From an uncultured Chloroflexia bacterium (GTDB taxonomy: Bacteria; Chloroflexota; Limnocylindria; Limnocylindrales; CSP1-4), in contig CAVVNQ010000015.1 in NCBI GenBank assembly GCA_963749705.1, forward strand, positions 352,001 through 416,000: DNA of 64,000 nucleotides. The letters are read 5' to 3'. The position numbers and the translations under genes were made by a program. The notes below the pieces were generated by a model. That model was not told the DNA's origin. It saw only the letters and a list, made by a program, of their open reading frames with translations, and did no database searches. Positions 1 through 64,000 of this stretch are shown here, in pieces. Every line of letters begins with the position of its first letter. Position 1 is the first letter of the stretch.

Positions 1-2
1 GC

Positions 3-179
3 CCGGGGTTCACGGATGCCGCGCCGCCGGACGCCGCCCGCGAGCTGTGGCGCCGCCTTGCCGCGGCGATCGAGGGTCAGGGTGTCCGGGTCGCGCTGGG
101 CGAGTTCGGCGCGAGCATGGCCGTGGAGCTGGTGAACGACGGGCCGTTCACGATCTGGCTCGACACCGCCGACCGCTAG
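3..179 (+). CDS. dtd: D-aminoacyl-tRNA deacylase, 3' fragment (truncated by window start)
   Basis: Manual translation PGFTDAAPP...GEFGASMAVELVNDGPFTIWLD* matches the Dtd C-terminal motifs (FGAxMxVxLVNDGP); TAG at 177-179. Confidence 0.9.
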   Translation, partial: PGFTDAAPPDAARELWRRLAAAIEGQGVRVALGEFGASMAVELVNDGPFTIWLDTADR

Positions 180-528
180 GCCGATCGCGCGTCCGTCACG
201 CCGCCCTGCGCCGGCATCGGGCAGTCGCCGTTCGGCGGCTGATTGCCACGTACCGATGTGGTGCGTCGTATCGCATGCCGGGTCCATGCCAGTCGGCCAC
301 TGAACGATGGGGCGCGTCCAGACTCTCGTGGCACGGCTGGAGCATGGCCATGGAACGCCCAGGTGCGTCTTTGGCCAACTCGACTTGGTCAAGCACGCAC
401 GACACCGTTAGGTGGCCAGGTCACCTGGCCCCGAACCCCCTCAACGAGCACGACCGGCAGATCAGGCGGTCGTGCTCGGTCGCCCTCGTCGGCGGAGTGC
501 GTCATTTGCACGCACACCATCGTTGGGT

Positions 529-575
529 GGCCAGGTTGAGGCGGGCCAGGTTGAGGCGGGCCAGGTTGAGGCGGG
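529..575. repeat. 15-bp tandem repeat GGCCAGGTTGAGGCG x3
   Basis: Three perfect copies at 529, 544 and 559, read directly. Confidence 0.95.
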
Positions 576-718
576 ACGGTGGCGAAGGCGACGGCCGACC
601 GCTGGCCGATCGCGCGCCGGGACATGAACAAGCCGGTCGCTGCATCGCGACCGGCTCACGGTTCTGTCGAGCGGCCCTGCCGCCCCGGGCAAGCCCGGCG
701 ACGGGGCGCCTGGCTGGG

Positions 719-916
719 CTAGCGGGCGGCCTTCGTCATGGTCCGGCGGCAGCGGGTGCACGCCCGGACCTTGGTCGGCGTTCCGTTCTTGACCACCAGG
801 GTGGCCTGGAGATTTGGCTGGTTGCGGGTGTGGGCGCGAACGCGGTTCATCCCCGACGACTGCGGGTTGAAGCCGCCCATCGACACCTTGCCGCAGATGG
901 CGCAGCTGCGAGCCAT
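719..916 (-). CDS. rpmB: 50S ribosomal protein L28 (zinc-binding form)
   Basis: 65 aa MARSCAICGK...PNLQ...CTRCRR with two CxxC pairs; divergent from asp23-DAK2-recG as is typical. Confidence 0.9.
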   Translation of the reverse strand: MARSCAICGKVSMGGFNPQSSGMNRVRAHTRNQPNLQATLVVKNGTPTKVRACTRCRRTMTKAAR

Positions 917-987
917 GGTCTGGTTGGAACCTCGGAAATGGCGGAGGACAGGCACGTGCACGGTGGGTCCGGCGCGAGCGGGGTGGT

Positions 988-996
988 ATCGTAGCA
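988..996 (-). promoter_or_regulatory. Extended -10 promoter element for rpmB
   Basis: Minus strand reads TGcTACGAT about 70 nt upstream of the rpmB start. Confidence 0.55.
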
Positions 997-1076
997 CACG
1001 GCTTCCGGCCCACCGCCGGGGCGCCGCCGCGGCCCGCCCGGGCCGGACCCGCGCCCGCGAGGAGGACGTCGCCCGC

Positions 1077-1502
1077 GTGACCGCCGATCCGATCCCCGGT
1101 CGCTCGCTCGTCACCCGGCGTGCGGTGCGCGACCTCGTCCGCGATGCCACGCTGTCGGTGTACGGCGTGTCCGGGTTCGCCGGTGGCGGCATCGTCGGCC
1201 GCCTGCTGGAGCGGCTCGGCGTCGCACACCCCGGCCTCCACCTCGATGTCGATCACGGCGTGACCGTCGACCTCAACCTCGCGGTGGCATTCGGGCTGCC
1301 GATCGCTGAGGTCGCGCGCCAGGTCGATTCGTCGGTGCGGTACGCGCTCGGCCACGCGCTCGGCATCGAGCCCGCCCGCGTCACCATCCGGATCGGGCGG
1401 CTGCGCCATGAGCACGGGATCGCACCCGACGGCCGCGACGACCCGCCGAACGGGGATCCACGCGCGACGGACCTTGCGAACAGCGGGTCGGACGTCGCCT
1501 GA
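1077..1502 (+). CDS. Asp23/Gls24 family protein (YloU-like)
   Basis: GTG start after GGAGG; YGV and GLPIAEVARQV segments; lies directly upstream of the DAK2 gene. Confidence 0.75.
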   Translation: MTADPIPGRSLVTRRAVRDLVRDATLSVYGVSGFAGGGIVGRLLERLGVAHPGLHLDVDHGVTVDLNLAVAFGLPIAEVARQVDSSVRYALGHALGIEPARVTIRIGRLRHEHGIAPDGRDDPPNGDPRATDLANSGSDVA

Positions 1503-3259
1503 TGCCCCGCCGATCCTGCGACGGAGCCGGCTTCCTGGCCGCGTTCCGGAGCGCCGTCGCGAGCCTCGAGGCCAACGTCGACGAGATCAACTCGCTCAAC
1601 GTGTTCCCGGTTCCGGACGGCGACACGGGAACGAACATGCTGGCCACCGTCCGCGCCGCGCTCGACGAGGCGGACAAGGTCGGACCCGGTGCGGACGCGG
1701 AGCGCGTCGCCCAGGCGGCCAGCTTCGGCGCCCTGATGGGTGCCCGCGGCAACTCGGGGGTGATCAGCAGCCAGATCCTGGCCGGGATGGCCCACGGTCT
1801 CGCGGGCAAGCGGCGGTTCAACGGCCTCGACCTCGCGCACGCCCTCGACATCGGGACCAAGACCGCGTACCGGGCCGTCGCCAAGCCCGTCGAGGGCACG
1901 ATCCTCACCGTGATCCGGGAGGCGTCCGCCGCCGCCGTCGCCGCGGCAGAACGCGACAACAACGTGGAGACCGTGCTCGCCGCCACGGTCGAGGCCGCGG
2001 AGCGCGCCGTGGCGAAGACGCCCTCGCTGCTGCCCATCCTGCGCGAGGCCCACGTGGTCGATTCCGGCGGGCAGGGCCTGTTCCGCCTGTTCCAGGGCGC
2101 ACTGGAGGCGGCACGTGGCAGGCCGCTCGGTGGCGAACGGGACCTGGCGGCTCGCCCGCGGCCCGCGACACCGGCCGAGGTTGCGGCCGCGGAGGGGGCG
2201 TTCGGCTATGAGACCGTGTACCTGCTCCAGGCGCGCGCCGGCCAGCCGCTCGACGTCGCTGCGATCCAGGCGCACCTGGAGTCGATCGGCGACTCCGTGC
2301 TGGTCGCGGGGGACGCACACCTGGTCAAGGTCCACGTCCACAACGATCGCCCCGACGCGGTCGTCGCATACGGGTTGACGGCGGGGATGCTGTCCCGGAT
2401 CACGATCGAGAACCTCGACAGCCAGGCGCACGACGTGCGCGAGGCCAGGGCGGCGGCGTTCGTCGCCGAGGCCGGCGCCGCCGAGGCCGGCGCCGTCGGG
2501 ACCGGCGAGGGGCGCGAGATCTCGGTCGCGGTCGCGGACTCGCTGGAGGCGCCCGATACCGACCGCCATGCCGCCACGGCGCTGCCACTGGGCGTGGTCG
2601 CGGTGGCGCCGTCGGACGGACTCGGGGCCGTGCTCACCGACATGGCGGCCCCGTTCCGCGAGTACGGGGCGTTCCGGATCGTGCGCGGCGGCCAGTCGGC
2701 AAACCCGTCGACCGGCGAGCTGCTCGAGGCGGTCGAGGCGACCCAGGCGGACGAGCTGCTGATCCTGCCCAACAACCCCAACGTGGTCCTCGCCGCCCGG
2801 CAGGTCGCGGCCATGACCCGGCGGCCGGTGCACGTGGTGCCCACGCGAAATGCCGCCGAGGGGATCGCAGCGCTGATGGAGCTCGACCCGCAGCGATCGG
2901 CCGAGGACAACGCGGCCTCGATGGGTGCGGCGAGCCGACAGATCCAGACGATGCAGGTGACCGAGGCGGTCCGGGACGCGACCGTCTCGGGCCGCAAGGT
3001 CCGCAAAGGGCACGTGATCGTGCTCGACCCGGACGACGGGCTGCTCGCCACCGACACCGACAGCCAGCGGGCGGTGCTGGCCGGCCTCGCCCGGTTCGAG
3101 CCCGGGTTCGGGCTGCTGACGATCTACTACGGCGAGGACGCGACGCTGGACGAGACGGAGACGCTGGCCCTCAAGGTGCGGGAGGTCGCGTCCGGCGTCG
3201 ATGTGGAGGTCGTCCACGGAGGCCAGCCGCACTACCGGTACCTGATCTCGGCCGAGTGA
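1502..3259 (+). CDS. DAK2-domain protein / fatty acid kinase subunit A-like (YloV)
   Basis: INSLNVFPVPDGDTGTNM, GARGNSGVI, KPVEGTILTV, VVDSGGQG and C-terminal GGQPHYRYLISAE. Confidence 0.93.
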   Translation: MPRRSCDGAGFLAAFRSAVASLEANVDEINSLNVFPVPDGDTGTNMLATVRAALDEADKVGPGADAERVAQAASFGALMGARGNSGVISSQILAGMAHGLAGKRRFNGLDLAHALDIGTKTAYRAVAKPVEGTILTVIREASAAAVAAAERDNNVETVLAATVEAAERAVAKTPSLLPILREAHVVDSGGQGLFRLFQGALEAARGRPLGGERDLAARPRPATPAEVAAAEGAFGYETVYLLQARAGQPLDVAAIQAHLESIGDSVLVAGDAHLVKVHVHNDRPDAVVAYGLTAGMLSRITIENLDSQAHDVREARAAAFVAEAGAAEAGAVGTGEGREISVAVADSLEAPDTDRHAATALPLGVVAVAPSDGLGAVLTDMAAPFREYGAFRIVRGGQSANPSTGELLEAVEATQADELLILPNNPNVVLAARQVAAMTRRPVHVVPTRNAAEGIAALMELDPQRSAEDNAASMGAASRQIQTMQVTEAVRDATVSGRKVRKGHVIVLDPDDGLLATDTDSQRAVLAGLARFEPGFGLLTIYYGEDATLDETETLALKVREVASGVDVEVVHGGQPHYRYLISAE

Positions 3260-5571
3260 GCGACGTCAGGCGCGGACGGCCCCGGGCAGCGAGCGGCGCG
3301 CGGTCCCTGCGATCGAAGCCCCTGGCAGCCGTCCCCGTCGACCCGGTGGCCCTGCTGGACCAGCCGCTGGGGATGTCGGGCCTGTCGGCGGCAGGCACGC
3401 TCCGTCGGGCGGGGCGGCGACTCGGGCTGGGAACGGTCCGCGACCTGCTGTTCCACCTGCCGCGTCGCTACGACGACCTGCGCGAGCTCCAGCGGCTGGG
3501 CGACCTCCACGCCGTCCCGGACGGCACCGTGGTCTCCGCGCGGGTCCGGGTCACGGACATCCGCGTGCAGCAGACGTGGCGACGCCGGGTCCAGGTGACC
3601 ACGGCGTTCCTGGCGGACGAAACCGGGACCGCCGAGGCAACCTGGTTCGGCCGGAGGTTCATCGAGCGCAGGGTCCGAGCCGGCGACGAGCTCCTCGTCT
3701 CGGGCCGGCTCAAGCGGCGGGGCTTCTCGGTCGTGTTCGACGCGCCGGAGTTCCAGCGCTCCGACGCGGAATCGCTGCTCCACGTGGGCCGCATCGTCCC
3801 GGTCTACCGGCTCACCGCGGGGCTGACGGCCGCGCGACTCCGCCAGGCCGTCCGCGAGGCGCTCGACCGCGCCGGCCACGCCTACCCCGAGTACCTGCCG
3901 CCATCGATCCGCGGTGTCGAGACGATCCCGGCCATCGCCGACGCAGTCGAGGCCGCCCACTACCCGACCACCTTCGAGGCCCGTGACGCGGCGCTCCGCC
4001 GCCTCGCGTTCGACGAGCTGCTCGCGCTCCAGCTGGGCATGGTCGCGCGTCGGCGGGCCCGGGGTCGTTCGCACACGCTGCCGCTGCCGGTCGATCCCGC
4101 GACGGACGGGCGGGTCCGCGCTGCCCTGACCGCGTCGCTGTCGCGCAAGCTGGGTCGCGACGTCGAGCTGACACCCGACCAGTCCGTGGCGCTCGACGAG
4201 CTCCGTGCCGACCTGGCCCGGCCGGTGCCCATGCTGCGCCTGATCCAGGGCGATGTCGGCTCGGGCAAGACGGCCGTCGCGGCGTGGGGCCTGGCCGCCG
4301 CCGCGCTTGCCGGACGCCAGGCGGCCCTGCTCGCGCCGACCGACCTCCTCGCCCGCCAGCACCACGCGACGCTCGCCGACCTGCTCGAGGACCTCGCGCT
4401 CCCCGTGACGCTGCTCACGGGATCGCTCAGCGGGGAGGGACGCCGCAACGCGCTCGAGGCGATCGCATCCGGACAGGCGGGGATCGTGGTCGGTACGCAT
4501 GCGCTGCTCCAGGACAAGCTGTCGTTCGCCGACCTCGCGCTCGCGGTGGTCGACGAGCAGCACCGGTTCGGCGTGGAGCAGCGCGGGGCGCTCGAGTCGA
4601 AGGCCAGCCGGGGCGCCCCGCACGTCCTGCTGATGACCGCCACGCCCATCCCCCGCACGCTGGGCCAGGTGATCTACGCGGACCTCGACGTGTCGACGCT
4701 GCGGGGAGCGCCCGAGGGCCGGCTGCCGGTACGCACCGGCATCCGCCGGCCGGACGAGCTCGAGGGCACCTGGCAGCGGGTGCGGGACGAGGCGGCCGCC
4801 GGGCACCGCACGTTCGTCGTCGTCCCGCGGATCGGGCCAGCCGGGGCATCGGCCGCCGGCGCATCGGCCGCCGCAGCACCCACCGACACGGGCGAGGACT
4901 GGGGCTTTGCCGGTGATGACGAGCTGCCGGACGAGGACGTCGAGACGGCCTGGGCGGCGGCAGCGGAGGAGGAGTTCGAGCGGTTGACGCGGCTGCTCGC
5001 GCCGCTCCGGGTCGGCCTGGTCCATGGCCGGCTCAAGGCGATCGAGCGCGACGAGCAGATGGCCCGCTTCCGCGACGGCCAGCTCGACGTGCTCGTCGGG
5101 ACCACCGTGGTGGAGGTCGGCGTGGACGTACCGGAGGCGACCCTGATGGTCGTCGAAGGCGCCGAACGCTTCGGGCTGGCGCAGCTCCACCAGCTCCGGG
5201 GCCGGGTGGGGCGGGGGAGCGGCGCCTCGTTCTGCGTGCTCGTGTCCGAGGCCGTGGAGGGAACGACCGAGCACGAGCGGCTCAAGGCGGTCGCCGCGAC
5301 GACCGACGGCTTCGCGCTCGCCGAGCGCGACTTCGAGCTTCGGCGCGAGGGGAACGTGCTCGGCCTCGCCCAGAGCGGCCTGCCGCGGCTGCGCGTCGCG
5401 ACGCTCGCCGACCCCGAGCATCGCGAGCTCGCCGCCCGGGCACGCGTCCACGCCGAAGCGCTGGTGACCGACGACGGCGATCTGCCCGCCGATCCCCCCG
5501 CGCTCGCGCACGAGCTCGCGGTCGGGTGGCTCCGCCGCGTGTTCGCCGGTGAGCCGGCCGGGCCGGCATAG
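3256..5571 (+). CDS. recG: ATP-dependent DNA helicase RecG
   Basis: QGDVGSGKT, DEQHRFG, MTATPIPRT, RFGLAQLHQLRGRVGRG. Confidence 0.97.
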   Translation: MSDVRRGRPRAASGARSLRSKPLAAVPVDPVALLDQPLGMSGLSAAGTLRRAGRRLGLGTVRDLLFHLPRRYDDLRELQRLGDLHAVPDGTVVSARVRVTDIRVQQTWRRRVQVTTAFLADETGTAEATWFGRRFIERRVRAGDELLVSGRLKRRGFSVVFDAPEFQRSDAESLLHVGRIVPVYRLTAGLTAARLRQAVREALDRAGHAYPEYLPPSIRGVETIPAIADAVEAAHYPTTFEARDAALRRLAFDELLALQLGMVARRRARGRSHTLPLPVDPATDGRVRAALTASLSRKLGRDVELTPDQSVALDELRADLARPVPMLRLIQGDVGSGKTAVAAWGLAAAALAGRQAALLAPTDLLARQHHATLADLLEDLALPVTLLTGSLSGEGRRNALEAIASGQAGIVVGTHALLQDKLSFADLALAVVDEQHRFGVEQRGALESKASRGAPHVLLMTATPIPRTLGQVIYADLDVSTLRGAPEGRLPVRTGIRRPDELEGTWQRVRDEAAAGHRTFVVVPRIGPAGASAAGASAAAAPTDTGEDWGFAGDDELPDEDVETAWAAAAEEEFERLTRLLAPLRVGLVHGRLKAIERDEQMARFRDGQLDVLVGTTVVEVGVDVPEATLMVVEGAERFGLAQLHQLRGRVGRGSGASFCVLVSEAVEGTTEHERLKAVAATTDGFALAERDFELRREGNVLGLAQSGLPRLRVATLADPEHRELAARARVHAEALVTDDGDLPADPPALAHELAVGWLRRVFAGEPAGPA

Positions 5572-5583
5572 GGAGGGGACATC

Positions 5584-6189
5584 GTGGCGGACGCGGGCCG
5601 GGTCATCTCCGGAACGGCGGGCGGGGTGCGACTTGCCGCGCCCGGTGCCGGCACGCGTCCGCTGACCGACCGCGTCAAGCAGACGCTGTTCGCGATCCTC
5701 GATGCCGACCTCGACGGCGCCGTGGTGCTGGACCTGTTCGCCGGCAGCGGCGCCGGAGGCATCGAGGCGCTGTCGCGCGGCGCGGCGAGCGCCACCTTCG
5801 TCGAGCACGACGCGGGGGCCGCGAAGGCCATCGCCGACAACCTCCGCCGGACGCGCCTGACCGATCGGGGGCGCGTCGTGCGGCGGGACGCGCTGGCCTG
5901 GCTCGCCGACCCTTCCGGCGCGGCCGCCGGTGCCCCGTTCGACCTCGTCCTGGTCGATCCGCCCTACGCGGACACGGGGTCGCTGCTCCGGGCGCTCGAG
6001 CTCGTCGGCGAGCACGTCCGGCCCGGCGGGCGGATCGTCGCCAAGCACTTCTGGCGCGACCCGCCGCCGGCCCGCGTCGGGCTGCTAGCATCCGAGCGGG
6101 AGCGGCGCTTCGGCGAGACCGCCCTCACGTTCTACCGGCGGCTCGGCCATCCGGACGAGCGCAGCGCGCAGGAGGCAACCGAGGGGTGA
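5584..6189 (+). CDS. rsmD: 16S rRNA m2G966 methyltransferase RsmD
   Basis: TRPLTDRVK, LDLFAGSG, EALSRGA, DPPY; recG-rsmD-coaD synteny. Confidence 0.92.
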   Translation: MADAGRVISGTAGGVRLAAPGAGTRPLTDRVKQTLFAILDADLDGAVVLDLFAGSGAGGIEALSRGAASATFVEHDAGAAKAIADNLRRTRLTDRGRVVRRDALAWLADPSGAAAGAPFDLVLVDPPYADTGSLLRALELVGEHVRPGGRIVAKHFWRDPPPARVGLLASERERRFGETALTFYRRLGHPDERSAQEATEG

Positions 6190-6680
6190 ACGTCGCGGTC
6201 TACCCGGGGTCGTTCGACCCGATCACCAACGGCCACCTGGATGTCATGCGACGGGCCGCGCGCGTGTTCGACCGGGTCGTCGTCGCCGTCCTCGGCAACC
6301 CCCGGAAGACGCCGCTGCTGCCGACCGAGGTTCGCGTCGAGGTCATCCGCCAGGCGATCGCGGTCGATCCCGAGCTCGGGCAGCGCGTCGAGGTTCGGAC
6401 CTTCGACGGCCTGACGGTCGAGTTCTGTCGCGAGGTCGGCGCAGGACACCTCGTGCGCGGGCTGCGCGCGATCGCGGACTTCGAGAGCGAGCTCCAGCTG
6501 GCCCACAACAACCACCTCCTGGCCCCCGAGGTCGACACCGTGTTCTTCATGACCTCGCTCGAGCACTCGTACATCAGCTCGAGCCTGGTGAAGGAGATCG
6601 CGCTGTTCGGGGGCGACGTGTCGGCGATGGTCCCGGCCGCCGCGGTCGCCTCGATGCGGGCCGCGCTGCCCGGACGCTGA
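6186..6680 (+). CDS. coaD: Pantetheine-phosphate adenylyltransferase
   Basis: YPGSFDPITNGH, RGLR, ISSSLVKE. Confidence 0.97.
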   Translation: MNVAVYPGSFDPITNGHLDVMRRAARVFDRVVVAVLGNPRKTPLLPTEVRVEVIRQAIAVDPELGQRVEVRTFDGLTVEFCREVGAGHLVRGLRAIADFESELQLAHNNHLLAPEVDTVFFMTSLEHSYISSSLVKEIALFGGDVSAMVPAAAVASMRAALPGR

Positions 6681-6698
6681 GGGGCCGGCCGCGCCGCG

Positions 6699-6707
6699 TG
6701 CCATAAT
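6699..6707 (+). promoter_or_regulatory. Extended -10-like element
   Basis: TGcCATAAT in the gap after coaD, about 50 nt before the next start. Confidence 0.5.
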
Positions 6708-6754
6708 CCCCACGAGCGCCCCGCCGGGGCGCCGAGCGCAGGGGAGGCCGTCCG

Positions 6755-7312
6755 CTGGACATCATCTTCCTCGTCGAGCGTCTCGAGTCGCTGATCGCCA
6801 ACGGCAAGCCGCTGCCGCTCACCAAGAGCGCGATCATCGACCGCGACGCAGCCCTCAACCTGATCGACGAGCTGCGGGTCGCCGTGCCCGAGGAAGTTCG
6901 CGCCGCCAAGCGGATCAACCAGGAGGGTGAGCGGATCATCGAGAAGGCCCAGGAGGAGGCCGAGCGGATCGTCGCTCGCGCGCAGGAGCAGGCCGCCTTC
7001 CTGATCGGCGAACGTGGTCTGACCGAGGCTGCGGATGCGGAGAGCCGGCGGATCATCGACCGGGCCGCCGAGGAGGCCGACGGCGTCCGCCGGGGCGCGG
7101 ACGAGTACGCCGCCGGCGTGCTGGGCGGTCTCGAAGCCGACGTCACCCGGACCCTGCGCAGCATCGAGCGCGGGATCGCCATGCTCGACGACCGGCGAGC
7201 CGCGTACGAGCCGGCGCCGGCCGACGACGAGGATGCCGCGTACGGCGGCACCGCGGACGATCCGGATACCGAGGACGAGGAAGAGGGAGCCTCGCCCATC
7301 GGGCGTCGATGA
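6755..7312 (+). CDS. Conserved coiled-coil protein found between coaD and yceD (DivIVA/ATPase-b-like); probable CTG start
   Basis: Frame is open upstream of the track ORF (6884) to CTG-GAC-ATC-ATC (xDIIFLVERLESLI...), 7 nt after GGGGAGG. Confidence 0.8.
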   Translation: MDIIFLVERLESLIANGKPLPLTKSAIIDRDAALNLIDELRVAVPEEVRAAKRINQEGERIIEKAQEEAERIVARAQEQAAFLIGERGLTEAADAESRRIIDRAAEEADGVRRGADEYAAGVLGGLEADVTRTLRSIERGIAMLDDRRAAYEPAPADDEDAAYGGTADDPDTEDEEEGASPIGRR

Positions 7313-7905
7313 CCGCGGGCGGGGCCCGGCACCCATACCCGGTCGACGTTCACGGTGATCCCCTGACGTTCGCCCTGTCCGGGTTCATGGCGGAGGCCCC
7401 CGGGGCCGTCCGCGACTACGACCTGGACGGCGTCGACGTCGACCCGGGCGAGGGGCTCGAGCTCAGCCGACCGGTGTCCGGCCACGTCCGGCTGATGCGG
7501 ACGAACCGCGGCCTGGTCGTCGATGCCCGCCTGGCGACCGAGCTGGTCGGGGAGTGCGCTCGCTGCCTCCGCCCGCTGACGACGCGGGTGAACGTCCGGA
7601 TCGACGAGGAGGTCCTGCCGACCATCGACCTCGCGTCCGGCCAACCGGTTCCGCTCGAGGAGGGCGCAGACCCCGAGGCGCCACGGCTGACCGACCACCA
7701 CGAGCTGGAGCTGCGGCCGCTGGTCATGGAGGCGATCAGCCTGGCGGAGCCGATCGCGCCGCTGTGCGAGCCTGACTGCCCCGGACTGTGCCTCGAGTGC
7801 GGGCAGCGCATGGAGCCGGGCCACGGACACGACAGCGATGACATCGATCCCCGGCTCGAGGCGCTGCGGGCGTTCCGGGTCGACGGGGACGCCGATACCG
7901 AGTAG
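7309..7905 (+). CDS. DUF177 / YceD family metal-binding protein
   Basis: ECARCL, LCEPDCPGLCLECG and IDPRLEAL; directly upstream of rpmF. Confidence 0.92.
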   Translation: MTAGGARHPYPVDVHGDPLTFALSGFMAEAPGAVRDYDLDGVDVDPGEGLELSRPVSGHVRLMRTNRGLVVDARLATELVGECARCLRPLTTRVNVRIDEEVLPTIDLASGQPVPLEEGADPEAPRLTDHHELELRPLVMEAISLAEPIAPLCEPDCPGLCLECGQRMEPGHGHDSDDIDPRLEALRAFRVDGDADTE

Positions 7906-8032
7906 ACTCCCCGCTCGGCCCCCTGTCCCGTGCCGGCGCGTTCGCGCGCCCGCCCGCCGGGAGCCCGAACCGATGCCGACAGCGACGCGGGCAACACCCG
8001 CGTGACATCCCCGAGAGGAGCCACAGACCACC

Positions 8033-8245
8033 ATGGGTGTGCCGAAGCGGAAGGTCGCTCACGCCCGGCAGGGAGAGCGACGGAGCCACCTCGCGATCAC
8101 CCTGCCGACGCTCATCGAGTGCCCGCACTGCCACGAGCCGAAGCTGCCGCACCGGGTCTGCCCGGCGTGCGGGTTCTACAAGGGCCGCCAGGCCGTCGAG
8201 CTCAAGCCGGCCGGTGGGACGTCCGCGGGCGAGGAGTCCGCGTAA
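8033..8245 (+). CDS. rpmF: 50S ribosomal protein L32
   Basis: MGVPKRK...CPHC...HRVCPACGFYKGR. Confidence 0.97.
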   Translation: MGVPKRKVAHARQGERRSHLAITLPTLIECPHCHEPKLPHRVCPACGFYKGRQAVELKPAGGTSAGEESA

Positions 8246-8253
8246 CGCGGGTC

Positions 8254-9372
8254 GTGAGCCCGATCGAGGTGCCGGCAGCCCCGACCCCGGAGCCTGCCGG
8301 TCCCACAGCGAAGCCGGAGGATCGGCCCGGCGTCCGCGTCGCCGTCGACGCGATGGGCGGGGACCATGGCCCTGCCGAGATCGTTCCCGGATCCCTCGCC
8401 TACGCGCGCGCGCACCCGGACGACGTGGTGGTCCTGGTCGGCGACGAGCCGATCGTGCGCGAGATCGGCGGCGCGCTCCCGCCCAACGTCCGGATCGTCC
8501 ATGCGCCCGAGCTCATCGGCATGGACGAGCATCCGGCCCGCGCCCTCGTCCGCAAGCGCAACAGCTCGATCGTGGTCGCCACCCAGCTGGTCAAGTCCGG
8601 CGAGGCGGATGCCGTCGTCACGGCCGGCCACACCGGGGCGGGCATGGCCGCGGGCAAGCTCATCCTGGGCACGCTGCCGGGAATCGACCGCCCCGCACTG
8701 GCCGTGCAGATGGTCAGCGCCGGCCGCCCGTTCGTGCTCCTGGACATCGGCGCCAATCCCGACTCGACGGCCGAGAACCTCGCCCAGTACGCGCAGATGG
8801 GTGCGATCTTCAGCGAGCGGGTCCTCGGCGTCGACCGGCCGCGCGTGGCGCTGCTCTCGATCGGCGAGGAGAAGGGCAAGGGTGATGCCCGGATCCAGCG
8901 TGCCACCGAGCTGCTGGACGCGACGGACATCAACTTCACCGGCAACGTCGAGGGCAAGGACCTGACCCGCCAGATGGCCGACGTCGTCGTCTGCGACGCC
9001 GTCCTGGGCAACGTGGTGATCAAGTTCTTCGAGGGGCTCTCGGGGTTCATCTTCGACCAGTTCCGGGCCGAGTTCCGGGGCTCGCTGCGCGGCCGGCTCG
9101 CGTACCTGCTCCTGCGCCCGGGGATCGGGCGCATCCGGCAGGTGTTCGACTACGAGGCCGTCGGCGGGTCCCCGCTGCTGGGGGTTCGCGGGACGGTGAT
9201 CATCACCCACGGTCGAGCGCGGCGGCGGATGATCGAGCATGCGGTCCGCGTCGGCGCGACCACCGCCCGGGAGCGGGTCGCCGAGCGGATCGGCGAAGCG
9301 CTGGGCGGCGACGTGCGCGACGATAGCGACATCCCGGCCGCGCCGGCCGTGATCTCGGAGACAACCTCATGA
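8254..9372 (+). CDS. plsX: Phosphate acyltransferase PlsX
   Basis: VAVDAMGGDHGP, AGHTGA, IDRPALA, LDIGAN, GNVEG; start approximate. Confidence 0.95.
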   Translation: MSPIEVPAAPTPEPAGPTAKPEDRPGVRVAVDAMGGDHGPAEIVPGSLAYARAHPDDVVVLVGDEPIVREIGGALPPNVRIVHAPELIGMDEHPARALVRKRNSSIVVATQLVKSGEADAVVTAGHTGAGMAAGKLILGTLPGIDRPALAVQMVSAGRPFVLLDIGANPDSTAENLAQYAQMGAIFSERVLGVDRPRVALLSIGEEKGKGDARIQRATELLDATDINFTGNVEGKDLTRQMADVVVCDAVLGNVVIKFFEGLSGFIFDQFRAEFRGSLRGRLAYLLLRPGIGRIRQVFDYEAVGGSPLLGVRGTVIITHGRARRRMIEHAVRVGATTARERVAERIGEALGGDVRDDSDIPAAPAVISETTS

Positions 9373-9680
9373 TTCCCGTCCTGTCCGTCGGTCCGGGTGT
9401 CATCCGGGACACCGTTCGCCTGGCCGCGCTCGAGGTTCCCGGGGTTCAGCGTGTCGGGCGCGGTGGGCCGCGCTGGCGGGACGCGCTGGGCGGCTCCCCG
9501 ATCAAGGTCCGGGTCCGCGAGGGCCGCGTGTTCGTGACCGTGCGCGTCGTTGCGCGACCGCGCCAGGCCCTCGTCCCGCTCTCCGGACAGGTTCGCAACG
9601 CCGTCGCGACCGCGGTCGTGCGCCTGCTCGGGATGGAGCTCGGCGGCGTGACCGTCCTGGTCGACGGTGTCGGGGCCTGA
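9369..9680 (+). CDS. Asp23/Gls24 family protein (YqhY-like)
   Basis: 103 aa, AALEVPGV...VTVLVDGV; upstream of nusB as is usual for this family. Confidence 0.75.
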   Translation: MIPVLSVGPGVIRDTVRLAALEVPGVQRVGRGGPRWRDALGGSPIKVRVREGRVFVTVRVVARPRQALVPLSGQVRNAVATAVVRLLGMELGGVTVLVDGVGA

Positions 9681-10131
9681 CGGCGCTCGTGCCGGCCGGG
9701 ACCGGGCGAGCGAGGAACGTGCGCGCAGCCGGCGCGCCGGCCGGCGGCTGGCGCTGGCGGCGGTGTTCGAGGCCGAGTTCGGCCAGCGGACCGCGGATGC
9801 GATTCTCGAACGTCACCTTGCCACCGAGGCAGATCCGGGCGCGACGGATCTGGCCCGCGAGATCGTCGCCAACGTGTCCGCCAACCGGGACACGCTAGAT
9901 GCGCAGATCGCCGTCGCGGCGCCCCAGTATCCGGTCGTCTCGCTGGCCCGAATGGACCGCGCATTGCTGCGTTGCGCGCTGAGCGAGGTGCTACACTCGC
10001 CCGCAACGCCGGCCCGGGTGGCGATCGCCGAGTGGGTCGAGCTCGCTCGAACATACTCAGGCGAGCCGATGCGACGGCTGACAAACGGCGTCCTTGGGCG
10101 CATCGCCCGCGACCGAACCGCAACCCGATAG
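9667..10131 (+). CDS. nusB: Transcription antitermination factor NusB
   Basis: Arg-rich N-terminus, [26 protein letters not shown]. Confidence 0.92.
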
Positions 10132-10156
10132 ACATCCCGGCATCAGGAGGGAGTCA

Positions 10157-10393
10157 GTGGCCAGCACGTACGAGCGGCTGAAGAAGATCGTCATCGAGCA
10201 GTTGGGTGTCGACGAATCCGAGGTCAACCCCGAGGCGTCGTTCGTTGACGACCTGAATGCCGACTCGCTCGACCTCGTCGAGCTCATCATGAGCCTCGAG
10301 GAGGAGTTCGGGACGGAGATCTCGGATGAGGACGCCGAGAAGATCCGGACCGTGCAGGACGCCACCGACTACATCGACGAACACTCCTCCTAA
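10157..10393 (+). CDS. acpP: Acyl carrier protein
   Basis: [20 protein letters not shown] phosphopantetheine site; GTG after AGGAGG. Confidence 0.97.
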
Positions 10394-10412
10394 GCACCTC
10401 GACCGGGGCGAC

Positions 10413-11276
10413 ATGCACCCGGCCGACGCCCTTACAGAGCGCCTCGGGATCCCGATCCGGGACCGGGACCTGCTCGCCCAGGCGCTGGTCCACAGCAGCT
10501 GGCTGCACGAGCATCCGGATTCCGCGCGGGGTCACAACGAGCGTCTCGAGTTCCTGGGCGATGCCGTGGTGAGCCTCGCCGTCTCCGAGGCGCTGTACCG
10601 GCGCCATCCCACCGACGACGAGGGGATCCTGTCGGCGCGCCGCGCGTCGATCGTGAGCACCCCGGGACTGGCGCGCCTGGCGGCACGCCTCGACCTCGGC
10701 TCGTTCCTGCTGCTGGGCGAAGGTGAGGCGATGCGGGGCGGGCGCGTGCGGCCGTCGTTGCTCGCCTCGGCGTTCGAGGCCCTGGTCGGTGCGATCTACC
10801 TCGACCAGGGCTGGGATGTCGTGCGTGACTGGATCCACGAGCGCGCGCGCGAGGAGCTGGCCGCGGATCCGGCGCTGACCAGCCTCAAGAGCCCCAAGAG
10901 TCGGCTCCAGGAGCACACCCAGCGTTCGACCGGCGAACGACCCGTCTACCGGCTGCTCGAGGCGGTCGGCCCGGATCACGAGAAGCATTTCCGGATCGAG
11001 GTGGCCGTCGGTGGCCGGATCCTGGGCGTGGGCGAGGGTTCCTCGCGACGGATCGCCGAGACGTCGGCCGCCGCCGAGGCCCTCGAGGTGATCCGCCGCG
11101 AGCGCGCCGCCGCGAAGGGCCGCCGGGCCGTCGCTCGAACGCCCTCGGTGGACGACGGACAACCCGTGACCGGCGCAGATCCCGGATCCGAGCCCGGCGC
11201 CGATCAGCGATCCGAGACCGGCGCCGATCCCGGCGATCTCGGCTCCGCGCGCTCGCCAGCCGAGCCACCCGCGTGA
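10413..11276 (+). CDS. rnc: Ribonuclease III
   Basis: HNERLEFLGDAV signature, dsRBD (PKSRLQE...GPDH) and a low-complexity C-tail. Confidence 0.97.
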   Translation: MHPADALTERLGIPIRDRDLLAQALVHSSWLHEHPDSARGHNERLEFLGDAVVSLAVSEALYRRHPTDDEGILSARRASIVSTPGLARLAARLDLGSFLLLGEGEAMRGGRVRPSLLASAFEALVGAIYLDQGWDVVRDWIHERAREELAADPALTSLKSPKSRLQEHTQRSTGERPVYRLLEAVGPDHEKHFRIEVAVGGRILGVGEGSSRRIAETSAAAEALEVIRRERAAAKGRRAVARTPSVDDGQPVTGADPGSEPGADQRSETGADPGDLGSARSPAEPPA

Positions 11277-14200
11277 CCGCACCTGCCCGCCTGCTCGGCC
11301 TGCGCGTCCAGGGCTTCAAGTCGTTCGCAGAACGGACGCTGGTCGAGTTCGGCCCCGGGATCAGCGCCGTCGTCGGGCCCAACGGCTCGGGCAAGTCGAA
11401 CCTCGCCGATTCGCTGCGCTGGGCGCTCGGCGAGCAGGGACGATCGCTCAGGATCCGGCGCAGCGAGGACGTGATCTGGGCGGGGTCGGAGCGCCGCGCC
11501 GCGCTGGGCATGGCCGACGTCACGCTGGTGCTCGACAACGCGGATGGGCTGCTGGCGGTCGAGTACTCGGTGGTGGAGCTGGGACGACGCCTGTACCGGT
11601 CCGGCGAGAACGACTACCTGCTCAACCGCCAGCGGGTCCGCCTGCGTGACCTGGTGGACATGCTCGACAGCGCGAACCTCGCCGAGAATGCGTTCCTGTT
11701 CATCGGCCAGGGCATGGTCGACCAGGCGCTCGCCCTGCGTCCGGAGGAGCGTCGCCCCCTGTTCGAGGAGGTCGCCGGCGTTCGCCGTCACGAGCGCCGG
11801 CGTCGAAAGGCCGAGGACCAGCTCGCCGAGGCCGAGGCGAACCTTGCACGGGTCGAGGACATCCTGGCCGAGCTCCGACCGCAGGCGCGCCGGCTGGGCC
11901 AGCTGGCGGAGCAGCAGGCCACCCGGCTGACCGCGGGCGAGGAGCTGGCGGCGGCGTTGATCGCGGCGGCGCATGGTCGATGGCACGAGGCCGCCGGCCG
12001 GGCCTCGGATGCCGAGGCCCGTCGTGACGCGCTGCGTACGGGAGCGGAGCGCGCACTGCAGGCGCTCGAGACGGCCGAGACGGCCGTCGCCGAGATCAGC
12101 GCATCGATGTCCGCCCGTGCCGACGCCGAACGCGGGGCGCGCGAGACGCACGAGGTGATCCGGGCCGAGCTGACGTCGCTCGGGCTCCGGGAGGCGCGCG
12201 CGAATGCCGAGCTCGAGGCCGCGGCCCGGGACCGGGCCCGGATGCTCGCCGAGCGGAGCGCCGCGGAGGCCGACCTCGCCGTGCACCGCCGGACCCTCGC
12301 CGAGACCGTGCCGGACCGGGACCCGGAGCTCGAGGCGTCGCTCGCCGAGGCCGATCGTGCCCTCGCCGAGGCCCTCTCGGAGCTCAGCGCGCTGCGCGCC
12401 GCCAGCCGTGCCCGGGGCGACGAGGTCGCCACCCTCCGGCGCGCCGAGGCAGCGCGCGCCGCGGAGGCCGAGACCGCACGCCGTCGTGGTGCGGAGGCGA
12501 CCCGCCGCGCCGACGAAGAACAGGCACGCGCGGCCGAATCGGCGGCCCGTCGCGAGCAGCTCGAGGCCGCGCTGCAGGAGGCGAGAGAGGCGCTCGCGAC
12601 GGCGACCGCCGCCGAGGGGTCGGCGATTGCCGAACGAGAGGCCGCACGCGCCACGACGGACGCGGCGGACGGCACGCGGCGCGCCGTTGCCGAGCGCTCG
12701 GCGCGAGCCGGCACGATGCTCGCCGCCGCACGTGGCCGGCTCGAGCAGCTCCAGCAGCGCCTCGCAGAGGACGAGGATCGGGGGATCGCCCGGGCCGCCA
12801 GGAAGATCGGCGGCCGGCGGCTCGACGAGGACCTCGGGGTCGACCCTCCGATGCGGGCCGCGGTCGAGGCTGCGCTTGGCGACCTCGTCCGCGCGTATGT
12901 GGTCGGCCGCGACGGCGCCGCGTCGTTGGCGGGCGAACGCGGCCACCTCGTCGTCCGCGAGCAGCTCGACGCCCCGGAACGGCTCGGGGCCGCGGCCGCG
13001 AACGACGTGCGGCGGCTCGACGATGCCCTGGCCGCGGCCGGTGGCGGGCGGCTGGGGGACGCCGTTCGCAGGGACCCGAACGGTGCCGCGCGCAAGGTCC
13101 TTGCCCGAGCGGCCTGGGTTCCGGATCTGTCGTCAGCGCTCAGCGTCCAGCCATACCTGCCGTCGGGATGGCTGCTCGTCACCAGGGATGGCGGCGCCGT
13201 TGTGGATGCGGTCACGATCCGGGTCGGCCGGACCGACTCGCCCCTCGAACGCCGGGCCGAGACCGACCGGCTGGCGCGCGAGCTGGCCGCGCTGGAGGCG
13301 GAGGCCCGCGAGGCCGATCGCGAGAGCGAGCAGGCCGCCGTCGCCGCCGCACAGGCCCGGTCGAGCCTCGAGCGGGCGCGGGTTGCCGAGGCCGAGGCCG
13401 TCTCGCAGCGTCGCCGCGCCGAGGAGGTCGAGCGCGGTGCGGGCCGTGCCCTCGAGGCGGCGACCCGCGAGGCTGCATGGCACCAGGCGCAGGCGGAGCG
13501 ACTCGGCGCGGAGGCCGCCCGGGCCGACGCAGCGGCCGCGGTCTTCCGGACGCAGCCGCCGGGGCGATCGGTCGAGGCCACCACGGAGTCGCCCGAGGAA
13601 GCCGACGCGCTTGCGGCGTGGGAGGCGCGGGCCGCGGAGCTCCGCGCTCGGCGTGACCGGATCGCGAGCGACGTCGGCTCGAACGAGCAGGCGAGGCGCG
13701 AGGCGGACGCCCGCCGCGCGCGAGCCGAGGCGGCCGTTGCGCTCGCGGATGCCCGGATCGCCGGCGTGGCCCGCGATCTCGGGGCACTGGCGGAGCGCGA
13801 GCTTGCGGCCGGGGCGGAGCGCGACATCGTACGCGCGGAGCTGGCTGCGGCCGCCACGCGCGAGGAGCGAGCGCGGGAGATCCTCGACGACATGCTGGCG
13901 GACGATCGCGCGGAGCGCGCGCGCCTCGCCGAAGCGGAGCAGGCGGCAGTGGCCGCCCGGGAGCGACTGCGCGCCACCGACGATCGCGCCCGATCGGCCG
14001 ATGTCGCCGCCCTCGAGGCGCGGCTGGGACTCGACGCGCTGCGCGAGCAGCTGCTGCTGGAGCTCGCTGGGCTGGGCGAGGTCGGGCTCCGGCACCTCGC
14101 CGAGGCGGCGCACCTGGACGACGGGTCGACGGCCGCCCCGGGTACACCTGCGGAACCTGTCGGCCGCCCGGTCCCAGTCGACCCCGCCACCGACGACCCT

Positions 14201-15004
14201 GACGACGCCGCGAGCGTCGACGGATCCGTCGAGAGCGCGGCGCTCGAGGCCGCCCTCGAATCGCTGGCCCCGCGCTGGGCTTCGACGCCGCCGTCGGGAG
14301 ACCTGCCATCACCTGGCAGGCTCGCGGTGCTCCGCCGGCGCTTCCACGAGATGGGGGCGGCCAATCCGTTCGCCGTCGACGAATACCGCTCGGTTCGGGC
14401 ACGCCTTGAATCGCTCGACGGGCAGCACCTCGACCTGCGCGAGGCGATCGCGAGGACGCGAACCCTGATCGCGGACCTGGATGCGCTGATCAGCACGCAG
14501 TTCCGGGCGACGTTCGCCGCCCTCGAGGTCGCGTTCGACGCGCGCTTCCAGCAGCTGTTCGGGGGCGGGTTTGCGAAGCTCTCGCTGACCGACCCGACCG
14601 ACCTTGCATCGACCGGCATCGAGATCACGGCGCGGCCGCCGGGCAAGAAGGCCCAGGCGCTGTCGATGCTCTCGGGAGGGGAGCGCGCGCTCACGGCGGT
14701 GGCCCTGCTGTTCGCCATGCTCGAGGTGCGGCCCGCACCGTTCTGCGTGCTCGACGAGGTGGACGCCGCCCTCGACGAGGCCAACGTCGGTCGCTTCACC
14801 GAGGCCCTGCGCGGTCTTGCCGAGCGTACCCAGTTCATCGTGATCACCCACAATCGCGGGACGATCGAGGCCGCGGACGCCCTGTACGGCGTGACCGTGG
14901 GTGACAATTCCGTGAGCCGGGTCATCAGCCTCCGTCTCGAGGAGGCGCAGGCCATCGCCGATCACCGGCGCGCCGAGGCGCGATCGGTGCTGGCTGGCAG
15001 CTGA
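11273..15004 (+). CDS. smc: Chromosome partition protein SMC
   Basis: GFKSF, Walker [10 protein letters not shown], long coiled coils, [14 protein letters not shown]; rnc-smc-ftsY synteny. Confidence 0.95.
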
Positions 15005-15016
15005 GCGGAGGTTCCC

Positions 15017-16249
15017 GTGCGCCTGTTCCGCCGCGGCTCGCCGCCGCCCGAGTCCGAACCCCGACAGCCGCCCGAGGCCGAAGGTCCGCCGCGCGACGCC
15101 AAACCGGAGCAGCCGCCCGAGCCTGAAGCGGTCTCGCCGCCCGAGCTCGAACCCCGACAGGCTCCCGAGGCCGAGGGCCCGCCGCCCGACCTCGAGCCCG
15201 GCCCGTCGTCCGAGCCCGTGGCGGCCGGCGGGCCTGAGCCCGCACCCGGGGGACCCGAGCCCGTGGCGGCCGGCCCCGGTGCCCAGGACGAACCCGCCCC
15301 GCAATGGGCATGGGGCGCCGACTGGTCCGCGGAGAAGGCCGATGCCGCGCGCCGGGAGCGCGAGCGCGAGCAGCTCGAGCACGGACTCGAACGCTCACGG
15401 ACCGGGTTCGCCGCTCGGCTGCGCGGCGCCTTCGGGACTGGTGGAGATGCCGACTGGGACGACATCGAGGAGACCCTCATCACGGGTGACGTCGGCGCCG
15501 TGCTGTCGATGGCGATCGTCGAGCGGGCTCGCGACCGGCGCAACATCCCCGCCGGGGACGCCGTCCGGGCCGAGCTCGCCGCGCTGCTCGCTCCCCGCGA
15601 TGCCGAGCATTGGGAGCCCATCCCGGCCGTGGATGGCGGTCCCGCGATCGTGCTCGTCGTCGGGGTCAACGGCACGGGCAAGACGACGACCATCGGCAAG
15701 CTCGCCGCTCGTGAGCGCGCGAACGGCCGCCGGGTCGTGCTCGCGGCGGCCGACACGTTCCGTGCCGCGGCCATCGACCAGCTGCGGATCTGGGCCACGC
15801 GCACCGGGTCGGAGATCGTCGCCCATGCGCCGAACGCCGATCCGGCGGCCGTCGTGTTCGATGCGCTCGACGCCGCCGTGGCACGCCACGCGGACCTGGT
15901 GATCGCCGACACGGCGGGTCGGCTCCACACCAAGTCCAACCTGATGGAGGAGCTGGCGAAGGTCCGGCGCGTCATCGACAAGCGGCTGCCGGGTGCGCGC
16001 GTCGAGACGTTCTTCGTGCTCGATGCGACGACCGGACAGAACGGCCTCGCCCAGGCAAAGGCGTTCCATGCGGCGGTCGGCCTCACGGGCGTGATCCTGA
16101 CCAAGCTCAATTCGACGGCCAAGGGCGGGATCGTGTTCGCGATCGAGCACGAGCTCGGCGTCCCGGTCCGTTTCGTGGGCGTGGGCGAGCAGGCAGATGA
16201 CCTGCTGCCGTTCGATCCCCGGGAGTTCGTCGCCGCCCTGTTCGACTGA
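15017..16249 (+). CDS. ftsY: SRP receptor FtsY
   Basis: [25 protein letters not shown]; Pro/Glu-rich repetitive N-terminus; G4 reads TKLN. Confidence 0.96.
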
Positions 16250-16642
16250 CGAGCGAATGGCTCGGTCGGCGCGCACTCCTGGGCGTGACTCACCGGGTGC
16301 ATCAACCGCGGCGCCCACCTGGCCGGATCCCGACCGAAGCGAGCGTTCCGGTGCCGGAGACTCGTCTCTGGGCCCCGGATTGACGCGCAGGCTGAGTCAG
16401 CGCCACCGGGGCCGTGCGCGGTGCCGGGATGGTGCGCGCAGCAGGGTCGGATCCTTCGGCTTCGTGCGCGCTGCAGGGGGTGGGCCCTGCCGGTGGAGCC
16501 GGCGGCGAACCGGTGCGCGGCAGCAACGCCTTTCGTGAAATACCGGTCCCAAGGGCACTGCACCGCACCGACGCGGATGGCTAAGTTCGGGGTCAGTGCC
16601 CTGGGTGATCCGGGCGATCGGACTCGAGAACAGGAGGATTCC

Positions 16643-17464
16643 ATGGCGAACCTGGCGTGGCTGCGGCATTCCCGGAAGGCCACGTTCATCACGGTGTTGC
16701 TGGCGCTCTCGCTGATCACGGCGGGTGCCGCGATCGGGGCGTCGTCGAAGACGACGTACACGCCCCAGAAGGCCGACCAGATCACCAACATCGACGTGCT
16801 CCGGATCCAGATCGAGCGCTACTACGGCGATCAGGACAAGACGGGGACCTTCCGCGCCGACAGCAACTACGCGAAGGAGGCGCGCTCCGTCGCAGCGGCA
16901 GGCGCGCGCTGGCTCACGTCGCAGGCAGGCAAGTCCTCCGGGATGCCGGCGATCGTGCTCGACGTTGACGACACGACGCTCACGACCTGGAACTACGAGA
17001 TCGCCAGCAACTGGGCGTACAACCCGACGACCAACGGCAACTACGTCACCGGCCAGCTGTTCCCTGCCACTCCGGGAATGGTCGCGATGGTCAACCAGGC
17101 CGCGGCCGAGGGCTACGCGATCTTCTACATCACCGGCCGGCCGAGCACTCAGGCCGACGCCACGGTCGGCAACCTCGGCCACGACGGCGTGGGTGTCGAC
17201 GCGGGGTACCCGATCAACCCGGCCAACCTGTTCACCAAGCCGGCGATCGCGGACTATCCCGCCTACCTGCAGACGGCCTGCGCCGACGATATCGCCGCGG
17301 GGCATTCCTGCACGACGATCCACTACAAGTCGGCGACCCGGGCCTACATCGAGTCGATGGGCTACGACATCGTGGCCAGCTTCGGGGACCAGTACAGCGA
17401 TCTGATCGGCGGCTACGCCGACCGCACGTTCAAGATGCCCAACCCGAACTACTACCTGCCGTAG
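16643..17464 (+). CDS. Exported HAD-superfamily (class B-like) acid phosphatase
   Basis: Signal peptide; HAD motifs DVDDT, ITGR, K and GDQYSD; C-terminal PNPNY; ATG after AGGAGG. Confidence 0.85.
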
Positions 17465-17665
17465 GCGACACCGCTTCGCCGCCCGAAGCCGCCGGTCGCA
17501 GCCGCGACCGGCGGCCTTCTCGTCCCCGCGACCCGGCATGGCCAGGCGCGCCGCCACGGCGCATGACGTACACTCGCCCCGCCTCGGTGTCGCCAGAACC
17601 CGCGCACCACCCGCCGGCCTCCGCCGTGCGTGCATCCCCTCCGCAGTCAGGGTCGCCGCCGTTCC

Positions 17666-19000
<1,335 letters not shown>

Positions 19001-19013
19001 CAGGGGGTCTGTG

Positions 19014-20840
19014 ATGACCGACCAGGATCCCGGGCTGAGCCGACAGGCGACACCGGGCGCAAGCGAAGCGATCGAGCCGCCGACGGCGGCGGCGACCCAG
19101 GCCGTCGAGCGCACGCCCGCCCCGGGGCGGGCAGCCGCGGGCGCGGGGCGCAGCCGCATCCGCTGGATCGCCGCGCTGGTGATCACGGTGCTCGTGGTCT
19201 CGGTCGCCGCGGCTGCGACGCTCATGCTGACGGCGGCCGCAGGAGACCCGGACGTCCTCGCCTGGGCGCCGAAGGACAGCGTTGCCTACGCGGAGCTGCG
19301 GCTCGACCTGCCCGGCAGCCAGGAGGCCGAGCTCGCCAAGGCGATGCGGGCGTTCCCGGGCTTTGACGACCAGGCGGCGTTCCCGACCAAGCTGAGCGAG
19401 GCGCTCGACCAGCTGGTCAAGGGCGCGACCGACGGCAACATGAGCTACCAGACCGACATCGAGCCGTGGTTCGGTGGCCAGGTCTCGATCAGCATCGGCC
19501 CGCTGCCCCGCTCCGCGGACGCGAGCTCAGCCCGCGGCCTGCTGCTCGCCAGCGTCACCGATCCGACCGCGGCATCGGCCTGGGCGGACAAGCTGCTCGC
19601 GACGACCGGAGCCAAGAGCTCGACGGAGTCCTACAGCGGCGTGACGATCACCACGGTCACCCCACCGGCGTCGGCCGGGAGTGTCGCCGACGGCATGCAG
19701 GGCGCCTACGCCGTATTCGGCTCCGTGATCGGCGTCGGGGACGTCGCGTCTGTCAAGGCCGCGATCGACACCAAGGGCACCGGCGGGCTCGCGACGAACG
19801 ACCAGTTCAAGACGGCGGCTGCCTCCGTGTCCGGTGACCGGCTGGGCTTCGCCTACGTCGACACGGCCGCCATGGCGGCCGGCGCGGCGGCCATCGGCGG
19901 CGATGCCGTCGCGTCCGCGATGCCGGAGCTACCGGTGACGCTCACCGATCTGGCGCCCCCGTGGGCCGCCGCGTCGCTGCGGGCGAGCGGTGGCTCGTTC
20001 GTGGTCGAGACGCGGATGCCGCACCGCGACACGCTGGGCCCGGCGAAGTCGGCAGAATCGAAGCTGCCGTCCGTGCTCCCGGCGACGACGCTCGCGCTCG
20101 TCGAGGGCCACGACGTAGGGGCAAGCCTGGAGCGGCTCAAGACGATGCTGGCCGCGGATCCTTCGCTGGCGGACGGCGTCAGCCAGGTCGACGGCGCTCT
20201 GACCCTGCTCGGCGGATTGCCCGCCATCGTCGACTGGATGGACGAGGCCGGGATCGTGATCACGCGCGACGGCGACGGGATCACCGGCGGGCTGGTGGTG
20301 ACACCGACCGACCGGGCGGCGGCGGACCGACTGCTGACGCAGCTGCGGGCGTTCCTGACCCTCGCCGGTGGCAGCAGCGGGATCACGTTCAGCGACGAGA
20401 AGTACGGCGACGCCACGATCACGACGGTTGACCTGGGCGACATCGGCGCGCTCGCCGGTTCGGGTCTCGGTGGCGACACCGGCATGATCCCGTCCAACAT
20501 CACCATCGCGTACGCCGTCACCGACCAGGTGGTCGCCATCGGATCGGGAACGCCGTTCGTGAAGGCCGTCCTCGACGCTCGCGGCGGCGACTCGCTCGCA
20601 TCCAGCGACCGGTTCACCCAGGCGCTGGGCCAGGTCGACAAGTCCCACGGAACGTTGCTGTGGCTCGACACCGCCGGGATCCGCAGCTTCCTCGAGTCGC
20701 AGGCGCCGGCCTCGGGGATGACCAACTACGACACCAACGCCAAGCCCTACCTGGACGCGTTCGATGCGATCATCGGAACCTTCACCCCGGGTGACACGGT
20801 CGACCGTGGAACGCTCGTGATCCGCGTCACCGGTTCGTAG
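19014..20840 (+). CDS. Membrane-anchored extracellular protein, DUF3352-like
   Basis: One N-terminal TM helix; YQTDIEPWFGGQV segment resembling DUF3352 proteins; two similar halves. Confidence 0.6.
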   Translation: MTDQDPGLSRQATPGASEAIEPPTAAATQAVERTPAPGRAAAGAGRSRIRWIAALVITVLVVSVAAAATLMLTAAAGDPDVLAWAPKDSVAYAELRLDLPGSQEAELAKAMRAFPGFDDQAAFPTKLSEALDQLVKGATDGNMSYQTDIEPWFGGQVSISIGPLPRSADASSARGLLLASVTDPTAASAWADKLLATTGAKSSTESYSGVTITTVTPPASAGSVADGMQGAYAVFGSVIGVGDVASVKAAIDTKGTGGLATNDQFKTAAASVSGDRLGFAYVDTAAMAAGAAAIGGDAVASAMPELPVTLTDLAPPWAAASLRASGGSFVVETRMPHRDTLGPAKSAESKLPSVLPATTLALVEGHDVGASLERLKTMLAADPSLADGVSQVDGALTLLGGLPAIVDWMDEAGIVITRDGDGITGGLVVTPTDRAAADRLLTQLRAFLTLAGGSSGITFSDEKYGDATITTVDLGDIGALAGSGLGGDTGMIPSNITIAYAVTDQVVAIGSGTPFVKAVLDARGGDSLASSDRFTQALGQVDKSHGTLLWLDTAGIRSFLESQAPASGMTNYDTNAKPYLDAFDAIIGTFTPGDTVDRGTLVIRVTGS

Positions 20841-20912
20841 CACGCCACAATTGCCAGCCAAGCACGCCGGGACCCCGCCCAAGGGCCGGCTCATGGAGGA
20901 GCACCGCACCAC

Positions 20913-21167
20913 ATGTCCGTCCGCATCCGCCTGACCCGCGTGGGGGCGACCAAGCAGCCGACATACCGGCTGGTCGTCGCCGACAGCCGTTCCGCCCGGG
21001 ACGGCCGCGCGATCGACACGATCGGCCACTACAACCCCCGGACCGATCCGATCGAGATCAACATCGACGAGGCCAAGGCACGGGACTGGCTCGCCAAGGG
21101 CGCGCAGCCGTCCGACACCGTCAAGCGCCTGTTCAGGAAGGCCGGCGTCATGCCGGAGTACAAGTAG
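20913..21167 (+). CDS. rpsP: 30S ribosomal protein S16
   Basis: [11 protein letters not shown]...[15 protein letters not shown]...GAQPSDTV. Confidence 0.98.
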
Positions 21168-21174
21168 GCCCGGG

Positions 21175-21408
21175 ATGGCAGCAGCAGAACTCGTCGCCTA
21201 CGTCGCCAAGTCCCTGGTCGATGACCCGGACGCCGTCAGCGTCGAGGTCGTGAACGGGGAGGACGGCACCATCATCGAGCTGCACGTGGCCGAGTCCGAC
21301 ATGGGCAAGGTCATCGGGCGCAACGGGAGCGTCGCCAAGGCGCTGCGGACGCTGCTCAAGGTGACCTCCGCTCGCACGGGCGAGCCGGTCAGCCTCGAGA
21401 TCGTCTGA
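21175..21408 (+). CDS. khpA: KH-domain RNA-binding protein KhpA
   Basis: 77 aa, DMGKVIGRNG (GxxG KH loop); lies between rpsP and rimM. Confidence 0.92.
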   Translation: MAAAELVAYVAKSLVDDPDAVSVEVVNGEDGTIIELHVAESDMGKVIGRNGSVAKALRTLLKVTSARTGEPVSLEIV

Positions 21409-21431
21409 GTCGAGGCGCTCACCTGGGCCGC

Positions 21432-22138
21432 GTGACCGGACCCGGCGACCCGGATCCCCGGGTTGCCGCCGCCGCCCCCGACCGGCTCGTCGTCGCCCTG
21501 GTCCGCGGGCTGCGCGGGTTGCGGGGGCAGGTCCGTGTCGAGGTGCTCACCGACCGTCCGGAGGACCGCTTCACGGTCGGCGCCCGGCTGTACCTCGAGG
21601 GTTCCCCCGACGCCCTGACGATCTCCGACGCAACGCCGGTCGCGGACGGGCGGGGCTGGTGGCTCCGGTTCCGCGAGGTACCCGACCGCGACACAGCGGA
21701 CACGCTCCGCGACCGGTACCTCGAGATCGACGCCCCGAACGAGCCGCGTGAGCCCGGGCGCTGGTTCTTCCACGAGCTCCTCGGGCTCGCCGTCCGCTCC
21801 GGCACGGGCGACGAGCTCGGCTCGATCACCGACATCTACCGCGCCGGCGGCGCCGAGGTGTTCGTCGTCCGCGGGCCGCGCGGCGAGCTGGACATCCCGG
21901 GCGTCCGCGGGATCGTGCTCGATCTCGCGCCCGAGCGCGGCGAGATGATCGTGGACCTCGATGCGCTCGCCCTCGACGCGCGGCCGGTCGAGGACGAGGA
22001 CTACGTCCGGCCGCGCGACCGTCGTCCGCGCAAGCAGCCGCGGCGATCGAAGCGCGTCAACCCGCCCGACGGGTCCGGACCGGGCGGGGCTCCGGGGCTC
22101 CGGGGGCGCCGCCGACCGCCCCGCCGGCCGCCGGCTGA
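21432..22138 (+). CDS. rimM: Ribosome maturation factor RimM (probable 1-nt frameshift in tail; as written the frame runs on to 22616)
   Basis: [21 protein letters not shown] and a PRC-barrel-like C-terminus; the expected coupled stop (TGATG at 22136-22140) is out of frame by one base. Confidence 0.85.
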
Positions 22139-22878
22139 TGGTGCTCCGGATCGACGTCCTCACCCTGTTCCCGCCGATGGTCGAGGCGCCGTTGCGGGAG
22201 AGCATCCCGGCACGGATCCTGGAACGGGGATTGGCGGAGGTGCGCGTCCACGACCTGCGCGGGTGGGGGATCGGGCGCCATCGGCAGGTCGACGACTACA
22301 CCTACGGCGGTGGCGCGGGGATGGTGCTGCGCCCCGAGCCCGTTGCGGCGGCCCTGGCCGAGCTGCGGCAGCCGGATTCGACGGTCATCCTGCTCGATCC
22401 GGGCGGGGAGCCATTCCGGCAACCGGTCGCCCACCAGCTTGCCCTCGCCACGCATCTCGTGTTCCTGTGCCCCCGCTACGAGGGCGTCGACGAGCGGATC
22501 CGCTCGATGGTGGACCGCGAGATCTCGATCGGCGACTACGTGCTCACGGGCGGCGAGCTCGGGGCCCTCGTCGTCATCGACGCGGTGCTCCGGCTGCTGC
22601 CCGGCGCGATCGATGAGGCGTCGACCGCCGAGGAATCGTTCGCTTCGGGCCTGCTCGAGTATCCCCAGTACACCCGCCCGGCGACCTTCGACGGGATGTC
22701 GGTCCCGTCCGTCCTCGTGTCCGGCCACCACGAGCAGGTCCGGCAGTGGCGGCTGAGCGAATCATTGCGCCGGACCCTGCTCCGGCGCCCGGACCTGCTC
22801 GACGGCCGGCAGGCGACCCCCGAGGAGCGGCGGCTGCTGGCCGAGCTTCGCGACACCCCCGCCGACGAGGACCGCTGA
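22138..22878 (+). CDS. trmD: tRNA (guanine-N1)-methyltransferase
   Basis: [41 protein letters not shown]. Confidence 0.97.
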
Positions 22879-22935
22879 GCTCGCGGATCGGCGCCGGGCA
22901 CGGGCTGGCCGCCGGCCACCGCTGCCGTTCCGTGC

Positions 22936-22964
22936 CTGACACCCGGGGCGCAGCATGCTATCCT
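22936..22964 (+). promoter_or_regulatory. Sigma70-type promoter for rplS
   Basis: CTGACA-N17-TATCCT with a TG extension (TGcTATCCT). Confidence 0.6.
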
Positions 22965-23053
22965 CCGCCGTCGGCCGCGCCGCTTCGGCATGCCGCCCCG
23001 GAACCTGACAATCCGCAGCCGCGGCTGCCGACGAGCGAACAAGGACAACCCAC

Positions 23054-23398
23054 GTGAACGTGCTCAACGAGATCGTCCAGGACCAGCTCCGCTCCGACCT
23101 CCCCGAGATCACCCCGGGCGACACCGTCAAGGTCGCCGCGAAGGTCGTCGAGGGCACCCGCGAGCGCGTCCAGGTGTTCGAAGGCCTCGTCATGCGGATG
23201 CGCAACAGCGGCATCGCGTCGACGATCACCGTGCGCCGGATTGCGTCGGGCGTCGGGGTCGAGCGGACGTTCAAGCTCCACAGCCCGCGGATCGAGAAGA
23301 TCGAGGTCATCCGCCACGGCCAGGTCCGGCGGGCAAAGCTGTACTTCCTCCGCAACCGGGTGGGCAAGGCCGCGACGACGCTCCGCGAGCGCCGCTAG
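23054..23398 (+). CDS. rplS: 50S ribosomal protein L19
   Basis: [34 protein letters not shown]. Confidence 0.98.
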
Positions 23399-23438
23399 CG
23401 AAGACCCGTCGCCCGGGCGGCTGTCCGGCATCGCAACT

Positions 23439-23465
23439 GCGACCCCCGCCGGGAGCGGGGGTCGT
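23439..23465 (+). terminator. Stem-loop downstream of rplS
   Basis: GCGACCCCCGC-5 nt-GCGGGGGTCGT inverted repeat; weak U tract. Confidence 0.55.
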
Positions 23466-23509
23466 GTCATGTCAGGCCCCGGGTGGTGACCGGCGGTACG
23501 CTACGTGCC

Positions 23510-24265
23510 GTGACCGCCATCGTGCCCACCCTCCGCTGGGAGCGCCCCCTGTGGCGGGCCGGTGCGACCCGGATCGTCGGCGTGGACGAGGTCGGCGTGG
23601 CCCCGACCTGCGGGGCCGTGGTCGCCGCGGCCGTCATCCTGCCACCCAACTGCCATCGGATCCCGGGCGTCCGCGACTCCAAGACGCTGTCCGCGGCGCA
23701 GCGCGAGCGACTGGCCCCGATCATCCGGCGACGCGCCGTCGCGGTCGGCGTGGGCGCCGCCTCTGTCGCCGACATCGACCGGCTCAACATCTACCACGCG
23801 ACGCACCTCGCCATGCGCCGGGCGATCGCGCGACTCGGCGGCCACGACCACGTGCTCGTCGATGGGCTCAGGATCGCCGACTTCGAGGCGCAGGTCGGGC
23901 CATACACGGCCATCGTCGACGGTGACGCGCGCGTGTACTCCATCGCGTGCGCCTCGGTCGTGGCCAAGACCGTGCGTGACCGGATGATGCGCCGTCTCGC
24001 GCTCCGCTACCCCGAGTACGGATGGGAGCGCAACGCGGGCTATGCGACCCGCGAGCATCGCGACGCCATCCGAGCCCACGGCCTCACGCCGCACCACCGA
24101 CGCAGCTGGCAGGCGCTCCAGCTCCTGCTGGCGGGCGACCAGCTCGCGCTGTTCGAGGATGCCGGATCGGACGCGGCTGCAGGCGATCCCGGCGGGCTCA
24201 CCGACGGACCCGACCCGGACGTTGCCGATGCGCTGGTCGCGGAGGCCTTCTCCGCGACCGGGTGA
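23510..24265 (+). CDS. rnhB: Ribonuclease HII (divergent)
   Basis: GVDEVG, RDSK, VDG, GDARVYSIACASVVAK, GY, HRRS; rplS-rnhB-yraN synteny. Confidence 0.92.
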   Translation: MTAIVPTLRWERPLWRAGATRIVGVDEVGVAPTCGAVVAAAVILPPNCHRIPGVRDSKTLSAAQRERLAPIIRRRAVAVGVGAASVADIDRLNIYHATHLAMRRAIARLGGHDHVLVDGLRIADFEAQVGPYTAIVDGDARVYSIACASVVAKTVRDRMMRRLALRYPEYGWERNAGYATREHRDAIRAHGLTPHHRRSWQALQLLLAGDQLALFEDAGSDAAAGDPGGLTDGPDPDVADALVAEAFSATG

Positions 24266-24324
24266 CGCAACGCCGGTCATGAGGGGATAAGCCACCGGTA
24301 CGTCGGTCCTCCGATGCTTGCGCG

Positions 24325-24726
24325 ATGGACCGGGTGCATTCGACGACAGCGCAGCGGATCGGAGATGCGGCGGAGGCGCTCGTCGCCGACCGGCTGGTCG
24401 CGGCCGGGTGGACGATCATCGCCCGGAACCTCCGGCTCGGCCGCGACGAGATCGACGTGCTCGCGAAGGATCCGGGCCCGCCTGCCGCGCTCGTCATCGT
24501 CGAGGTCCGTCGGCGGGGTCGCCGGGACTTCGGGCTGGCCGAGGAGACGCTGGATCGCCGAAAGCGCCTCGCGCTCCGCCGGGTCGTCGGTGTCCTGCGG
24601 GCAGAGCCGCGATTGCCGGATGGGCGCCGGCTGCCCCGGCTTCCGTTGCGCGTGGATCTCGTGGCCATCGACGATGCCCCGGACGGCACGCGCTCGATCC
24701 GGCATCACCGGGCGATCCGACCCTGA
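24325..24726 (+). CDS. YraN/UPF0102 family endonuclease-like protein
   Basis: GDAAE, ARNLR, EIDV, VIVEVR, RVDLVAI. Confidence 0.88.
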   Translation: MDRVHSTTAQRIGDAAEALVADRLVAAGWTIIARNLRLGRDEIDVLAKDPGPPAALVIVEVRRRGRRDFGLAEETLDRRKRLALRRVVGVLRAEPRLPDGRRLPRLPLRVDLVAIDDAPDGTRSIRHHRAIRP

Positions 24727-24787
24727 CCGATGCCCGGCGCGACCGGCGCTGCGGCCCGGGCCATGGTCCGGAGCGGCAACGGCCCTG

Positions 24788-24796
24788 TGCTACACT
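24788..24796 (+). promoter_or_regulatory. Extended -10 element for the rpsB operon
   Basis: TGcTACACT upstream of the rpsB leader. Confidence 0.6.
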
Positions 24797-24860
24797 CCGC
24801 CGCGCCGCGGAGCACCCGCGGTGCTGATTCGACGCCCGTGCGGCAGGTCGCGGCACGGAG

Positions 24861-24953
24861 CACACACGCGGATCCGTCTCCCGGCGGGACGGTGCCGGAC
24901 CAGGCGAGGAGCTCGCCGCCGGCCCCTGCAGGGGGATCCGCGGAGGAACAACC
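24861..24953 (+). ncRNA. rpsB 5' leader RNA (S2 leader / t44-like)
   Basis: CACACACG opening, closing stem CGCGGATCC(24867-24875)/GGATCCGCG(24934-24942), internal GGTGCC, then GGAGG...AACC: the layout known for S2 leaders. Confidence 0.7.
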
Positions 24954-24968
24954 GCAGGAGGTCACGCA

Positions 24969-26144
24969 GTGCCCACCGTCTCGATGCGCCAGCTCCTGGA
25001 GGCCGGCGTCCACTTCGGCCACCAGACCCGGCGCTGGAACCCCAAGATGCGCCCGTTCATCTTCGCGGAGCGCAACGGGATCCACATCATCGACCTGGCC
25101 CAGACGGTCAAGCGCCTCGATTCGGCGCTCGAGTTCGTCACCGAGACCGTCGCGCGCGGCGACAGCGTCCTGTTCGTGGGCACCAAGAAGCAGGCCCAGG
25201 AGCCGGTGATGCAGGAGGCGATCCGCGCCGGCCAGCCGTACGTGACCAAGCGCTGGCTGGGCGGGATGCTGACCAACTTCGTGACCATCAAGAAGCGGAT
25301 CGGCCTGCTCGACCAGCTCGAGGCGCGCCAGCAGGCCGGCGACTTCGATCGCCTGCCCAAGAAGGAAGCCGCGCTGCTGACCGAGGAGCTCAACAAGCTC
25401 AGCGCCATGCTCGGTGGCATTCGCAAGATGAAGCGCCTGCCGGGTGCGGTGTTCATCGTCGACCCGCATCGCGAGCGGATCGCGGTGACCGAGTCCAACA
25501 AGCTCGAGATCCCCGTGGTCGGCACCGGCGACACCAACGTCGACCCGGACGAGCTCGACTACATCATCCCGGCCAACGACGACGCGATCCGCGCCATCCG
25601 GCTGCTGTGCCAGCTGGTTGCCGACGCAGCGATCGAAGGGGCCCGCGAGCGGGCCGCCCGCGCAACCGCCGAGCCCGAGGTCCAGGAGCCGCAGGCGATG
25701 GACGAGCCCGAGTTCGACGAGTCGGCGGCTGCCGATCTCGTCGCCCAGCTGACCGCCGGCGGGACGCTTTCGTTCAACCCGGACAGCGAGGATGACGACC
25801 TGCTGCCGGGCGCCGCCCGAACACCCGAGGGCGCCACCGGGGCGGAGCCGGCTCCGCCGGCCGTCGCCGCGACGCCCGCTCCGCCGGCGGACAGCCCGGT
25901 GGCCGCACCAGCCGAGCCCGCGAAGGCGGAGGCCGGGGCATCCGCAGCCGAGCCCGCCAAGCCCGCCGCGAGGACGCCCGCCGCCAGGCGGACGCCGGCT
26001 GCCCCGAAGGTGGCCGTCGCGCCCGCGAGCGAGGCGGCACCGGCGACCGGCCGCGACGCCGGCGCCGAGGAACCGGCTCCTGCGACCGGGAAACCGGCCG
26101 CCGGGGCGGACAAGCCGGCTCCGGCCGAATCGCCAACCGAATGA
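24969..26144 (+). CDS. rpsB: 30S ribosomal protein S2 with a long Ala/Pro/Glu-rich C-terminal extension
   Basis: [38 protein letters not shown]. Confidence 0.98.
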
Positions 26145-26278
26145 CCTGCGCCCGGGACCGCGGTCGATCCGCCCTCCCGGGTCACCCCGCCGGCGCCCTC
26201 ACCGGCGTCCGGCGGCCCATCACGAGCACAAAGCGCGCACACTGACGGCGCGCCCACGACACAGGAGCATGAATTCCC

Positions 26279-26875
26279 ATGGCAATCACGGCCGCGACCG
26301 TCAAGGAGCTGCGCGAGCGAACCGGCGCGGGCATGATGGACTGCAAGCGTGCGCTCGAGGAGGCCGGCGGCGACCTCGAAGCGGCCGTCGCGCTGCTCCG
26401 CGAGCGAGGGATCGCATCTGCGGCGAAGAAGGCCGCGCGCGACGCCCGCGAGGGGCTCGTCAGCAGCTACATCCACACCGGTGGCCGCGTCGGCGTGCTC
26501 ATCGAGGTCAACTGCGAGACCGACTTCGTCGCCCGCACGGACGACTTCCAGCGGCTGGTCCGCGATCTTGCCATCCAGGTCGCGGGCCTCGCGCCCATCT
26601 ACGTCGATGTCGACAATATCCCCGAGGCGGACCTCGAGGCCAGGAAGGCGGAGCTGCTTACGGACCCTGCGGTGCGGTCCAAGCCCGAGGCGATCCGCGA
26701 CAAGATCATCGACGGCCAGCTGCGCAAGTGGTATCGCGACGTGTGCCTGCTCGAGCAGCCGTTCCGCGACGAGGACCGCAGCGTCCGCGACCTGGTGACC
26801 GAGAAGATCGCCACGATCGGCGAGAACATCCGCGTCCGCCGCTTCACCCGCTACGCGCTCGGGGAGGAGATGTGA
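26279..26875 (+). CDS. tsf: Elongation factor Ts (short form)
   Basis: [35 protein letters not shown]. Confidence 0.97.
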
Positions 26876-27666
26876 CCGATCCCGGACGCGGGACGGACAC
26901 CACGCCCGGACCGACGGCGGTCCCGGATCCCGGGCGCCTCCGCTACGGCCGGATCCTGCTCAAGCTGTCCGGCGAGGCGCTGCTCGGCGACCGGCAGTAC
27001 GGCGTCGACCCGGCGTTCTGTGCGTTCATCGCCGGCCAGGTCGCCGAGGTTCGCTCGCAGGGCGTCCAGGTCGGCATCGTCGTGGGCGGCGGCAACATCT
27101 TCCGCGGGCTTGCCGCGGCGGCGCGAGGGATGGATCGAGCAACCGGCGACTACATCGGCATGCTCGCGACCGTGATGAACGGCCTCGCCCTCCAGGATGC
27201 GATCGAGCGCGCCGGGATCCCGGTCCGGGTGATGAGCGCGATCGCGATGAACGAGGTCGCGGAGCCGTACATCCGTCGCCGAGCGGTTCGTCATCTCGAG
27301 AAGGGCCGGGTTGCCATCTTCGTGGCCGGCACCGGAAACCCGTACTTCACGACCGACACCGCAGCGGCGCTGCGCGCCGTCGAGATCGGCGCCGAGGTGC
27401 TGCTCAAGGCGACCAGGGTCGATGGCGTCTACGATGCGGATCCGATGCAGCACCCGACGGCAACGCGCTACGCTCGGCTGGAGTACCAGGATCTCCTCCG
27501 GGACCAGCTCAAGGTCCTCGATGCGACGGCCGTGTCGCTGTGCATGGAGAACGACCTGCCGATCGTGGTGTTCGACCTCAACGAGCCCGACAACATCACG
27601 AGGGTCGCCCGCGGCGAGCCGGTGGGCACCCTCATCTCCGCCCACACCGGAGGAGCGACCGCATGA
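26872..27666 (+). CDS. pyrH: UMP kinase
   Basis: [25 protein letters not shown]. Confidence 0.97.
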
Positions 27667-28220
27667 GCAGCGAGATCCTGACCGCGACCGAACGGAAGAT
27701 GGTCCGCGCCGTGGAGGCGATGGAGCGCGACTTCCAGGGCCTCCGCACCGGGCGCGCCTCGACGTCACTGGTGGATCGGCTGGTCGTCGACTACTACGGG
27801 ACCCAGACCCCGCTCAACCAGCTGGCCTCGATCAGCGTCCCGGAGCCCCACCAGATCGTCATCCAGCCCTGGGATCGCGGGGTGCTGGGTGCCATCGAGA
27901 AGGCCATCCAGAAGAGCGACATCGGCCTTATGCCAAACGTCGACGGCACGCTCGTGCGGCTCAACATCCCGCCGCTCACCGAGGAGCGTCGCAAGGACAT
28001 CGTGAAGAGCGTCCACAAACGCATGGAAGAGGCCCGCGTCGAGATCCGCAACCTTCGCCGCGAGGCCGCCGATGCGTTCAAGAAGGAGGAGCGTGACGGC
28101 TCGCTGGGTGCCGATGAGGCGCACCGGCAGCTGGATCAGCTCCAGAAGGTCACGGACCACGTGATCGCCGATGTCGATCGCGTCGGGGCAGTCAAGGAGC
28201 AGGAGGTCCTCGAGGTCTAG
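27663..28220 (+). CDS. frr: Ribosome recycling factor
   Basis: [26 protein letters not shown]. Confidence 0.97.
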
Positions 28221-29035
28221 TGGCCCAGGCGCCGCTCGATCGATCCCTCGCGCGACCGACCGACGCACCGCCGCTCGCGCACGAGCCGGCGGGCGACGAG
28301 CCGGCGCCGGTGACGGCTGCGCCCCTCGCGGAATCCCCGCAGCCGTCGGCCGACGAGCTGCCGCGGCACGTTGCGATCATCATGGACGGCAACCGCCGCT
28401 GGGCCCGGGCCAGGTCACTGCCCGACTTCGAGGGCCATGCCGCGGGGGAGGAGGCCGTCCGCGGCCTGCTCCAGCACGCGGTTCGGCGAGGCGTGCCGAT
28501 GCTCACGCTGTACGCCTTCAGCCGCGAGAACTGGGCTCGTTCCGACGACGAGGTTGCCGGGCTGTTCGATCTCCTCGGCCAGGCGATCCGCGAGGAGACC
28601 GATGAGCTTCGCGTGCAGGGTGTCCGGGTGCGGCTGCTGGGCCGGCTCGAGGAGCTGCCGGAGGAGACCCGGACCTCGATCAGCGAGGCGCTCGACCGCA
28701 CGGCGGGCGGAACCCGCCTGATCCTCAACATCGCCTGGAACTACGCAGGCCGGACCGAGATCGTCGACGCGTTCCGCCGGATCGCCGCATCGGGGATCCG
28801 TCCCGAGGACATCGATGAGCGGACGATCAGCGACGCGCTGTACACCGCGGGCCTGCCTGACCCAGATCTCGTGATCCGCACCGGTGGCGAGCAGCGGATC
28901 AGCAACTTCCTGATCTGGCAGTCGGCCTACGCCGAGCTCGTGTTCAGCGACCGGCTGTGGCCGGACTTCGGCCCGGACGCCTTCGACGAGGCCCTGCTGG
29001 AGTTCGCGCGCCGGACGCGCCGGTTCGGGCGCTAG
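28220..29035 (+). CDS. uppS: Undecaprenyl/polyprenyl diphosphate synthase
   Basis: HVAIIMDGNRRWA, FSRENW, IRTGGEQRISNFLIWQ. Confidence 0.96.
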   Translation: MAQAPLDRSLARPTDAPPLAHEPAGDEPAPVTAAPLAESPQPSADELPRHVAIIMDGNRRWARARSLPDFEGHAAGEEAVRGLLQHAVRRGVPMLTLYAFSRENWARSDDEVAGLFDLLGQAIREETDELRVQGVRVRLLGRLEELPEETRTSISEALDRTAGGTRLILNIAWNYAGRTEIVDAFRRIAASGIRPEDIDERTISDALYTAGLPDPDLVIRTGGEQRISNFLIWQSAYAELVFSDRLWPDFGPDAFDEALLEFARRTRRFGR

Positions 29036-29044
29036 GCGCGGCCG

Positions 29045-29872
29045 TTGCTACGCACCCGCACGCTCACCGCGCTCGTCCTCGTCCCGCCACTGATCGTCGC
29101 GCTGCTGATCGGCGTGCCGGCCGTCGCGGCGGTGCTCGGGGTCGCGGCATTCCTGGGCAGCCTCGAGGTCTTCCGCCTGCTCCGGGCCGCCGGCTACCCA
29201 TCGCAATCGTGGTTCGGTGCGGTGCTCGCGGTCGCCATCGTCCTCGAGGCGGCAGTTCGCCCCGGCGGGGACAAGGGCATCCTGCTCGTCGGGGTCGGCA
29301 CCATCCTCGCCGGGATCGGCGCCTTCGGACGTCCCGATCCGCGTGATGGGATGGTGGCCTGGATCGCGACCGTGTTCGGGGCGCTGTACGTCGGCCTGCT
29401 GAGCTTCGTGCTTTACGTCGCTGCCGCCGCGCCGCCCGTCCCGCCCGATGCCGCGCTCGCCCAGCTGGGCCCGGAGCGCGGCTGGATCCTGCTCCTGGTC
29501 GTCGGCGTGTGGACCTACGACACCGGCGCCTACCTCGTCGGGCGAAGCCTTGGCCGGCATCATTTCCTGGAGCACATCTCGCCGGCCAAGACCATCGAGG
29601 GCCTGGTCGGGGGCCTGGCCGCCACCACCGCGGTGATGGCGGCGGTCCTGGCCGGTCTCGGGCAGGAGCCGCTCGGGGCACTGGTCCTGGGCCCGCTCGT
29701 CGGGCTCGCGGCGCAGGCGGGTGACCTTGCCGAGTCGATGCTCAAGCGCGCCGCGGGCGCCAAGGATTCGGGGACGCTGATCCCGGGCCATGGAGGGATC
29801 CTCGATCGAACTGACTCATTCCTGTTCGCGGGACCGGCGGTGATGCTGTATGTCGTTGCGCTCGCCCGCTGA
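29045..29872 (+). CDS. cdsA: Phosphatidate cytidylyltransferase
   Basis: Multi-TM protein; DTGAY, ISPAKTIEG, GDLAESMLKR, KDSGTLIPGHGGILDR. Confidence 0.95.
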   Translation: MLRTRTLTALVLVPPLIVALLIGVPAVAAVLGVAAFLGSLEVFRLLRAAGYPSQSWFGAVLAVAIVLEAAVRPGGDKGILLVGVGTILAGIGAFGRPDPRDGMVAWIATVFGALYVGLLSFVLYVAAAAPPVPPDAALAQLGPERGWILLLVVGVWTYDTGAYLVGRSLGRHHFLEHISPAKTIEGLVGGLAATTAVMAAVLAGLGQEPLGALVLGPLVGLAAQAGDLAESMLKRAAGAKDSGTLIPGHGGILDRTDSFLFAGPAVMLYVVALAR

Positions 29873-31079
29873 TCCGCGCCCCCCGGGCATCGCGCTCCTG
29901 GGCTCGACCGGCAGCATCGGCCGCCAGGCCGTCGACGTCCTGGAGCGGCACGCCGACCGGTTCCGCGTCGTGGCCCTTGCCGCCGGCGCCAGTGCCGACG
30001 TCCTCTCGAGCCAGGCGCAGCGGCTCCGGCCGGCGGTCGTGGCGCTGGCCGACGCCCATGCGTCGCTCGACCTGCCCGCCGGGACGGCGCGGACCGAAGG
30101 CGACGGCGCGCTCGAGATGCTGGCAACCCGCGACGACGTCGACCTGGTCATCGTGGGCACCGGTGGCATCGTCTCGCTGCAGCCCGTGCTCGCAGCCCTT
30201 CGGGCGGGCAAGATCGTCGCCACCGCCAACAAGGAGACCCTGGTCGCGGGCGGCCACCTGGTCATGGCCGAGGCCCGGGCAAGGGCCGCCGAGCGAGCGC
30301 GCGACGCGCCCGGCGATGCGCTCGTCACCCCGCTGGCCTGGCTGCGCCCGATCGATTCGGAGCATTCCGCGATCTGGCAGTGCCTGGCCGGCGAGCCTGC
30401 GTCGGGTGTCGCGCGGATGGTGCTCACGGCATCCGGCGGTCCGTTCCTCGACGCGGCTCCGGAGGCGCTCTCCGGGGCGACCCCCGAGCACGCGCTGCGA
30501 CACCCGACATGGTCGATGGGGGCCAAGATCACGATCGACTCCGCCACCCTCGCGAACAAGGGCCTGGAGGTGATCGAGGCACACTGGCTGTACGATGTCG
30601 GCTACGACGCGATCGATGTGGTCATCCATCCGCAGAGCGTCGTGCACTCCGCCGTCCAGTTCGTCGACGGCTCCCTCAAGGCCCAGCTGGGCACCCCGGA
30701 CATGCGCCTCCCGATCCAGTATGCCCTCACCTACCCGCAACGCCTGCCGTCGCCGGCAACCCCGCCGGACCTGATCGCGATCGGGCGGCTGGACTTCCGC
30801 GCGCCGGATGAGACGCGGTTTCCTGCGTTGCGCATCGCGCGCGAAGCCGGCCGGACCGGCAGCCGCGCGTCGGCGGCGCTGATCGCTGCCGACGATGTCG
30901 CGGTGTCCCGGTTCCTCGCCGGGACGCTCGACTTCCCGGGCATCCCGCGGCTGCTCGAGGCCGCGGTCCAGCGGTACGGCGAGGGCGAGGACCAGGCTCC
31001 GGACGTCGAGACGCTGGTGGCGCTTGACCGCGAGGTCCGCGACGCCTTCGCAGGCGGGCCCGTCGGGGCGCGGTCGTGA
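29850..31079 (+). CDS. dxr: 1-deoxy-D-xylulose-5-phosphate reductoisomerase
   Basis: [37 protein letters not shown]. Confidence 0.97.
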
Positions 31080-32317
31080 ACGAGCTGTTCGACTCGATCG
31101 TCACGATCCTGCTGTTCATCATCGTGCTGGGCGGCTTGGTGCTGTTCCACGAGCTCGGCCATTTCGTGTTCGCCCGCCTGGCCGGCGTCCGCGTGCTCGA
31201 GTTCGGGATCGGCTTCCCGCCGCGCGCGAGGATCCTGCGGACGGCGCCGCCATCGGCCGAGCAGCTCGAGCAGGCCGAACGGATGCGCCGCGAAGCCCAG
31301 GCTGCGCTCGAGGCGGCGGGCGACGACGAGGATCGGCGGAACGCGATCCTCGAAGCCCGGCCGGCGGACCCGATCGGGACGCAGTACACGCTCAACTGGC
31401 TGCCCATCGGCGGCTTCGTCAAGCTCGAGGACGAGGATGGTGGCGACAGCGACGATCCACGCTCGTTCGGGCGCGCCCGCCTGCCGGTCAAGCTGCTGAT
31501 CCTCGCCGCCGGGGTCCTGATGAACCTCGTGCTGTCGTTTGCGATCTTCGCCTCGATTGCGTGGTTCGCGACGCCCTACGTCGGTCTCAAGTTCGGGACC
31601 GTCGAGGCCGGCTCACCGGCACAGGAGGCCGGGCTGCGCAACGACGATGCGCTCGTGTCCGTCAACGGCGAGGCGTTCGAGTTCTACGGGCCGACGATCG
31701 TCGATGCCCTGCACGCCGACGCGGGCCAGACGGTGAGCCTGGGCGTCATCCGTTCCGACGGGACCCGCGCCACGCTGACGGCCACCCTGCGCTCACCGGC
31801 CGAGGTCGCCGCCGGCAAGGGGGCGCTGGGCATCCGGGCAGGTCCGCAGGGCTTCGAGTCGCTGTTCTACGGCGAGTACACCGGCCGGCCGCTGCCACAG
31901 GCGCTGGAGATCGGCGCCAGCGAGACCACCCGCTGGTTCGGGCTCGTACTCAGCGGCCTGGGCGATCTCGTCGGATCGGTGGCGACCGACCCGACCGCGG
32001 CACCGCCCGTCTCCGGCCCGGTCGGGATCGCGACCTCGCTGGGCGAGGTGTTCCGGGGCAGCGGGCCGATCCTCACGCTCTACGTGGCCGGCATCCTGTC
32101 GGCAAACCTGGCGCTCGTGAACTTCCTGCCGTTCCCGCCGCTCGACGGGGGACGGATGGTCGTGCTCGTGCTCAAGGCCATCCCGCGCTACGGCTCCCGG
32201 ATCTCGGTCAGGGCCGAGCGGCTCACGTACGCGATCGGGTTCATCGCCCTGTTCACGTTCCTGATCTGGATCACCGTGTTCGATGTCGTCCGCCAGGTGG
32301 GTGGCGGCACTCCGTGA
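31076..32317 (+). CDS. rseP: M50 site-2 intramembrane protease RseP (one PDZ domain)
   Basis: [29 protein letters not shown]. Confidence 0.93.
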
Positions 32318-33561
32318 CCTCGCCCGATCAGCTGCGTCCCGCGCGCCGGCCAACGGTGTCGGTGGACGTCGGCGGCGTGCTCGTGGGATCCGCGCACCCG
32401 ATCGTCGTCCAGTCCATGACCAACACGGACACCGCAGATCCGGATGCGACGGCGATCCAGGTTGCCCGCCTCGCCCACGCGGGCAGCCAGCTGGTGCGGG
32501 TCACCGTCAACACGGACCAGGCGGCGGCCGCCGTCCCCGAGATGGTCGCAAAGGTTCGCGGCCTGGGTGTGGACGCCCCGATCATCGGCGACTTCCACTA
32601 CAACGGTCACAAGCTGCTGGTCGACTACCCGGAGATGGCGGCCGCGCTCGACAAGTACCGGATCAACCCGGGCAACGTCGGGACGAAGCATCACGACGTC
32701 AACTTCCAGACGATCGTGCGGGTCGCGGCGGACAACGGGAAGCCGGTCAGGATCGGGGTCAACTGGGGATCGCTGGACCAGCAGCTGCTGACCGATCTCA
32801 TGGAGGCCAACGCGAAGGCACCCGAGCCCCGCGAGGCACGGGACGTGATGATCGAGGCGATGATCGAGTCCGCGATGCGCTCGGCGGAGCTGGCCGAGGA
32901 GACCGGGCTGGGCCACGACCGGATCATCCTGTCGGCCAAGGTGTCGGGCGTCCGCGACCTCGTCGATACCTATCGTCTGCTGGCACCGCGCTCCGACTAC
33001 CCGCTCCACCTGGGCCTGACCGAGGCCGGCATGGGCATGAAGGGGATCGTGACGTCGACGGCGGGCCTCGCGATCCTGCTCAACGAAGGGATCGGCGACA
33101 CCATCCGGGTCTCGCTGACGCCGGAGCCGGGAGCCGGCCGCGAGCTCGAGGTCGAGGTTGCGCAGCAGGTCCTGCAGTCGATGGGACTCCGTTCGTTCCT
33201 GCCCCAGGTCTCCGCGTGCCCGGGTTGCGGACGGACGACGTCGACCTTCTTCCAGGAGATGGCGCGTGACATCACGGACCACCTCAAGCGCCGCATGCCG
33301 GAGTGGCGCGAGACGCACCCCGGCGTCGAGGAGCTCAAGGTCGCGGTGATGGGCTGCGTGGTCAACGGACCCGGGGAGTCCAAGCACGCGGACATCGGGA
33401 TCAGCCTGCCCGGCACATTCGAGGCGCCCGTGGCACCGGTGTTCGTGGACGGCAAGCTCGACCGCACGCTGCGCGGCGACGCGATCGTGCCCGAGTTCAT
33501 CGAGATCCTCGAGGCGTACGTCGACCGGCGGTACCTGCCGGACGCGGTCGAGGCGCGCTGA
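32314..33561 (+). CDS. ispG: (E)-4-hydroxy-3-methylbut-2-enyl-diphosphate synthase
   Basis: [38 protein letters not shown]. Confidence 0.97.
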
Positions 33562-33586
33562 GCGCCGCCCGGAACGGCGTCGGGCC

Positions 33587-33620
33587 AGGTTCGCCCGCAG
33601 GTTCGCGCGGAGGTTCGTGC
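33587..33620. repeat. AGGTTCG x3 at a 12-nt period
   Basis: Copies at 33587, 33599 and 33611. Confidence 0.75.
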
Positions 33621-34013
33621 GGCGGGGGGCGCCGGCCGGCTCGCCGGCCCACCGCATGCCCGGCTGTTCGCTCCGCGTTCTTCCTGACATCTGTCCACGA
33701 GGCGAGCCTTCGCCGGATCCAGGGACCACTTGCGGAGATTCCGACTGTCGGATGTCCACCACACGGTCCGGCAGCCGGCACCGCGGCACGTTCGGGGGAG
33801 GACCTGGGCGGAACCGTTGGCGAACGCACGCTGCACGGACATCTGTCATGGTCAGGCGGCGGGAGGCCTGGCGGGCCACGTCGGCCGCCCGGGACGGAAG
33901 GCCGGGACGCGAGACCGGGACCCGCGCCGGGACAGGCCACGAGACAGGCGCCCGCCGGGAGCGATCCACGTACCCGGGTGTATACTTCCGCGGAATAACG
34001 CGGGGCCGCCACC

Positions 34014-34044
34014 AAACGTGGGTGACCAACCCACGTTTCTTTGT
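34014..34044 (+). terminator. Leader terminator/attenuator upstream of nusA (rimP-leader-like)
   Basis: Perfect 10-bp stem AAACGTGGGT-GACCA-ACCCACGTTT followed by CTTTGT; TATACT -10 box at 33981-33986. Confidence 0.75.
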
Positions 34045-34090
34045 GTCGCGGCGACCCTGCCGCCATCGAGCAGTGATCAGGAGGCGCATG

Positions 34091-35503
34091 ATGAGTCGCG
34101 ACTTCGTCGGTGCGCTGCTCCAGCTCAATGCCGAGAAGCAGGTATCGCGCGAGGCGCTCGTACGAGCGCTCGAGGAGGGGATCCAGGCCGCCTATCGGCG
34201 CGTCGCGGGCGAGGAGGACATCTTCGTCAAGGTCGAGCCCGACAGTGGCCGGATCGATGTCTACCGCGGCAGGTACGTCGTGGACGAGATCGAGGATCCG
34301 ATGGTCGAGGTGACCGTCGACGAGGCACGCCGGACGGACCCCGAGGCCAAGGCCGGCGACGTGATCGAGCTCGAGCAGCTCGACGGCGAGCATTTCGGTC
34401 GCATCGGCGCGCAGACCGCGAAGCAGATCATCCTGCAGCGGATCCGCGAGGTCGAGCGCGACCAGGTGTTCGACCAGTTCGCGAGCCGTGAGGGCGAGCT
34501 CATCACGGGCTCGGTGAGCCGGGTCGAGCCACGCGCGATCATCCTCGACGTCGGCAAGGGCGTGGAGGCGATTCTCGCCACCAGCGAGCAGAGCCCGCTC
34601 GAGCACTATCGCATCGGGCAGCCGGTCAAGGCATTCGTGCTCGAGGTGCGCCGCTCCGCGCGGGGACCCCAGATCCTCGTCTCGCGGACGCACAAGGGCT
34701 TCCTGCGGCGGCTGTTCGAGCTCGAGGTGCCCGAGATCCACGGGGGCACGGTCGAGGTCAAGGCCATCGCGCGCGAGGCCGGCAGCCGCTCGAAGGTTGC
34801 GGTGGCGTCGCGTCAGGACGGGCTCGATCCCGTGGGGGCGGCGGTCGGACAGCGGGGCACGCGGGTGCAGGCGGTCGTGGCCGAGCTTGCGGGTGAGAAG
34901 ATCGATGTCATCCCATGGAACGACGATGCATCCGTGTTCGTCGCCAACGCGCTGTCGCCGGCCCAGGTCCTCGGCGTACAGATCGACGAGGAGCACCGGA
35001 TCGCCAGCGTGACCGTGCCCGAGCGGATGCTGTCGCTCGCGATCGGCCGTGAGGGCCAGAACGCGCGGCTGGCCGCGCGGTTGACCGGCTGGCGGATCGA
35101 CATCCGCAGCGACGTGGTCAGCGCCGAGCCCGCAGCCGAGGCGCCGGCCGGCGAGGCGCCCGCAGCCGAGGCGCCCGCCACCGAACCGCGAGCCGGCGAG
35201 GCACCGCCCGCAGCCGAGGCGCCCGCCACCGAAATGCCGGTCGCGGTGGCGCCCGCGACGGAAGCGCCCGCCGCCGAAGCCCCGGCCGCAGGACCGTCGG
35301 ACGCCGCCGGGCCCGCGAGCGAAGGGGTCGAGCTGCCCGAGGCCGCTCAGGCCAGCGCCCCGGCCGACGGCGCCGCGACCGCGGCGACGGCCACAGAGGC
35401 GCCGCCCGCCGAGCCGGCGAGCGACGCCGCACCCGCCGAGCCGGCCGCGCCGGCGAAGCCCAAGCGGTCGCGCAAGAAGGTCAACGAGGAGGTGTCGTCG
35501 TAG
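34091..35503 (+). CDS. nusA: Transcription termination factor NusA with an Ala/Pro/Glu repeat tail
   Basis: FGRIGAQTAKQ, LFELEVPEI, AREAGSRSK, AIGREGQNARLAARLTGWRIDI. Confidence 0.97.
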   Translation: MSRDFVGALLQLNAEKQVSREALVRALEEGIQAAYRRVAGEEDIFVKVEPDSGRIDVYRGRYVVDEIEDPMVEVTVDEARRTDPEAKAGDVIELEQLDGEHFGRIGAQTAKQIILQRIREVERDQVFDQFASREGELITGSVSRVEPRAIILDVGKGVEAILATSEQSPLEHYRIGQPVKAFVLEVRRSARGPQILVSRTHKGFLRRLFELEVPEIHGGTVEVKAIAREAGSRSKVAVASRQDGLDPVGAAVGQRGTRVQAVVAELAGEKIDVIPWNDDASVFVANALSPAQVLGVQIDEEHRIASVTVPERMLSLAIGREGQNARLAARLTGWRIDIRSDVVSAEPAAEAPAGEAPAAEAPATEPRAGEAPPAAEAPATEMPVAVAPATEAPAAEAPAAGPSDAAGPASEGVELPEAAQASAPADGAATAATATEAPPAEPASDAAPAEPAAPAKPKRSRKKVNEEVSS

Positions 35504-35892
35504 CCGGGGCGGCCGGAGCGAGCCGGCCTATCCAGGCACGCCGCCCGCCGCAGCGGAGCTGCGTCGCGTGTCGCACGGCGCGGCCCAAGCGCGACCTGGT
35601 CCGGATCGTGCGTGCGCCCGACGGCACCATCGCGATCGATCCGACCGGCCGGGCCGCCGGGCGCGGCGCATACCTGTGCCACGACGCGGCCTGCTGGCAG
35701 ACCGCCGGCCGGAAGCGCGCCCTCGAGCATGCGCTCGGGACGTCGCTGCCGGGATCCATCATCGAACTTCTCGCGGCCGGGCCCGACGCGGTCGCCGCCA
35801 CCAACAGCAACCATCCGGCGGGTGCCCAGGGCGCCCGCCCCATCCCGAACCCCGACCCGATCACCGAAGGAGGAGCCCGTGGCCAGGAGTAG
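35500..35892 (+). CDS. YlxR/DUF448 (RnpM-like) RNA-binding protein; start codon uncertain, probably non-canonical
   Basis: PQRSCVACRTARPKRDLVRIVR lies in frame upstream of the first GTG (35608); GRGAYLC motif; nusA-ylxR-infB synteny. Confidence 0.85.
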   Translation, partial: VAGAAGASRPIQARRPPQRSCVACRTARPKRDLVRIVRAPDGTIAIDPTGRAAGRGAYLCHDAACWQTAGRKRALEHALGTSLPGSIIELLAAGPDAVAATNSNHPAGAQGARPIPNPDPITEGGARGQE

Positions 35893-37786
35893 GAGCGGTA
35901 CCCGCGGCCGACGCGGCCCGCGCAAGCCCCCGCGACGTACCGGCAGCTTCGCGCCGGGCGCCGTCACGGTCGTCGATCCGAGCGAGCGCGGCCCGATCGA
36001 GCTGCCCTCGACGATCACCGTCAAGGAGCTCGCCGAGCTGCTCGGAGTCAACCCCGCGGACATCATCCGCGAGCTCATCAAGAGCGGCATCTTCGCGACC
36101 ATCAACCAGCTCATCGACCGCGACACGGCGTCGCTGGTCGCGGAGGAGCTGGGTTACGAGGTCGCCGAGGCCAACGCCGCCTCGGCCAGCGCCGAGGACG
36201 AGGAGGGAAGCGGCCCGCCCGCGGAGGCGACCAAGGAGGTCCTGTTCGAGGAGGACGCCGCCGCCGACCTCGTCGGCCGTGCGCCGATCGTGACCGTCAT
36301 GGGCCACGTCGACCATGGCAAGACCAGCCTGCTCGACGCGATCCGCTCGACCACGGTCGCGGCGGGGGAGCGTGGCGGGATCACGCAGCACATCGGTGCG
36401 TCGGAGATCACCACCAAGGACGGCAAGCGGCTCGTGTTCCTCGACACCCCGGGTCACGAGGCGTTCACCTCGATGCGTGCCCGTGGTGCGCGCGTCACCG
36501 ACATCGCCGTGATCGTCGTCGCGGCCGATGACGGCGTGATGCCCCAGACGCTCGAGGCGATCAGCCATGCCAAGGCGGCCAAGGTGCCGCTGGTGATCGC
36601 GATGAACAAGATCGACCGTGCCGAGGCCAACCCGGACCGGGTTCGGACCGAGCTGGCCGAAGCCGGCGTCGTGGTCGAGGACTACGGTGGCGATACGCCG
36701 CTCGTGCCGGTCTCGGCCAAGACCCGGGTGGGCATCGACGCGCTGCTCGAGATGATCCTGCTCGTGGCGGATCTCCAGGAGCTCAAGGCGAACCCCAAGC
36801 GGTCCGCCATCGGGACGGTGATCGAGGCGCAGCTCACCAAGGGCCGCGGACCCGTCGCGACGATCATCATCCAGACGGGCACGCTGCGCGTCGGCGACAT
36901 CGTCACGGTGGGCAACACCTGGGGCAAGATCAAGGCCCTGGAGAACAGCGAGGGCAAGCGGACCGCGAAGGCCGGCCCCGCGTCCGCCGTCGTCGTGCTC
37001 GGCCTCAACGACGTCCCCGAGGCCGGCGACGTCATGCGCGTCGTGGCCGACGAGAAGGCCGCCCGCGGCGTGGTCGAAGGCCGCAAGATCGAGCAGGCCA
37101 CCCGTGAGGGCGGCGGCGCGAGCCGAGCCACGCTCGAGGACCTGTACCGGCAGATCCAGGCCGGCCAGGCCAAGGAGCTGCGGCTGATCCTCAAGGCCGA
37201 CGTGTCGGGCTCGCTGGGCGCGATCACGCATGCGCTCGAGCAGCTGGGCACGGACGAGGTCAAGATCAACGTCCTGCTCGAGGCCGCGGGCGACATCACC
37301 GACAACGACATCATGCTGGCCACCGCATCGAACGCGATCGTGGTCGGCTTCAACACCGGGATCACCGACACCGCGCGGCGCGAGGCCGAGGCCGAGGGCG
37401 TCGACGTCCGGCAGTACGACATCATCTACAAGCTGACCGACGACATCGATGCCGCCCTCAAGGGCATGCTCGAGCCGGAGATCGTGGAGGTGATCGAGGG
37501 CCGGGCCGAGGTGCGCCAGATCTTCCGGGTGGGCAAGAGCACGGTCATCGCCGGCTGCTACGTCACCGACGGCCGGATCGTCCGCGCCGGCGGCGTCCGC
37601 GTCTGGCGCGGCGGCAAGGTCGTGGCCACCGACCGGATCGAATCGCTGCGGCGCTTCCGGGACGATGTCCGTGAGGTCGCGCAGAACTTCGAGTGCGGCA
37701 TCGGCCTGGTCGGCTACAACGACCTGGTCGAGGGTGACATCATCGAGTGCTTCACCAACCAGACCCGCAGCCGGGTGACCGGCTGA
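35879..37786 (+). CDS. infB: Translation initiation factor IF-2 (short form)
   Basis: [34 protein letters not shown]; GTG after GAAGGAGG. Confidence 0.98.
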
Positions 37787-37839
37787 ATCCTCGGGCCGAC
37801 GGCTCGCAGGAGCGTCGCCTCGGACCTGGGAGGGTCACG

Positions 37840-38406
37840 ATGAGCCAGCGTACCCAGCGCGTCGATGAGCTGCTTCGCCAGGAGATCGGTGCGCTGCTGG
37901 CCAAGGAGATCGCGGATCCCCGGATCGGGTTCGTGACCATCACTGAGGTCGAGACAGCGCCCGACCTGCGGCATGCCAAGGTGTGGGTCAGCGTGATCGG
38001 CGGCAAGACCGATCGCGACGAGACCGTACGCGCGCTCCAGCAGGCGATGGGCTACGTGCGGCACCAGCTGGGGCAGCGGCTGCGCATCCGGCGGATCCCG
38101 GAGCTCCACGTCCGGCTCGACGATTCGGCCGAGCGTGGCACCCGGCTGCTGCACCTGATCAACGAGCTCGAGTCGGGTGCGGACCCCGAGGCCATCACCC
38201 CGCTCGACGAGGACCTGCCGACGCCGGTCCAGCGGCTGCCCCACGAGGGCGATACCCCGGACACGGACGCCGGGGAGACGCAGGCGCCGACGCCGGCGCC
38301 GGCCGGCCGCCGGCCGTCGACCCGCCGGGGACCCGGTGGCAGCCGCGCGGGCCGCGGCGCGCCCCCGCGCAGCGAGGCCCGGAAGCCTCGCAGCCACCGC
38401 GGATGA
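37840..38406 (+). CDS. rbfA: Ribosome-binding factor A
   Basis: DPRIGFVTITEV, DLRHAKV, RRIPEL; basic low-complexity tail. Confidence 0.95.
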   Translation: MSQRTQRVDELLRQEIGALLAKEIADPRIGFVTITEVETAPDLRHAKVWVSVIGGKTDRDETVRALQQAMGYVRHQLGQRLRIRRIPELHVRLDDSAERGTRLLHLINELESGADPEAITPLDEDLPTPVQRLPHEGDTPDTDAGETQAPTPAPAGRRPSTRRGPGGSRAGRGAPPRSEARKPRSHRG

Positions 38407-39434
38407 GCACGGCTCTCGTCCTCGCCGACATCGCCCGGTCGGTGGTGCCGGATCCCGTGCTGGCGCGGCTGCGTGGCGCCCGGAACGTGCTGGCCGTCGG
38501 CCATGAGAACCCCGACGCGGACACGCTCGGCGCGACCCTCGCGGTGTGCGCGATCGTGGAGGCGCTGGGCGGCCGCGCGACGCCCGTGTGCACCGACCCG
38601 GTCCCGCCGCTGTACTCGTTCATTCCGGGCGTGGACCGCTTCCGGACGGACCCCGAGCCCGACCAGGCCTACGACCTGGTGGTGATCTCCGACTGCGGCT
38701 CGTTCGAGCGGGTGGGAGACGTCGCCGGGCGCCATGCCGACCTGTTCGCGGCGCTGCCGCACGTGATCATCGATCACCATGCCTCGAACGACGCGGCGGG
38801 CGAGGCCGACTGGATCGATCCCGGCGCTGCGGCGACCTGCGAGCTGGTCACGCTGCTCGCGACCCGGCTGGATGTGCCCCTGGCGACCGGCCACGGGTCG
38901 CTGGCGACCGCGCTGATGGCGGGTGTCGTCATGGACACCGCGACGTTCGCGCATCCGAACGCGACGCCCCGCACGCTCGCCGTCGCAGCGGCGCTCGTCG
39001 AGGCGGGCGCGCCGCTGTCGGACATCTCGCGCCGCCTGTACCGGACGAAGCCCGATTCGCAGCTGCGGCTGTTCGGCCGGGTGCTCGACCGGCTCGAGGC
39101 CACCGATGACCACCTCGTGGTGTGGTCCGACCTGCGGCTGGCCGACCTTGCGGCGACGGGAGCGCTGCCGACCCACTCCGAGGGCATCATCGACCTCCTG
39201 GCGCAGGCCGAGGAGGCGGAGGTGTCGATGCTGCTCAAGGAGCAGGCGGACGGGACGACACGGCTCAGCGTGCGCACCCGGCCCGGGGGCGTGGACGCAA
39301 CGACGCTGACGGGGGTGTTCGGTGGCGGCGGCCACGCCCGGGCGGCCGGCGCCTCGATCGACGCCCCACTGGCAGAGGCCACGGAACGGGCCCGCGAGGT
39401 GGCCGTCCGGCTGGCAGCCCAGGTTCGCCGGTGA
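38403..39434 (+). CDS. nrnA: DHH/DHHA1 phosphoesterase (nanoRNase/pAp phosphatase NrnA-like)
   Basis: HENPDAD, IDHH, DT, SVR, GGGGHARAAG. Confidence 0.9.
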   Translation: MSTALVLADIARSVVPDPVLARLRGARNVLAVGHENPDADTLGATLAVCAIVEALGGRATPVCTDPVPPLYSFIPGVDRFRTDPEPDQAYDLVVISDCGSFERVGDVAGRHADLFAALPHVIIDHHASNDAAGEADWIDPGAAATCELVTLLATRLDVPLATGHGSLATALMAGVVMDTATFAHPNATPRTLAVAAALVEAGAPLSDISRRLYRTKPDSQLRLFGRVLDRLEATDDHLVVWSDLRLADLAATGALPTHSEGIIDLLAQAEEAEVSMLLKEQADGTTRLSVRTRPGGVDATTLTGVFGGGGHARAAGASIDAPLAEATERAREVAVRLAAQVRR

Positions 39435-40414
39435 GGCGGGGCGACCGCAGCGGCGGGCTGGACGGCGTCCTCGTCGTCGCCAAGCCGTCGGGCCCCACCT
39501 CGCACGACGTGGTGAGCCTGGTGCGACGGCTGTCGTCCACGCGGCGGGTCGGCCACGGGGGAACGCTGGATCCGTTCGCCGCGGGCGTGCTGCCGGTGTT
39601 CCTGGGACGGGCGACCCGGCTGGTCGAGTACCACCTCGGGGCGACCAAGTCGTACCGCGCCACGATCTGCTTCGGCGCCACCTCGACCACGGACGATCTC
39701 GACGGCGAGCGGACACCGATCGATGGCCCGCCGGTCACCCGCCCCGCGCTCCAGGCAGCCCTGGGCGCGTTCACCGGTCCGATCCGGCAGGTTCCGCCGG
39801 TGTACAGCGCCGTCCAGATCGCGGGACGCCGGGCGTACCAGATGGCCCGCGCCGGGGAGATCGTCGAGCTGGCACCGCGGGACGTGGTGATCCACTCGCT
39901 GGCGATCCGTGAATGGGACGACAGCGACGCGGAGCGGCCGGTCGCGGTGGTCGATGTCGAGTGCGCCGCCGGCACCTACGTCCGCGCGCTGGCGCGGGAC
40001 ATCGGTGAGCACCTCGGCAGCGGGGCGTACCTCGGCGCCCTCGTCCGCACCGCGTCCGGCGACTTCCGGCTCGATGAAGCGGTGTCGCTGGACGAGCTCC
40101 GCGCCCATGCCGCGGACGGGCCGGCCGGGGTGCTGCGAGCGCTGCGACCCATCGACGCCGGGCTCGAGCACCTTCCCCACGCCCCCGTGACCGACGACGA
40201 GGTCCGGCGCCTGGGCGAGGGCCTGATCACGGCCCCGAAGACGCCGCTCCCGGTCCGCGATGCGCCGCTCGTGCTCGCGGTCGGCAGCGACGGGCGGGTT
40301 GTCGCCGTGTGCCGCGCGGTCAGCGGCGCGCTCCATCCTCACAAGGTGCTGGCGGATCGCCCGGCCGAGGCCGGACGGCCGCTCCGCCGCGCGACCGCGG
40401 GCGACGCGGTCTGA
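39431..40414 (+). CDS. truB: tRNA pseudouridine(55) synthase
   Basis: KPSGPTSHDVV, GHGGTLDP, GTYVRALARD. Confidence 0.96.
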   Translation: MRRGDRSGGLDGVLVVAKPSGPTSHDVVSLVRRLSSTRRVGHGGTLDPFAAGVLPVFLGRATRLVEYHLGATKSYRATICFGATSTTDDLDGERTPIDGPPVTRPALQAALGAFTGPIRQVPPVYSAVQIAGRRAYQMARAGEIVELAPRDVVIHSLAIREWDDSDAERPVAVVDVECAAGTYVRALARDIGEHLGSGAYLGALVRTASGDFRLDEAVSLDELRAHAADGPAGVLRALRPIDAGLEHLPHAPVTDDEVRRLGEGLITAPKTPLPVRDAPLVLAVGSDGRVVAVCRAVSGALHPHKVLADRPAEAGRPLRRATAGDAV

Positions 40415-41193
40415 TGGACGTCGCCGCCGGGCTGCGCAACCTGGATCATTCGCCCGACCCCGTGTTCGTCGTGGTCGGCGTGTTCGACGGGCTGCACCTC
40501 GGCCATGCCTACCTGCTGCGGCACCTGGTCGCCGAGGCGTCGTCCCGCACGGCCCGGCCGGTCGTCATCACGTTCGACCACCATCCCGACGAGATCATCA
40601 CGGGCAGCGCGCCACCGCTGCTGTGCGACCCGGCCGAGCGGCTGGAGCGGCTGGCCGCCGCGGGCGTGGACACGACCGTGGTCGTCCACTTCGACCGCCA
40701 GCTCCGCGAGACGACCTACGACGCATTCGTGGCGATGATCGCGGCCCGCGCGCCGGTCGCGGGGTTCCTGATGACGCCCGATGCCGCGTTCGGCTACCAG
40801 CGGGCCGGCACCCCCGACGCGTTGGCGGCGCTGGGACGGACGGAGGCGTTCGAGGTCGTCGTCGTGCCGCCGCTCGAGCTCGACGGACGGCCGGTCCGAA
40901 GCACCGAGGTCCGGGACGCGATCGCGACCGGCGACCTCGATCGCGCCGCACGGCTGCTCGGCCGGCCGCACGCCGTGGTCGGATCGGCAACGCCGGACGC
41001 GGACGGGGTGCACCTCGCGTTCGCGCTGCCGGTCGCCATGCCACCGGACGGGCAGTACCGGGTGAACATCGACGACGCGGGGGAGGGGACCGCCATGGTG
41101 CGCGACGGGACGGTCCGGCTGCCCGATCATCCGGCTGGGCGCGCGGTCCGGGTGGCGTTTCTCGAGCGCCTGTCCGTGCCGGCGAGGCGTTGA
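40414..41193 (+). CDS. ribF: FAD synthetase (RibF N-terminal adenylyltransferase domain) with a degenerate kinase domain
   Basis: GVFDGLHLGH, TFDHHP, RSTEVR, LLGRP; no GFPTAN kinase motif; 259 aa. Confidence 0.8.
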   Translation: MDVAAGLRNLDHSPDPVFVVVGVFDGLHLGHAYLLRHLVAEASSRTARPVVITFDHHPDEIITGSAPPLLCDPAERLERLAAAGVDTTVVVHFDRQLRETTYDAFVAMIAARAPVAGFLMTPDAAFGYQRAGTPDALAALGRTEAFEVVVVPPLELDGRPVRSTEVRDAIATGDLDRAARLLGRPHAVVGSATPDADGVHLAFALPVAMPPDGQYRVNIDDAGEGTAMVRDGTVRLPDHPAGRAVRVAFLERLSVPARR

Positions 41194-41218
41194 CCGACTT
41201 GGGGCGGGTATGTAATAT
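41190..41218 (+). promoter_or_regulatory. Sigma70-type promoter for xylAB
   Basis: TTGACC-N17-TAATAT. Confidence 0.7.
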
Positions 41219-41296
41219 GGTCGTACAAATGCGCCACGTGGACCTCCTGTCGGTGGCCGCGGCGCGGGTGGGGCGAACCGCATGGAGGTAACGGGC

Positions 41297-42631
41297 GTGG
41301 GCCAGGACTTCTTTACGGAGGTGCCGGCGCCGATCCCGTTCGGCGGCCTCGATTCGACGGATCCGCTGGCATTCAAGGTCTATCAGCCGGACCGGATGGT
41401 GCTCGGCAAGCGGATGGAGGACCACCTGCGGCCGGGCGTGTGCTTCTGGCACTCGTTCTCGTGGGACGGCCGCGACATGTTCGGGATCGCGACGCTCGAC
41501 CGGCCGTGGCTCACCGCCGCCGACGAGATGGGCGGCGCCCGGACGAGGATGGCCGCCGCGTTCGAGTTCTTCACCAAGCTGGGCACCCCGTACTACTGCT
41601 TCCATGATCGGGACGTGGCGCCCGAGGGAGACTCGTTCGCGACCTTCCGCGACAACCTGGACGCGCTCACGGACGACGCGCTGGGATACCAGGAGCGCAC
41701 CGGTGTCCGGCTGCTGTGGGGCACGGCCAACCTGTTCACCCATCCGCGCTACCAGGGCGGCGCGGCGACCAACCCCGATCCCGAGGTGTTCGCGTACGCC
41801 GCCGCGCAGGTCAAGCACATGCTCGAGGTGACCCAGCGCCTGGGTGGCAGCAACTACGTCCTGTGGGGCGGCCGCGAGGGCTACGACACGCTGCTCAACA
41901 CGGACCTCCGCCGCGAGCAGGCGCAGCTGGCCCGGTTCCTGCACCTGGTGGCCGAACACAAGGCAAAGATCGGCTTCCAGGGGCAGCTGCTGATCGAGCC
42001 CAAGCCACAGGAGCCGACCAAGCACCAGTACGACTACGACGTGGCTACGGTGCACGGCTTCCTCGTCCGCAACGGGCTCGAGGGTGAGTACCGGGTCAAC
42101 ATCGAGGCCAACCACGCGACGCTCGCGGGCCACAGCTTCCACCACGAGGTCGCGTTCGCCGCCGCCAACGGGGTGCTGGGCAGCATCGATGCCAACCGGG
42201 GCGATCCCCAGAACGGCTGGGACACCGACCAGTTCCCGAACTCCGTCGATGACCTGGTGATGCCCATCTACGAGATCCTGCGAAACGGCGGCCTGGAGCC
42301 GGGCGGCTTCAACTTCGACGCCAAGCTGCGCCGCCAGAGCACCGACCGGACCGACCTGTTCTACGCCCACATCGGCGGCCTCGATACGCTCGCACGGGCG
42401 CTGCTGGCGGCCGCCGACCTGGTGACGGACGGCGCGCTCGCAGCCCGGGTCGATGCGCGCTACGCGGGCTGGTCGGGCGAGCTGGGAGCGGCGATCCTCG
42501 ACGGGCGCGAGAGCCTGGACTCCCTCGAGGCCAAGGTCGCGTCAGGACAGATCGACCCGAGCCCTGTCTCGGGTCACCAGGAGCTGCTCGAGAACCTGGT
42601 CAACCAGCGGACCTGGGCCGCCGGTCGCTGA
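41297..42631 (+). CDS. xylA: Xylose isomerase (class II)
   Basis: [34 protein letters not shown]; GTG after GGAGG (alternative ATG at 41282). Confidence 0.97.
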
Positions 42632-42636
42632 TCCCG

Positions 42637-44127
42637 ATGGCGTACGTCATCGGGATCGACGCATCCACGACGGCGACCAAGGCCGTCCTGATCGACGAGG
42701 CCGGCGCCGTGGCCGGCATCGGCGTGTCCGAGTACGGGTTCGACCAGCCCCATCCGCTGTGGAGCGAGCAGGACCCGCGGCTGTGGTGGGACGGCGCCGT
42801 GACTGCGATCCGCGCCGTCCTGGCGTCCTCGGGCGCGGACGCGGCCGACGTTCGGGCGATCGGGCTCACCGGCCAGATGCACGGGCTCGTCATGCTCGAC
42901 CGCGACGGCCAGGTGCTGCGGCCGGCGATCCTGTGGAACGACCAGCGCACGGGCGCCGAATGCGACGCGATCCGCGCCGCGGTGGGCCCGGAGCGGCTGG
43001 TGCAGACCACGGGGAACGACGCGCTGACCGGGTTCACGGCCCCCAAGCTGGCGTGGGTCCGGGACCACGAGCCGGACGTCTGGCGGCAGGTCGCCCACGT
43101 CCTCCTCCCCAAGGACTACGTCCGGTTCCGGCTGACCGGGGACTACGCCACGGACAAGGCCGGGGGATCGGGCACGATCCTGTTCGACCTTGGCGCGCGC
43201 GACTGGTCGCCGCTGATGCTGGAGGCGCTGGGCATCGACCCCGGCTGGATGCCGCCGACGTTCGAGGGCCCCGACGTGACGGGCGCCGTGTCGGTGTCGG
43301 GGGCGGATGCGACGGGGCTGCGAGCCGGGACGCCGGTCGTGGCGGGCGGCGGTGACCAGGCCGCGAACGCGGTCGGTGTGGGCGTCGTGAACCCCGGGCG
43401 GATGGCGCTGTCGCTGGGTACGTCGGGGGTCGTGTTCGCGGCGACCGACCGCCCGCTGTACGAGCCGGCCGGGCGGGTGCACGCGTTCTGCCACGCCGTC
43501 CCGGGCCGCTGGCACCTGATGTCGGTCATGCTCTCGGCGGCCGGCAGCCTGCGCTGGTTCCGCGACGCCGTCGCGCCCGGCGTCGACTTCGGCGACCTCA
43601 CCGCGGCCGCCGCGGAGGTCCCGGCGGGCAGCGACGGGCTCCAGTTCCTGCCGTACCTGTCGGGGGAGCGGAGCCCGCATCCCGATCCTCTGGCGCGCGG
43701 GGCGTTCGTGGGTCTCACGCTCGCCCACGACCGGCGCCACCTCGCCAGAGCGGTGCTCGAGGGCGTCGCATACGGACTGCGCGATGGCCTGGATCTCATG
43801 ATCGAGGCCGGCATGCCGGCTCCCGACCAGATCCGTGCTTCGGGTGGCGGCACGGCCAGCCCGCTGTGGCGCCAGGTCCTCGCGGACGTCCTGGGCGCCG
43901 AGATCGCGACCGTCAGCACCACCGAGGGCGCCGCGTATGGCGCGGGGCTGCTGGGGGCCGTCGGGGCGGGCTGGTTCCCCACGGTCGATGCCGCCGCCGA
44001 CGCGGTGATCCGGGTGTCGCCGGTCGCCGAGCCTGGGCCGGACACGCCGAGGTACGCCGAGGCGCACCGGATCTACCGGGGCCTGTACCCCGCGCTGGCG
44101 CCGGCGTTCCACCGGCTCGGCGGCTGA
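42637..44127 (+). CDS. xylB: Xylulokinase
   Basis: GLTGQMHG, PAILWNDQR, GGGDQAA, LPYLSGERSPH; follows xylA. Confidence 0.94.
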   Translation: MAYVIGIDASTTATKAVLIDEAGAVAGIGVSEYGFDQPHPLWSEQDPRLWWDGAVTAIRAVLASSGADAADVRAIGLTGQMHGLVMLDRDGQVLRPAILWNDQRTGAECDAIRAAVGPERLVQTTGNDALTGFTAPKLAWVRDHEPDVWRQVAHVLLPKDYVRFRLTGDYATDKAGGSGTILFDLGARDWSPLMLEALGIDPGWMPPTFEGPDVTGAVSVSGADATGLRAGTPVVAGGGDQAANAVGVGVVNPGRMALSLGTSGVVFAATDRPLYEPAGRVHAFCHAVPGRWHLMSVMLSAAGSLRWFRDAVAPGVDFGDLTAAAAEVPAGSDGLQFLPYLSGERSPHPDPLARGAFVGLTLAHDRRHLARAVLEGVAYGLRDGLDLMIEAGMPAPDQIRASGGGTASPLWRQVLADVLGAEIATVSTTEGAAYGAGLLGAVGAGWFPTVDAAADAVIRVSPVAEPGPDTPRYAEAHRIYRGLYPALAPAFHRLGG

Positions 44128-44167
44128 CGCCGGCCTGTGACCGCGGCCGCCGGGGCGCCGATCGAGG

Positions 44168-44962
44168 CTAGCCGCGCAGCTCGATCGCGGCCTTGTCGGT
44201 GTCGGTGACCTCGTCGGGCTGCTTGCCCAGGATGATCATGCCCAGCACCTCGTCAGCGGTGACCGATGCCTTGTCGACCGTGCCCACGATCTCCCCGTGG
44301 TACATGACGGCGATGCGCTCGGACAGGTCGAACACGTCGTGGATGTCATGGCTGATCAGGAAGATCCCGATGCCCTCGCTCTTGAGCTGCCGGATCAGGT
44401 TGCGCACCTGCGCCGTCTCGGCGGGACCGAGCGCCGCCGTCGGCTCGTCCATGATCAGGATCCGGGCGTTGAAGTAGACCGCGCGCGCGATCGCGACGGC
44501 CTGGCGCTGGCCGCCGGAGAGCGACTTCACGGGCATCTTGAAGCGCGTGAAGTTGGGGTTCAGGCGCCCCATCACCTTGCGCGTCTCGGCCTCCATGGCC
44601 GTGTCGTTCATGGATCCCAGGCGGGTGGTCTTCTCGCGGCCCAGGAACAGGTTGCCGGGCGCGTCGATGTTGTCGGCGAGGGCCAGCGTCTGATAGATGG
44701 TCTCGATGTTGAACCGCTTGGCGTCGCGCGGGTTCCGGATCGTAACGGGCGTGCCGTTGACCCGGATCTGGCCGCTGTCCGCCGGGTGTGCTCCCGAGAG
44801 CACCCGCATCAGCGTTGACTTGCCGGCGCCATTGCCGCCGACGAGGCCGATGACCTCGCCGGCGTACAGGTTGATGCTCACGTCCCTGACGGCATGCACG
44901 CCACCGAACGCGACGCTGATGTTGCGCATCTCGACGAGCGGCGTGCGCTCCGCGACGGTCAT
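44168..44962 (-). CDS. Sugar ABC transporter ATP-binding protein (single NBD)
   Basis: [27 protein letters not shown]. Confidence 0.93.
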
Positions 44963-44982
44963 CGGTCGTTCCTCCTTGCCGT

Positions 44983-46305
44983 TCACGAACCGCGCCGGCG
45001 GTTGAAGGTGTCCAACCCGACGGCCAGGATGAGCACGACGCCTGCCGCCACGTTCTGGCCCGGCGAGTTGACGCCCACGAAGCTCAGCCCGTAGGCGAGC
45101 GACTGCATCACGAACGCGCCGAGCACGGCCCCCGGGATCGTCCCGATCCCACCGGCGAACGAGGTGCCGCCGACCACAGCCGCGGCGATCACGTACAGCT
45201 CGTAGCTCTGGCCGATGTCGAGCGTCGCTCCATTGAGGCGTGCCGATGCGATGGCGGCCGCGAGGGCGCACAGGATCCCCATCACGATGAACGTCTTCAT
45301 GATCGTCCAGCGCGTGTTGATGCCCGCCAGCTCAGCCGCGTCGGGATTGCCACCGTACGCGTAGACGTATCGTCCGAACCGTCGTCGGTTGGCCATGAAC
45401 GTCATGACCAGGGTCACGCCGACCAGAAGCATGATCGGATCCGGGAAACCGGTCGGGATGTTCCAGCCGCCCTGGGGTGCGGGCCCCCAGCCCTGCTCGG
45501 TGGCAATCCGGGTGGCGAGGCCCTCGGGCCAGAGGTTCGCATTGGCGAACGCCGCCAGCCCGATCATCACGAGGCAGCCGACCCCACCGATCAGGATCTC
45601 CGCCCACATCGGTCGCACAGGGAAGTCGAACCGCCGACGTTGACGCCGGCCGTTGAACAGGAACACCACGATGGCGAGGCAGCCGACGATGCCGAGGCCC
45701 CAGGTCAGCGTTCCGCCGATCGATCCCTGGGCGCCACCACCGATGAGCTGGAAGGTGGGATCGAGGCCTGACACGGCCGCGCCGCTCGAGAGGTACCAGA
45801 CCAGACCGCGAATGGACAGCAGGCCGCCGAGGGTGACGATGAACGACGGCACGCCGATGTACGCGATGATGAAGCCCTGGAGCGCGCCGAAGCCCGCCCC
45901 GATCGCGATGCCGATCGCCAGCGCGATGGCCCAGCGGAACGGGAAGTCGACGCCCATCCCGAGGATGTTCGGGAGCCAGTCGGTCATCAGCAGCGCATAG
46001 CTCATCGCGACGAAGCCGACGAGGGACCCGACCGACAGGTCGATGTTGCGCGACACGATGACCAGGACCATTCCGGTCGCGATGATCGCGACCCCGGAGG
46101 CCTGGACGGCGAGCGTGACCATGTTGGTCGGCTGGAAGAACCGGCCGTCGACGAAGTTGAAGCCAAACAGGATCGCGGCCAGGGCGACCAGCATGCCGAA
46201 CAGGCGGAAGTCGAGCTCGGTCGCGGCCAGCAGGCTGCTGATTGAGGTGCGGGCAGGGGGTGGGGACTTCGCCTTGCCTGGAGCCGATTCAGCCACGTTC
46301 GTCAC
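44983..46305 (-). CDS. Sugar ABC transporter permease (XylH-like)
   Basis: [38 protein letters not shown]. Confidence 0.92.
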
Positions 46306-46337
46306 GGCGATCCCTCCGGTCCCTGGCTAGAGAGAAT

Positions 46338-46368
46338 GCGACCTGCGCGTCGGGGACGCGCAGGTCGC
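46338..46368 (-). terminator. 14-bp stem-loop between the binding-protein and permease genes
   Basis: GCGACCTGCGCGTC-ggg-GACGCGCAGGTCGC; followed on the minus strand by ATTCTCTCT. Confidence 0.7.
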
Positions 46369-46393
46369 TGGCTACGTCAGTGGTTGGGGATGG

Positions 46394-47578
46394 TCACTTG
46401 CAGGCGGCGGGTGCCGTCGCTGCGTCGACGCCCTTGCACAGGTCGGCCTTGGTGATCTGGCCGGCGTCGATAGCCACCTGCAGGTTGTCCGCGGTGAGCG
46501 GCGTGGGCTGCAGGATGAACGACTTCACCACGGTCCCGTTCGGGGTCGTGAAGTCCTTCGCGGAGAGACCGGCGGCCGGCGCGACCGTCGGGTCGAGGAG
46601 ACCGTCGGGAAGCGTCAGGTCGGCCATCGCCGTGCCGGCGCAGAGGGCGAGCGCAGCGGCACCCGCCGCCTTGCCCAGCTCGTTGGCGTTCTTGAACACG
46701 TCGACGTACTGCTTGCCCAGGGCGACGTTGTTCAGGTTGGCGGGATCGCCGTCCTGGCCGCTGAGGGGCGGGTACCCGTAGCTCTTCTGAGTCAGGGCAC
46801 CGACCACGCCGAGGGCCGTGCTGTCGTTCTCCGCCAGGATGGCATCGATCTTGTTGCCGTCGGCGACGGCCTTGTCGATGATGGCTTCCATGTTGGACTG
46901 GGCCTTCTCGGTCTTCCACGCGTCGGTGAACGTGCCGTCAGGTCCGTTGAGGATCTTGATGTCGCCGGAGGCGACCTTGTCCTTCAGCCCGGCCTCGTCC
47001 CAGCCCTGCGGCAGGAAGGTCGACGCGTTCGGATCGCCCGGGTCGCCCTTGATCAGGACGTAGTTGCCGGTCGGGACCTTCTTGATGATCGCGTCCGCCT
47101 CGGCCTTGCCGACGAGGACGTTGTCGAAGGTCAGGTAGAGGATGCTCGGATCTTCGATCAGCCGGTCATAGGCGATGACCGGGATGCCCGCGTCCTTCGC
47201 CTTCTGGAGTGCCGGCAGGATCGCCTTGTTGTCCTGCGCAAGCAGCACCAGGACCTTGGCGCCCTGCGAGATCAGCGAGTCGACGTCGGTCAGCTGCTGC
47301 TCTGCGCTGAGGTTTGCGTCGGCGGAGATGTACTTCCCGCCGGCATCTTCCACGGTCTTCTTGAGGTTGGGCTCGTCATGCGCGGCCCATCGCGGCTGCT
47401 GGAAGTTGTTCCAGGACACGCCGACGATGCAGTCGGATGCCGTGGCGCTCGCCGCCGCGCTCGCGGCGGTGCTCGGCGCCGAGCTCTCGCCGGGCGACGT
47501 GGTCGCCGTCCCGCTCCCGCAGGCGGCGACGAAGATGGCCGTGGCGCCCAACAGGGCGGCGGCTTTGCGAAGGTTCAT
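46394..47578 (-). CDS. Sugar-binding lipoprotein (XylF-like)
   Basis: Lipobox VAAC, Ser/Ala linker, RW, IAYDRLI, FDN, SGQD; ATG after GGAGGAG. Confidence 0.9.
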   Translation of the reverse strand: MNLRKAAALLGATAIFVAACGSGTATTSPGESSAPSTAASAAASATASDCIVGVSWNNFQQPRWAAHDEPNLKKTVEDAGGKYISADANLSAEQQLTDVDSLISQGAKVLVLLAQDNKAILPALQKAKDAGIPVIAYDRLIEDPSILYLTFDNVLVGKAEADAIIKKVPTGNYVLIKGDPGDPNASTFLPQGWDEAGLKDKVASGDIKILNGPDGTFTDAWKTEKAQSNMEAIIDKAVADGNKIDAILAENDSTALGVVGALTQKSYGYPPLSGQDGDPANLNNVALGKQYVDVFKNANELGKAAGAAALALCAGTAMADLTLPDGLLDPTVAPAAGLSAKDFTTPNGTVVKSFILQPTPLTADNLQVAIDAGQITKADLCKGVDAATAPAACK

Positions 47579-47708
47579 ATATCTCTCCTCCAATGGCGAC
47601 GACAACTTGTCGAGCGCCAGCACAGTGCCGCGCTACGGTACCCGATGAATCGTTCCTTCACATGCCCTCACTTGAAAGTCGCCGGTCAGGCATCGGGACC
47701 TCCGAGCC

Positions 47709-48944
47709 TCATGCGGTTGCCAGATGAACAGCGCCGGCTCGCTGGCTCATCCATGCGGACGGATCTGCCAGCAGCGGCTCGAAGGCCAGCTCCGCCGCGC
47801 CGAGCAGCGGGGCGTCGATGCCCAGGGTTGCCGGAACGATGCGCACCAGCTCGTGCGACGCCGGAAGGGCCCGGCGCGCAAGCTCACGCTCGAGCGAACC
47901 GGTCAGCAACGGCAGCAGCCGGCCGAACAGGCCGCCGAGCACGATCAGCCGCGGGTTGAGGACGTTGACCAGGCCGGCGAGGCCGGTGCCCAGCCATGTC
48001 CCGACGTGATCGAGCGCCTCGATCGCGAGCTCCGATCCGGCGGCGGCATCGGCCAGCACGCTGGACACGCCCGCCGGTCCATCCTGCGGCGATCGACCGG
48101 CCCGGGTCAGCAGGGTTCGCTCACCGACCTCGGTCTCCCAGCAGCCGATCGAGCCGCACCGGCAGGGCGAGCCCGCCGGGTTGACCGGCATGTGCCCGAT
48201 CTCGCCACCGAACCCTGCCGTCCCGGTCAGCGGCCGGCCACCGCTGATGATGCCGCCGCCGACCCCGACCTCGCCGGACACGAACAGCACGTCGTCGACG
48301 CCGATGGCGGCGCCGCGCCGGTGCTCCGCGAGCACGCCCAGGTCGGCCTCGTTGGCGACCGAGATCGGGACCGTCACGCCAAGGCGGCGAGCAAGCTCGG
48401 CGGCGAGCGAGACCTCGCCCCAGCCGAGGTTCGGCGCCATCGTGACCAGCCCGTCCTCACGCCGCACCACACCGACGATCGCGGCCCCGACGCCGATCAG
48501 GTTGTCGTCGATCGAGACGTCCGCGCGCAGCCCGTCGACGAGGCTCGCGATGTCGTCCAGGACATCGTCCGGCGACGAGGTGCCGCGGACGCGATCGGCT
48601 CGCACGAGCCGGATGACCTCGCCGCCCAGCCCGACGACGGCCACTGCCGTGGAGTCCACGGCGATCTCGATGGCGAGCACGACCGCGCTGTCGGGGTTGA
48701 GGCGCACGATCGGCGACGGACGGCCCGGCGTGCCCAGGGGCACGGCCGGCGTCTCCGACACGAGGCCCGCGATCTCGAGCTCGCCGACGAGCCCTCGGAT
48801 CGCGCTGCGCGTCAGGCCGGTGGTCGCGACAAGGCTCGAGCGGGAGACCGCGCCACGCTCGTGGAGCCCGCGGACGATCGCGCTCAGGTTCGCCCGGCGG
48901 ACCGTCTCGCTCCGCTGCCCGATGTCCGATCTCTCGATCCGCAA
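47709..48944 (-). CDS. ROK-family transcriptional repressor (XylR-like)
   Basis: N-terminal HTH (SRSSLVATTGLTRS...GRP), NEAD, GEIGH, CRCGSIGCWE; TTG at 48944 preferred because the ATG at 48989 lies inside the predicted promoter. Confidence 0.9.
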   Translation of the reverse strand: MRIERSDIGQRSETVRRANLSAIVRGLHERGAVSRSSLVATTGLTRSAIRGLVGELEIAGLVSETPAVPLGTPGRPSPIVRLNPDSAVVLAIEIAVDSTAVAVVGLGGEVIRLVRADRVRGTSSPDDVLDDIASLVDGLRADVSIDDNLIGVGAAIVGVVRREDGLVTMAPNLGWGEVSLAAELARRLGVTVPISVANEADLGVLAEHRRGAAIGVDDVLFVSGEVGVGGGIISGGRPLTGTAGFGGEIGHMPVNPAGSPCRCGSIGCWETEVGERTLLTRAGRSPQDGPAGVSSVLADAAAGSELAIEALDHVGTWLGTGLAGLVNVLNPRLIVLGGLFGRLLPLLTGSLERELARRALPASHELVRIVPATLGIDAPLLGAAELAFEPLLADPSAWMSQRAGAVHLATA

Positions 48945-48977
48945 CGGTTTGTGTTCCTTTCGCCTAAATACTGTGCC

Positions 48978-49006
48978 AGACTCTTCCATGCGCGCCTGCG
49001 TGTCAA
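48978..49006 (-). promoter_or_regulatory. Promoter for the ROK regulator/ABC operon
   Basis: Minus strand reads TTGACA-N17-GAGTCT. Confidence 0.55.
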
Positions 49007-49097
49007 GTCTGGAGGTTGCGGATATGGGACAGGTCGAAGCCGGGATGAGCGCGGGCGTGGGGGCCGGTCGAGGACGGCCCGGGTCAGGAGCACGGCG

Positions 49098-50099
49098 ATG
49101 AGCGTGCCCGGCATCGTTCGCTGGGGCGTGCTCTCGACGGCGAACATCGCCGTGCGCAAGGTGATCCCGGGGATGCGCCGGGCGGCCAATGTCGAGGTGC
49201 TCGGGATCGCGTCACGGGACGCGGACCGGGCCCGGGTCGTCGCCGGCGAGCTGGGCATCCCGCGCGCCTACGGCACGTACGAGGACCTGCTCGCGGACCC
49301 CGACATCGACGCCGTGTACATCCCGTTGCCCAACCACCTCCATGCACGCTGGACGACCGAGGCGGCGCTCCACGGGAAGCACGTCCTGTGCGAGAAGCCC
49401 CTGGCCATGACCGCGGCTGATGCCCGCACGATGGTCGAGGTCTGCCGGGGTGCGGGCATCGTGCTCATGGAGGCGTTCATGTACCGCCTCCATCCATCGT
49501 GGGTGGCCGCCCGCGAGCTCGTGGCGTCGGGACGCATCGGGCGGTTGCGCGCGGTGGACAGCTGGTTCTCGTACTTCAACGATGACCCGGCCAACATCCG
49601 CAACATTCGCGAGGCCGGGGGCGGCGCCCTGTTCGACATCGGCAGCTATTCCGTCAACCTCTCGCGGATGCTGTACGACTCGGAGCCGGATGCCGTCAGG
49701 TCGGTCGTGCTCCGTGACCCGGTCAGCGGCGTCGACGTGGTGACGAGCGGGCTGCTGCGGTTCGGCGACGGCGTGGCCACGTTCACCTGCTCCACGCGCA
49801 GCGAGCCGGATCAGCGCGTCGACATCTACGGTGACCGGGGCCGGATCTCCATCGAGATCCCGTTCAACATCCCGCCCGACCGGCCGACCCGGATCTCCGT
49901 GATCGCCGGCGGCGACCCGCCCGTGGCTCCGGACGCCGAGGTGATCGAGTTCGAGACCCGGGATCCCTATGCGGAAGAGCTCGAGCTGCTGTCCGCGGCG
50001 ATCCTCGACGGCCGGCCGGCGCCGACCGCACCCGAGGATGCGGTGGGCAACCTGGAGGTCATCGAGGCGCTGTTCGCCGCGGCGGCCGAGGATCGCTGA
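49098..50099 (+). CDS. Gfo/Idh/MocA family oxidoreductase
   Basis: WGVLSTANIA, YIPLPNHLH, LCEKP, GGGALFDIGSY. Confidence 0.9.
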   Translation: MSVPGIVRWGVLSTANIAVRKVIPGMRRAANVEVLGIASRDADRARVVAGELGIPRAYGTYEDLLADPDIDAVYIPLPNHLHARWTTEAALHGKHVLCEKPLAMTAADARTMVEVCRGAGIVLMEAFMYRLHPSWVAARELVASGRIGRLRAVDSWFSYFNDDPANIRNIREAGGGALFDIGSYSVNLSRMLYDSEPDAVRSVVLRDPVSGVDVVTSGLLRFGDGVATFTCSTRSEPDQRVDIYGDRGRISIEIPFNIPPDRPTRISVIAGGDPPVAPDAEVIEFETRDPYAEELELLSAAILDGRPAPTAPEDAVGNLEVIEALFAAAAEDR

Positions 50100-50156
50100 C
50101 GGCGGTACGATCGCCGGGCCCGGTCCGCGCCCCGGCTCGGCGAGGAGGTTGATCGA

Positions 50157-52064
50157 ATGGCGGACCTTGCGCCCGCTCCCACGCCGCGCTCCCGGCCGGG
50201 CCGTCGGCGCGTGCTGGTCATCGCCGGCGCGCTGGTGATGCTGGCGGCGGTGGCCGGTGGCGTGGCGGTGAGCCGGCCATGGGCGAGCGCACCGACCTGC
50301 CCCGCGCCGGCGGAGCACCCCGAATGGTCGGTCGCGCGACGCTGGGACGAGGCGCTGCTCGATGCCATCCGGCGAGCCCTGCCGGCTCCGACGGTCCACG
50401 CCCGGAACCTGTTCCACACCTCGGTCGCGATGTGGGATGCGTGGGCGGCCTACGACGGGACCGCGATGGGCTACCTGGTCGACGCGAAGGCCACCGCCGG
50501 CGACGTTCCGGCAGCCCGTGACGAGGCGATCAGCTACGCGGCGTATCGGGTGCTGTCCGAGCGGTACATCGGGTCCGTGGGCGGCTCCGAATCGCTGTCC
50601 GAGTTCGCCGACCTGATGGATGCGCTGTGCTACCCGCTCGACGTGACCACGACCGAGGGCGACACGCCGGCCGCGCTCGGCAACCGGATCGCGGCCGCGA
50701 TCATCGCGTATGGCAGGACCGACGGGTCCAACGAGGACGGCGGCTACGCGGCGACCGATTACACGCCGGTCAATCCGCCGCTGCCCGTGGCATCGACGGG
50801 CACGACGATGACGGATCCGAACCGCTGGCAGCCGCTCCAGATCGAGCACATGATCTCCCAGAACGGCATCCCCGTGACCAATGGCGTCCAGCAGGCCGTC
50901 GGCCCGCACTGGGGCCACGTGACGTCGTTCGCGCTGCCGCCGGATACCGGCAACGGCGCCCCGATCGACCCGGGACCACCGCCCCACCTCGGCAACCCCG
51001 TCACCGACCAGGCGTTCAAGGAGGAGGCGATCCAGGTCATCCGCGACAGCAGCATGCTCGACCCCGGCGACGGCACGACGATCGACATCTCGCCGGCGTC
51101 GCTGGGCGGCAACTCGCTGGGTGCCAACGACGGGCACGGCCATGCGGTCAATCCGGCGACCGGACAGCCGTACCAGCCGGACGTCGTGCTCGAGGGCGAC
51201 TTCGGGCGGGTGATGGCGGAGTTCTGGGCCGACGGCCCGAGCTCCGAGACGCCGCCGGGTCACTGGAACGTGCTGGCCAATCTCGTCTCCGACGAGCTGT
51301 CGCCGGACCTGCGGATCGCGGGCCGGGGCGAGGCCGTCGACCGGCTCCAGTGGGACGTGAAGCTGTACCTCGCCGTCAACGGTGCCGTCCACGACGCTGC
51401 GATCGCCGCGTGGGGCCTCAAGGGCTACTACGACTCGACCCGCCCGATCTCGATGATCCGGTACATGGGCGGGCTGGGCCAGTCGAGCGATGCGTCGATG
51501 CCGTCCTACAACGCCGAGGGCCTGCCGCTGGAGCCGGGCCTGGTCGAGCTGGTCACGTCCGCGACGACCGCGCCGGGGCAGCGGCATGCCGCGCTCCGGG
51601 GCCACGAGGGCGAGATCGCGATCCGCGCCTGGACCGGGACGCCCGCCGATCCCCGGACCCAGGTGGGCGGTGTGGCCTGGATCCTCGCCGCCGACTGGGT
51701 GCCGTACCAGCTGCCGACGTTCGTGACGCCGTCGTTCCCGGGCTACATCTCAGGGCACAGCACGTTCAGCCGGGCGGCCGCCGAGGTGCTGACCGGGTTC
51801 ACGGGCAGCGAGTACTTTCCGGGCGGCATGAGCGGCTACACGATCAAGGCCGGATCGCTCAAGTTCGAACGCGGTCCGTCGACCGACATCCATCTCGAGT
51901 GGGCGACCTTCTTCGACGCGTCGGACCAGGCCGGCCAGTCGCGGCTGTGGGGCGGGATCCACATCCAGTCGGACGATTTCGCCGGGCGGCGGATCGGGTC
52001 CGCGTGTGGCATCGCCGCCTGGGCGCTGGCCCAGCGGTACTACGACGGGACGGCGGGCTCGTGA
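50157..52064 (+). CDS. Membrane-anchored vanadium-dependent haloperoxidase / PAP2-superfamily protein
   Basis: N-terminal TM helix; motifs KGYYDSTRP (Kx6RP), PSFPGYISGHS and SRLWGGIHIQSD (SRx5Hx3D). Confidence 0.85.
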   Translation: MADLAPAPTPRSRPGRRRVLVIAGALVMLAAVAGGVAVSRPWASAPTCPAPAEHPEWSVARRWDEALLDAIRRALPAPTVHARNLFHTSVAMWDAWAAYDGTAMGYLVDAKATAGDVPAARDEAISYAAYRVLSERYIGSVGGSESLSEFADLMDALCYPLDVTTTEGDTPAALGNRIAAAIIAYGRTDGSNEDGGYAATDYTPVNPPLPVASTGTTMTDPNRWQPLQIEHMISQNGIPVTNGVQQAVGPHWGHVTSFALPPDTGNGAPIDPGPPPHLGNPVTDQAFKEEAIQVIRDSSMLDPGDGTTIDISPASLGGNSLGANDGHGHAVNPATGQPYQPDVVLEGDFGRVMAEFWADGPSSETPPGHWNVLANLVSDELSPDLRIAGRGEAVDRLQWDVKLYLAVNGAVHDAAIAAWGLKGYYDSTRPISMIRYMGGLGQSSDASMPSYNAEGLPLEPGLVELVTSATTAPGQRHAALRGHEGEIAIRAWTGTPADPRTQVGGVAWILAADWVPYQLPTFVTPSFPGYISGHSTFSRAAAEVLTGFTGSEYFPGGMSGYTIKAGSLKFERGPSTDIHLEWATFFDASDQAGQSRLWGGIHIQSDDFAGRRIGSACGIAAWALAQRYYDGTAGS

Positions 52065-52101
52065 TCCGATGGCTCGGTCTGCGTCGGGCGGTCGTGGCGG
52101 C

Positions 52102-53778
52102 ATGAGGCGCGCGGGTCCTCGCGGCCGCCTGGTGCTGGCAGGCGCTGCCCTGATGCTCCTGCTGATCGCCGCGGCCGCCATCCTCCTTCCCCGCCTCGGC
52201 GGCGGCGCGACCCCGACCTCGGCGCTCGGAGCGCCGCAGTTCGTCGAGGAGACGGCGACGTCGGGTGTCAGCCATACGTTCGGCGGCAGCGACACCTCGT
52301 ACATCGGCGGTGGGGTGGCGGTCCTCGACTGCAACGACGACGGGATGCCCGACCTGTACCTCGCCGGCGGGGGCAACCCGGCGGCGCTGTACCGGAACGA
52401 CAGCCGGCCGGGCGGGAGCCTCGCGTTCTCACCGATCGTTGATCCCGTGGTGAACGTGCAGGACGTGATGGGCGCGTACCCGCTGGACATCGACGGTGAC
52501 GGTCGGGTGGACCTGGCGGTCCTGCGCGTCGGCGGGGTGGACCTGCTGCGCGGCCTCGGGGACTGCCGGTTCGCGCGTGCGAACGACGCCTGGTCGTTCG
52601 CCTCGCCCACGGACTGGACCACCGCGTTCAGCGCGACGTGGGAGGGGAACGCAGCGCTGCCCACGCTGGCATTCGGCAACTACGTCGGCCTGGATGCGCA
52701 GGGCAACGCGACGTACAAATGTCCGGACAACGAGCTGTATCGGCCGAGCCCGGGCGGAGCGGGCTACGCACCCTCGATTGCGCTCGCGCCCGGCTACTGC
52801 GCGCTGTCGATGCTGTTCAGCGACTGGGACGGCTCGGGCCGCCGGGACCTGCGCGTCAGCAACGATCGCCACTACTACGACAACCGGGTCGGCCAGGAGC
52901 AGCTGTGGCGGATCGAGGCGGGCCAGCCGCCGCGGCGGTACACGGCCGCCGACGGGTGGGTCGAGCTGCAGGTCTGGGGGATGGGGATCGGGAGCTACGA
53001 CGTGACCGGTGACGGCCTGCCCGACGTGTACCTGACCAGCCAGGGTCCCAACATGCTCCAGACGCTGCTCGCAGGGGCGGGTGTCCCGACGTATCGGGAC
53101 ATCGCGATCAAGCGCGGCGTGGTGGCGACGCGGCCGGCCGCCGGGGGAGACCCGCTCCCGTCGACGGCGTGGCATCCGGAGTTCGACGACGTCAACAACG
53201 ACGGGTTCATCGACCTGTTCGTGTCCAAGGGCAACGTGAGCGAGGAACCTGACTACGCGTCGCGTGACCCCAGTGACCTGTTCCTGGGCCAGCCCGACGG
53301 GACGTTCGTGGATGCAGTGGCGCAGGCGGGCATCCTCAACTATGACCGGGGCCGCGGCGCGGCCCTCGCGGACTTCAACGCCGACGGCCTGCTGGACCTG
53401 GTCGAGGTCAACCTCGACGCGCCGGTTCGCCTCTGGAGGAACGTCGGCGAGGGCACGGCCGACGATCCCCGTCCGATGGGCGGCTGGCTCGGTGTGCGGG
53501 TGCACCAGCCGGGCCCGAACCGCGACGCGATCGGTGCGGTGCTCGAGGTCAGGGCGGGGGAGTCCGTGATGCGCAGGGAGCTGGTCGTCGGCGGCGGGCA
53601 CATCGGCGGCCAGCTGGGCTGGACCCACGTCGGCGTCGGGCCGGCGGCCACCGTCGACGTGCGCGTCACCTGGCCGGACGGCGAGACCGGGCCGTGGATC
53701 CCGGTGACCGCGAACCAGTTCGTGGACATCGAGCGGGGGAGCGACACGGCGACGCCGTGGGTGCCGCCGGGCGGCTGA
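52102..53778 (+). CDS. CRTAC1-like FG-GAP repeat protein with a C-terminal ASPIC/UnbV domain
   Basis: N-terminal TM helix; six Dx[D/N]xDG-type loops; RDAIGA...THVGVG...VTWPDG; alternative ATG at 52069. Confidence 0.85.
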   Translation: MRRAGPRGRLVLAGAALMLLLIAAAAILLPRLGGGATPTSALGAPQFVEETATSGVSHTFGGSDTSYIGGGVAVLDCNDDGMPDLYLAGGGNPAALYRNDSRPGGSLAFSPIVDPVVNVQDVMGAYPLDIDGDGRVDLAVLRVGGVDLLRGLGDCRFARANDAWSFASPTDWTTAFSATWEGNAALPTLAFGNYVGLDAQGNATYKCPDNELYRPSPGGAGYAPSIALAPGYCALSMLFSDWDGSGRRDLRVSNDRHYYDNRVGQEQLWRIEAGQPPRRYTAADGWVELQVWGMGIGSYDVTGDGLPDVYLTSQGPNMLQTLLAGAGVPTYRDIAIKRGVVATRPAAGGDPLPSTAWHPEFDDVNNDGFIDLFVSKGNVSEEPDYASRDPSDLFLGQPDGTFVDAVAQAGILNYDRGRGAALADFNADGLLDLVEVNLDAPVRLWRNVGEGTADDPRPMGGWLGVRVHQPGPNRDAIGAVLEVRAGESVMRRELVVGGGHIGGQLGWTHVGVGPAATVDVRVTWPDGETGPWIPVTANQFVDIERGSDTATPWVPPGG

Positions 53779-53794
53779 TGCGCCATTCGAGGTG

Positions 53795-54020
53795 CCTCGC
53801 CGCGTGGTTCGCCGCCGCCGATTCGCCGCGGATTCGCCGCGTGCTGACTCGCCGTACGCGTCAAATGTCGGACCGGCGCCCTGTGATCGAGCCCCGAAGG
53901 ACCGTTCCCGGCCCTCCGCCTGGGCGCTGAGCCTCCAGTTGACTCGCCGCGTGCGTCAGCCGCCGCGCGCGGTTCGCCGCGCGTGGTTCGCCGCGTGATC
54001 CGCCGCGTGATCCGCCGACG
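53795..54020. repeat. Degenerate direct-repeat array, core (T/C)CGCCG(CG), about 11 copies in two clusters
   Basis: For example GATTCGCCGCG GATTCGCCGCG and GTGATCCGCCGC GTGATCCGCCG; all copies in the same orientation. Confidence 0.75.
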
Positions 54021-54042
54021 TTCACCACGAGGCCGCGCACGT

Positions 54043-54071
54043 TTGCCCCTTCCGAGTGCGCCTGATATCCT
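54043..54071 (+). promoter_or_regulatory. Sigma70-type promoter for rpsO
   Basis: TTGCCC-N17-TATCCT with a TG extension. Confidence 0.65.
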
Positions 54072-54125
54072 CCGCCGGTCAAAGAAGAGGAATAGGTTCA
54101 GATTCAGTTCGTGTCGGAGGATCGA

Positions 54126-54395
54126 GTGCCGCTCGCGCGGGAGAAGAAGCAAGAGGTCATCGAGTCGTTCGCCGTCAAGGACGGTGACACCGGCTCCCCA
54201 GAGGTCCAGGTCGCGCTCCTGACGGAGCGGATCCGGGACCTGACGGAGCACCTCCGCAGCTTTCCGAAGGACAACCATTCGCGCCGCGGCCTCCTCAAGC
54301 TCGTGGGACAGCGCCGGCGCCTTCTCGCCTACCTGGTGAAGAAGGACGCCACACGCTACCGGGCCGTCATCGGCTCGCTCGGACTCCGCCGCTAG
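54126..54395 (+). CDS. rpsO: 30S ribosomal protein S15
   Basis: [36 protein letters not shown]; GTG after GGAGG. Confidence 0.98.
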
Positions 54396-54408
54396 GATCC
54401 GCCGCTTC

Positions 54409-54436
54409 GAGGCCCCGGGTGTGATCCCGGGGTCTT
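54409..54436 (+). terminator. Stem-loop between rpsO and pnp
   Basis: GAGGCCCCGGG-6 nt-CCCGGGGTCTT. Confidence 0.55.
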
Positions 54437-54520
54437 GCGCATCCGGCCCCCTTGCCGCCGCCCGGCCCCATTCGCCCCAGGTCGCTCCCACCCCGTCACG
54501 ACCAAGGAGGTCGTTTACAC

Positions 54521-57106
54521 GTGCCCACACCCACCACGCTCGAGATCGAGTTCGGCGGTCGTACGCTCATCCTCGAGACCGGCAGGCTCGCCGGCAATGC
54601 CGGTGGCGCCGTCACGGCCCGCTACGGCGACTCGATGGTCCTCGGGACCGCCAACCGCTCCCAGCCGCGGCCGGGCCTCGACTTCTTCCCGCTCACCGTG
54701 GATTTCGAGGAGCGGATGTACGCCGCGGGCAAGATCCCGGGCGGCTTCATCAAGCGCGAGGGCCGCGCATCCGAGGCTGCGACGCTCGCGGCGCGCCTCA
54801 CCGACCGCCCGATCCGCCCGCTGTTCCCCGAGGGGTACAAGGATGACGTCCAGATCGTCATCACGACCCTGTCCACGGACCAGGAGAACGAGCTCGACGT
54901 GCTCGGCACGATCGCTGCGTCGGCGGCGCTGACGATCAGCGAGATCCCGTTCCAGGGCCCGATCGGTGCGGTCCACGTCGGCCGGATCGACGGCGAGTTC
55001 GTCCTCAACCCGACCACCAGCCAGCTCGCGGAGTCGGAGCTCGACCTGATCGTGTCCGGCACCCGCGACGCGATCATGATGGTCGAGGCGGGCGTCAAGA
55101 TCCTGCCCGAGGACGTGATGGCCGAGGCGATCATGTTCGCCCACCGGTCGATCGCCCCGCTCATCGACATGCAGGAGGAGCTGCGCGAGAAGGTCGGCAA
55201 GCCCAAGCGCCTGCCGTACCTCGAGCCGCTCACCGACTCCGTGCTCAAGTTCGCCGAGCGGGCCCGCGCCGGCGGCGAGTTCGTCGTCGTCGACGTCGAG
55301 ACCACCGGCACCGACCCGCAGCTGGCCGACCTCGTCGAGGTCGCCGCCGTCCGCGTCAAGGGCGGCAAGATCACCGACCGGTGGTCGACCTTCGTCAACC
55401 CCGGGCGCCCGATCGTCGGCAACCAGATGCACGGCATCACCGACAAGGACGTCAAGGGCGCGCCCAGCCCGGCCGAGGCGGCCCGCAAGGCGCTCGACTT
55501 CGTCGGCGGCGCCCCGCTCGTCGGCCACTCGGTCGGCTTCGACATCGCGTTCCTCGAGGAGGCGCTGGGCGACGGCACCCGCATCGAGCAGGGCACCTAC
55601 CTGGACACGCTGGTCATCGCTCGCGAGGGATACCCGGATCTCGAGAACTACAAGCTCGGGACCCTGGCGGCGTTCTTCGGCATCGAGCTGACCGCCAGCC
55701 ACCGCGCCCTGCCGGACGCGGAGGCCACCGCCAACCTGCTGATCTGGTTCGCCAAGGACCTCCCCGGCCGCATCGACACCCTGGCCGACGGGATCGCGAC
55801 CGCGGTCCGCGCCACGCGCAAGGACAAGGACGAGTCGGCGAAGCTGCTCGAGGCCGCCCGCCGCAACGCGCGCTTCAGCAAGAGCCTGTTCGGGCTGGTG
55901 CAGAAGAAGACCGTGCGCAAGCTCGTCCTCGACGAGGGCGTCCGGATGGACGGCCGCGCGCTCGATGAGATCCGCCCGATCTCGGTCGAGGTCGGCCTCC
56001 TCCCGCGTGCCCACGGCTCAGGCCTGTTCACCCGCGGCCAGACGCAGGCGCTGACCGTCGCCACGCTCGGCGCGTCCTCGGACGTCCAGCGGATCGACAC
56101 GATCAGCCCCGAGACCGAGAAGCGGTACCTCCACCACTACAACTTCCCGCCCTACAGCACCGGCGAGAACAAGCCCATGCGCGGCCCCAGCCGGCGCGAC
56201 ATCGGGCACGGCAACCTCGCCGGACGAGCGCTGCTCCCCGTCCTGCCGAGTCAGGAAGAGTTCCCGTACGTCATCCGCCTCGTGTCCGAGGTGGTGGCCG
56301 GCAACGGCTCGACGTCGATGGCCTCGACCTGCGGCTCGACCCTCGCCCTGATGGACGCGGGCGTGCCGATCAAGGCGCCGGTGGCCGGTGCGGCGATGGG
56401 CCTCGTGCTCGACGCCGAGACCGGCAACTTCGTGGTCCTCACCGACATCCTCGGCAAGGAGGACTCGATCGGCGACATGGACTTCAAGGTCACCGGGACC
56501 ACCGAGGGCATCACCGCCCTCCAGATGGACATCAAGGTCAAGGGCATCGACGAGCGGGTCATCCGCGAGGGGCTCAAGCAGGCGCTCGCCGCCCGCCTGT
56601 TCATCCTCGACAAGATGACCGCGGTGCTGCCGAGCGCCCGCGAGGAGATGTCCGACTTCGCGCCGCGGATCATCACGATCAAGATCAACCCCGAGAAGAT
56701 CCGCGAGATCATCGGCAAGGGTGGGTCGATGATCCGCAAGATCCAGGAGGAGACCCAGACCGAGATCAACGTCGAGGACGACGGCACCGTGGAGATCGCG
56801 GCCGTCTCCGGCGAGAACTCGCGCAAGGCGATCACCTGGATCGAGAGCCTGACCCGCGAGGTCGAGGTCGGTGCGCTGTACCTGGGCAAGGTCACCCGGC
56901 TGATGACCTTCGGCGCGTTCGTCGAGATCCTGCCGGGCAAGGAAGGCCTGGTCCGGATCGGCGAGCTGGCCGACTACCACGTGCCGTCCGTCGAGGACGT
57001 CGTGTCGGTCGGCGACGAGGTGATGGTGGTGGTCATGGAGATCGACCGCCAGGGCCGCGTCAACCTGTCCCGCAAGGCCGCCATGCAGCGGCATCTCGCC
57101 AAGTAG
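54521..57106 (+). CDS. pnp: Polyribonucleotide nucleotidyltransferase with an inserted DEDDh exonuclease domain
   Basis: DFFPLTVD, AGKIPGGFIKREG, HGSGLFTRGQTQ, GDMDFK, KH and S1 domains; 861 aa including a ~155-aa DnaQ-like insert. Confidence 0.96.
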   Translation: MPTPTTLEIEFGGRTLILETGRLAGNAGGAVTARYGDSMVLGTANRSQPRPGLDFFPLTVDFEERMYAAGKIPGGFIKREGRASEAATLAARLTDRPIRPLFPEGYKDDVQIVITTLSTDQENELDVLGTIAASAALTISEIPFQGPIGAVHVGRIDGEFVLNPTTSQLAESELDLIVSGTRDAIMMVEAGVKILPEDVMAEAIMFAHRSIAPLIDMQEELREKVGKPKRLPYLEPLTDSVLKFAERARAGGEFVVVDVETTGTDPQLADLVEVAAVRVKGGKITDRWSTFVNPGRPIVGNQMHGITDKDVKGAPSPAEAARKALDFVGGAPLVGHSVGFDIAFLEEALGDGTRIEQGTYLDTLVIAREGYPDLENYKLGTLAAFFGIELTASHRALPDAEATANLLIWFAKDLPGRIDTLADGIATAVRATRKDKDESAKLLEAARRNARFSKSLFGLVQKKTVRKLVLDEGVRMDGRALDEIRPISVEVGLLPRAHGSGLFTRGQTQALTVATLGASSDVQRIDTISPETEKRYLHHYNFPPYSTGENKPMRGPSRRDIGHGNLAGRALLPVLPSQEEFPYVIRLVSEVVAGNGSTSMASTCGSTLALMDAGVPIKAPVAGAAMGLVLDAETGNFVVLTDILGKEDSIGDMDFKVTGTTEGITALQMDIKVKGIDERVIREGLKQALAARLFILDKMTAVLPSAREEMSDFAPRIITIKINPEKIREIIGKGGSMIRKIQEETQTEINVEDDGTVEIAAVSGENSRKAITWIESLTREVEVGALYLGKVTRLMTFGAFVEILPGKEGLVRIGELADYHVPSVEDVVSVGDEVMVVVMEIDRQGRVNLSRKAAMQRHLAK

Positions 57107-57125
57107 GCAGCCCTCGCATTCGCAC

Positions 57126-57160
57126 GACGCGCCTCCGGATCCCGGAGGCGCGTCTTGATT
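57126..57160 (+). terminator. Intrinsic terminator after pnp
   Basis: 13-bp stem GACGCGCCTCCGG-ATC-CCGGAGGCGCGTC followed by TTGATT. Confidence 0.8.
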
Positions 57161-57194
57161 CGCCCGGCCGGTGGTGCGGGGTGGGGTCGGCGGC

Positions 57195-57235
57195 GCCTGC
57201 CAGGTGTCAGTGCCTGCCAGGTGTCAGTGCCTGCC
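57195..57235. repeat. 17-bp tandem repeat GCCTGCCAGGTGTCAGT x2.4
   Basis: Perfect copies at 57195 and 57212, partial copy at 57229. Confidence 0.9.
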
Positions 57236-57376
57236 CGGCGAGGTCGACGTGACCCCGCTGGAGAGGCAGCGGGACCAGATCGAGCCGCCGCGTGGTCGGA
57301 TCGATGTCCCGCATCGCCTGCCACACCGATGGCGCCCTGAGGCCGAGGTCGGAGCGCTCTGGTACGCCTCGGCCGC

Positions 57377-58270
57377 TCAGGGATCGAACCGGATCGAGTC
57401 GATGACGTCCTGGAGCGCGGCCACGTCCCGGGCAGATGCCGACGCAAGAGCGTGCCCGACGACGATGACCGGATGGCCGGCGTCGACGACGTAGAACCAG
57501 AGCGTGTCGCCGGGGGCTGGCGGATACTCCGCGTCGTAGTTCCGGTTGAGGAACTGCAGTCGCCTGCGGTCGCACAGGTGGGATGCGAGGTCGGCCGGGA
57601 TCGAGGTCTCGACCAGCGTGGCCGGTGTTCCGCCCAGAGACACGGCACGCGGCGCCGTCACGTGCATGCCTGACTGGTTTGCCAGAGCATCCGCAAGCTC
57701 CCGCGCTGTCGGCATCGACTGCCACACGTTCGCCTTCCAGTGACACGGGTCGGCGTTGACCTGGTCCACGAACTGCCGGAGCTCGAGCATGACCGTTGCG
57801 GATGTGCCGTCGTTGGGACCGTTGAACACGATGCCGTCTCCGCTGTACCAGCCGGCGGGAACGGTGAGGCGCATCTGCGGCCAGCCCCGGTAGCCGGCCA
57901 GACCCGCCACGTATGTCCCCGGCTCGAGAGGCGCGCCAGGATAGGGGTTGGCAGACGGCAACGGGATGGGGGTAGGCGCCGCAGTCGCCGTCGCCGTGGT
58001 CGTCGGCGATGGCGATGCGCCGGTCCCGAAGCCGGGCATGCCGGGCAGGAACCCGAACGCGATCGTGACCGCCAGCGCGACGGCGGCCACTGCCAGCATC
58101 GGGCGTCGGCCGGGCATGATGACCGGCGCACTCCACGGGCCGACAGGGATGCGCTGTTGCGTGCGCTCGGTTGCGGCACGCACCGACGCGTACGACCGCT
58201 CCGGCAGGCGGTCCACGCCTGGATCGAGGTAGGCCTCGATGATGTGCGTCAGGTCGCGTTCGATCGTCAT
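57377..58270 (-). CDS. Single-pass membrane protein, putative anti-sigma factor
   Basis: Short cytoplasmic N-terminus, one TM helix, Pro/Thr linker and external domain; 4-nt overlap with the sigma gene. Confidence 0.7.
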   Translation of the reverse strand: MTIERDLTHIIEAYLDPGVDRLPERSYASVRAATERTQQRIPVGPWSAPVIMPGRRPMLAVAAVALAVTIAFGFLPGMPGFGTGASPSPTTTATATAAPTPIPLPSANPYPGAPLEPGTYVAGLAGYRGWPQMRLTVPAGWYSGDGIVFNGPNDGTSATVMLELRQFVDQVNADPCHWKANVWQSMPTARELADALANQSGMHVTAPRAVSLGGTPATLVETSIPADLASHLCDRRRLQFLNRNYDAEYPPAPGDTLWFYVVDAGHPVIVVGHALASASARDVAALQDVIDSIRFDP

Positions 58271-58839
58271 GCCAGTCGCTCCGTGGGGATCGACGACAGT
58301 CGCGCGTCAGCCTCGAGGCTGGCGCGCAGCGCCGCCGTTGCGTGATGAAGCCGGGACTTGGCCGTTCCGAGCGGGATCCCGAGCCGCTCGGCCACCTCGG
58401 GCAGGGCCAGGCCGACGTAGTGATGGAACACCAGCACCGCGCGCTGCTCGACGGTGAGCCTTCGGAAGGCCCGGTCGAGCTGATCGCGATTCTCGACGGT
58501 CAGGATCCCGGTCGATTCCGCTTGGGCGTCGAGCGACAGCGCTCGGATCTCGGCCCGCATCCGCGTGCGCCGCCTGGCCTCCGCGTAGCACTCGTGGGTC
58601 AGGATGCGGTGGAGCCACGGCTCGAAGGCATCGGGGTCGCGCAGCGCCCGAAGCTGCCGCCAGGCGGCAATCAGGGCGGCCTGCACCGCGTCGTCGGCCC
58701 GATCGGCATCGCGCAGGATCCGGAACGCGATCGCCATGCACCGATCGCCCACCATACGGGCAAGGGCATCGAAGGCCTCGCGATCACCGGTCCTCGCACG
58801 TTCCACGAGCGCTCGCACCTGGCTCTCCCTCACCTCCAT
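58267..58839 (-). CDS. ECF RNA polymerase sigma factor
   Basis: ARTGDREAF, ADDAVQ, FEPWL, EVAERLGIPLGTAKSRL; start may instead be the GTG at 58818. Confidence 0.92.
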   Translation of the reverse strand: MEVRESQVRALVERARTGDREAFDALARMVGDRCMAIAFRILRDADRADDAVQAALIAAWRQLRALRDPDAFEPWLHRILTHECYAEARRRTRMRAEIRALSLDAQAESTGILTVENRDQLDRAFRRLTVEQRAVLVFHHYVGLALPEVAERLGIPLGTAKSRLHHATAALRASLEADARLSSIPTERLA

Positions 58840-59011
58840 CCACCCTCGACCGGGCGGATCACACCAGGGAGTCCAACGGTAGGCGCAAAGGTTCAATCCT
58901 TGCGACCCGGGAACGCGAGTGCGACCCGTCAGGCACGTGGACGGCCGTTCGTTCGGTGGTGCGCGCCTCCGCAATAGGGCGGTCGCCCGGGGCGGAACGT
59001 CCGAGGCCCGC

Positions 59012-59020
59012 TGCTATACT
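59012..59020 (+). promoter_or_regulatory. Extended -10 element for asd
   Basis: TGcTATACT. Confidence 0.65.
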
Positions 59021-59060
59021 CGCGCCCGTGCCCGACAACCCGTCGATAGCAGGTCGGACC

Positions 59061-60146
59061 ATGCCCGGAACACGCCCCGAACCCCTCGTCGTCGCCGTCG
59101 TCGGTGCCACCGGCGCCGTCGGCCGGACGATGACCCAGGTGCTCCTCGAGCACGACGTCCAGATCCGCGAGCTTCGGCTGCTCGCGTCCGAGCGATCGGC
59201 CGGCAAGACCGTGACCGTCGGGGGCGAGCCGTACGTCGTGGGGCTCGCCACGCCCGAGGCGTTCGAGGGGGTCGACATCGCGCTGTTCAGCGCCGGTGGC
59301 GAGACCTCGAAGGTGCTGGCGCCCGAGGCCGCGGCCCGGGGTGCCGCGGTGATCGACAACTCCAGTGCGTGGCGCATGGATCCCGGCGTGCCCCTGGTCG
59401 TATCGCAGGTCAACCCGGACGACCTCGAGTGGCACGAGGGGATCATCGCGAACCCCAACTGCTCGACGATGCAGCTGATGCCGCCGCTGATGGCGCTCCG
59501 CGATGCGGTGGGCATCGAGCGGATCGTCGTGGACACGTACCAGGCCGTTGCCGGGACCGGCCACAAGGCGATCGTCGAGCTCGAGGAGCAGGTCCGCGCC
59601 CACGCGGAAGGACGGCCCAAGGTGGCCAGGGTTTACCCGCATCCGATCGGCTTCAACGCGCTGCCGCACATCGACAGCTTCCTCGACAACGGCTACACGA
59701 AGGAGGAATGGAAGGTCGTCGCCGAGAGCCGGAAGATCCTCCACCTGCCCGAGCTGCGCGTGTCGTGCACCGCTGTTCGCGTGCCCGTGTTCGTGGGCCA
59801 CTCGGAGGCGGTCCACGTCGAGACGCGCGATCCGATCACCCCGGCCGAGGCGCGCGCGCTGTTCGCCGCCGTCAAGGGGGTCGTCGTCCAGGATGACCCG
59901 TCGGCCAACGTCTACCCGCTGGCGACGGAGGCCGCCGGATCCGATGACGTGTTCGTTGGCCGGGTGCGGCAGGACGTGTCGATCCCGGGCAACCGCGGCC
60001 TCGCGTTCTGGGTCGTCTCGGACAACCTGCGCAAGGGCGCGGCATCCAACGCGGTCGAGCTCGCCGTCATCCTGGCCGAGCGCGGGTGGGTCCGGCGCTC
60101 GAGCGATCGCGTGGCCGTGGGAGCCTCCGGGGGGCGGCCCGCGTGA
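59061..60146 (+). CDS. asd: Aspartate-semialdehyde dehydrogenase
   Basis: VVGATGAVG, DNSSAWR, ANPNCST, RVPVFVGHS, DNLRKGAA; alternative leaderless GTG at 59028. Confidence 0.96.
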   Translation: MPGTRPEPLVVAVVGATGAVGRTMTQVLLEHDVQIRELRLLASERSAGKTVTVGGEPYVVGLATPEAFEGVDIALFSAGGETSKVLAPEAAARGAAVIDNSSAWRMDPGVPLVVSQVNPDDLEWHEGIIANPNCSTMQLMPPLMALRDAVGIERIVVDTYQAVAGTGHKAIVELEEQVRAHAEGRPKVARVYPHPIGFNALPHIDSFLDNGYTKEEWKVVAESRKILHLPELRVSCTAVRVPVFVGHSEAVHVETRDPITPAEARALFAAVKGVVVQDDPSANVYPLATEAAGSDDVFVGRVRQDVSIPGNRGLAFWVVSDNLRKGAASNAVELAVILAERGWVRRSSDRVAVGASGGRPA

Positions 60147-60913
60147 CGCGCGACGAGCGCCGGGTGGCGCTCGATGCGATCGCCACCGAGGTCCGCGCCT
60201 GCACCCGCTGCCGTCTCCACGAGGGTCGCACGAAGGCGGTTCCGGGCGAAGGCGAGCCCGACACCGAGGTCGTGTTCGTCGGTGAAGGCCCGGGCTTCAA
60301 CGAGGATCGCGAGGGCCGCCCATTCGTGGGCCGCGCCGGCGGCCTGCTGGTCCGGCTGCTCGCGTCGATCGGCTGGCGGCGCGAGGACGTGTTCATCACC
60401 AACGTCGTGAAGTGCCGGCCACCCGACAACCGTGACCCGGAGCCGGACGAGATCGCCGCCTGCGCCCCGTTCCTGCGGCGACAGCTGGAGGTGCTCGATC
60501 CGGCCGTCGTGGTGACGTTGGGCCGGTTCTCGATGGCCACGTTCATGCCCGGCGCCCGGATCGGCCAGGTGCACGGCACCACGACGCCGGCCGATCCGGA
60601 GACGGGGGCCCGCGACGCGCTCGCGTTTGCGATGTACCATCCGGCGGCGGCGCTCCGATCGCCGGCCGTCGAGCGCGACAGCCTCGAGGACATCGCCCGG
60701 GTGCCCGGCGTCCTGCTCCGATCCCGCGACCTTCGATCGGCGCATACCGAACAGCCGGCGGTCGGTGCGCCCGTCGACGCCGCGCCAACCGACGCCGCGG
60801 CAACCGACGCCGCGGCGGCCACCGCGGCTGCCGCCACCGACCCGGCGGCACCGGCGAACGCCACCCTCGATGGCCGCACGGCCGACGATGCGGCCCAGCT
60901 CACCCTGTTCTGA
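60143..60913 (+). CDS. Uracil-DNA glycosylase, family 4 (Fe-S)
   Basis: CTRCRL, VGEGPG, PFVG, NVVKCRPPDNRDP, YHPAA. Confidence 0.93.
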   Translation: MTRDERRVALDAIATEVRACTRCRLHEGRTKAVPGEGEPDTEVVFVGEGPGFNEDREGRPFVGRAGGLLVRLLASIGWRREDVFITNVVKCRPPDNRDPEPDEIAACAPFLRRQLEVLDPAVVVTLGRFSMATFMPGARIGQVHGTTTPADPETGARDALAFAMYHPAAALRSPAVERDSLEDIARVPGVLLRSRDLRSAHTEQPAVGAPVDAAPTDAAATDAAAATAAAATDPAAPANATLDGRTADDAAQLTLF

Positions 60914-60937
60914 CCAATCCGTACGGACGACAACCTG

Positions 60938-62605
60938 ATGGCTGATCCCAACACGCCGCTCCGAATCATCCCGCTCGGCGGGGTGGGCGAGATCGGCAAG
61001 AACTGCTACTGCTTCGAGTACGGCGATGACATCGTCGTGATCGACTGCGGCCTGATGTTCCCGGACGAGGAGATGTTCGGCATCGACCTCGTCGTGCCCG
61101 ACGTGACGTATCTCAAGGAGAACCGCGACAAGGTCCGCGCGTTCCTCATCACCCACGCCCACGAGGACCACGTCGGCGGCCTGCCGTACGTGCTGCCCGA
61201 GTTCCCGGGCGTGCCCGTCTACGCCAGCAAGCTGGCGCGTGGCCTGCTGGGCAACAAGATCAAGGAGCACCGGCTCCACAACAACCCGCTGCGCGAGCTC
61301 GAGCCCGGGGACGAGCTGGAGATCGGCCCGTTCACCGCGATCCCGTTCCGGGTCGGCCACTCGATCCCCGATGCCATGGGGATCGCGCTCCGGACGCCGG
61401 TCGGCATCGTGGTCCATACCGGCGACTTCAAGTTCGATCACACGCCGGTCGACGGCAGGCTGTCTGACTTCCACACCCTCGCCCGCCTGGGCCAGGAAGG
61501 CGTCGTGTGCCTGCTGTCCGACTCGACGCGCGCCGAGAACCCGGGCTACACGCCGTCCGAGCGCACGGTGGGCGAAGCGTTCCGCGAGATCATGGAGCCG
61601 CTCGAGGGCCGGGTCATCGTGGCCACCTTCGCGAGCAACATCGCGCGCATCCAGCAGGTCCTCGATGCCGCGGCCGAGATGCACCGCAAGACGACGGTCA
61701 TCGGCCGGTCGATGGAGCAGAACTTCCGGATCGCGACGGACCTGGGCTACCTCAAGTACGAGCCATCCGCGATCGTCGCCAAGGACAAGATCAAGGACGT
61801 GCCCGCCGACAAGCTGGTGATCGCCACCACCGGCGCCCAGGGCGAGCCGATGGCCGGTCTGGCGCGGATGGCCAACCGGGACCATCGGTTCGTGGAGATC
61901 CAGCCGGGCGACACCGTGATCGTGTCGGCGAGCCCGATCCCCGGCAACGAGGAGTACGTCGCGCGGACGATCGACAACCTGTTCAAGGCCGGCGCCAACG
62001 TCTTCTACCACACCATCAAACGCGCCCACGTGTCAGGTCACGCGAGCCAGGAGGAGCTCAAGCTGATGCTCGGGCTCACCAAGCCGCAGTACTTCATCCC
62101 GATGCACGGCGAGTTCCGGATGCAGGTGCAGCACGGCCGGCTGGCGACGGAGACCGGCGTCCCGGCCGAGAACGTGTTCATCATCGAGAACGGGATGCCG
62201 ATCGAGATCTTCGCCGACGGCAGCGCCCGGCGCGGACAGCCGGTGGCCGCGGGGTACGTGTTCGTGGACGGGCTGTCCGTGGGCGAGGTCGGTGACGTCG
62301 TGCTGCGCGACCGGCGCGCGCTTGCGAACGACGGCATGTTCATGATCGTGGTCCAGGTCGACAAGCAGGCGGGCCGGATCGTCGGGCGGCCCGAGATCAT
62401 CACCCGCGGGTTCGTCCACGGCGCCGAGGAAGACCGGATCATCGAGGAGGCGATCCGGCGCATGCACGAGGCGGTCGACCAGCCCGGCGACCGGATCAGC
62501 GAGATCGCGATGATCAAGACGCAGATCAAGGACAGCCTGTCGCGCTTCCTGTACGAGCAGACCAAGCGGCGCCCGATGGTGTTCCCGGTCGTGGTCGAGG
62601 TCTGA
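60938..62605 (+). CDS. rnj: Ribonuclease J
   Basis: LGGVGEIGKN, THAHEDHVG, HSIPD, FASN, HVSGHA. Confidence 0.97.
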   Translation: MADPNTPLRIIPLGGVGEIGKNCYCFEYGDDIVVIDCGLMFPDEEMFGIDLVVPDVTYLKENRDKVRAFLITHAHEDHVGGLPYVLPEFPGVPVYASKLARGLLGNKIKEHRLHNNPLRELEPGDELEIGPFTAIPFRVGHSIPDAMGIALRTPVGIVVHTGDFKFDHTPVDGRLSDFHTLARLGQEGVVCLLSDSTRAENPGYTPSERTVGEAFREIMEPLEGRVIVATFASNIARIQQVLDAAAEMHRKTTVIGRSMEQNFRIATDLGYLKYEPSAIVAKDKIKDVPADKLVIATTGAQGEPMAGLARMANRDHRFVEIQPGDTVIVSASPIPGNEEYVARTIDNLFKAGANVFYHTIKRAHVSGHASQEELKLMLGLTKPQYFIPMHGEFRMQVQHGRLATETGVPAENVFIIENGMPIEIFADGSARRGQPVAAGYVFVDGLSVGEVGDVVLRDRRALANDGMFMIVVQVDKQAGRIVGRPEIITRGFVHGAEEDRIIEEAIRRMHEAVDQPGDRISEIAMIKTQIKDSLSRFLYEQTKRRPMVFPVVVEV

Positions 62606-62607
62606 GG

Positions 62608-64000
62608 GTGACCCAGCGCAGGCGCACGAGCACGCGAACCCCGAGCACCCGCCGGTCACGCTCCGGCGCGCACCGTCGCGGCGGGGCCCTGCCGCTGCCC
62701 AGGATCTCGCTGGGACTGTCGCCCGCGGTCGCCCGCTCGCTGATCGGCATCGTGCTGCTGGTCATCGGCGCGGTCACCCTGATCGCGCTGGCGCTGCCCG
62801 GCCAGGGCGCGCTGACGGACTGGTGGCGCAATCTCGCGGTCCCGTTCTTCGGGTCGGGGCGCTGGCTGCTGCCGTTCGTGCTCCTGCTGGCCGGCTGGTA
62901 CCTCGAATGGGGCCCCGGCCACGATCCTGGCGCCGCCTGGGGCCGGACGCTGCTCGGGATCGGCCTGGCCTACGCAGGCGTGCTGGGGATCTTCCAGATG
63001 ATCGCGTTCTCCGGGGAGTTCACGGGCGGCCGGATCGGACGGTTCCTGGCCGGCCTGCTGGACCCGGCGCTGACGACGCCCGGCGCGTTCGTCATCCTGC
63101 TCGGCGCCACGCTCGCGGGGCTGCTGATCGCGTTCGACCTGCCGCTGCGGACCCTGCTGGCACCGGTGGTCGGCGCCGGCCGAACGGCAGCGGCGTCCCT
63201 CCAGGACCGCGCCCCGCGTGCCTCGGCACAGAAGCCGGACCGGCGTGCTGCTGACGCACGGGCGGGCGGGGATGCCCGGGGAGCGGGCGTGGCGGCATCT
63301 GCGGCTGCCACCGGCACCGAGGGTGGTCGCCGGGGCCGCGCCGGTCGGATCCCGGCGGTCGATGCGCCGGGCCAGACCGGCATGTGGGGCTCGGAGGCGC
63401 CGTCGTCGACCAACGGCGAGGGCTCCGTGTCACCGGTGTCGGCGACGTTCGCGCCCGCGCGTCCGAACGGGTCGGCAGCCGCGGTCGCGCGGAGCGGCGA
63501 GCTTCGGGCGACCCGCGAGGCCCGGCCGGTCGAACGCGATCCGGAGGACGTCACCGACGCCTCGGACTCGCCGCCCAAGCAGGACATCGAGTGGCGCCTG
63601 CCGCGCTACGACCTGCTGGACCCCGGCGAGGCGCTCGCCCCGACCGCGAACCAGGATGCGATCCATGCCTGGAACGAGGACCGGATCATCGAGAAGCTCG
63701 CGAGCTTCGACATCGAGGCGCGGATCATCGGCCGCAACGCCGGTCCCGTGGTGACCCAGTACGAGGTCCAGCCCGCGCCGCACATCAAGCTCAGCCGGAT
63801 CGAGGCGCTGTCGGACGACCTGTCGATGGCGCTCGCCGCGCGCAGCATCCGGATCGAGGCGCCGATCCCGGGCAAGGCGGCCGTGGGGATCGAGATCCCC
63901 AACCGCGAGTTCAACGTCGTCGCGCTCCGCCGGATCCTGGACGAGGTGGACTTCCCGGCATCCGGATCGCGGCTGACGTTCGCGCTCGGCCGCGACGTCG
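62608..64000 (+). CDS. ftsK: DNA translocase FtsK/SpoIIIE, 5' part (truncated by window end)
   Basis: Manual translation: N-terminal TM helices, linker, GPVVTQYE, DDLSMALAA, IRIEAPIPGKAAVGIEIPN; no stop before 64000. Confidence 0.93.
   Translation, partial: MTQRRRTSTRTPSTRRSRSGAHRRGGALPLPRISLGLSPAVARSLIGIVLLVIGAVTLIALALPGQGALTDWWRNLAVPFFGSGRWLLPFVLLLAGWYLEWGPGHDPGAAWGRTLLGIGLAYAGVLGIFQMIAFSGEFTGGRIGRFLAGLLDPALTTPGAFVILLGATLAGLLIAFDLPLRTLLAPVVGAGRTAAASLQDRAPRASAQKPDRRAADARAGGDARGAGVAASAAATGTEGGRRGRAGRIPAVDAPGQTGMWGSEAPSSTNGEGSVSPVSATFAPARPNGSAAAVARSGELRATREARPVERDPEDVTDASDSPPKQDIEWRLPRYDLLDPGEALAPTANQDAIHAWNEDRIIEKLASFDIEARIIGRNAGPVVTQYEVQPAPHIKLSRIEALSDDLSMALAARSIRIEAPIPGKAAVGIEIPNREFNVVALRRILDEVDFPASGSRLTFALGRDV

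Follow-up and report, generated by a model that had tools for sequence, protein, structure and literature searches.

The window, by which we mean the whole 64,000-nucleotide stretch analysed, comes from a 3.6-Mb, 88%-complete genome (G000) and carries on its forward strand the gene for ribosomal protein S15 (rpsO, 54111..54395; Pfam Ribosomal_S15, 1.9e-35) directly 5' of a gene for polynucleotide phosphorylase (PNPase), pnp. The pnp reading frame ends at 57106 and has candidate starts at 54452 (TTG) and 54521 (GTG); since most homologues among the matches listed are 861 residues long, the GTG start fits, and we place the gene at 54521..57106 (+ strand, 861 aa plus stop) on the basis of its translation, Pfam and NCBIfam. 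It was the single pnp recovered from the genome. A second, ordinary copy was considered and rejected, as of the remaining two genome matches one was to an S1 domain and the other, weak and at 29% identity with a single in-frame TAG, to a PH domain. A first-pass annotation, made from the sequence of the window, had described an in-frame insert in a PNPase, probably the main one, at an rpsO-pnp locus; Pfam, the genome search and the S15 neighbour all bear this out, and every string that it quoted is present in the translation (QEELREKVGKPKR, VDVETTG, GHSVGFD, HRALPDA, KKTVRKLVLDEGVRMDGR, TDILGKEDSIGDMDFK and GHG). In their sources, close homologues of the protein are named Candidatus Limnocylindrales.

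The pnp product is recognised as a PNPase in two stretches flanking the insert, with 941.8 bits for the equivalog NF008805 (cut-off 471) and 938.5 bits for TIGR03591 (cut-off 525). Pfam finds two RNase_PH (2.8e-50) and two RNase_PH_C domains, and the PNPase order of PH1, helical domain, PH2, KH and S1 is kept with the helical domain interrupted; all features below are on the forward strand. The first RNase PH core (PH1, aa 1-230; 54521..55210) comprises RNase_PH and RNase_PH_C (aa 146-209), and its alignment to insert-free relatives stops at GKPK. A fast-evolving linker helix follows (aa 231-249; 55211..55267; AF2 helix at aa 238-249) and leads into the inserted DEDDh 3'-5' exonuclease domain (aa 250-410; 55268..55750), which was delineated with Pfam RNase_T, AF2 and Foldseek. 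The RNase_T profile (PF00929) is matched over its entire length (positions 1-164 of 164) at aa 255-407 (nt 55283-55741), scoring 93 bits (cut-off 24; 3.8e-26). What is left of the helical domain (aa 411-472; 55751..55936) is remodelled into three AF2-predicted helices (aa 396-431, 436-450 and 454-472), the first of them continuous with the last exonuclease helix. The second RNase PH core (PH2, aa 473-700; 55937..56620; RNase_PH at aa 483-616) holds the phosphorolytic site, with the metal-site segment DILGKEDSIGDMDFK read from the translation at aa 642-656 (56444..56488), and is followed by the KH domain (56666..56845; KH_1, aa 718-775) and the S1 domain (56861..57076; S1, aa 781-852).

The point of insertion is evident from the helical-domain profile PF03726. 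Insert-free relatives match it from position 4 to 81, whereas in the fused protein a match is confined to the C-terminal positions 48-80 of 81 (aa 447-479), and its score of 22.6 bits falls under the cut-off of 24.6. The DEDDh domain thus lies inside the N-terminal half of the PNPase helical domain. An AF2 model of the full-length monomer had a mean pLDDT of 63.7 and was confident only for the exonuclease and the helices; a shallow alignment left the PH cores poorly modelled, and the model is uninformative on how the domains are placed. Passages of an earlier structural report place the helical domain on the face opposite S1 and KH, where it forms part of the wall of a side pore leading to the active site (PMC2723993). 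Taken together with the insertion site, the published PNPase structures would put the insert near the helical domains of the trimer.

All three exonuclease motifs are present in the insert: ExoI as DVETTG (D258 and E260; 55292..55309), ExoII as HSVGFD (H336 and D341; 55526..55543) and ExoIII as HRALPD (H394 and D399; 55700..55717), all on the forward strand. The H-x4-D spacing in ExoIII defines the DEDDh subtype. Across 23 fusion proteins of 63-95% identity, D258, E260, H336, D341, H394 and D399 are invariant; when stand-alone homologues are included, ExoI remains so in 39/39 sequences, as do the ExoIII residues and the aspartate of ExoII. The PNPase part is equally well preserved, with G562-H563-G564, the NGSTSM segment, D642, D648, D652, D654 and K656 unchanged in 23/23 fusions; some of these PH2 residues would bind the metal. 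The earlier claim that exonuclease motifs and PNPase site are both intact therefore holds by residue conservation.

Could the domain nevertheless be catalytically silent and serve the helical domain in a structural or regulatory capacity, or as a docking site for proteins? Evolution has indeed been faster in the insert and the helices beside it than in the PNPase cores: between families f1 and f4 (we denote the families of the class sampled f1 to f5, G000 being counted within f1), identity is 45-48% for the exonuclease, 29-32% for the helices, 32-37% for the linker helix (aa 231-249) and 77-78% for PH2. Such a role would also accord with the modulation of PNPase activity by the helical domain, which is mentioned in passages of PMC2723993. 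However, the five DEDDh catalytic residues are invariant despite the 45-48% identity between families, and dN/dS of the exonuclease part was 0.14-0.34 in nine of ten pairs, while that of the flanking helices was as high as 0.9. The insert is under purifying selection and has been inherited vertically, with the phosphorolytic core, KH and S1 all intact, and we consider a silent module very improbable.

The fusion is a property of a lineage rather than of one contig. Matches run contiguously across the insert in f1 (45/45 genomes, G000 included), f2 (6/6) and f4 (49/50), whereas in f3 (48/49) and f5 (1/1) the match is split in two and the frames, about 745 aa long, contain no insert. In a 401-genome sample of the phylum, junction-spanning matches occurred in 44 genomes, all of them f1, f2 or f4. 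Among the best 120 homologues, 88 combine RNase_T with RNase_PH, RNase_PH_C, KH and S1, the remaining 32 being mostly shorter entries. The expectation that close relatives carry the insert is borne out in 100 of the 101 f1, f2 and f4 genomes sampled. Within the Chloroflexota sampled, the insert is confined to these three families; it is not class-wide, as f3 and f5 have an ordinary PNPase. Two apparently more divergent fusion lineages (P0136 and P0152, 48-57% identity) were set aside as frameshifted translations of the same clade.

These counts bear directly on whether the fusion is an assembly chimera or a mis-joined contig, which we regard as virtually excluded. The architecture is shared by nearly all genomes of the three families, including the single-contig assemblies G006 and G125, and a check of the junctions found both of them covered in independent assemblies and in short contigs from two other studies. 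Some metagenome contigs show joints that skip hundreds of bases (e.g. 55132 to 56659) and might be mistaken for an insert-free form; their sides were 20-30 letters long or had other letters between them, and we read such joints as PNPases of other organisms or as similarity between PH1 and PH2. Two metatranscriptome libraries, both from one study, also contain near-identical contigs, a hint of expression, although contigs from RNA libraries do not prove transcription.

Phylogenetic analysis resolved the inserts as one clade (SH-aLRT 99) and the insert-bearing PNPase cores likewise as one clade against the outgroups (100/100). The insertion happened once, in the ancestor common to f1, f2 and f4. 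A mobile element or horizontally transferred island was rejected, as GC content is flat through the insert (0.70-0.73, similar to the flanks) and the tree of the inserts agrees with that of the cores.

We modelled the insert by itself, which gave a confident AF2 prediction (pLDDT 93, pTM 0.90) of an RNase H-like alpha/beta fold of the DnaQ family. In Foldseek searches with this model, Staphylococcus aureus DinG was the best match (E 5e-12); the PolC exonuclease superposed with 2.0 Å over 164 columns at 35% identity and the epsilon subunit with 2.4-2.8 Å, while RNase T first appeared at rank 15 with an rmsd of 4-5 Å. A sequence search of solved structures placed PolC closest (4.4e-23), with Thermotoga maritima 2p1j at 2.9e-22 and DinG at 2.4e-14, and neither Orn nor RNase T was among the 11 solved sequences matching the insert at E <= 1e-3. 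Sequence neighbours among the best 150 of 30653 representative matches plus the solved set were PolC, DinG, epsilon, exonuclease-BRCT, exonuclease-UvrC and FAN1-type fusions. The insert falls far under the cut-offs of the NCBIfam dnaQ equivalogs (e.g. 71.8 against 222.7 for TIGR01406). The DEDDh identity given in the first-pass annotation thus stands, with a qualification: by sequence and by fold the branch is that of DnaQ, PolC and DinG, a DNA type, not that of Orn or RNase T. Judged by its residues, the insert is a catalytically complete DEDDh domain of this type. As its nearest relatives are DNA enzymes, DNA is favoured as a substrate at least as much as RNA.

The complement of other nucleases in the class provides context for this domain. 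None of 151 class genomes gave a match to RNB, the domain of RNase II/R. Its loss is a non-discriminating explanation for the insert, since the sister families also lack RNase II/R yet have no insert. In G000, RNase E/G, a PF01612 domain, Orn and RNase T were not found; RNase J is encoded downstream of pnp (60938..62605, + strand; Pfam RNase_J_b_CASP, RNase_J_C and RMMBL). In every family, most genomes carry just one PF00929 domain, and the majority of those with the insert have no DnaQ-family domain besides it. A second PF00929 signal in G000 (18 bits, under the cut-off) was examined as another DEDDh gene and rejected, as it belongs to a protein of RNase_H_2 and TPR domains.

We considered whether the insert is a dedicated nanoRNase that, like Orn or REXO2, finishes the 2-5-nt limit products of PNPase. 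It would adjoin the side pore of the phosphorolytic site, as far as the pore is described in passages of PMC2723993, G000 yielded no Orn or RNase T, and human mitochondrial PNPase is described, in part of PMC7261184, as cooperating with REXO2 on limit products. On the other side stand the distance of the insert from Orn and RNase T by sequence and from RNase T by fold, and a second gene in the window. This gene (37983..39434, + strand) encodes an NrnA-like protein with Pfam DHH and DHHA1 domains, a candidate nanoRNase, in a conserved operon of the order nusA-infB-rbfA-DHH-truB; its score for NCBIfam NrnA, 74 bits, is far below the cut-off of 350. Its presence suggests that oligonucleotide clean-up is probably already covered. 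The finishing of short oligonucleotides, proposed at the outset, keeps some ground in that G000 showed neither Orn nor RNase T, but given the NrnA-like gene it is neither needed nor specifically indicated, and we judge a dedicated nanoRNase improbable.

A more pronounced difference between families with and without the insert concerns the DinG helicase. It is present in the insert-free families f3 (47/49) and f5 (1/1), where three examples have the Pfam architecture RNase_T, DEAD and Helicase_C_2 (Exo-DinG). With the same query there was none in f2 (0/6) or in G000; the sole match in 44 f1 genomes was weak and to a different protein, and the sole match in 50 f4 genomes was a 107-aa fragment. 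Full-length Exo-DinG occurs in three of five outgroup Chloroflexota genomes, so it is probably ancestral. The insert-bearing families, then, are without an Exo-DinG that their insert-free sisters and other Chloroflexota have kept, which is newly observed here. The presence of the insert and the loss of DinG constitute a single evolutionary event and no statistical association.

This complementary distribution raises the possibility that the insert is the heir of Exo-DinG, a DNA-side nuclease acting 3'-5' on single-stranded DNA at stalled forks, gaps and R-loops. The N-terminal exonuclease of DinG would have moved into PNPase, or been replaced by the insert, when the dinG gene was lost, and PNPase would serve mainly as a nucleic-acid-binding carrier. 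Consistent with this, f1, f2 and f4 together gave two matches in 100 genomes, neither a full DinG, from a gene that is probably ancestral; most genomes in every family make do with one PF00929 domain; and DinG is the best Foldseek match and, with PolC and epsilon, a sequence neighbour. A tree constrained to unite the inserts and the DinG exonucleases of the class in one clade was not rejected, with a log-likelihood 0.45 higher (p-AU 0.52), for a grouping that was chosen after the tree had been seen. B. subtilis DinG degrades single-stranded DNA and the RNA strand of hybrids, according to part of PMC12525004, and PNPase is linked to DNA repair in part of PMC5379764. However, one gain and one loss on one branch amount to a single event, and the free tree does not put the insert inside the DinG clade and supports no particular sister group for it. 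In addition, the insert is about 40% identical to the class's own DinG exonuclease, compared with 44-46% to unrelated PolC-type domains among the best 150 of 30653 matches, and the carrier is an RNA-binding, RNA-degrading ring. On balance we consider descent of function from Exo-DinG possible, if on the unlikely side. A more specific version, which we think fairly unlikely, is that the Exo-DinG module was transplanted into PNPase in the ancestor of the three families and the helicase then discarded; the KH/S1-PH ring would replace the translocase, and the fusion would act as a resolver of R-loops and 3' ends.

With canonical PNPase (7ogk, 4am3, 3gcm, 8wxf and 1e3p) the fusion shares the domain order, the rpsO-pnp locus and the core residues, its equivalog score is twice the cut-off, and its top Foldseek matches are all PNPases at 28-40% identity. 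It differs by a domain of about 160 aa within the helical domain, whose N-terminal half is unrecognisable to Pfam; the solved PNPase chains listed, of 482-730 residues, are all too short for such an insert. Our literature searches found no paper on a DEDDh-bearing PNPase, in agreement with the initial impression that the architecture is undescribed. Exo-DinG (S. aureus 8zef/9ii8 and B. subtilis DinG) has the same DEDDh motifs, but there the exonuclease is N-terminal to a DinG/XPD helicase, while in the fused PNPase it is nested and Pfam finds no helicase domain. PolC offers a parallel for the nesting, since its RNase_T lies inside a PHP domain (Pfam). The host here, unlike that of PolC or epsilon, is an RNA phosphorylase rather than a DNA polymerase, and the polymerase partner domain is absent. 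Epsilon is a stand-alone protein of about 240 aa with a C-terminal tail that binds the polymerase alpha subunit, and in being nested in PNPase the insert differs from it.

In the eukaryotic exosome a PH-type ring works with Rrp6, a separate DEDD exonuclease. The Caulobacter degradosome includes RNase D together with a PH-type ring, as stated in part of PMC4245959. Like these two systems and the mitochondrial pair of PNPase and REXO2, the fusion brings a PH-type ring and a hydrolytic DEDD 3'-5' exonuclease into one pathway. In those systems the nuclease is a protein of its own, in most cases a DEDDy or Orn-type one, whereas here the link is covalent and the nuclease a DEDDh domain of the DnaQ branch.

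We tentatively favour, at a little short of an even chance, a reading in which the insert-bearing PNPase is a trimer ring equipped with a hydrolytic 3'-5' nuclease that takes care of the ends PNPase is unable to thread. The fused protein would assemble as the usual PNPase ring, with RNA coming in at the KH/S1 face and being phosphorolysed within the channel. The face away from KH/S1, at which the helical domain borders the side pore to the active site, would carry the three DEDDh modules. These would be Mg2+-dependent 3'-5' nucleases that hydrolyse whatever 3' ends fail to thread through the channel or to be finished in it. Candidate substrates may be short overhangs beside duplexes, limit oligonucleotides and ends met under phosphate scarcity. 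A lineage without RNase II/R and Exo-DinG would in this way gain a second, water-using way of removing 3' ends.

PNPase is the main RNA-degrading enzyme and among the most conserved in RNA decay, and to our knowledge it is usually described without a second active site. The fusion places a nuclease of hydrolytic type, covalently linked, inside a phosphorolytic ring, and three bacterial families from soil, sediment and fresh water have kept it, so that one chain resembles the pairing of PH ring and DEDD nuclease in the eukaryotic exosome. It is a clean example of a domain inserted in a flexible linker domain with the host enzyme not lost, and a natural experiment on why cells pair phosphorolytic and hydrolytic chemistries. 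The loss of Exo-DinG and the absence of RNase II/R make testable how far PNPase works on DNA and on RNA-DNA hybrids. If the transplant from Exo-DinG were true, RNA decay in these bacteria would be coupled directly to genome maintenance.

The pnp reading frame ends at position 57106 on the forward strand and could start at TTG 54452 or GTG 54521; the latter is favoured because most homologues among the matches listed in a protein search are 861 aa long. Pfam resolves the product into two copies each of RNase_PH and RNase_PH_C, plus KH_1 (aa 718–775) and S1 (aa 781–852), with a full-length RNase_T/DEDDh domain (PF00929, aa 255–407; 93 bits versus a cut-off of 24) between both cores. The PNPase helical-domain model is matched at profile positions 48–80 of 81 alone (aa 447–479), under its cut-off. 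Against the NCBIfam PNPase equivalogs the protein reaches about double the cut-off, in two stretches either side of the insert, whose own best named models are a DEDD exonuclease (PRK07883), PolC-type and DinG-type. The first-pass annotation had proposed a PNPase with an inserted DEDDh domain; all the sequence strings it quoted are present in the translation, and its proposal is confirmed by translation, Pfam, NCBIfam, locus and GC content, the last being flat across the insert relative to the flanks. The gene lies at the claimed rpsO-pnp locus, with rpsO directly upstream, and as the putative sole PNPase it has no second pnp found beside it in the source genome (3.6 Mb, 22 contigs, 88% complete). 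Both insert junctions also hold up: two other studies have short contigs that cover them with little or no sequence difference (RNA libraries X1 and X4, DNA runs X2 and X3; for example 55060–55249, 55241–55391, 55631–55894 and 55901–56131). The contigs from the RNA libraries hint that the fusion is expressed.

Around the gene, the usual truB-ribF-rpsO-pnp run is broken by a stretch of ~12 kb between ribF and rpsO-pnp (41282–53778), which carries genes for sugar use (FGGY kinase, ABC transporter, ROK regulator, GFO/IDH/MocA oxidoreductase and a xylose-isomerase-like TIM barrel) along with FG-GAP and DUF6851 proteins. On the reverse strand, an ECF-type sigma factor (58270–58974) is followed by a 297-aa ORF without Pfam match (57380–58270) that may be its anti-sigma factor. 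Read from the first possible start, the NusA (33617–35503) and DHH/DHHA1 (37983–39434) ORFs carry N-terminal extensions of ~160 aa before the first Pfam domain, and their true starts are probably further downstream.

The fusion is widespread within part of the class. Querying 5.8 billion proteins with the insert region yielded 1683 hits; RNase_T, RNase_PH, RNase_PH_C, KH and S1 occur together in 88 of the best 120 (72–92% identity), the other 32 being mostly shorter entries, and the source names, where given among the listed hits, are Candidatus Limnocylindrales or Chloroflexota. Database entries are plentiful, automatically named ‘polyribonucleotide nucleotidyltransferase’ or ‘DNA polymerase III epsilon subunit family exonuclease’, and ESM Atlas clusters with RNase_PH and RNase_T (125, 164 and 109 members) have Chloroflexota as the commonest phylum. 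All sampled genomes of the same genus (24/24) and of family f2 (16/16, ~1.1 Mb each) were matched, mostly contiguously at full length, the remainder split or truncated. Across a 151-genome class sample, a contiguous match spans the insert in 45/45 genomes of f1 (the family of the source genome, itself included), 6/6 of f2 and 49/50 of f4, with no pnp match found in the remaining f4 genome; carriers include the single-contig genomes G006 and G125. The query splits into two matches (~6–237 and ~456–854) in 48 of 49 genomes of family f3 and the one of f5. The expectation that relatives keep the insert was therefore borne out for f1, f2 and f4 and not class-wide. Among 401 genomes of the phylum, junction-spanning matches (1–301 of 301) are confined to these three families (n = 44), 53 further genomes match the exonuclease core alone, within other proteins, and the other 304 were without a match at the search threshold. 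Dropping seven genomes flagged unpublished (G102, G122, G126, G131, G139, G145 and G156) leaves the pattern of the class tallies for pnp, PF00929 and DinG unchanged.

The insert-free PNPases of f3 and f5 locate the insertion point. Their frames are ~745 aa long, the entire helical-domain model is matched (profile 4–81), and in the alignment the linker from GKPK to the R-x-DGR start of the second PH core is ~70 aa, versus ~240 aa in insert-bearing proteins. The exonuclease sits in the N-terminal half of the helical domain and, judging from linker alignment and model coverage, has erased that half. A domain tree unites the inserts in one clade (SH-aLRT 99), split into f1 plus f2 and f4. In a PNPase core tree, with insert columns removed and four other Chloroflexota as root, insert-bearing proteins form one clade (100/100) and the insert-free proteins of the class another (100/100). 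As read from the sequences, the insert has a single origin. Both the DEDDh site and the PNPase are intact and vertically conserved: D258, E260, H336, D341, H394 and D399 are unchanged in 23/23 fusion proteins, PNPase site residues are likewise invariant in all 23, and the five DEDDh residues remain so with 26 stand-alone homologues added. With GC3 at 96%, dS is probably underestimated in our dN/dS estimates, which are 0.14–0.34 for the exonuclease part in nine of ten pairs (0.65 in the tenth) and 0.04–0.33 for the PH cores; evolution is fastest in the helices that follow the exonuclease and in the short linker preceding it.

Against 1.84 billion representative proteins, the insert gave 30 653 hits at E ≤ 1e-3, of which the best 150 were inspected and 28 of those run through Pfam. 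Three of the 28 (48–56% identity) are PNPase fusions or fragments thereof, and 24 (31–46%) are PolC exonuclease domains, Exo-DinG helicases (DEDDh exonuclease plus DinG helicase), exonuclease-BRCT, exonuclease-UvrC and FAN1/VRR_NUC-exonuclease proteins, and short stand-alone exonucleases. The database protein P0152 (57% identity) has no Pfam match; it and P0136 were rejected as a separate lineage, being frameshift-riddled translations within the fusion clade, with long Arg/Pro/Ser-rich stretches between good segments, which look divergent because of the frameshifts and not through true distance. Solved structures matched in sequence are PolC (4.4e-23), T. maritima PolC exonuclease, S. aureus DinG, Cas2-DEDDh, DnaQ, epsilon, 9l8b (named exodeoxyribonuclease III) and Exonuclease X, with no Orn or RNase T chains at E ≤ 1e-3. 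A predicted model of the insert only (pLDDT 93, pTM 0.90) finds S. aureus DinG, PolC, a DnaQ domain and epsilon as best Foldseek matches, PolC superposing at 2.0 Å over 164 columns with 35% identity and RNase T appearing only from rank 15. In the full-length model, confidence is confined to the exonuclease and the three helices downstream of it; PDB matches of this model are ordinary PNPases throughout. The pnp product is a PNPase-family member carrying a DEDDh-family member, and belongs to none of Orn, RNase T, Exo-DinG or epsilon.

PNPase appears to belong to a core decay set. In the source genome no other PF00929 domain reaching the cut-off by itself was found, nor RNB, PF01612 (RNase D/PolA-exonuclease type) or RNase E/G. 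The sole other PF00929 signal there, a weak one, lies in a 514-aa RNase_H_2 (PF13482) protein with weak TPR matches (L026, 604–2145, reverse strand, contig C2). No class genome (0/151) gave an RNB (RNase II/R) match, so that, of the RNase II/R and PNPase types of 3′ exoribonuclease, only PNPase was found in the class, with or without insert. RNase J and an NrnA-like DHH/DHHA1 protein are also encoded in the window, and these with PNPase appear to form the core set. That the insert is a dedicated nanoRNase is improbable, given the NrnA-like gene and a domain type that is neither Orn nor RNase T.

PF00929 is matched in 148/151 class genomes, exactly once in most. The match is located in pnp in f1, f2 and f4, with an extra one in 6/44, 5/6 and 3/50 genomes, respectively; in f3 and f5 it lies outside pnp, in a ~900-aa frame that three examples resolve as RNase_T, DEAD and Helicase_C_2, i.e. 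Exo-DinG. The helicase part is found in 47/49 f3 and 1/1 f5 genomes, in 0/6 of f2 and not in the source genome; searches returned one weak match in 44 f1 genomes (39% identity, 2041-aa frame) and one in 50 f4 genomes (a fragment of 107 aa where a contig ends). Outgroup Chloroflexota have full-length Exo-DinG in 3/5 genomes. The outgroup genome G203 (family f22) matches the helicase part of the query alone (248–890, 739-aa frame), so exonuclease-less DinG forms appear to exist in the phylum. From the complementary family distribution and the outgroup Exo-DinG, gain of the insert and loss of Exo-DinG map onto a shared branch, a single event without statistical weight. The free domain tree leaves the sister group of the insert without resolution; a tree constrained to unite inserts with the class's DinG exonuclease domains, a grouping chosen post hoc with the free tree in view, is not rejected (log-likelihood 0.45 higher, p-AU 0.52). 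Separately, a 2-kb f4 contig (L033 in G051) has an open frame of 667 aa (2–2002, forward strand) with weak HAMP and strong C-terminal RNase_T (119.8 bits); in the domain tree this frame clusters with a Chloroflexota protein from a different family (SH-aLRT 99). The main rival explanation, a DNA or R-loop nuclease succeeding Exo-DinG, draws on this history and on B. subtilis DinG, which digests ssDNA as well as the RNA strand in hybrids (PMC12525004, in excerpt); we regard it as rather unlikely.

The fusion functionally recalls systems in which the DEDD nuclease is separate. The exosome pairs a PH ring with Rrp6. The Caulobacter degradosome recruits RNase D (PMC4245959, in excerpt) and mitochondrial PNPase works with REXO2 (PMC7261184, in excerpt). 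Full-text searches of the openly readable literature, and the available portion of PMC13572404, turned up no account of the architecture. It is a real, conserved PNPase variant, apparently undescribed. In E. coli PNPase, the helical domain lies on the torus face opposite S1/KH and borders a side pore that leads to the phosphorolytic site (PMC2723993, in excerpt). By analogy we infer the geometry, and likewise an activity and substrate: the fusion would form a trimer with three hydrolytic sites on the face opposite S1/KH. Our preferred reading, held tentatively, is a putative water-using 3′-5′ nuclease for ends that the channel cannot thread. Such ends may include short overhangs beside duplexes, RNA strands in hybrids and limit oligonucleotides, and phosphate scarcity could be a further situation in which the water-using activity would serve the cell.
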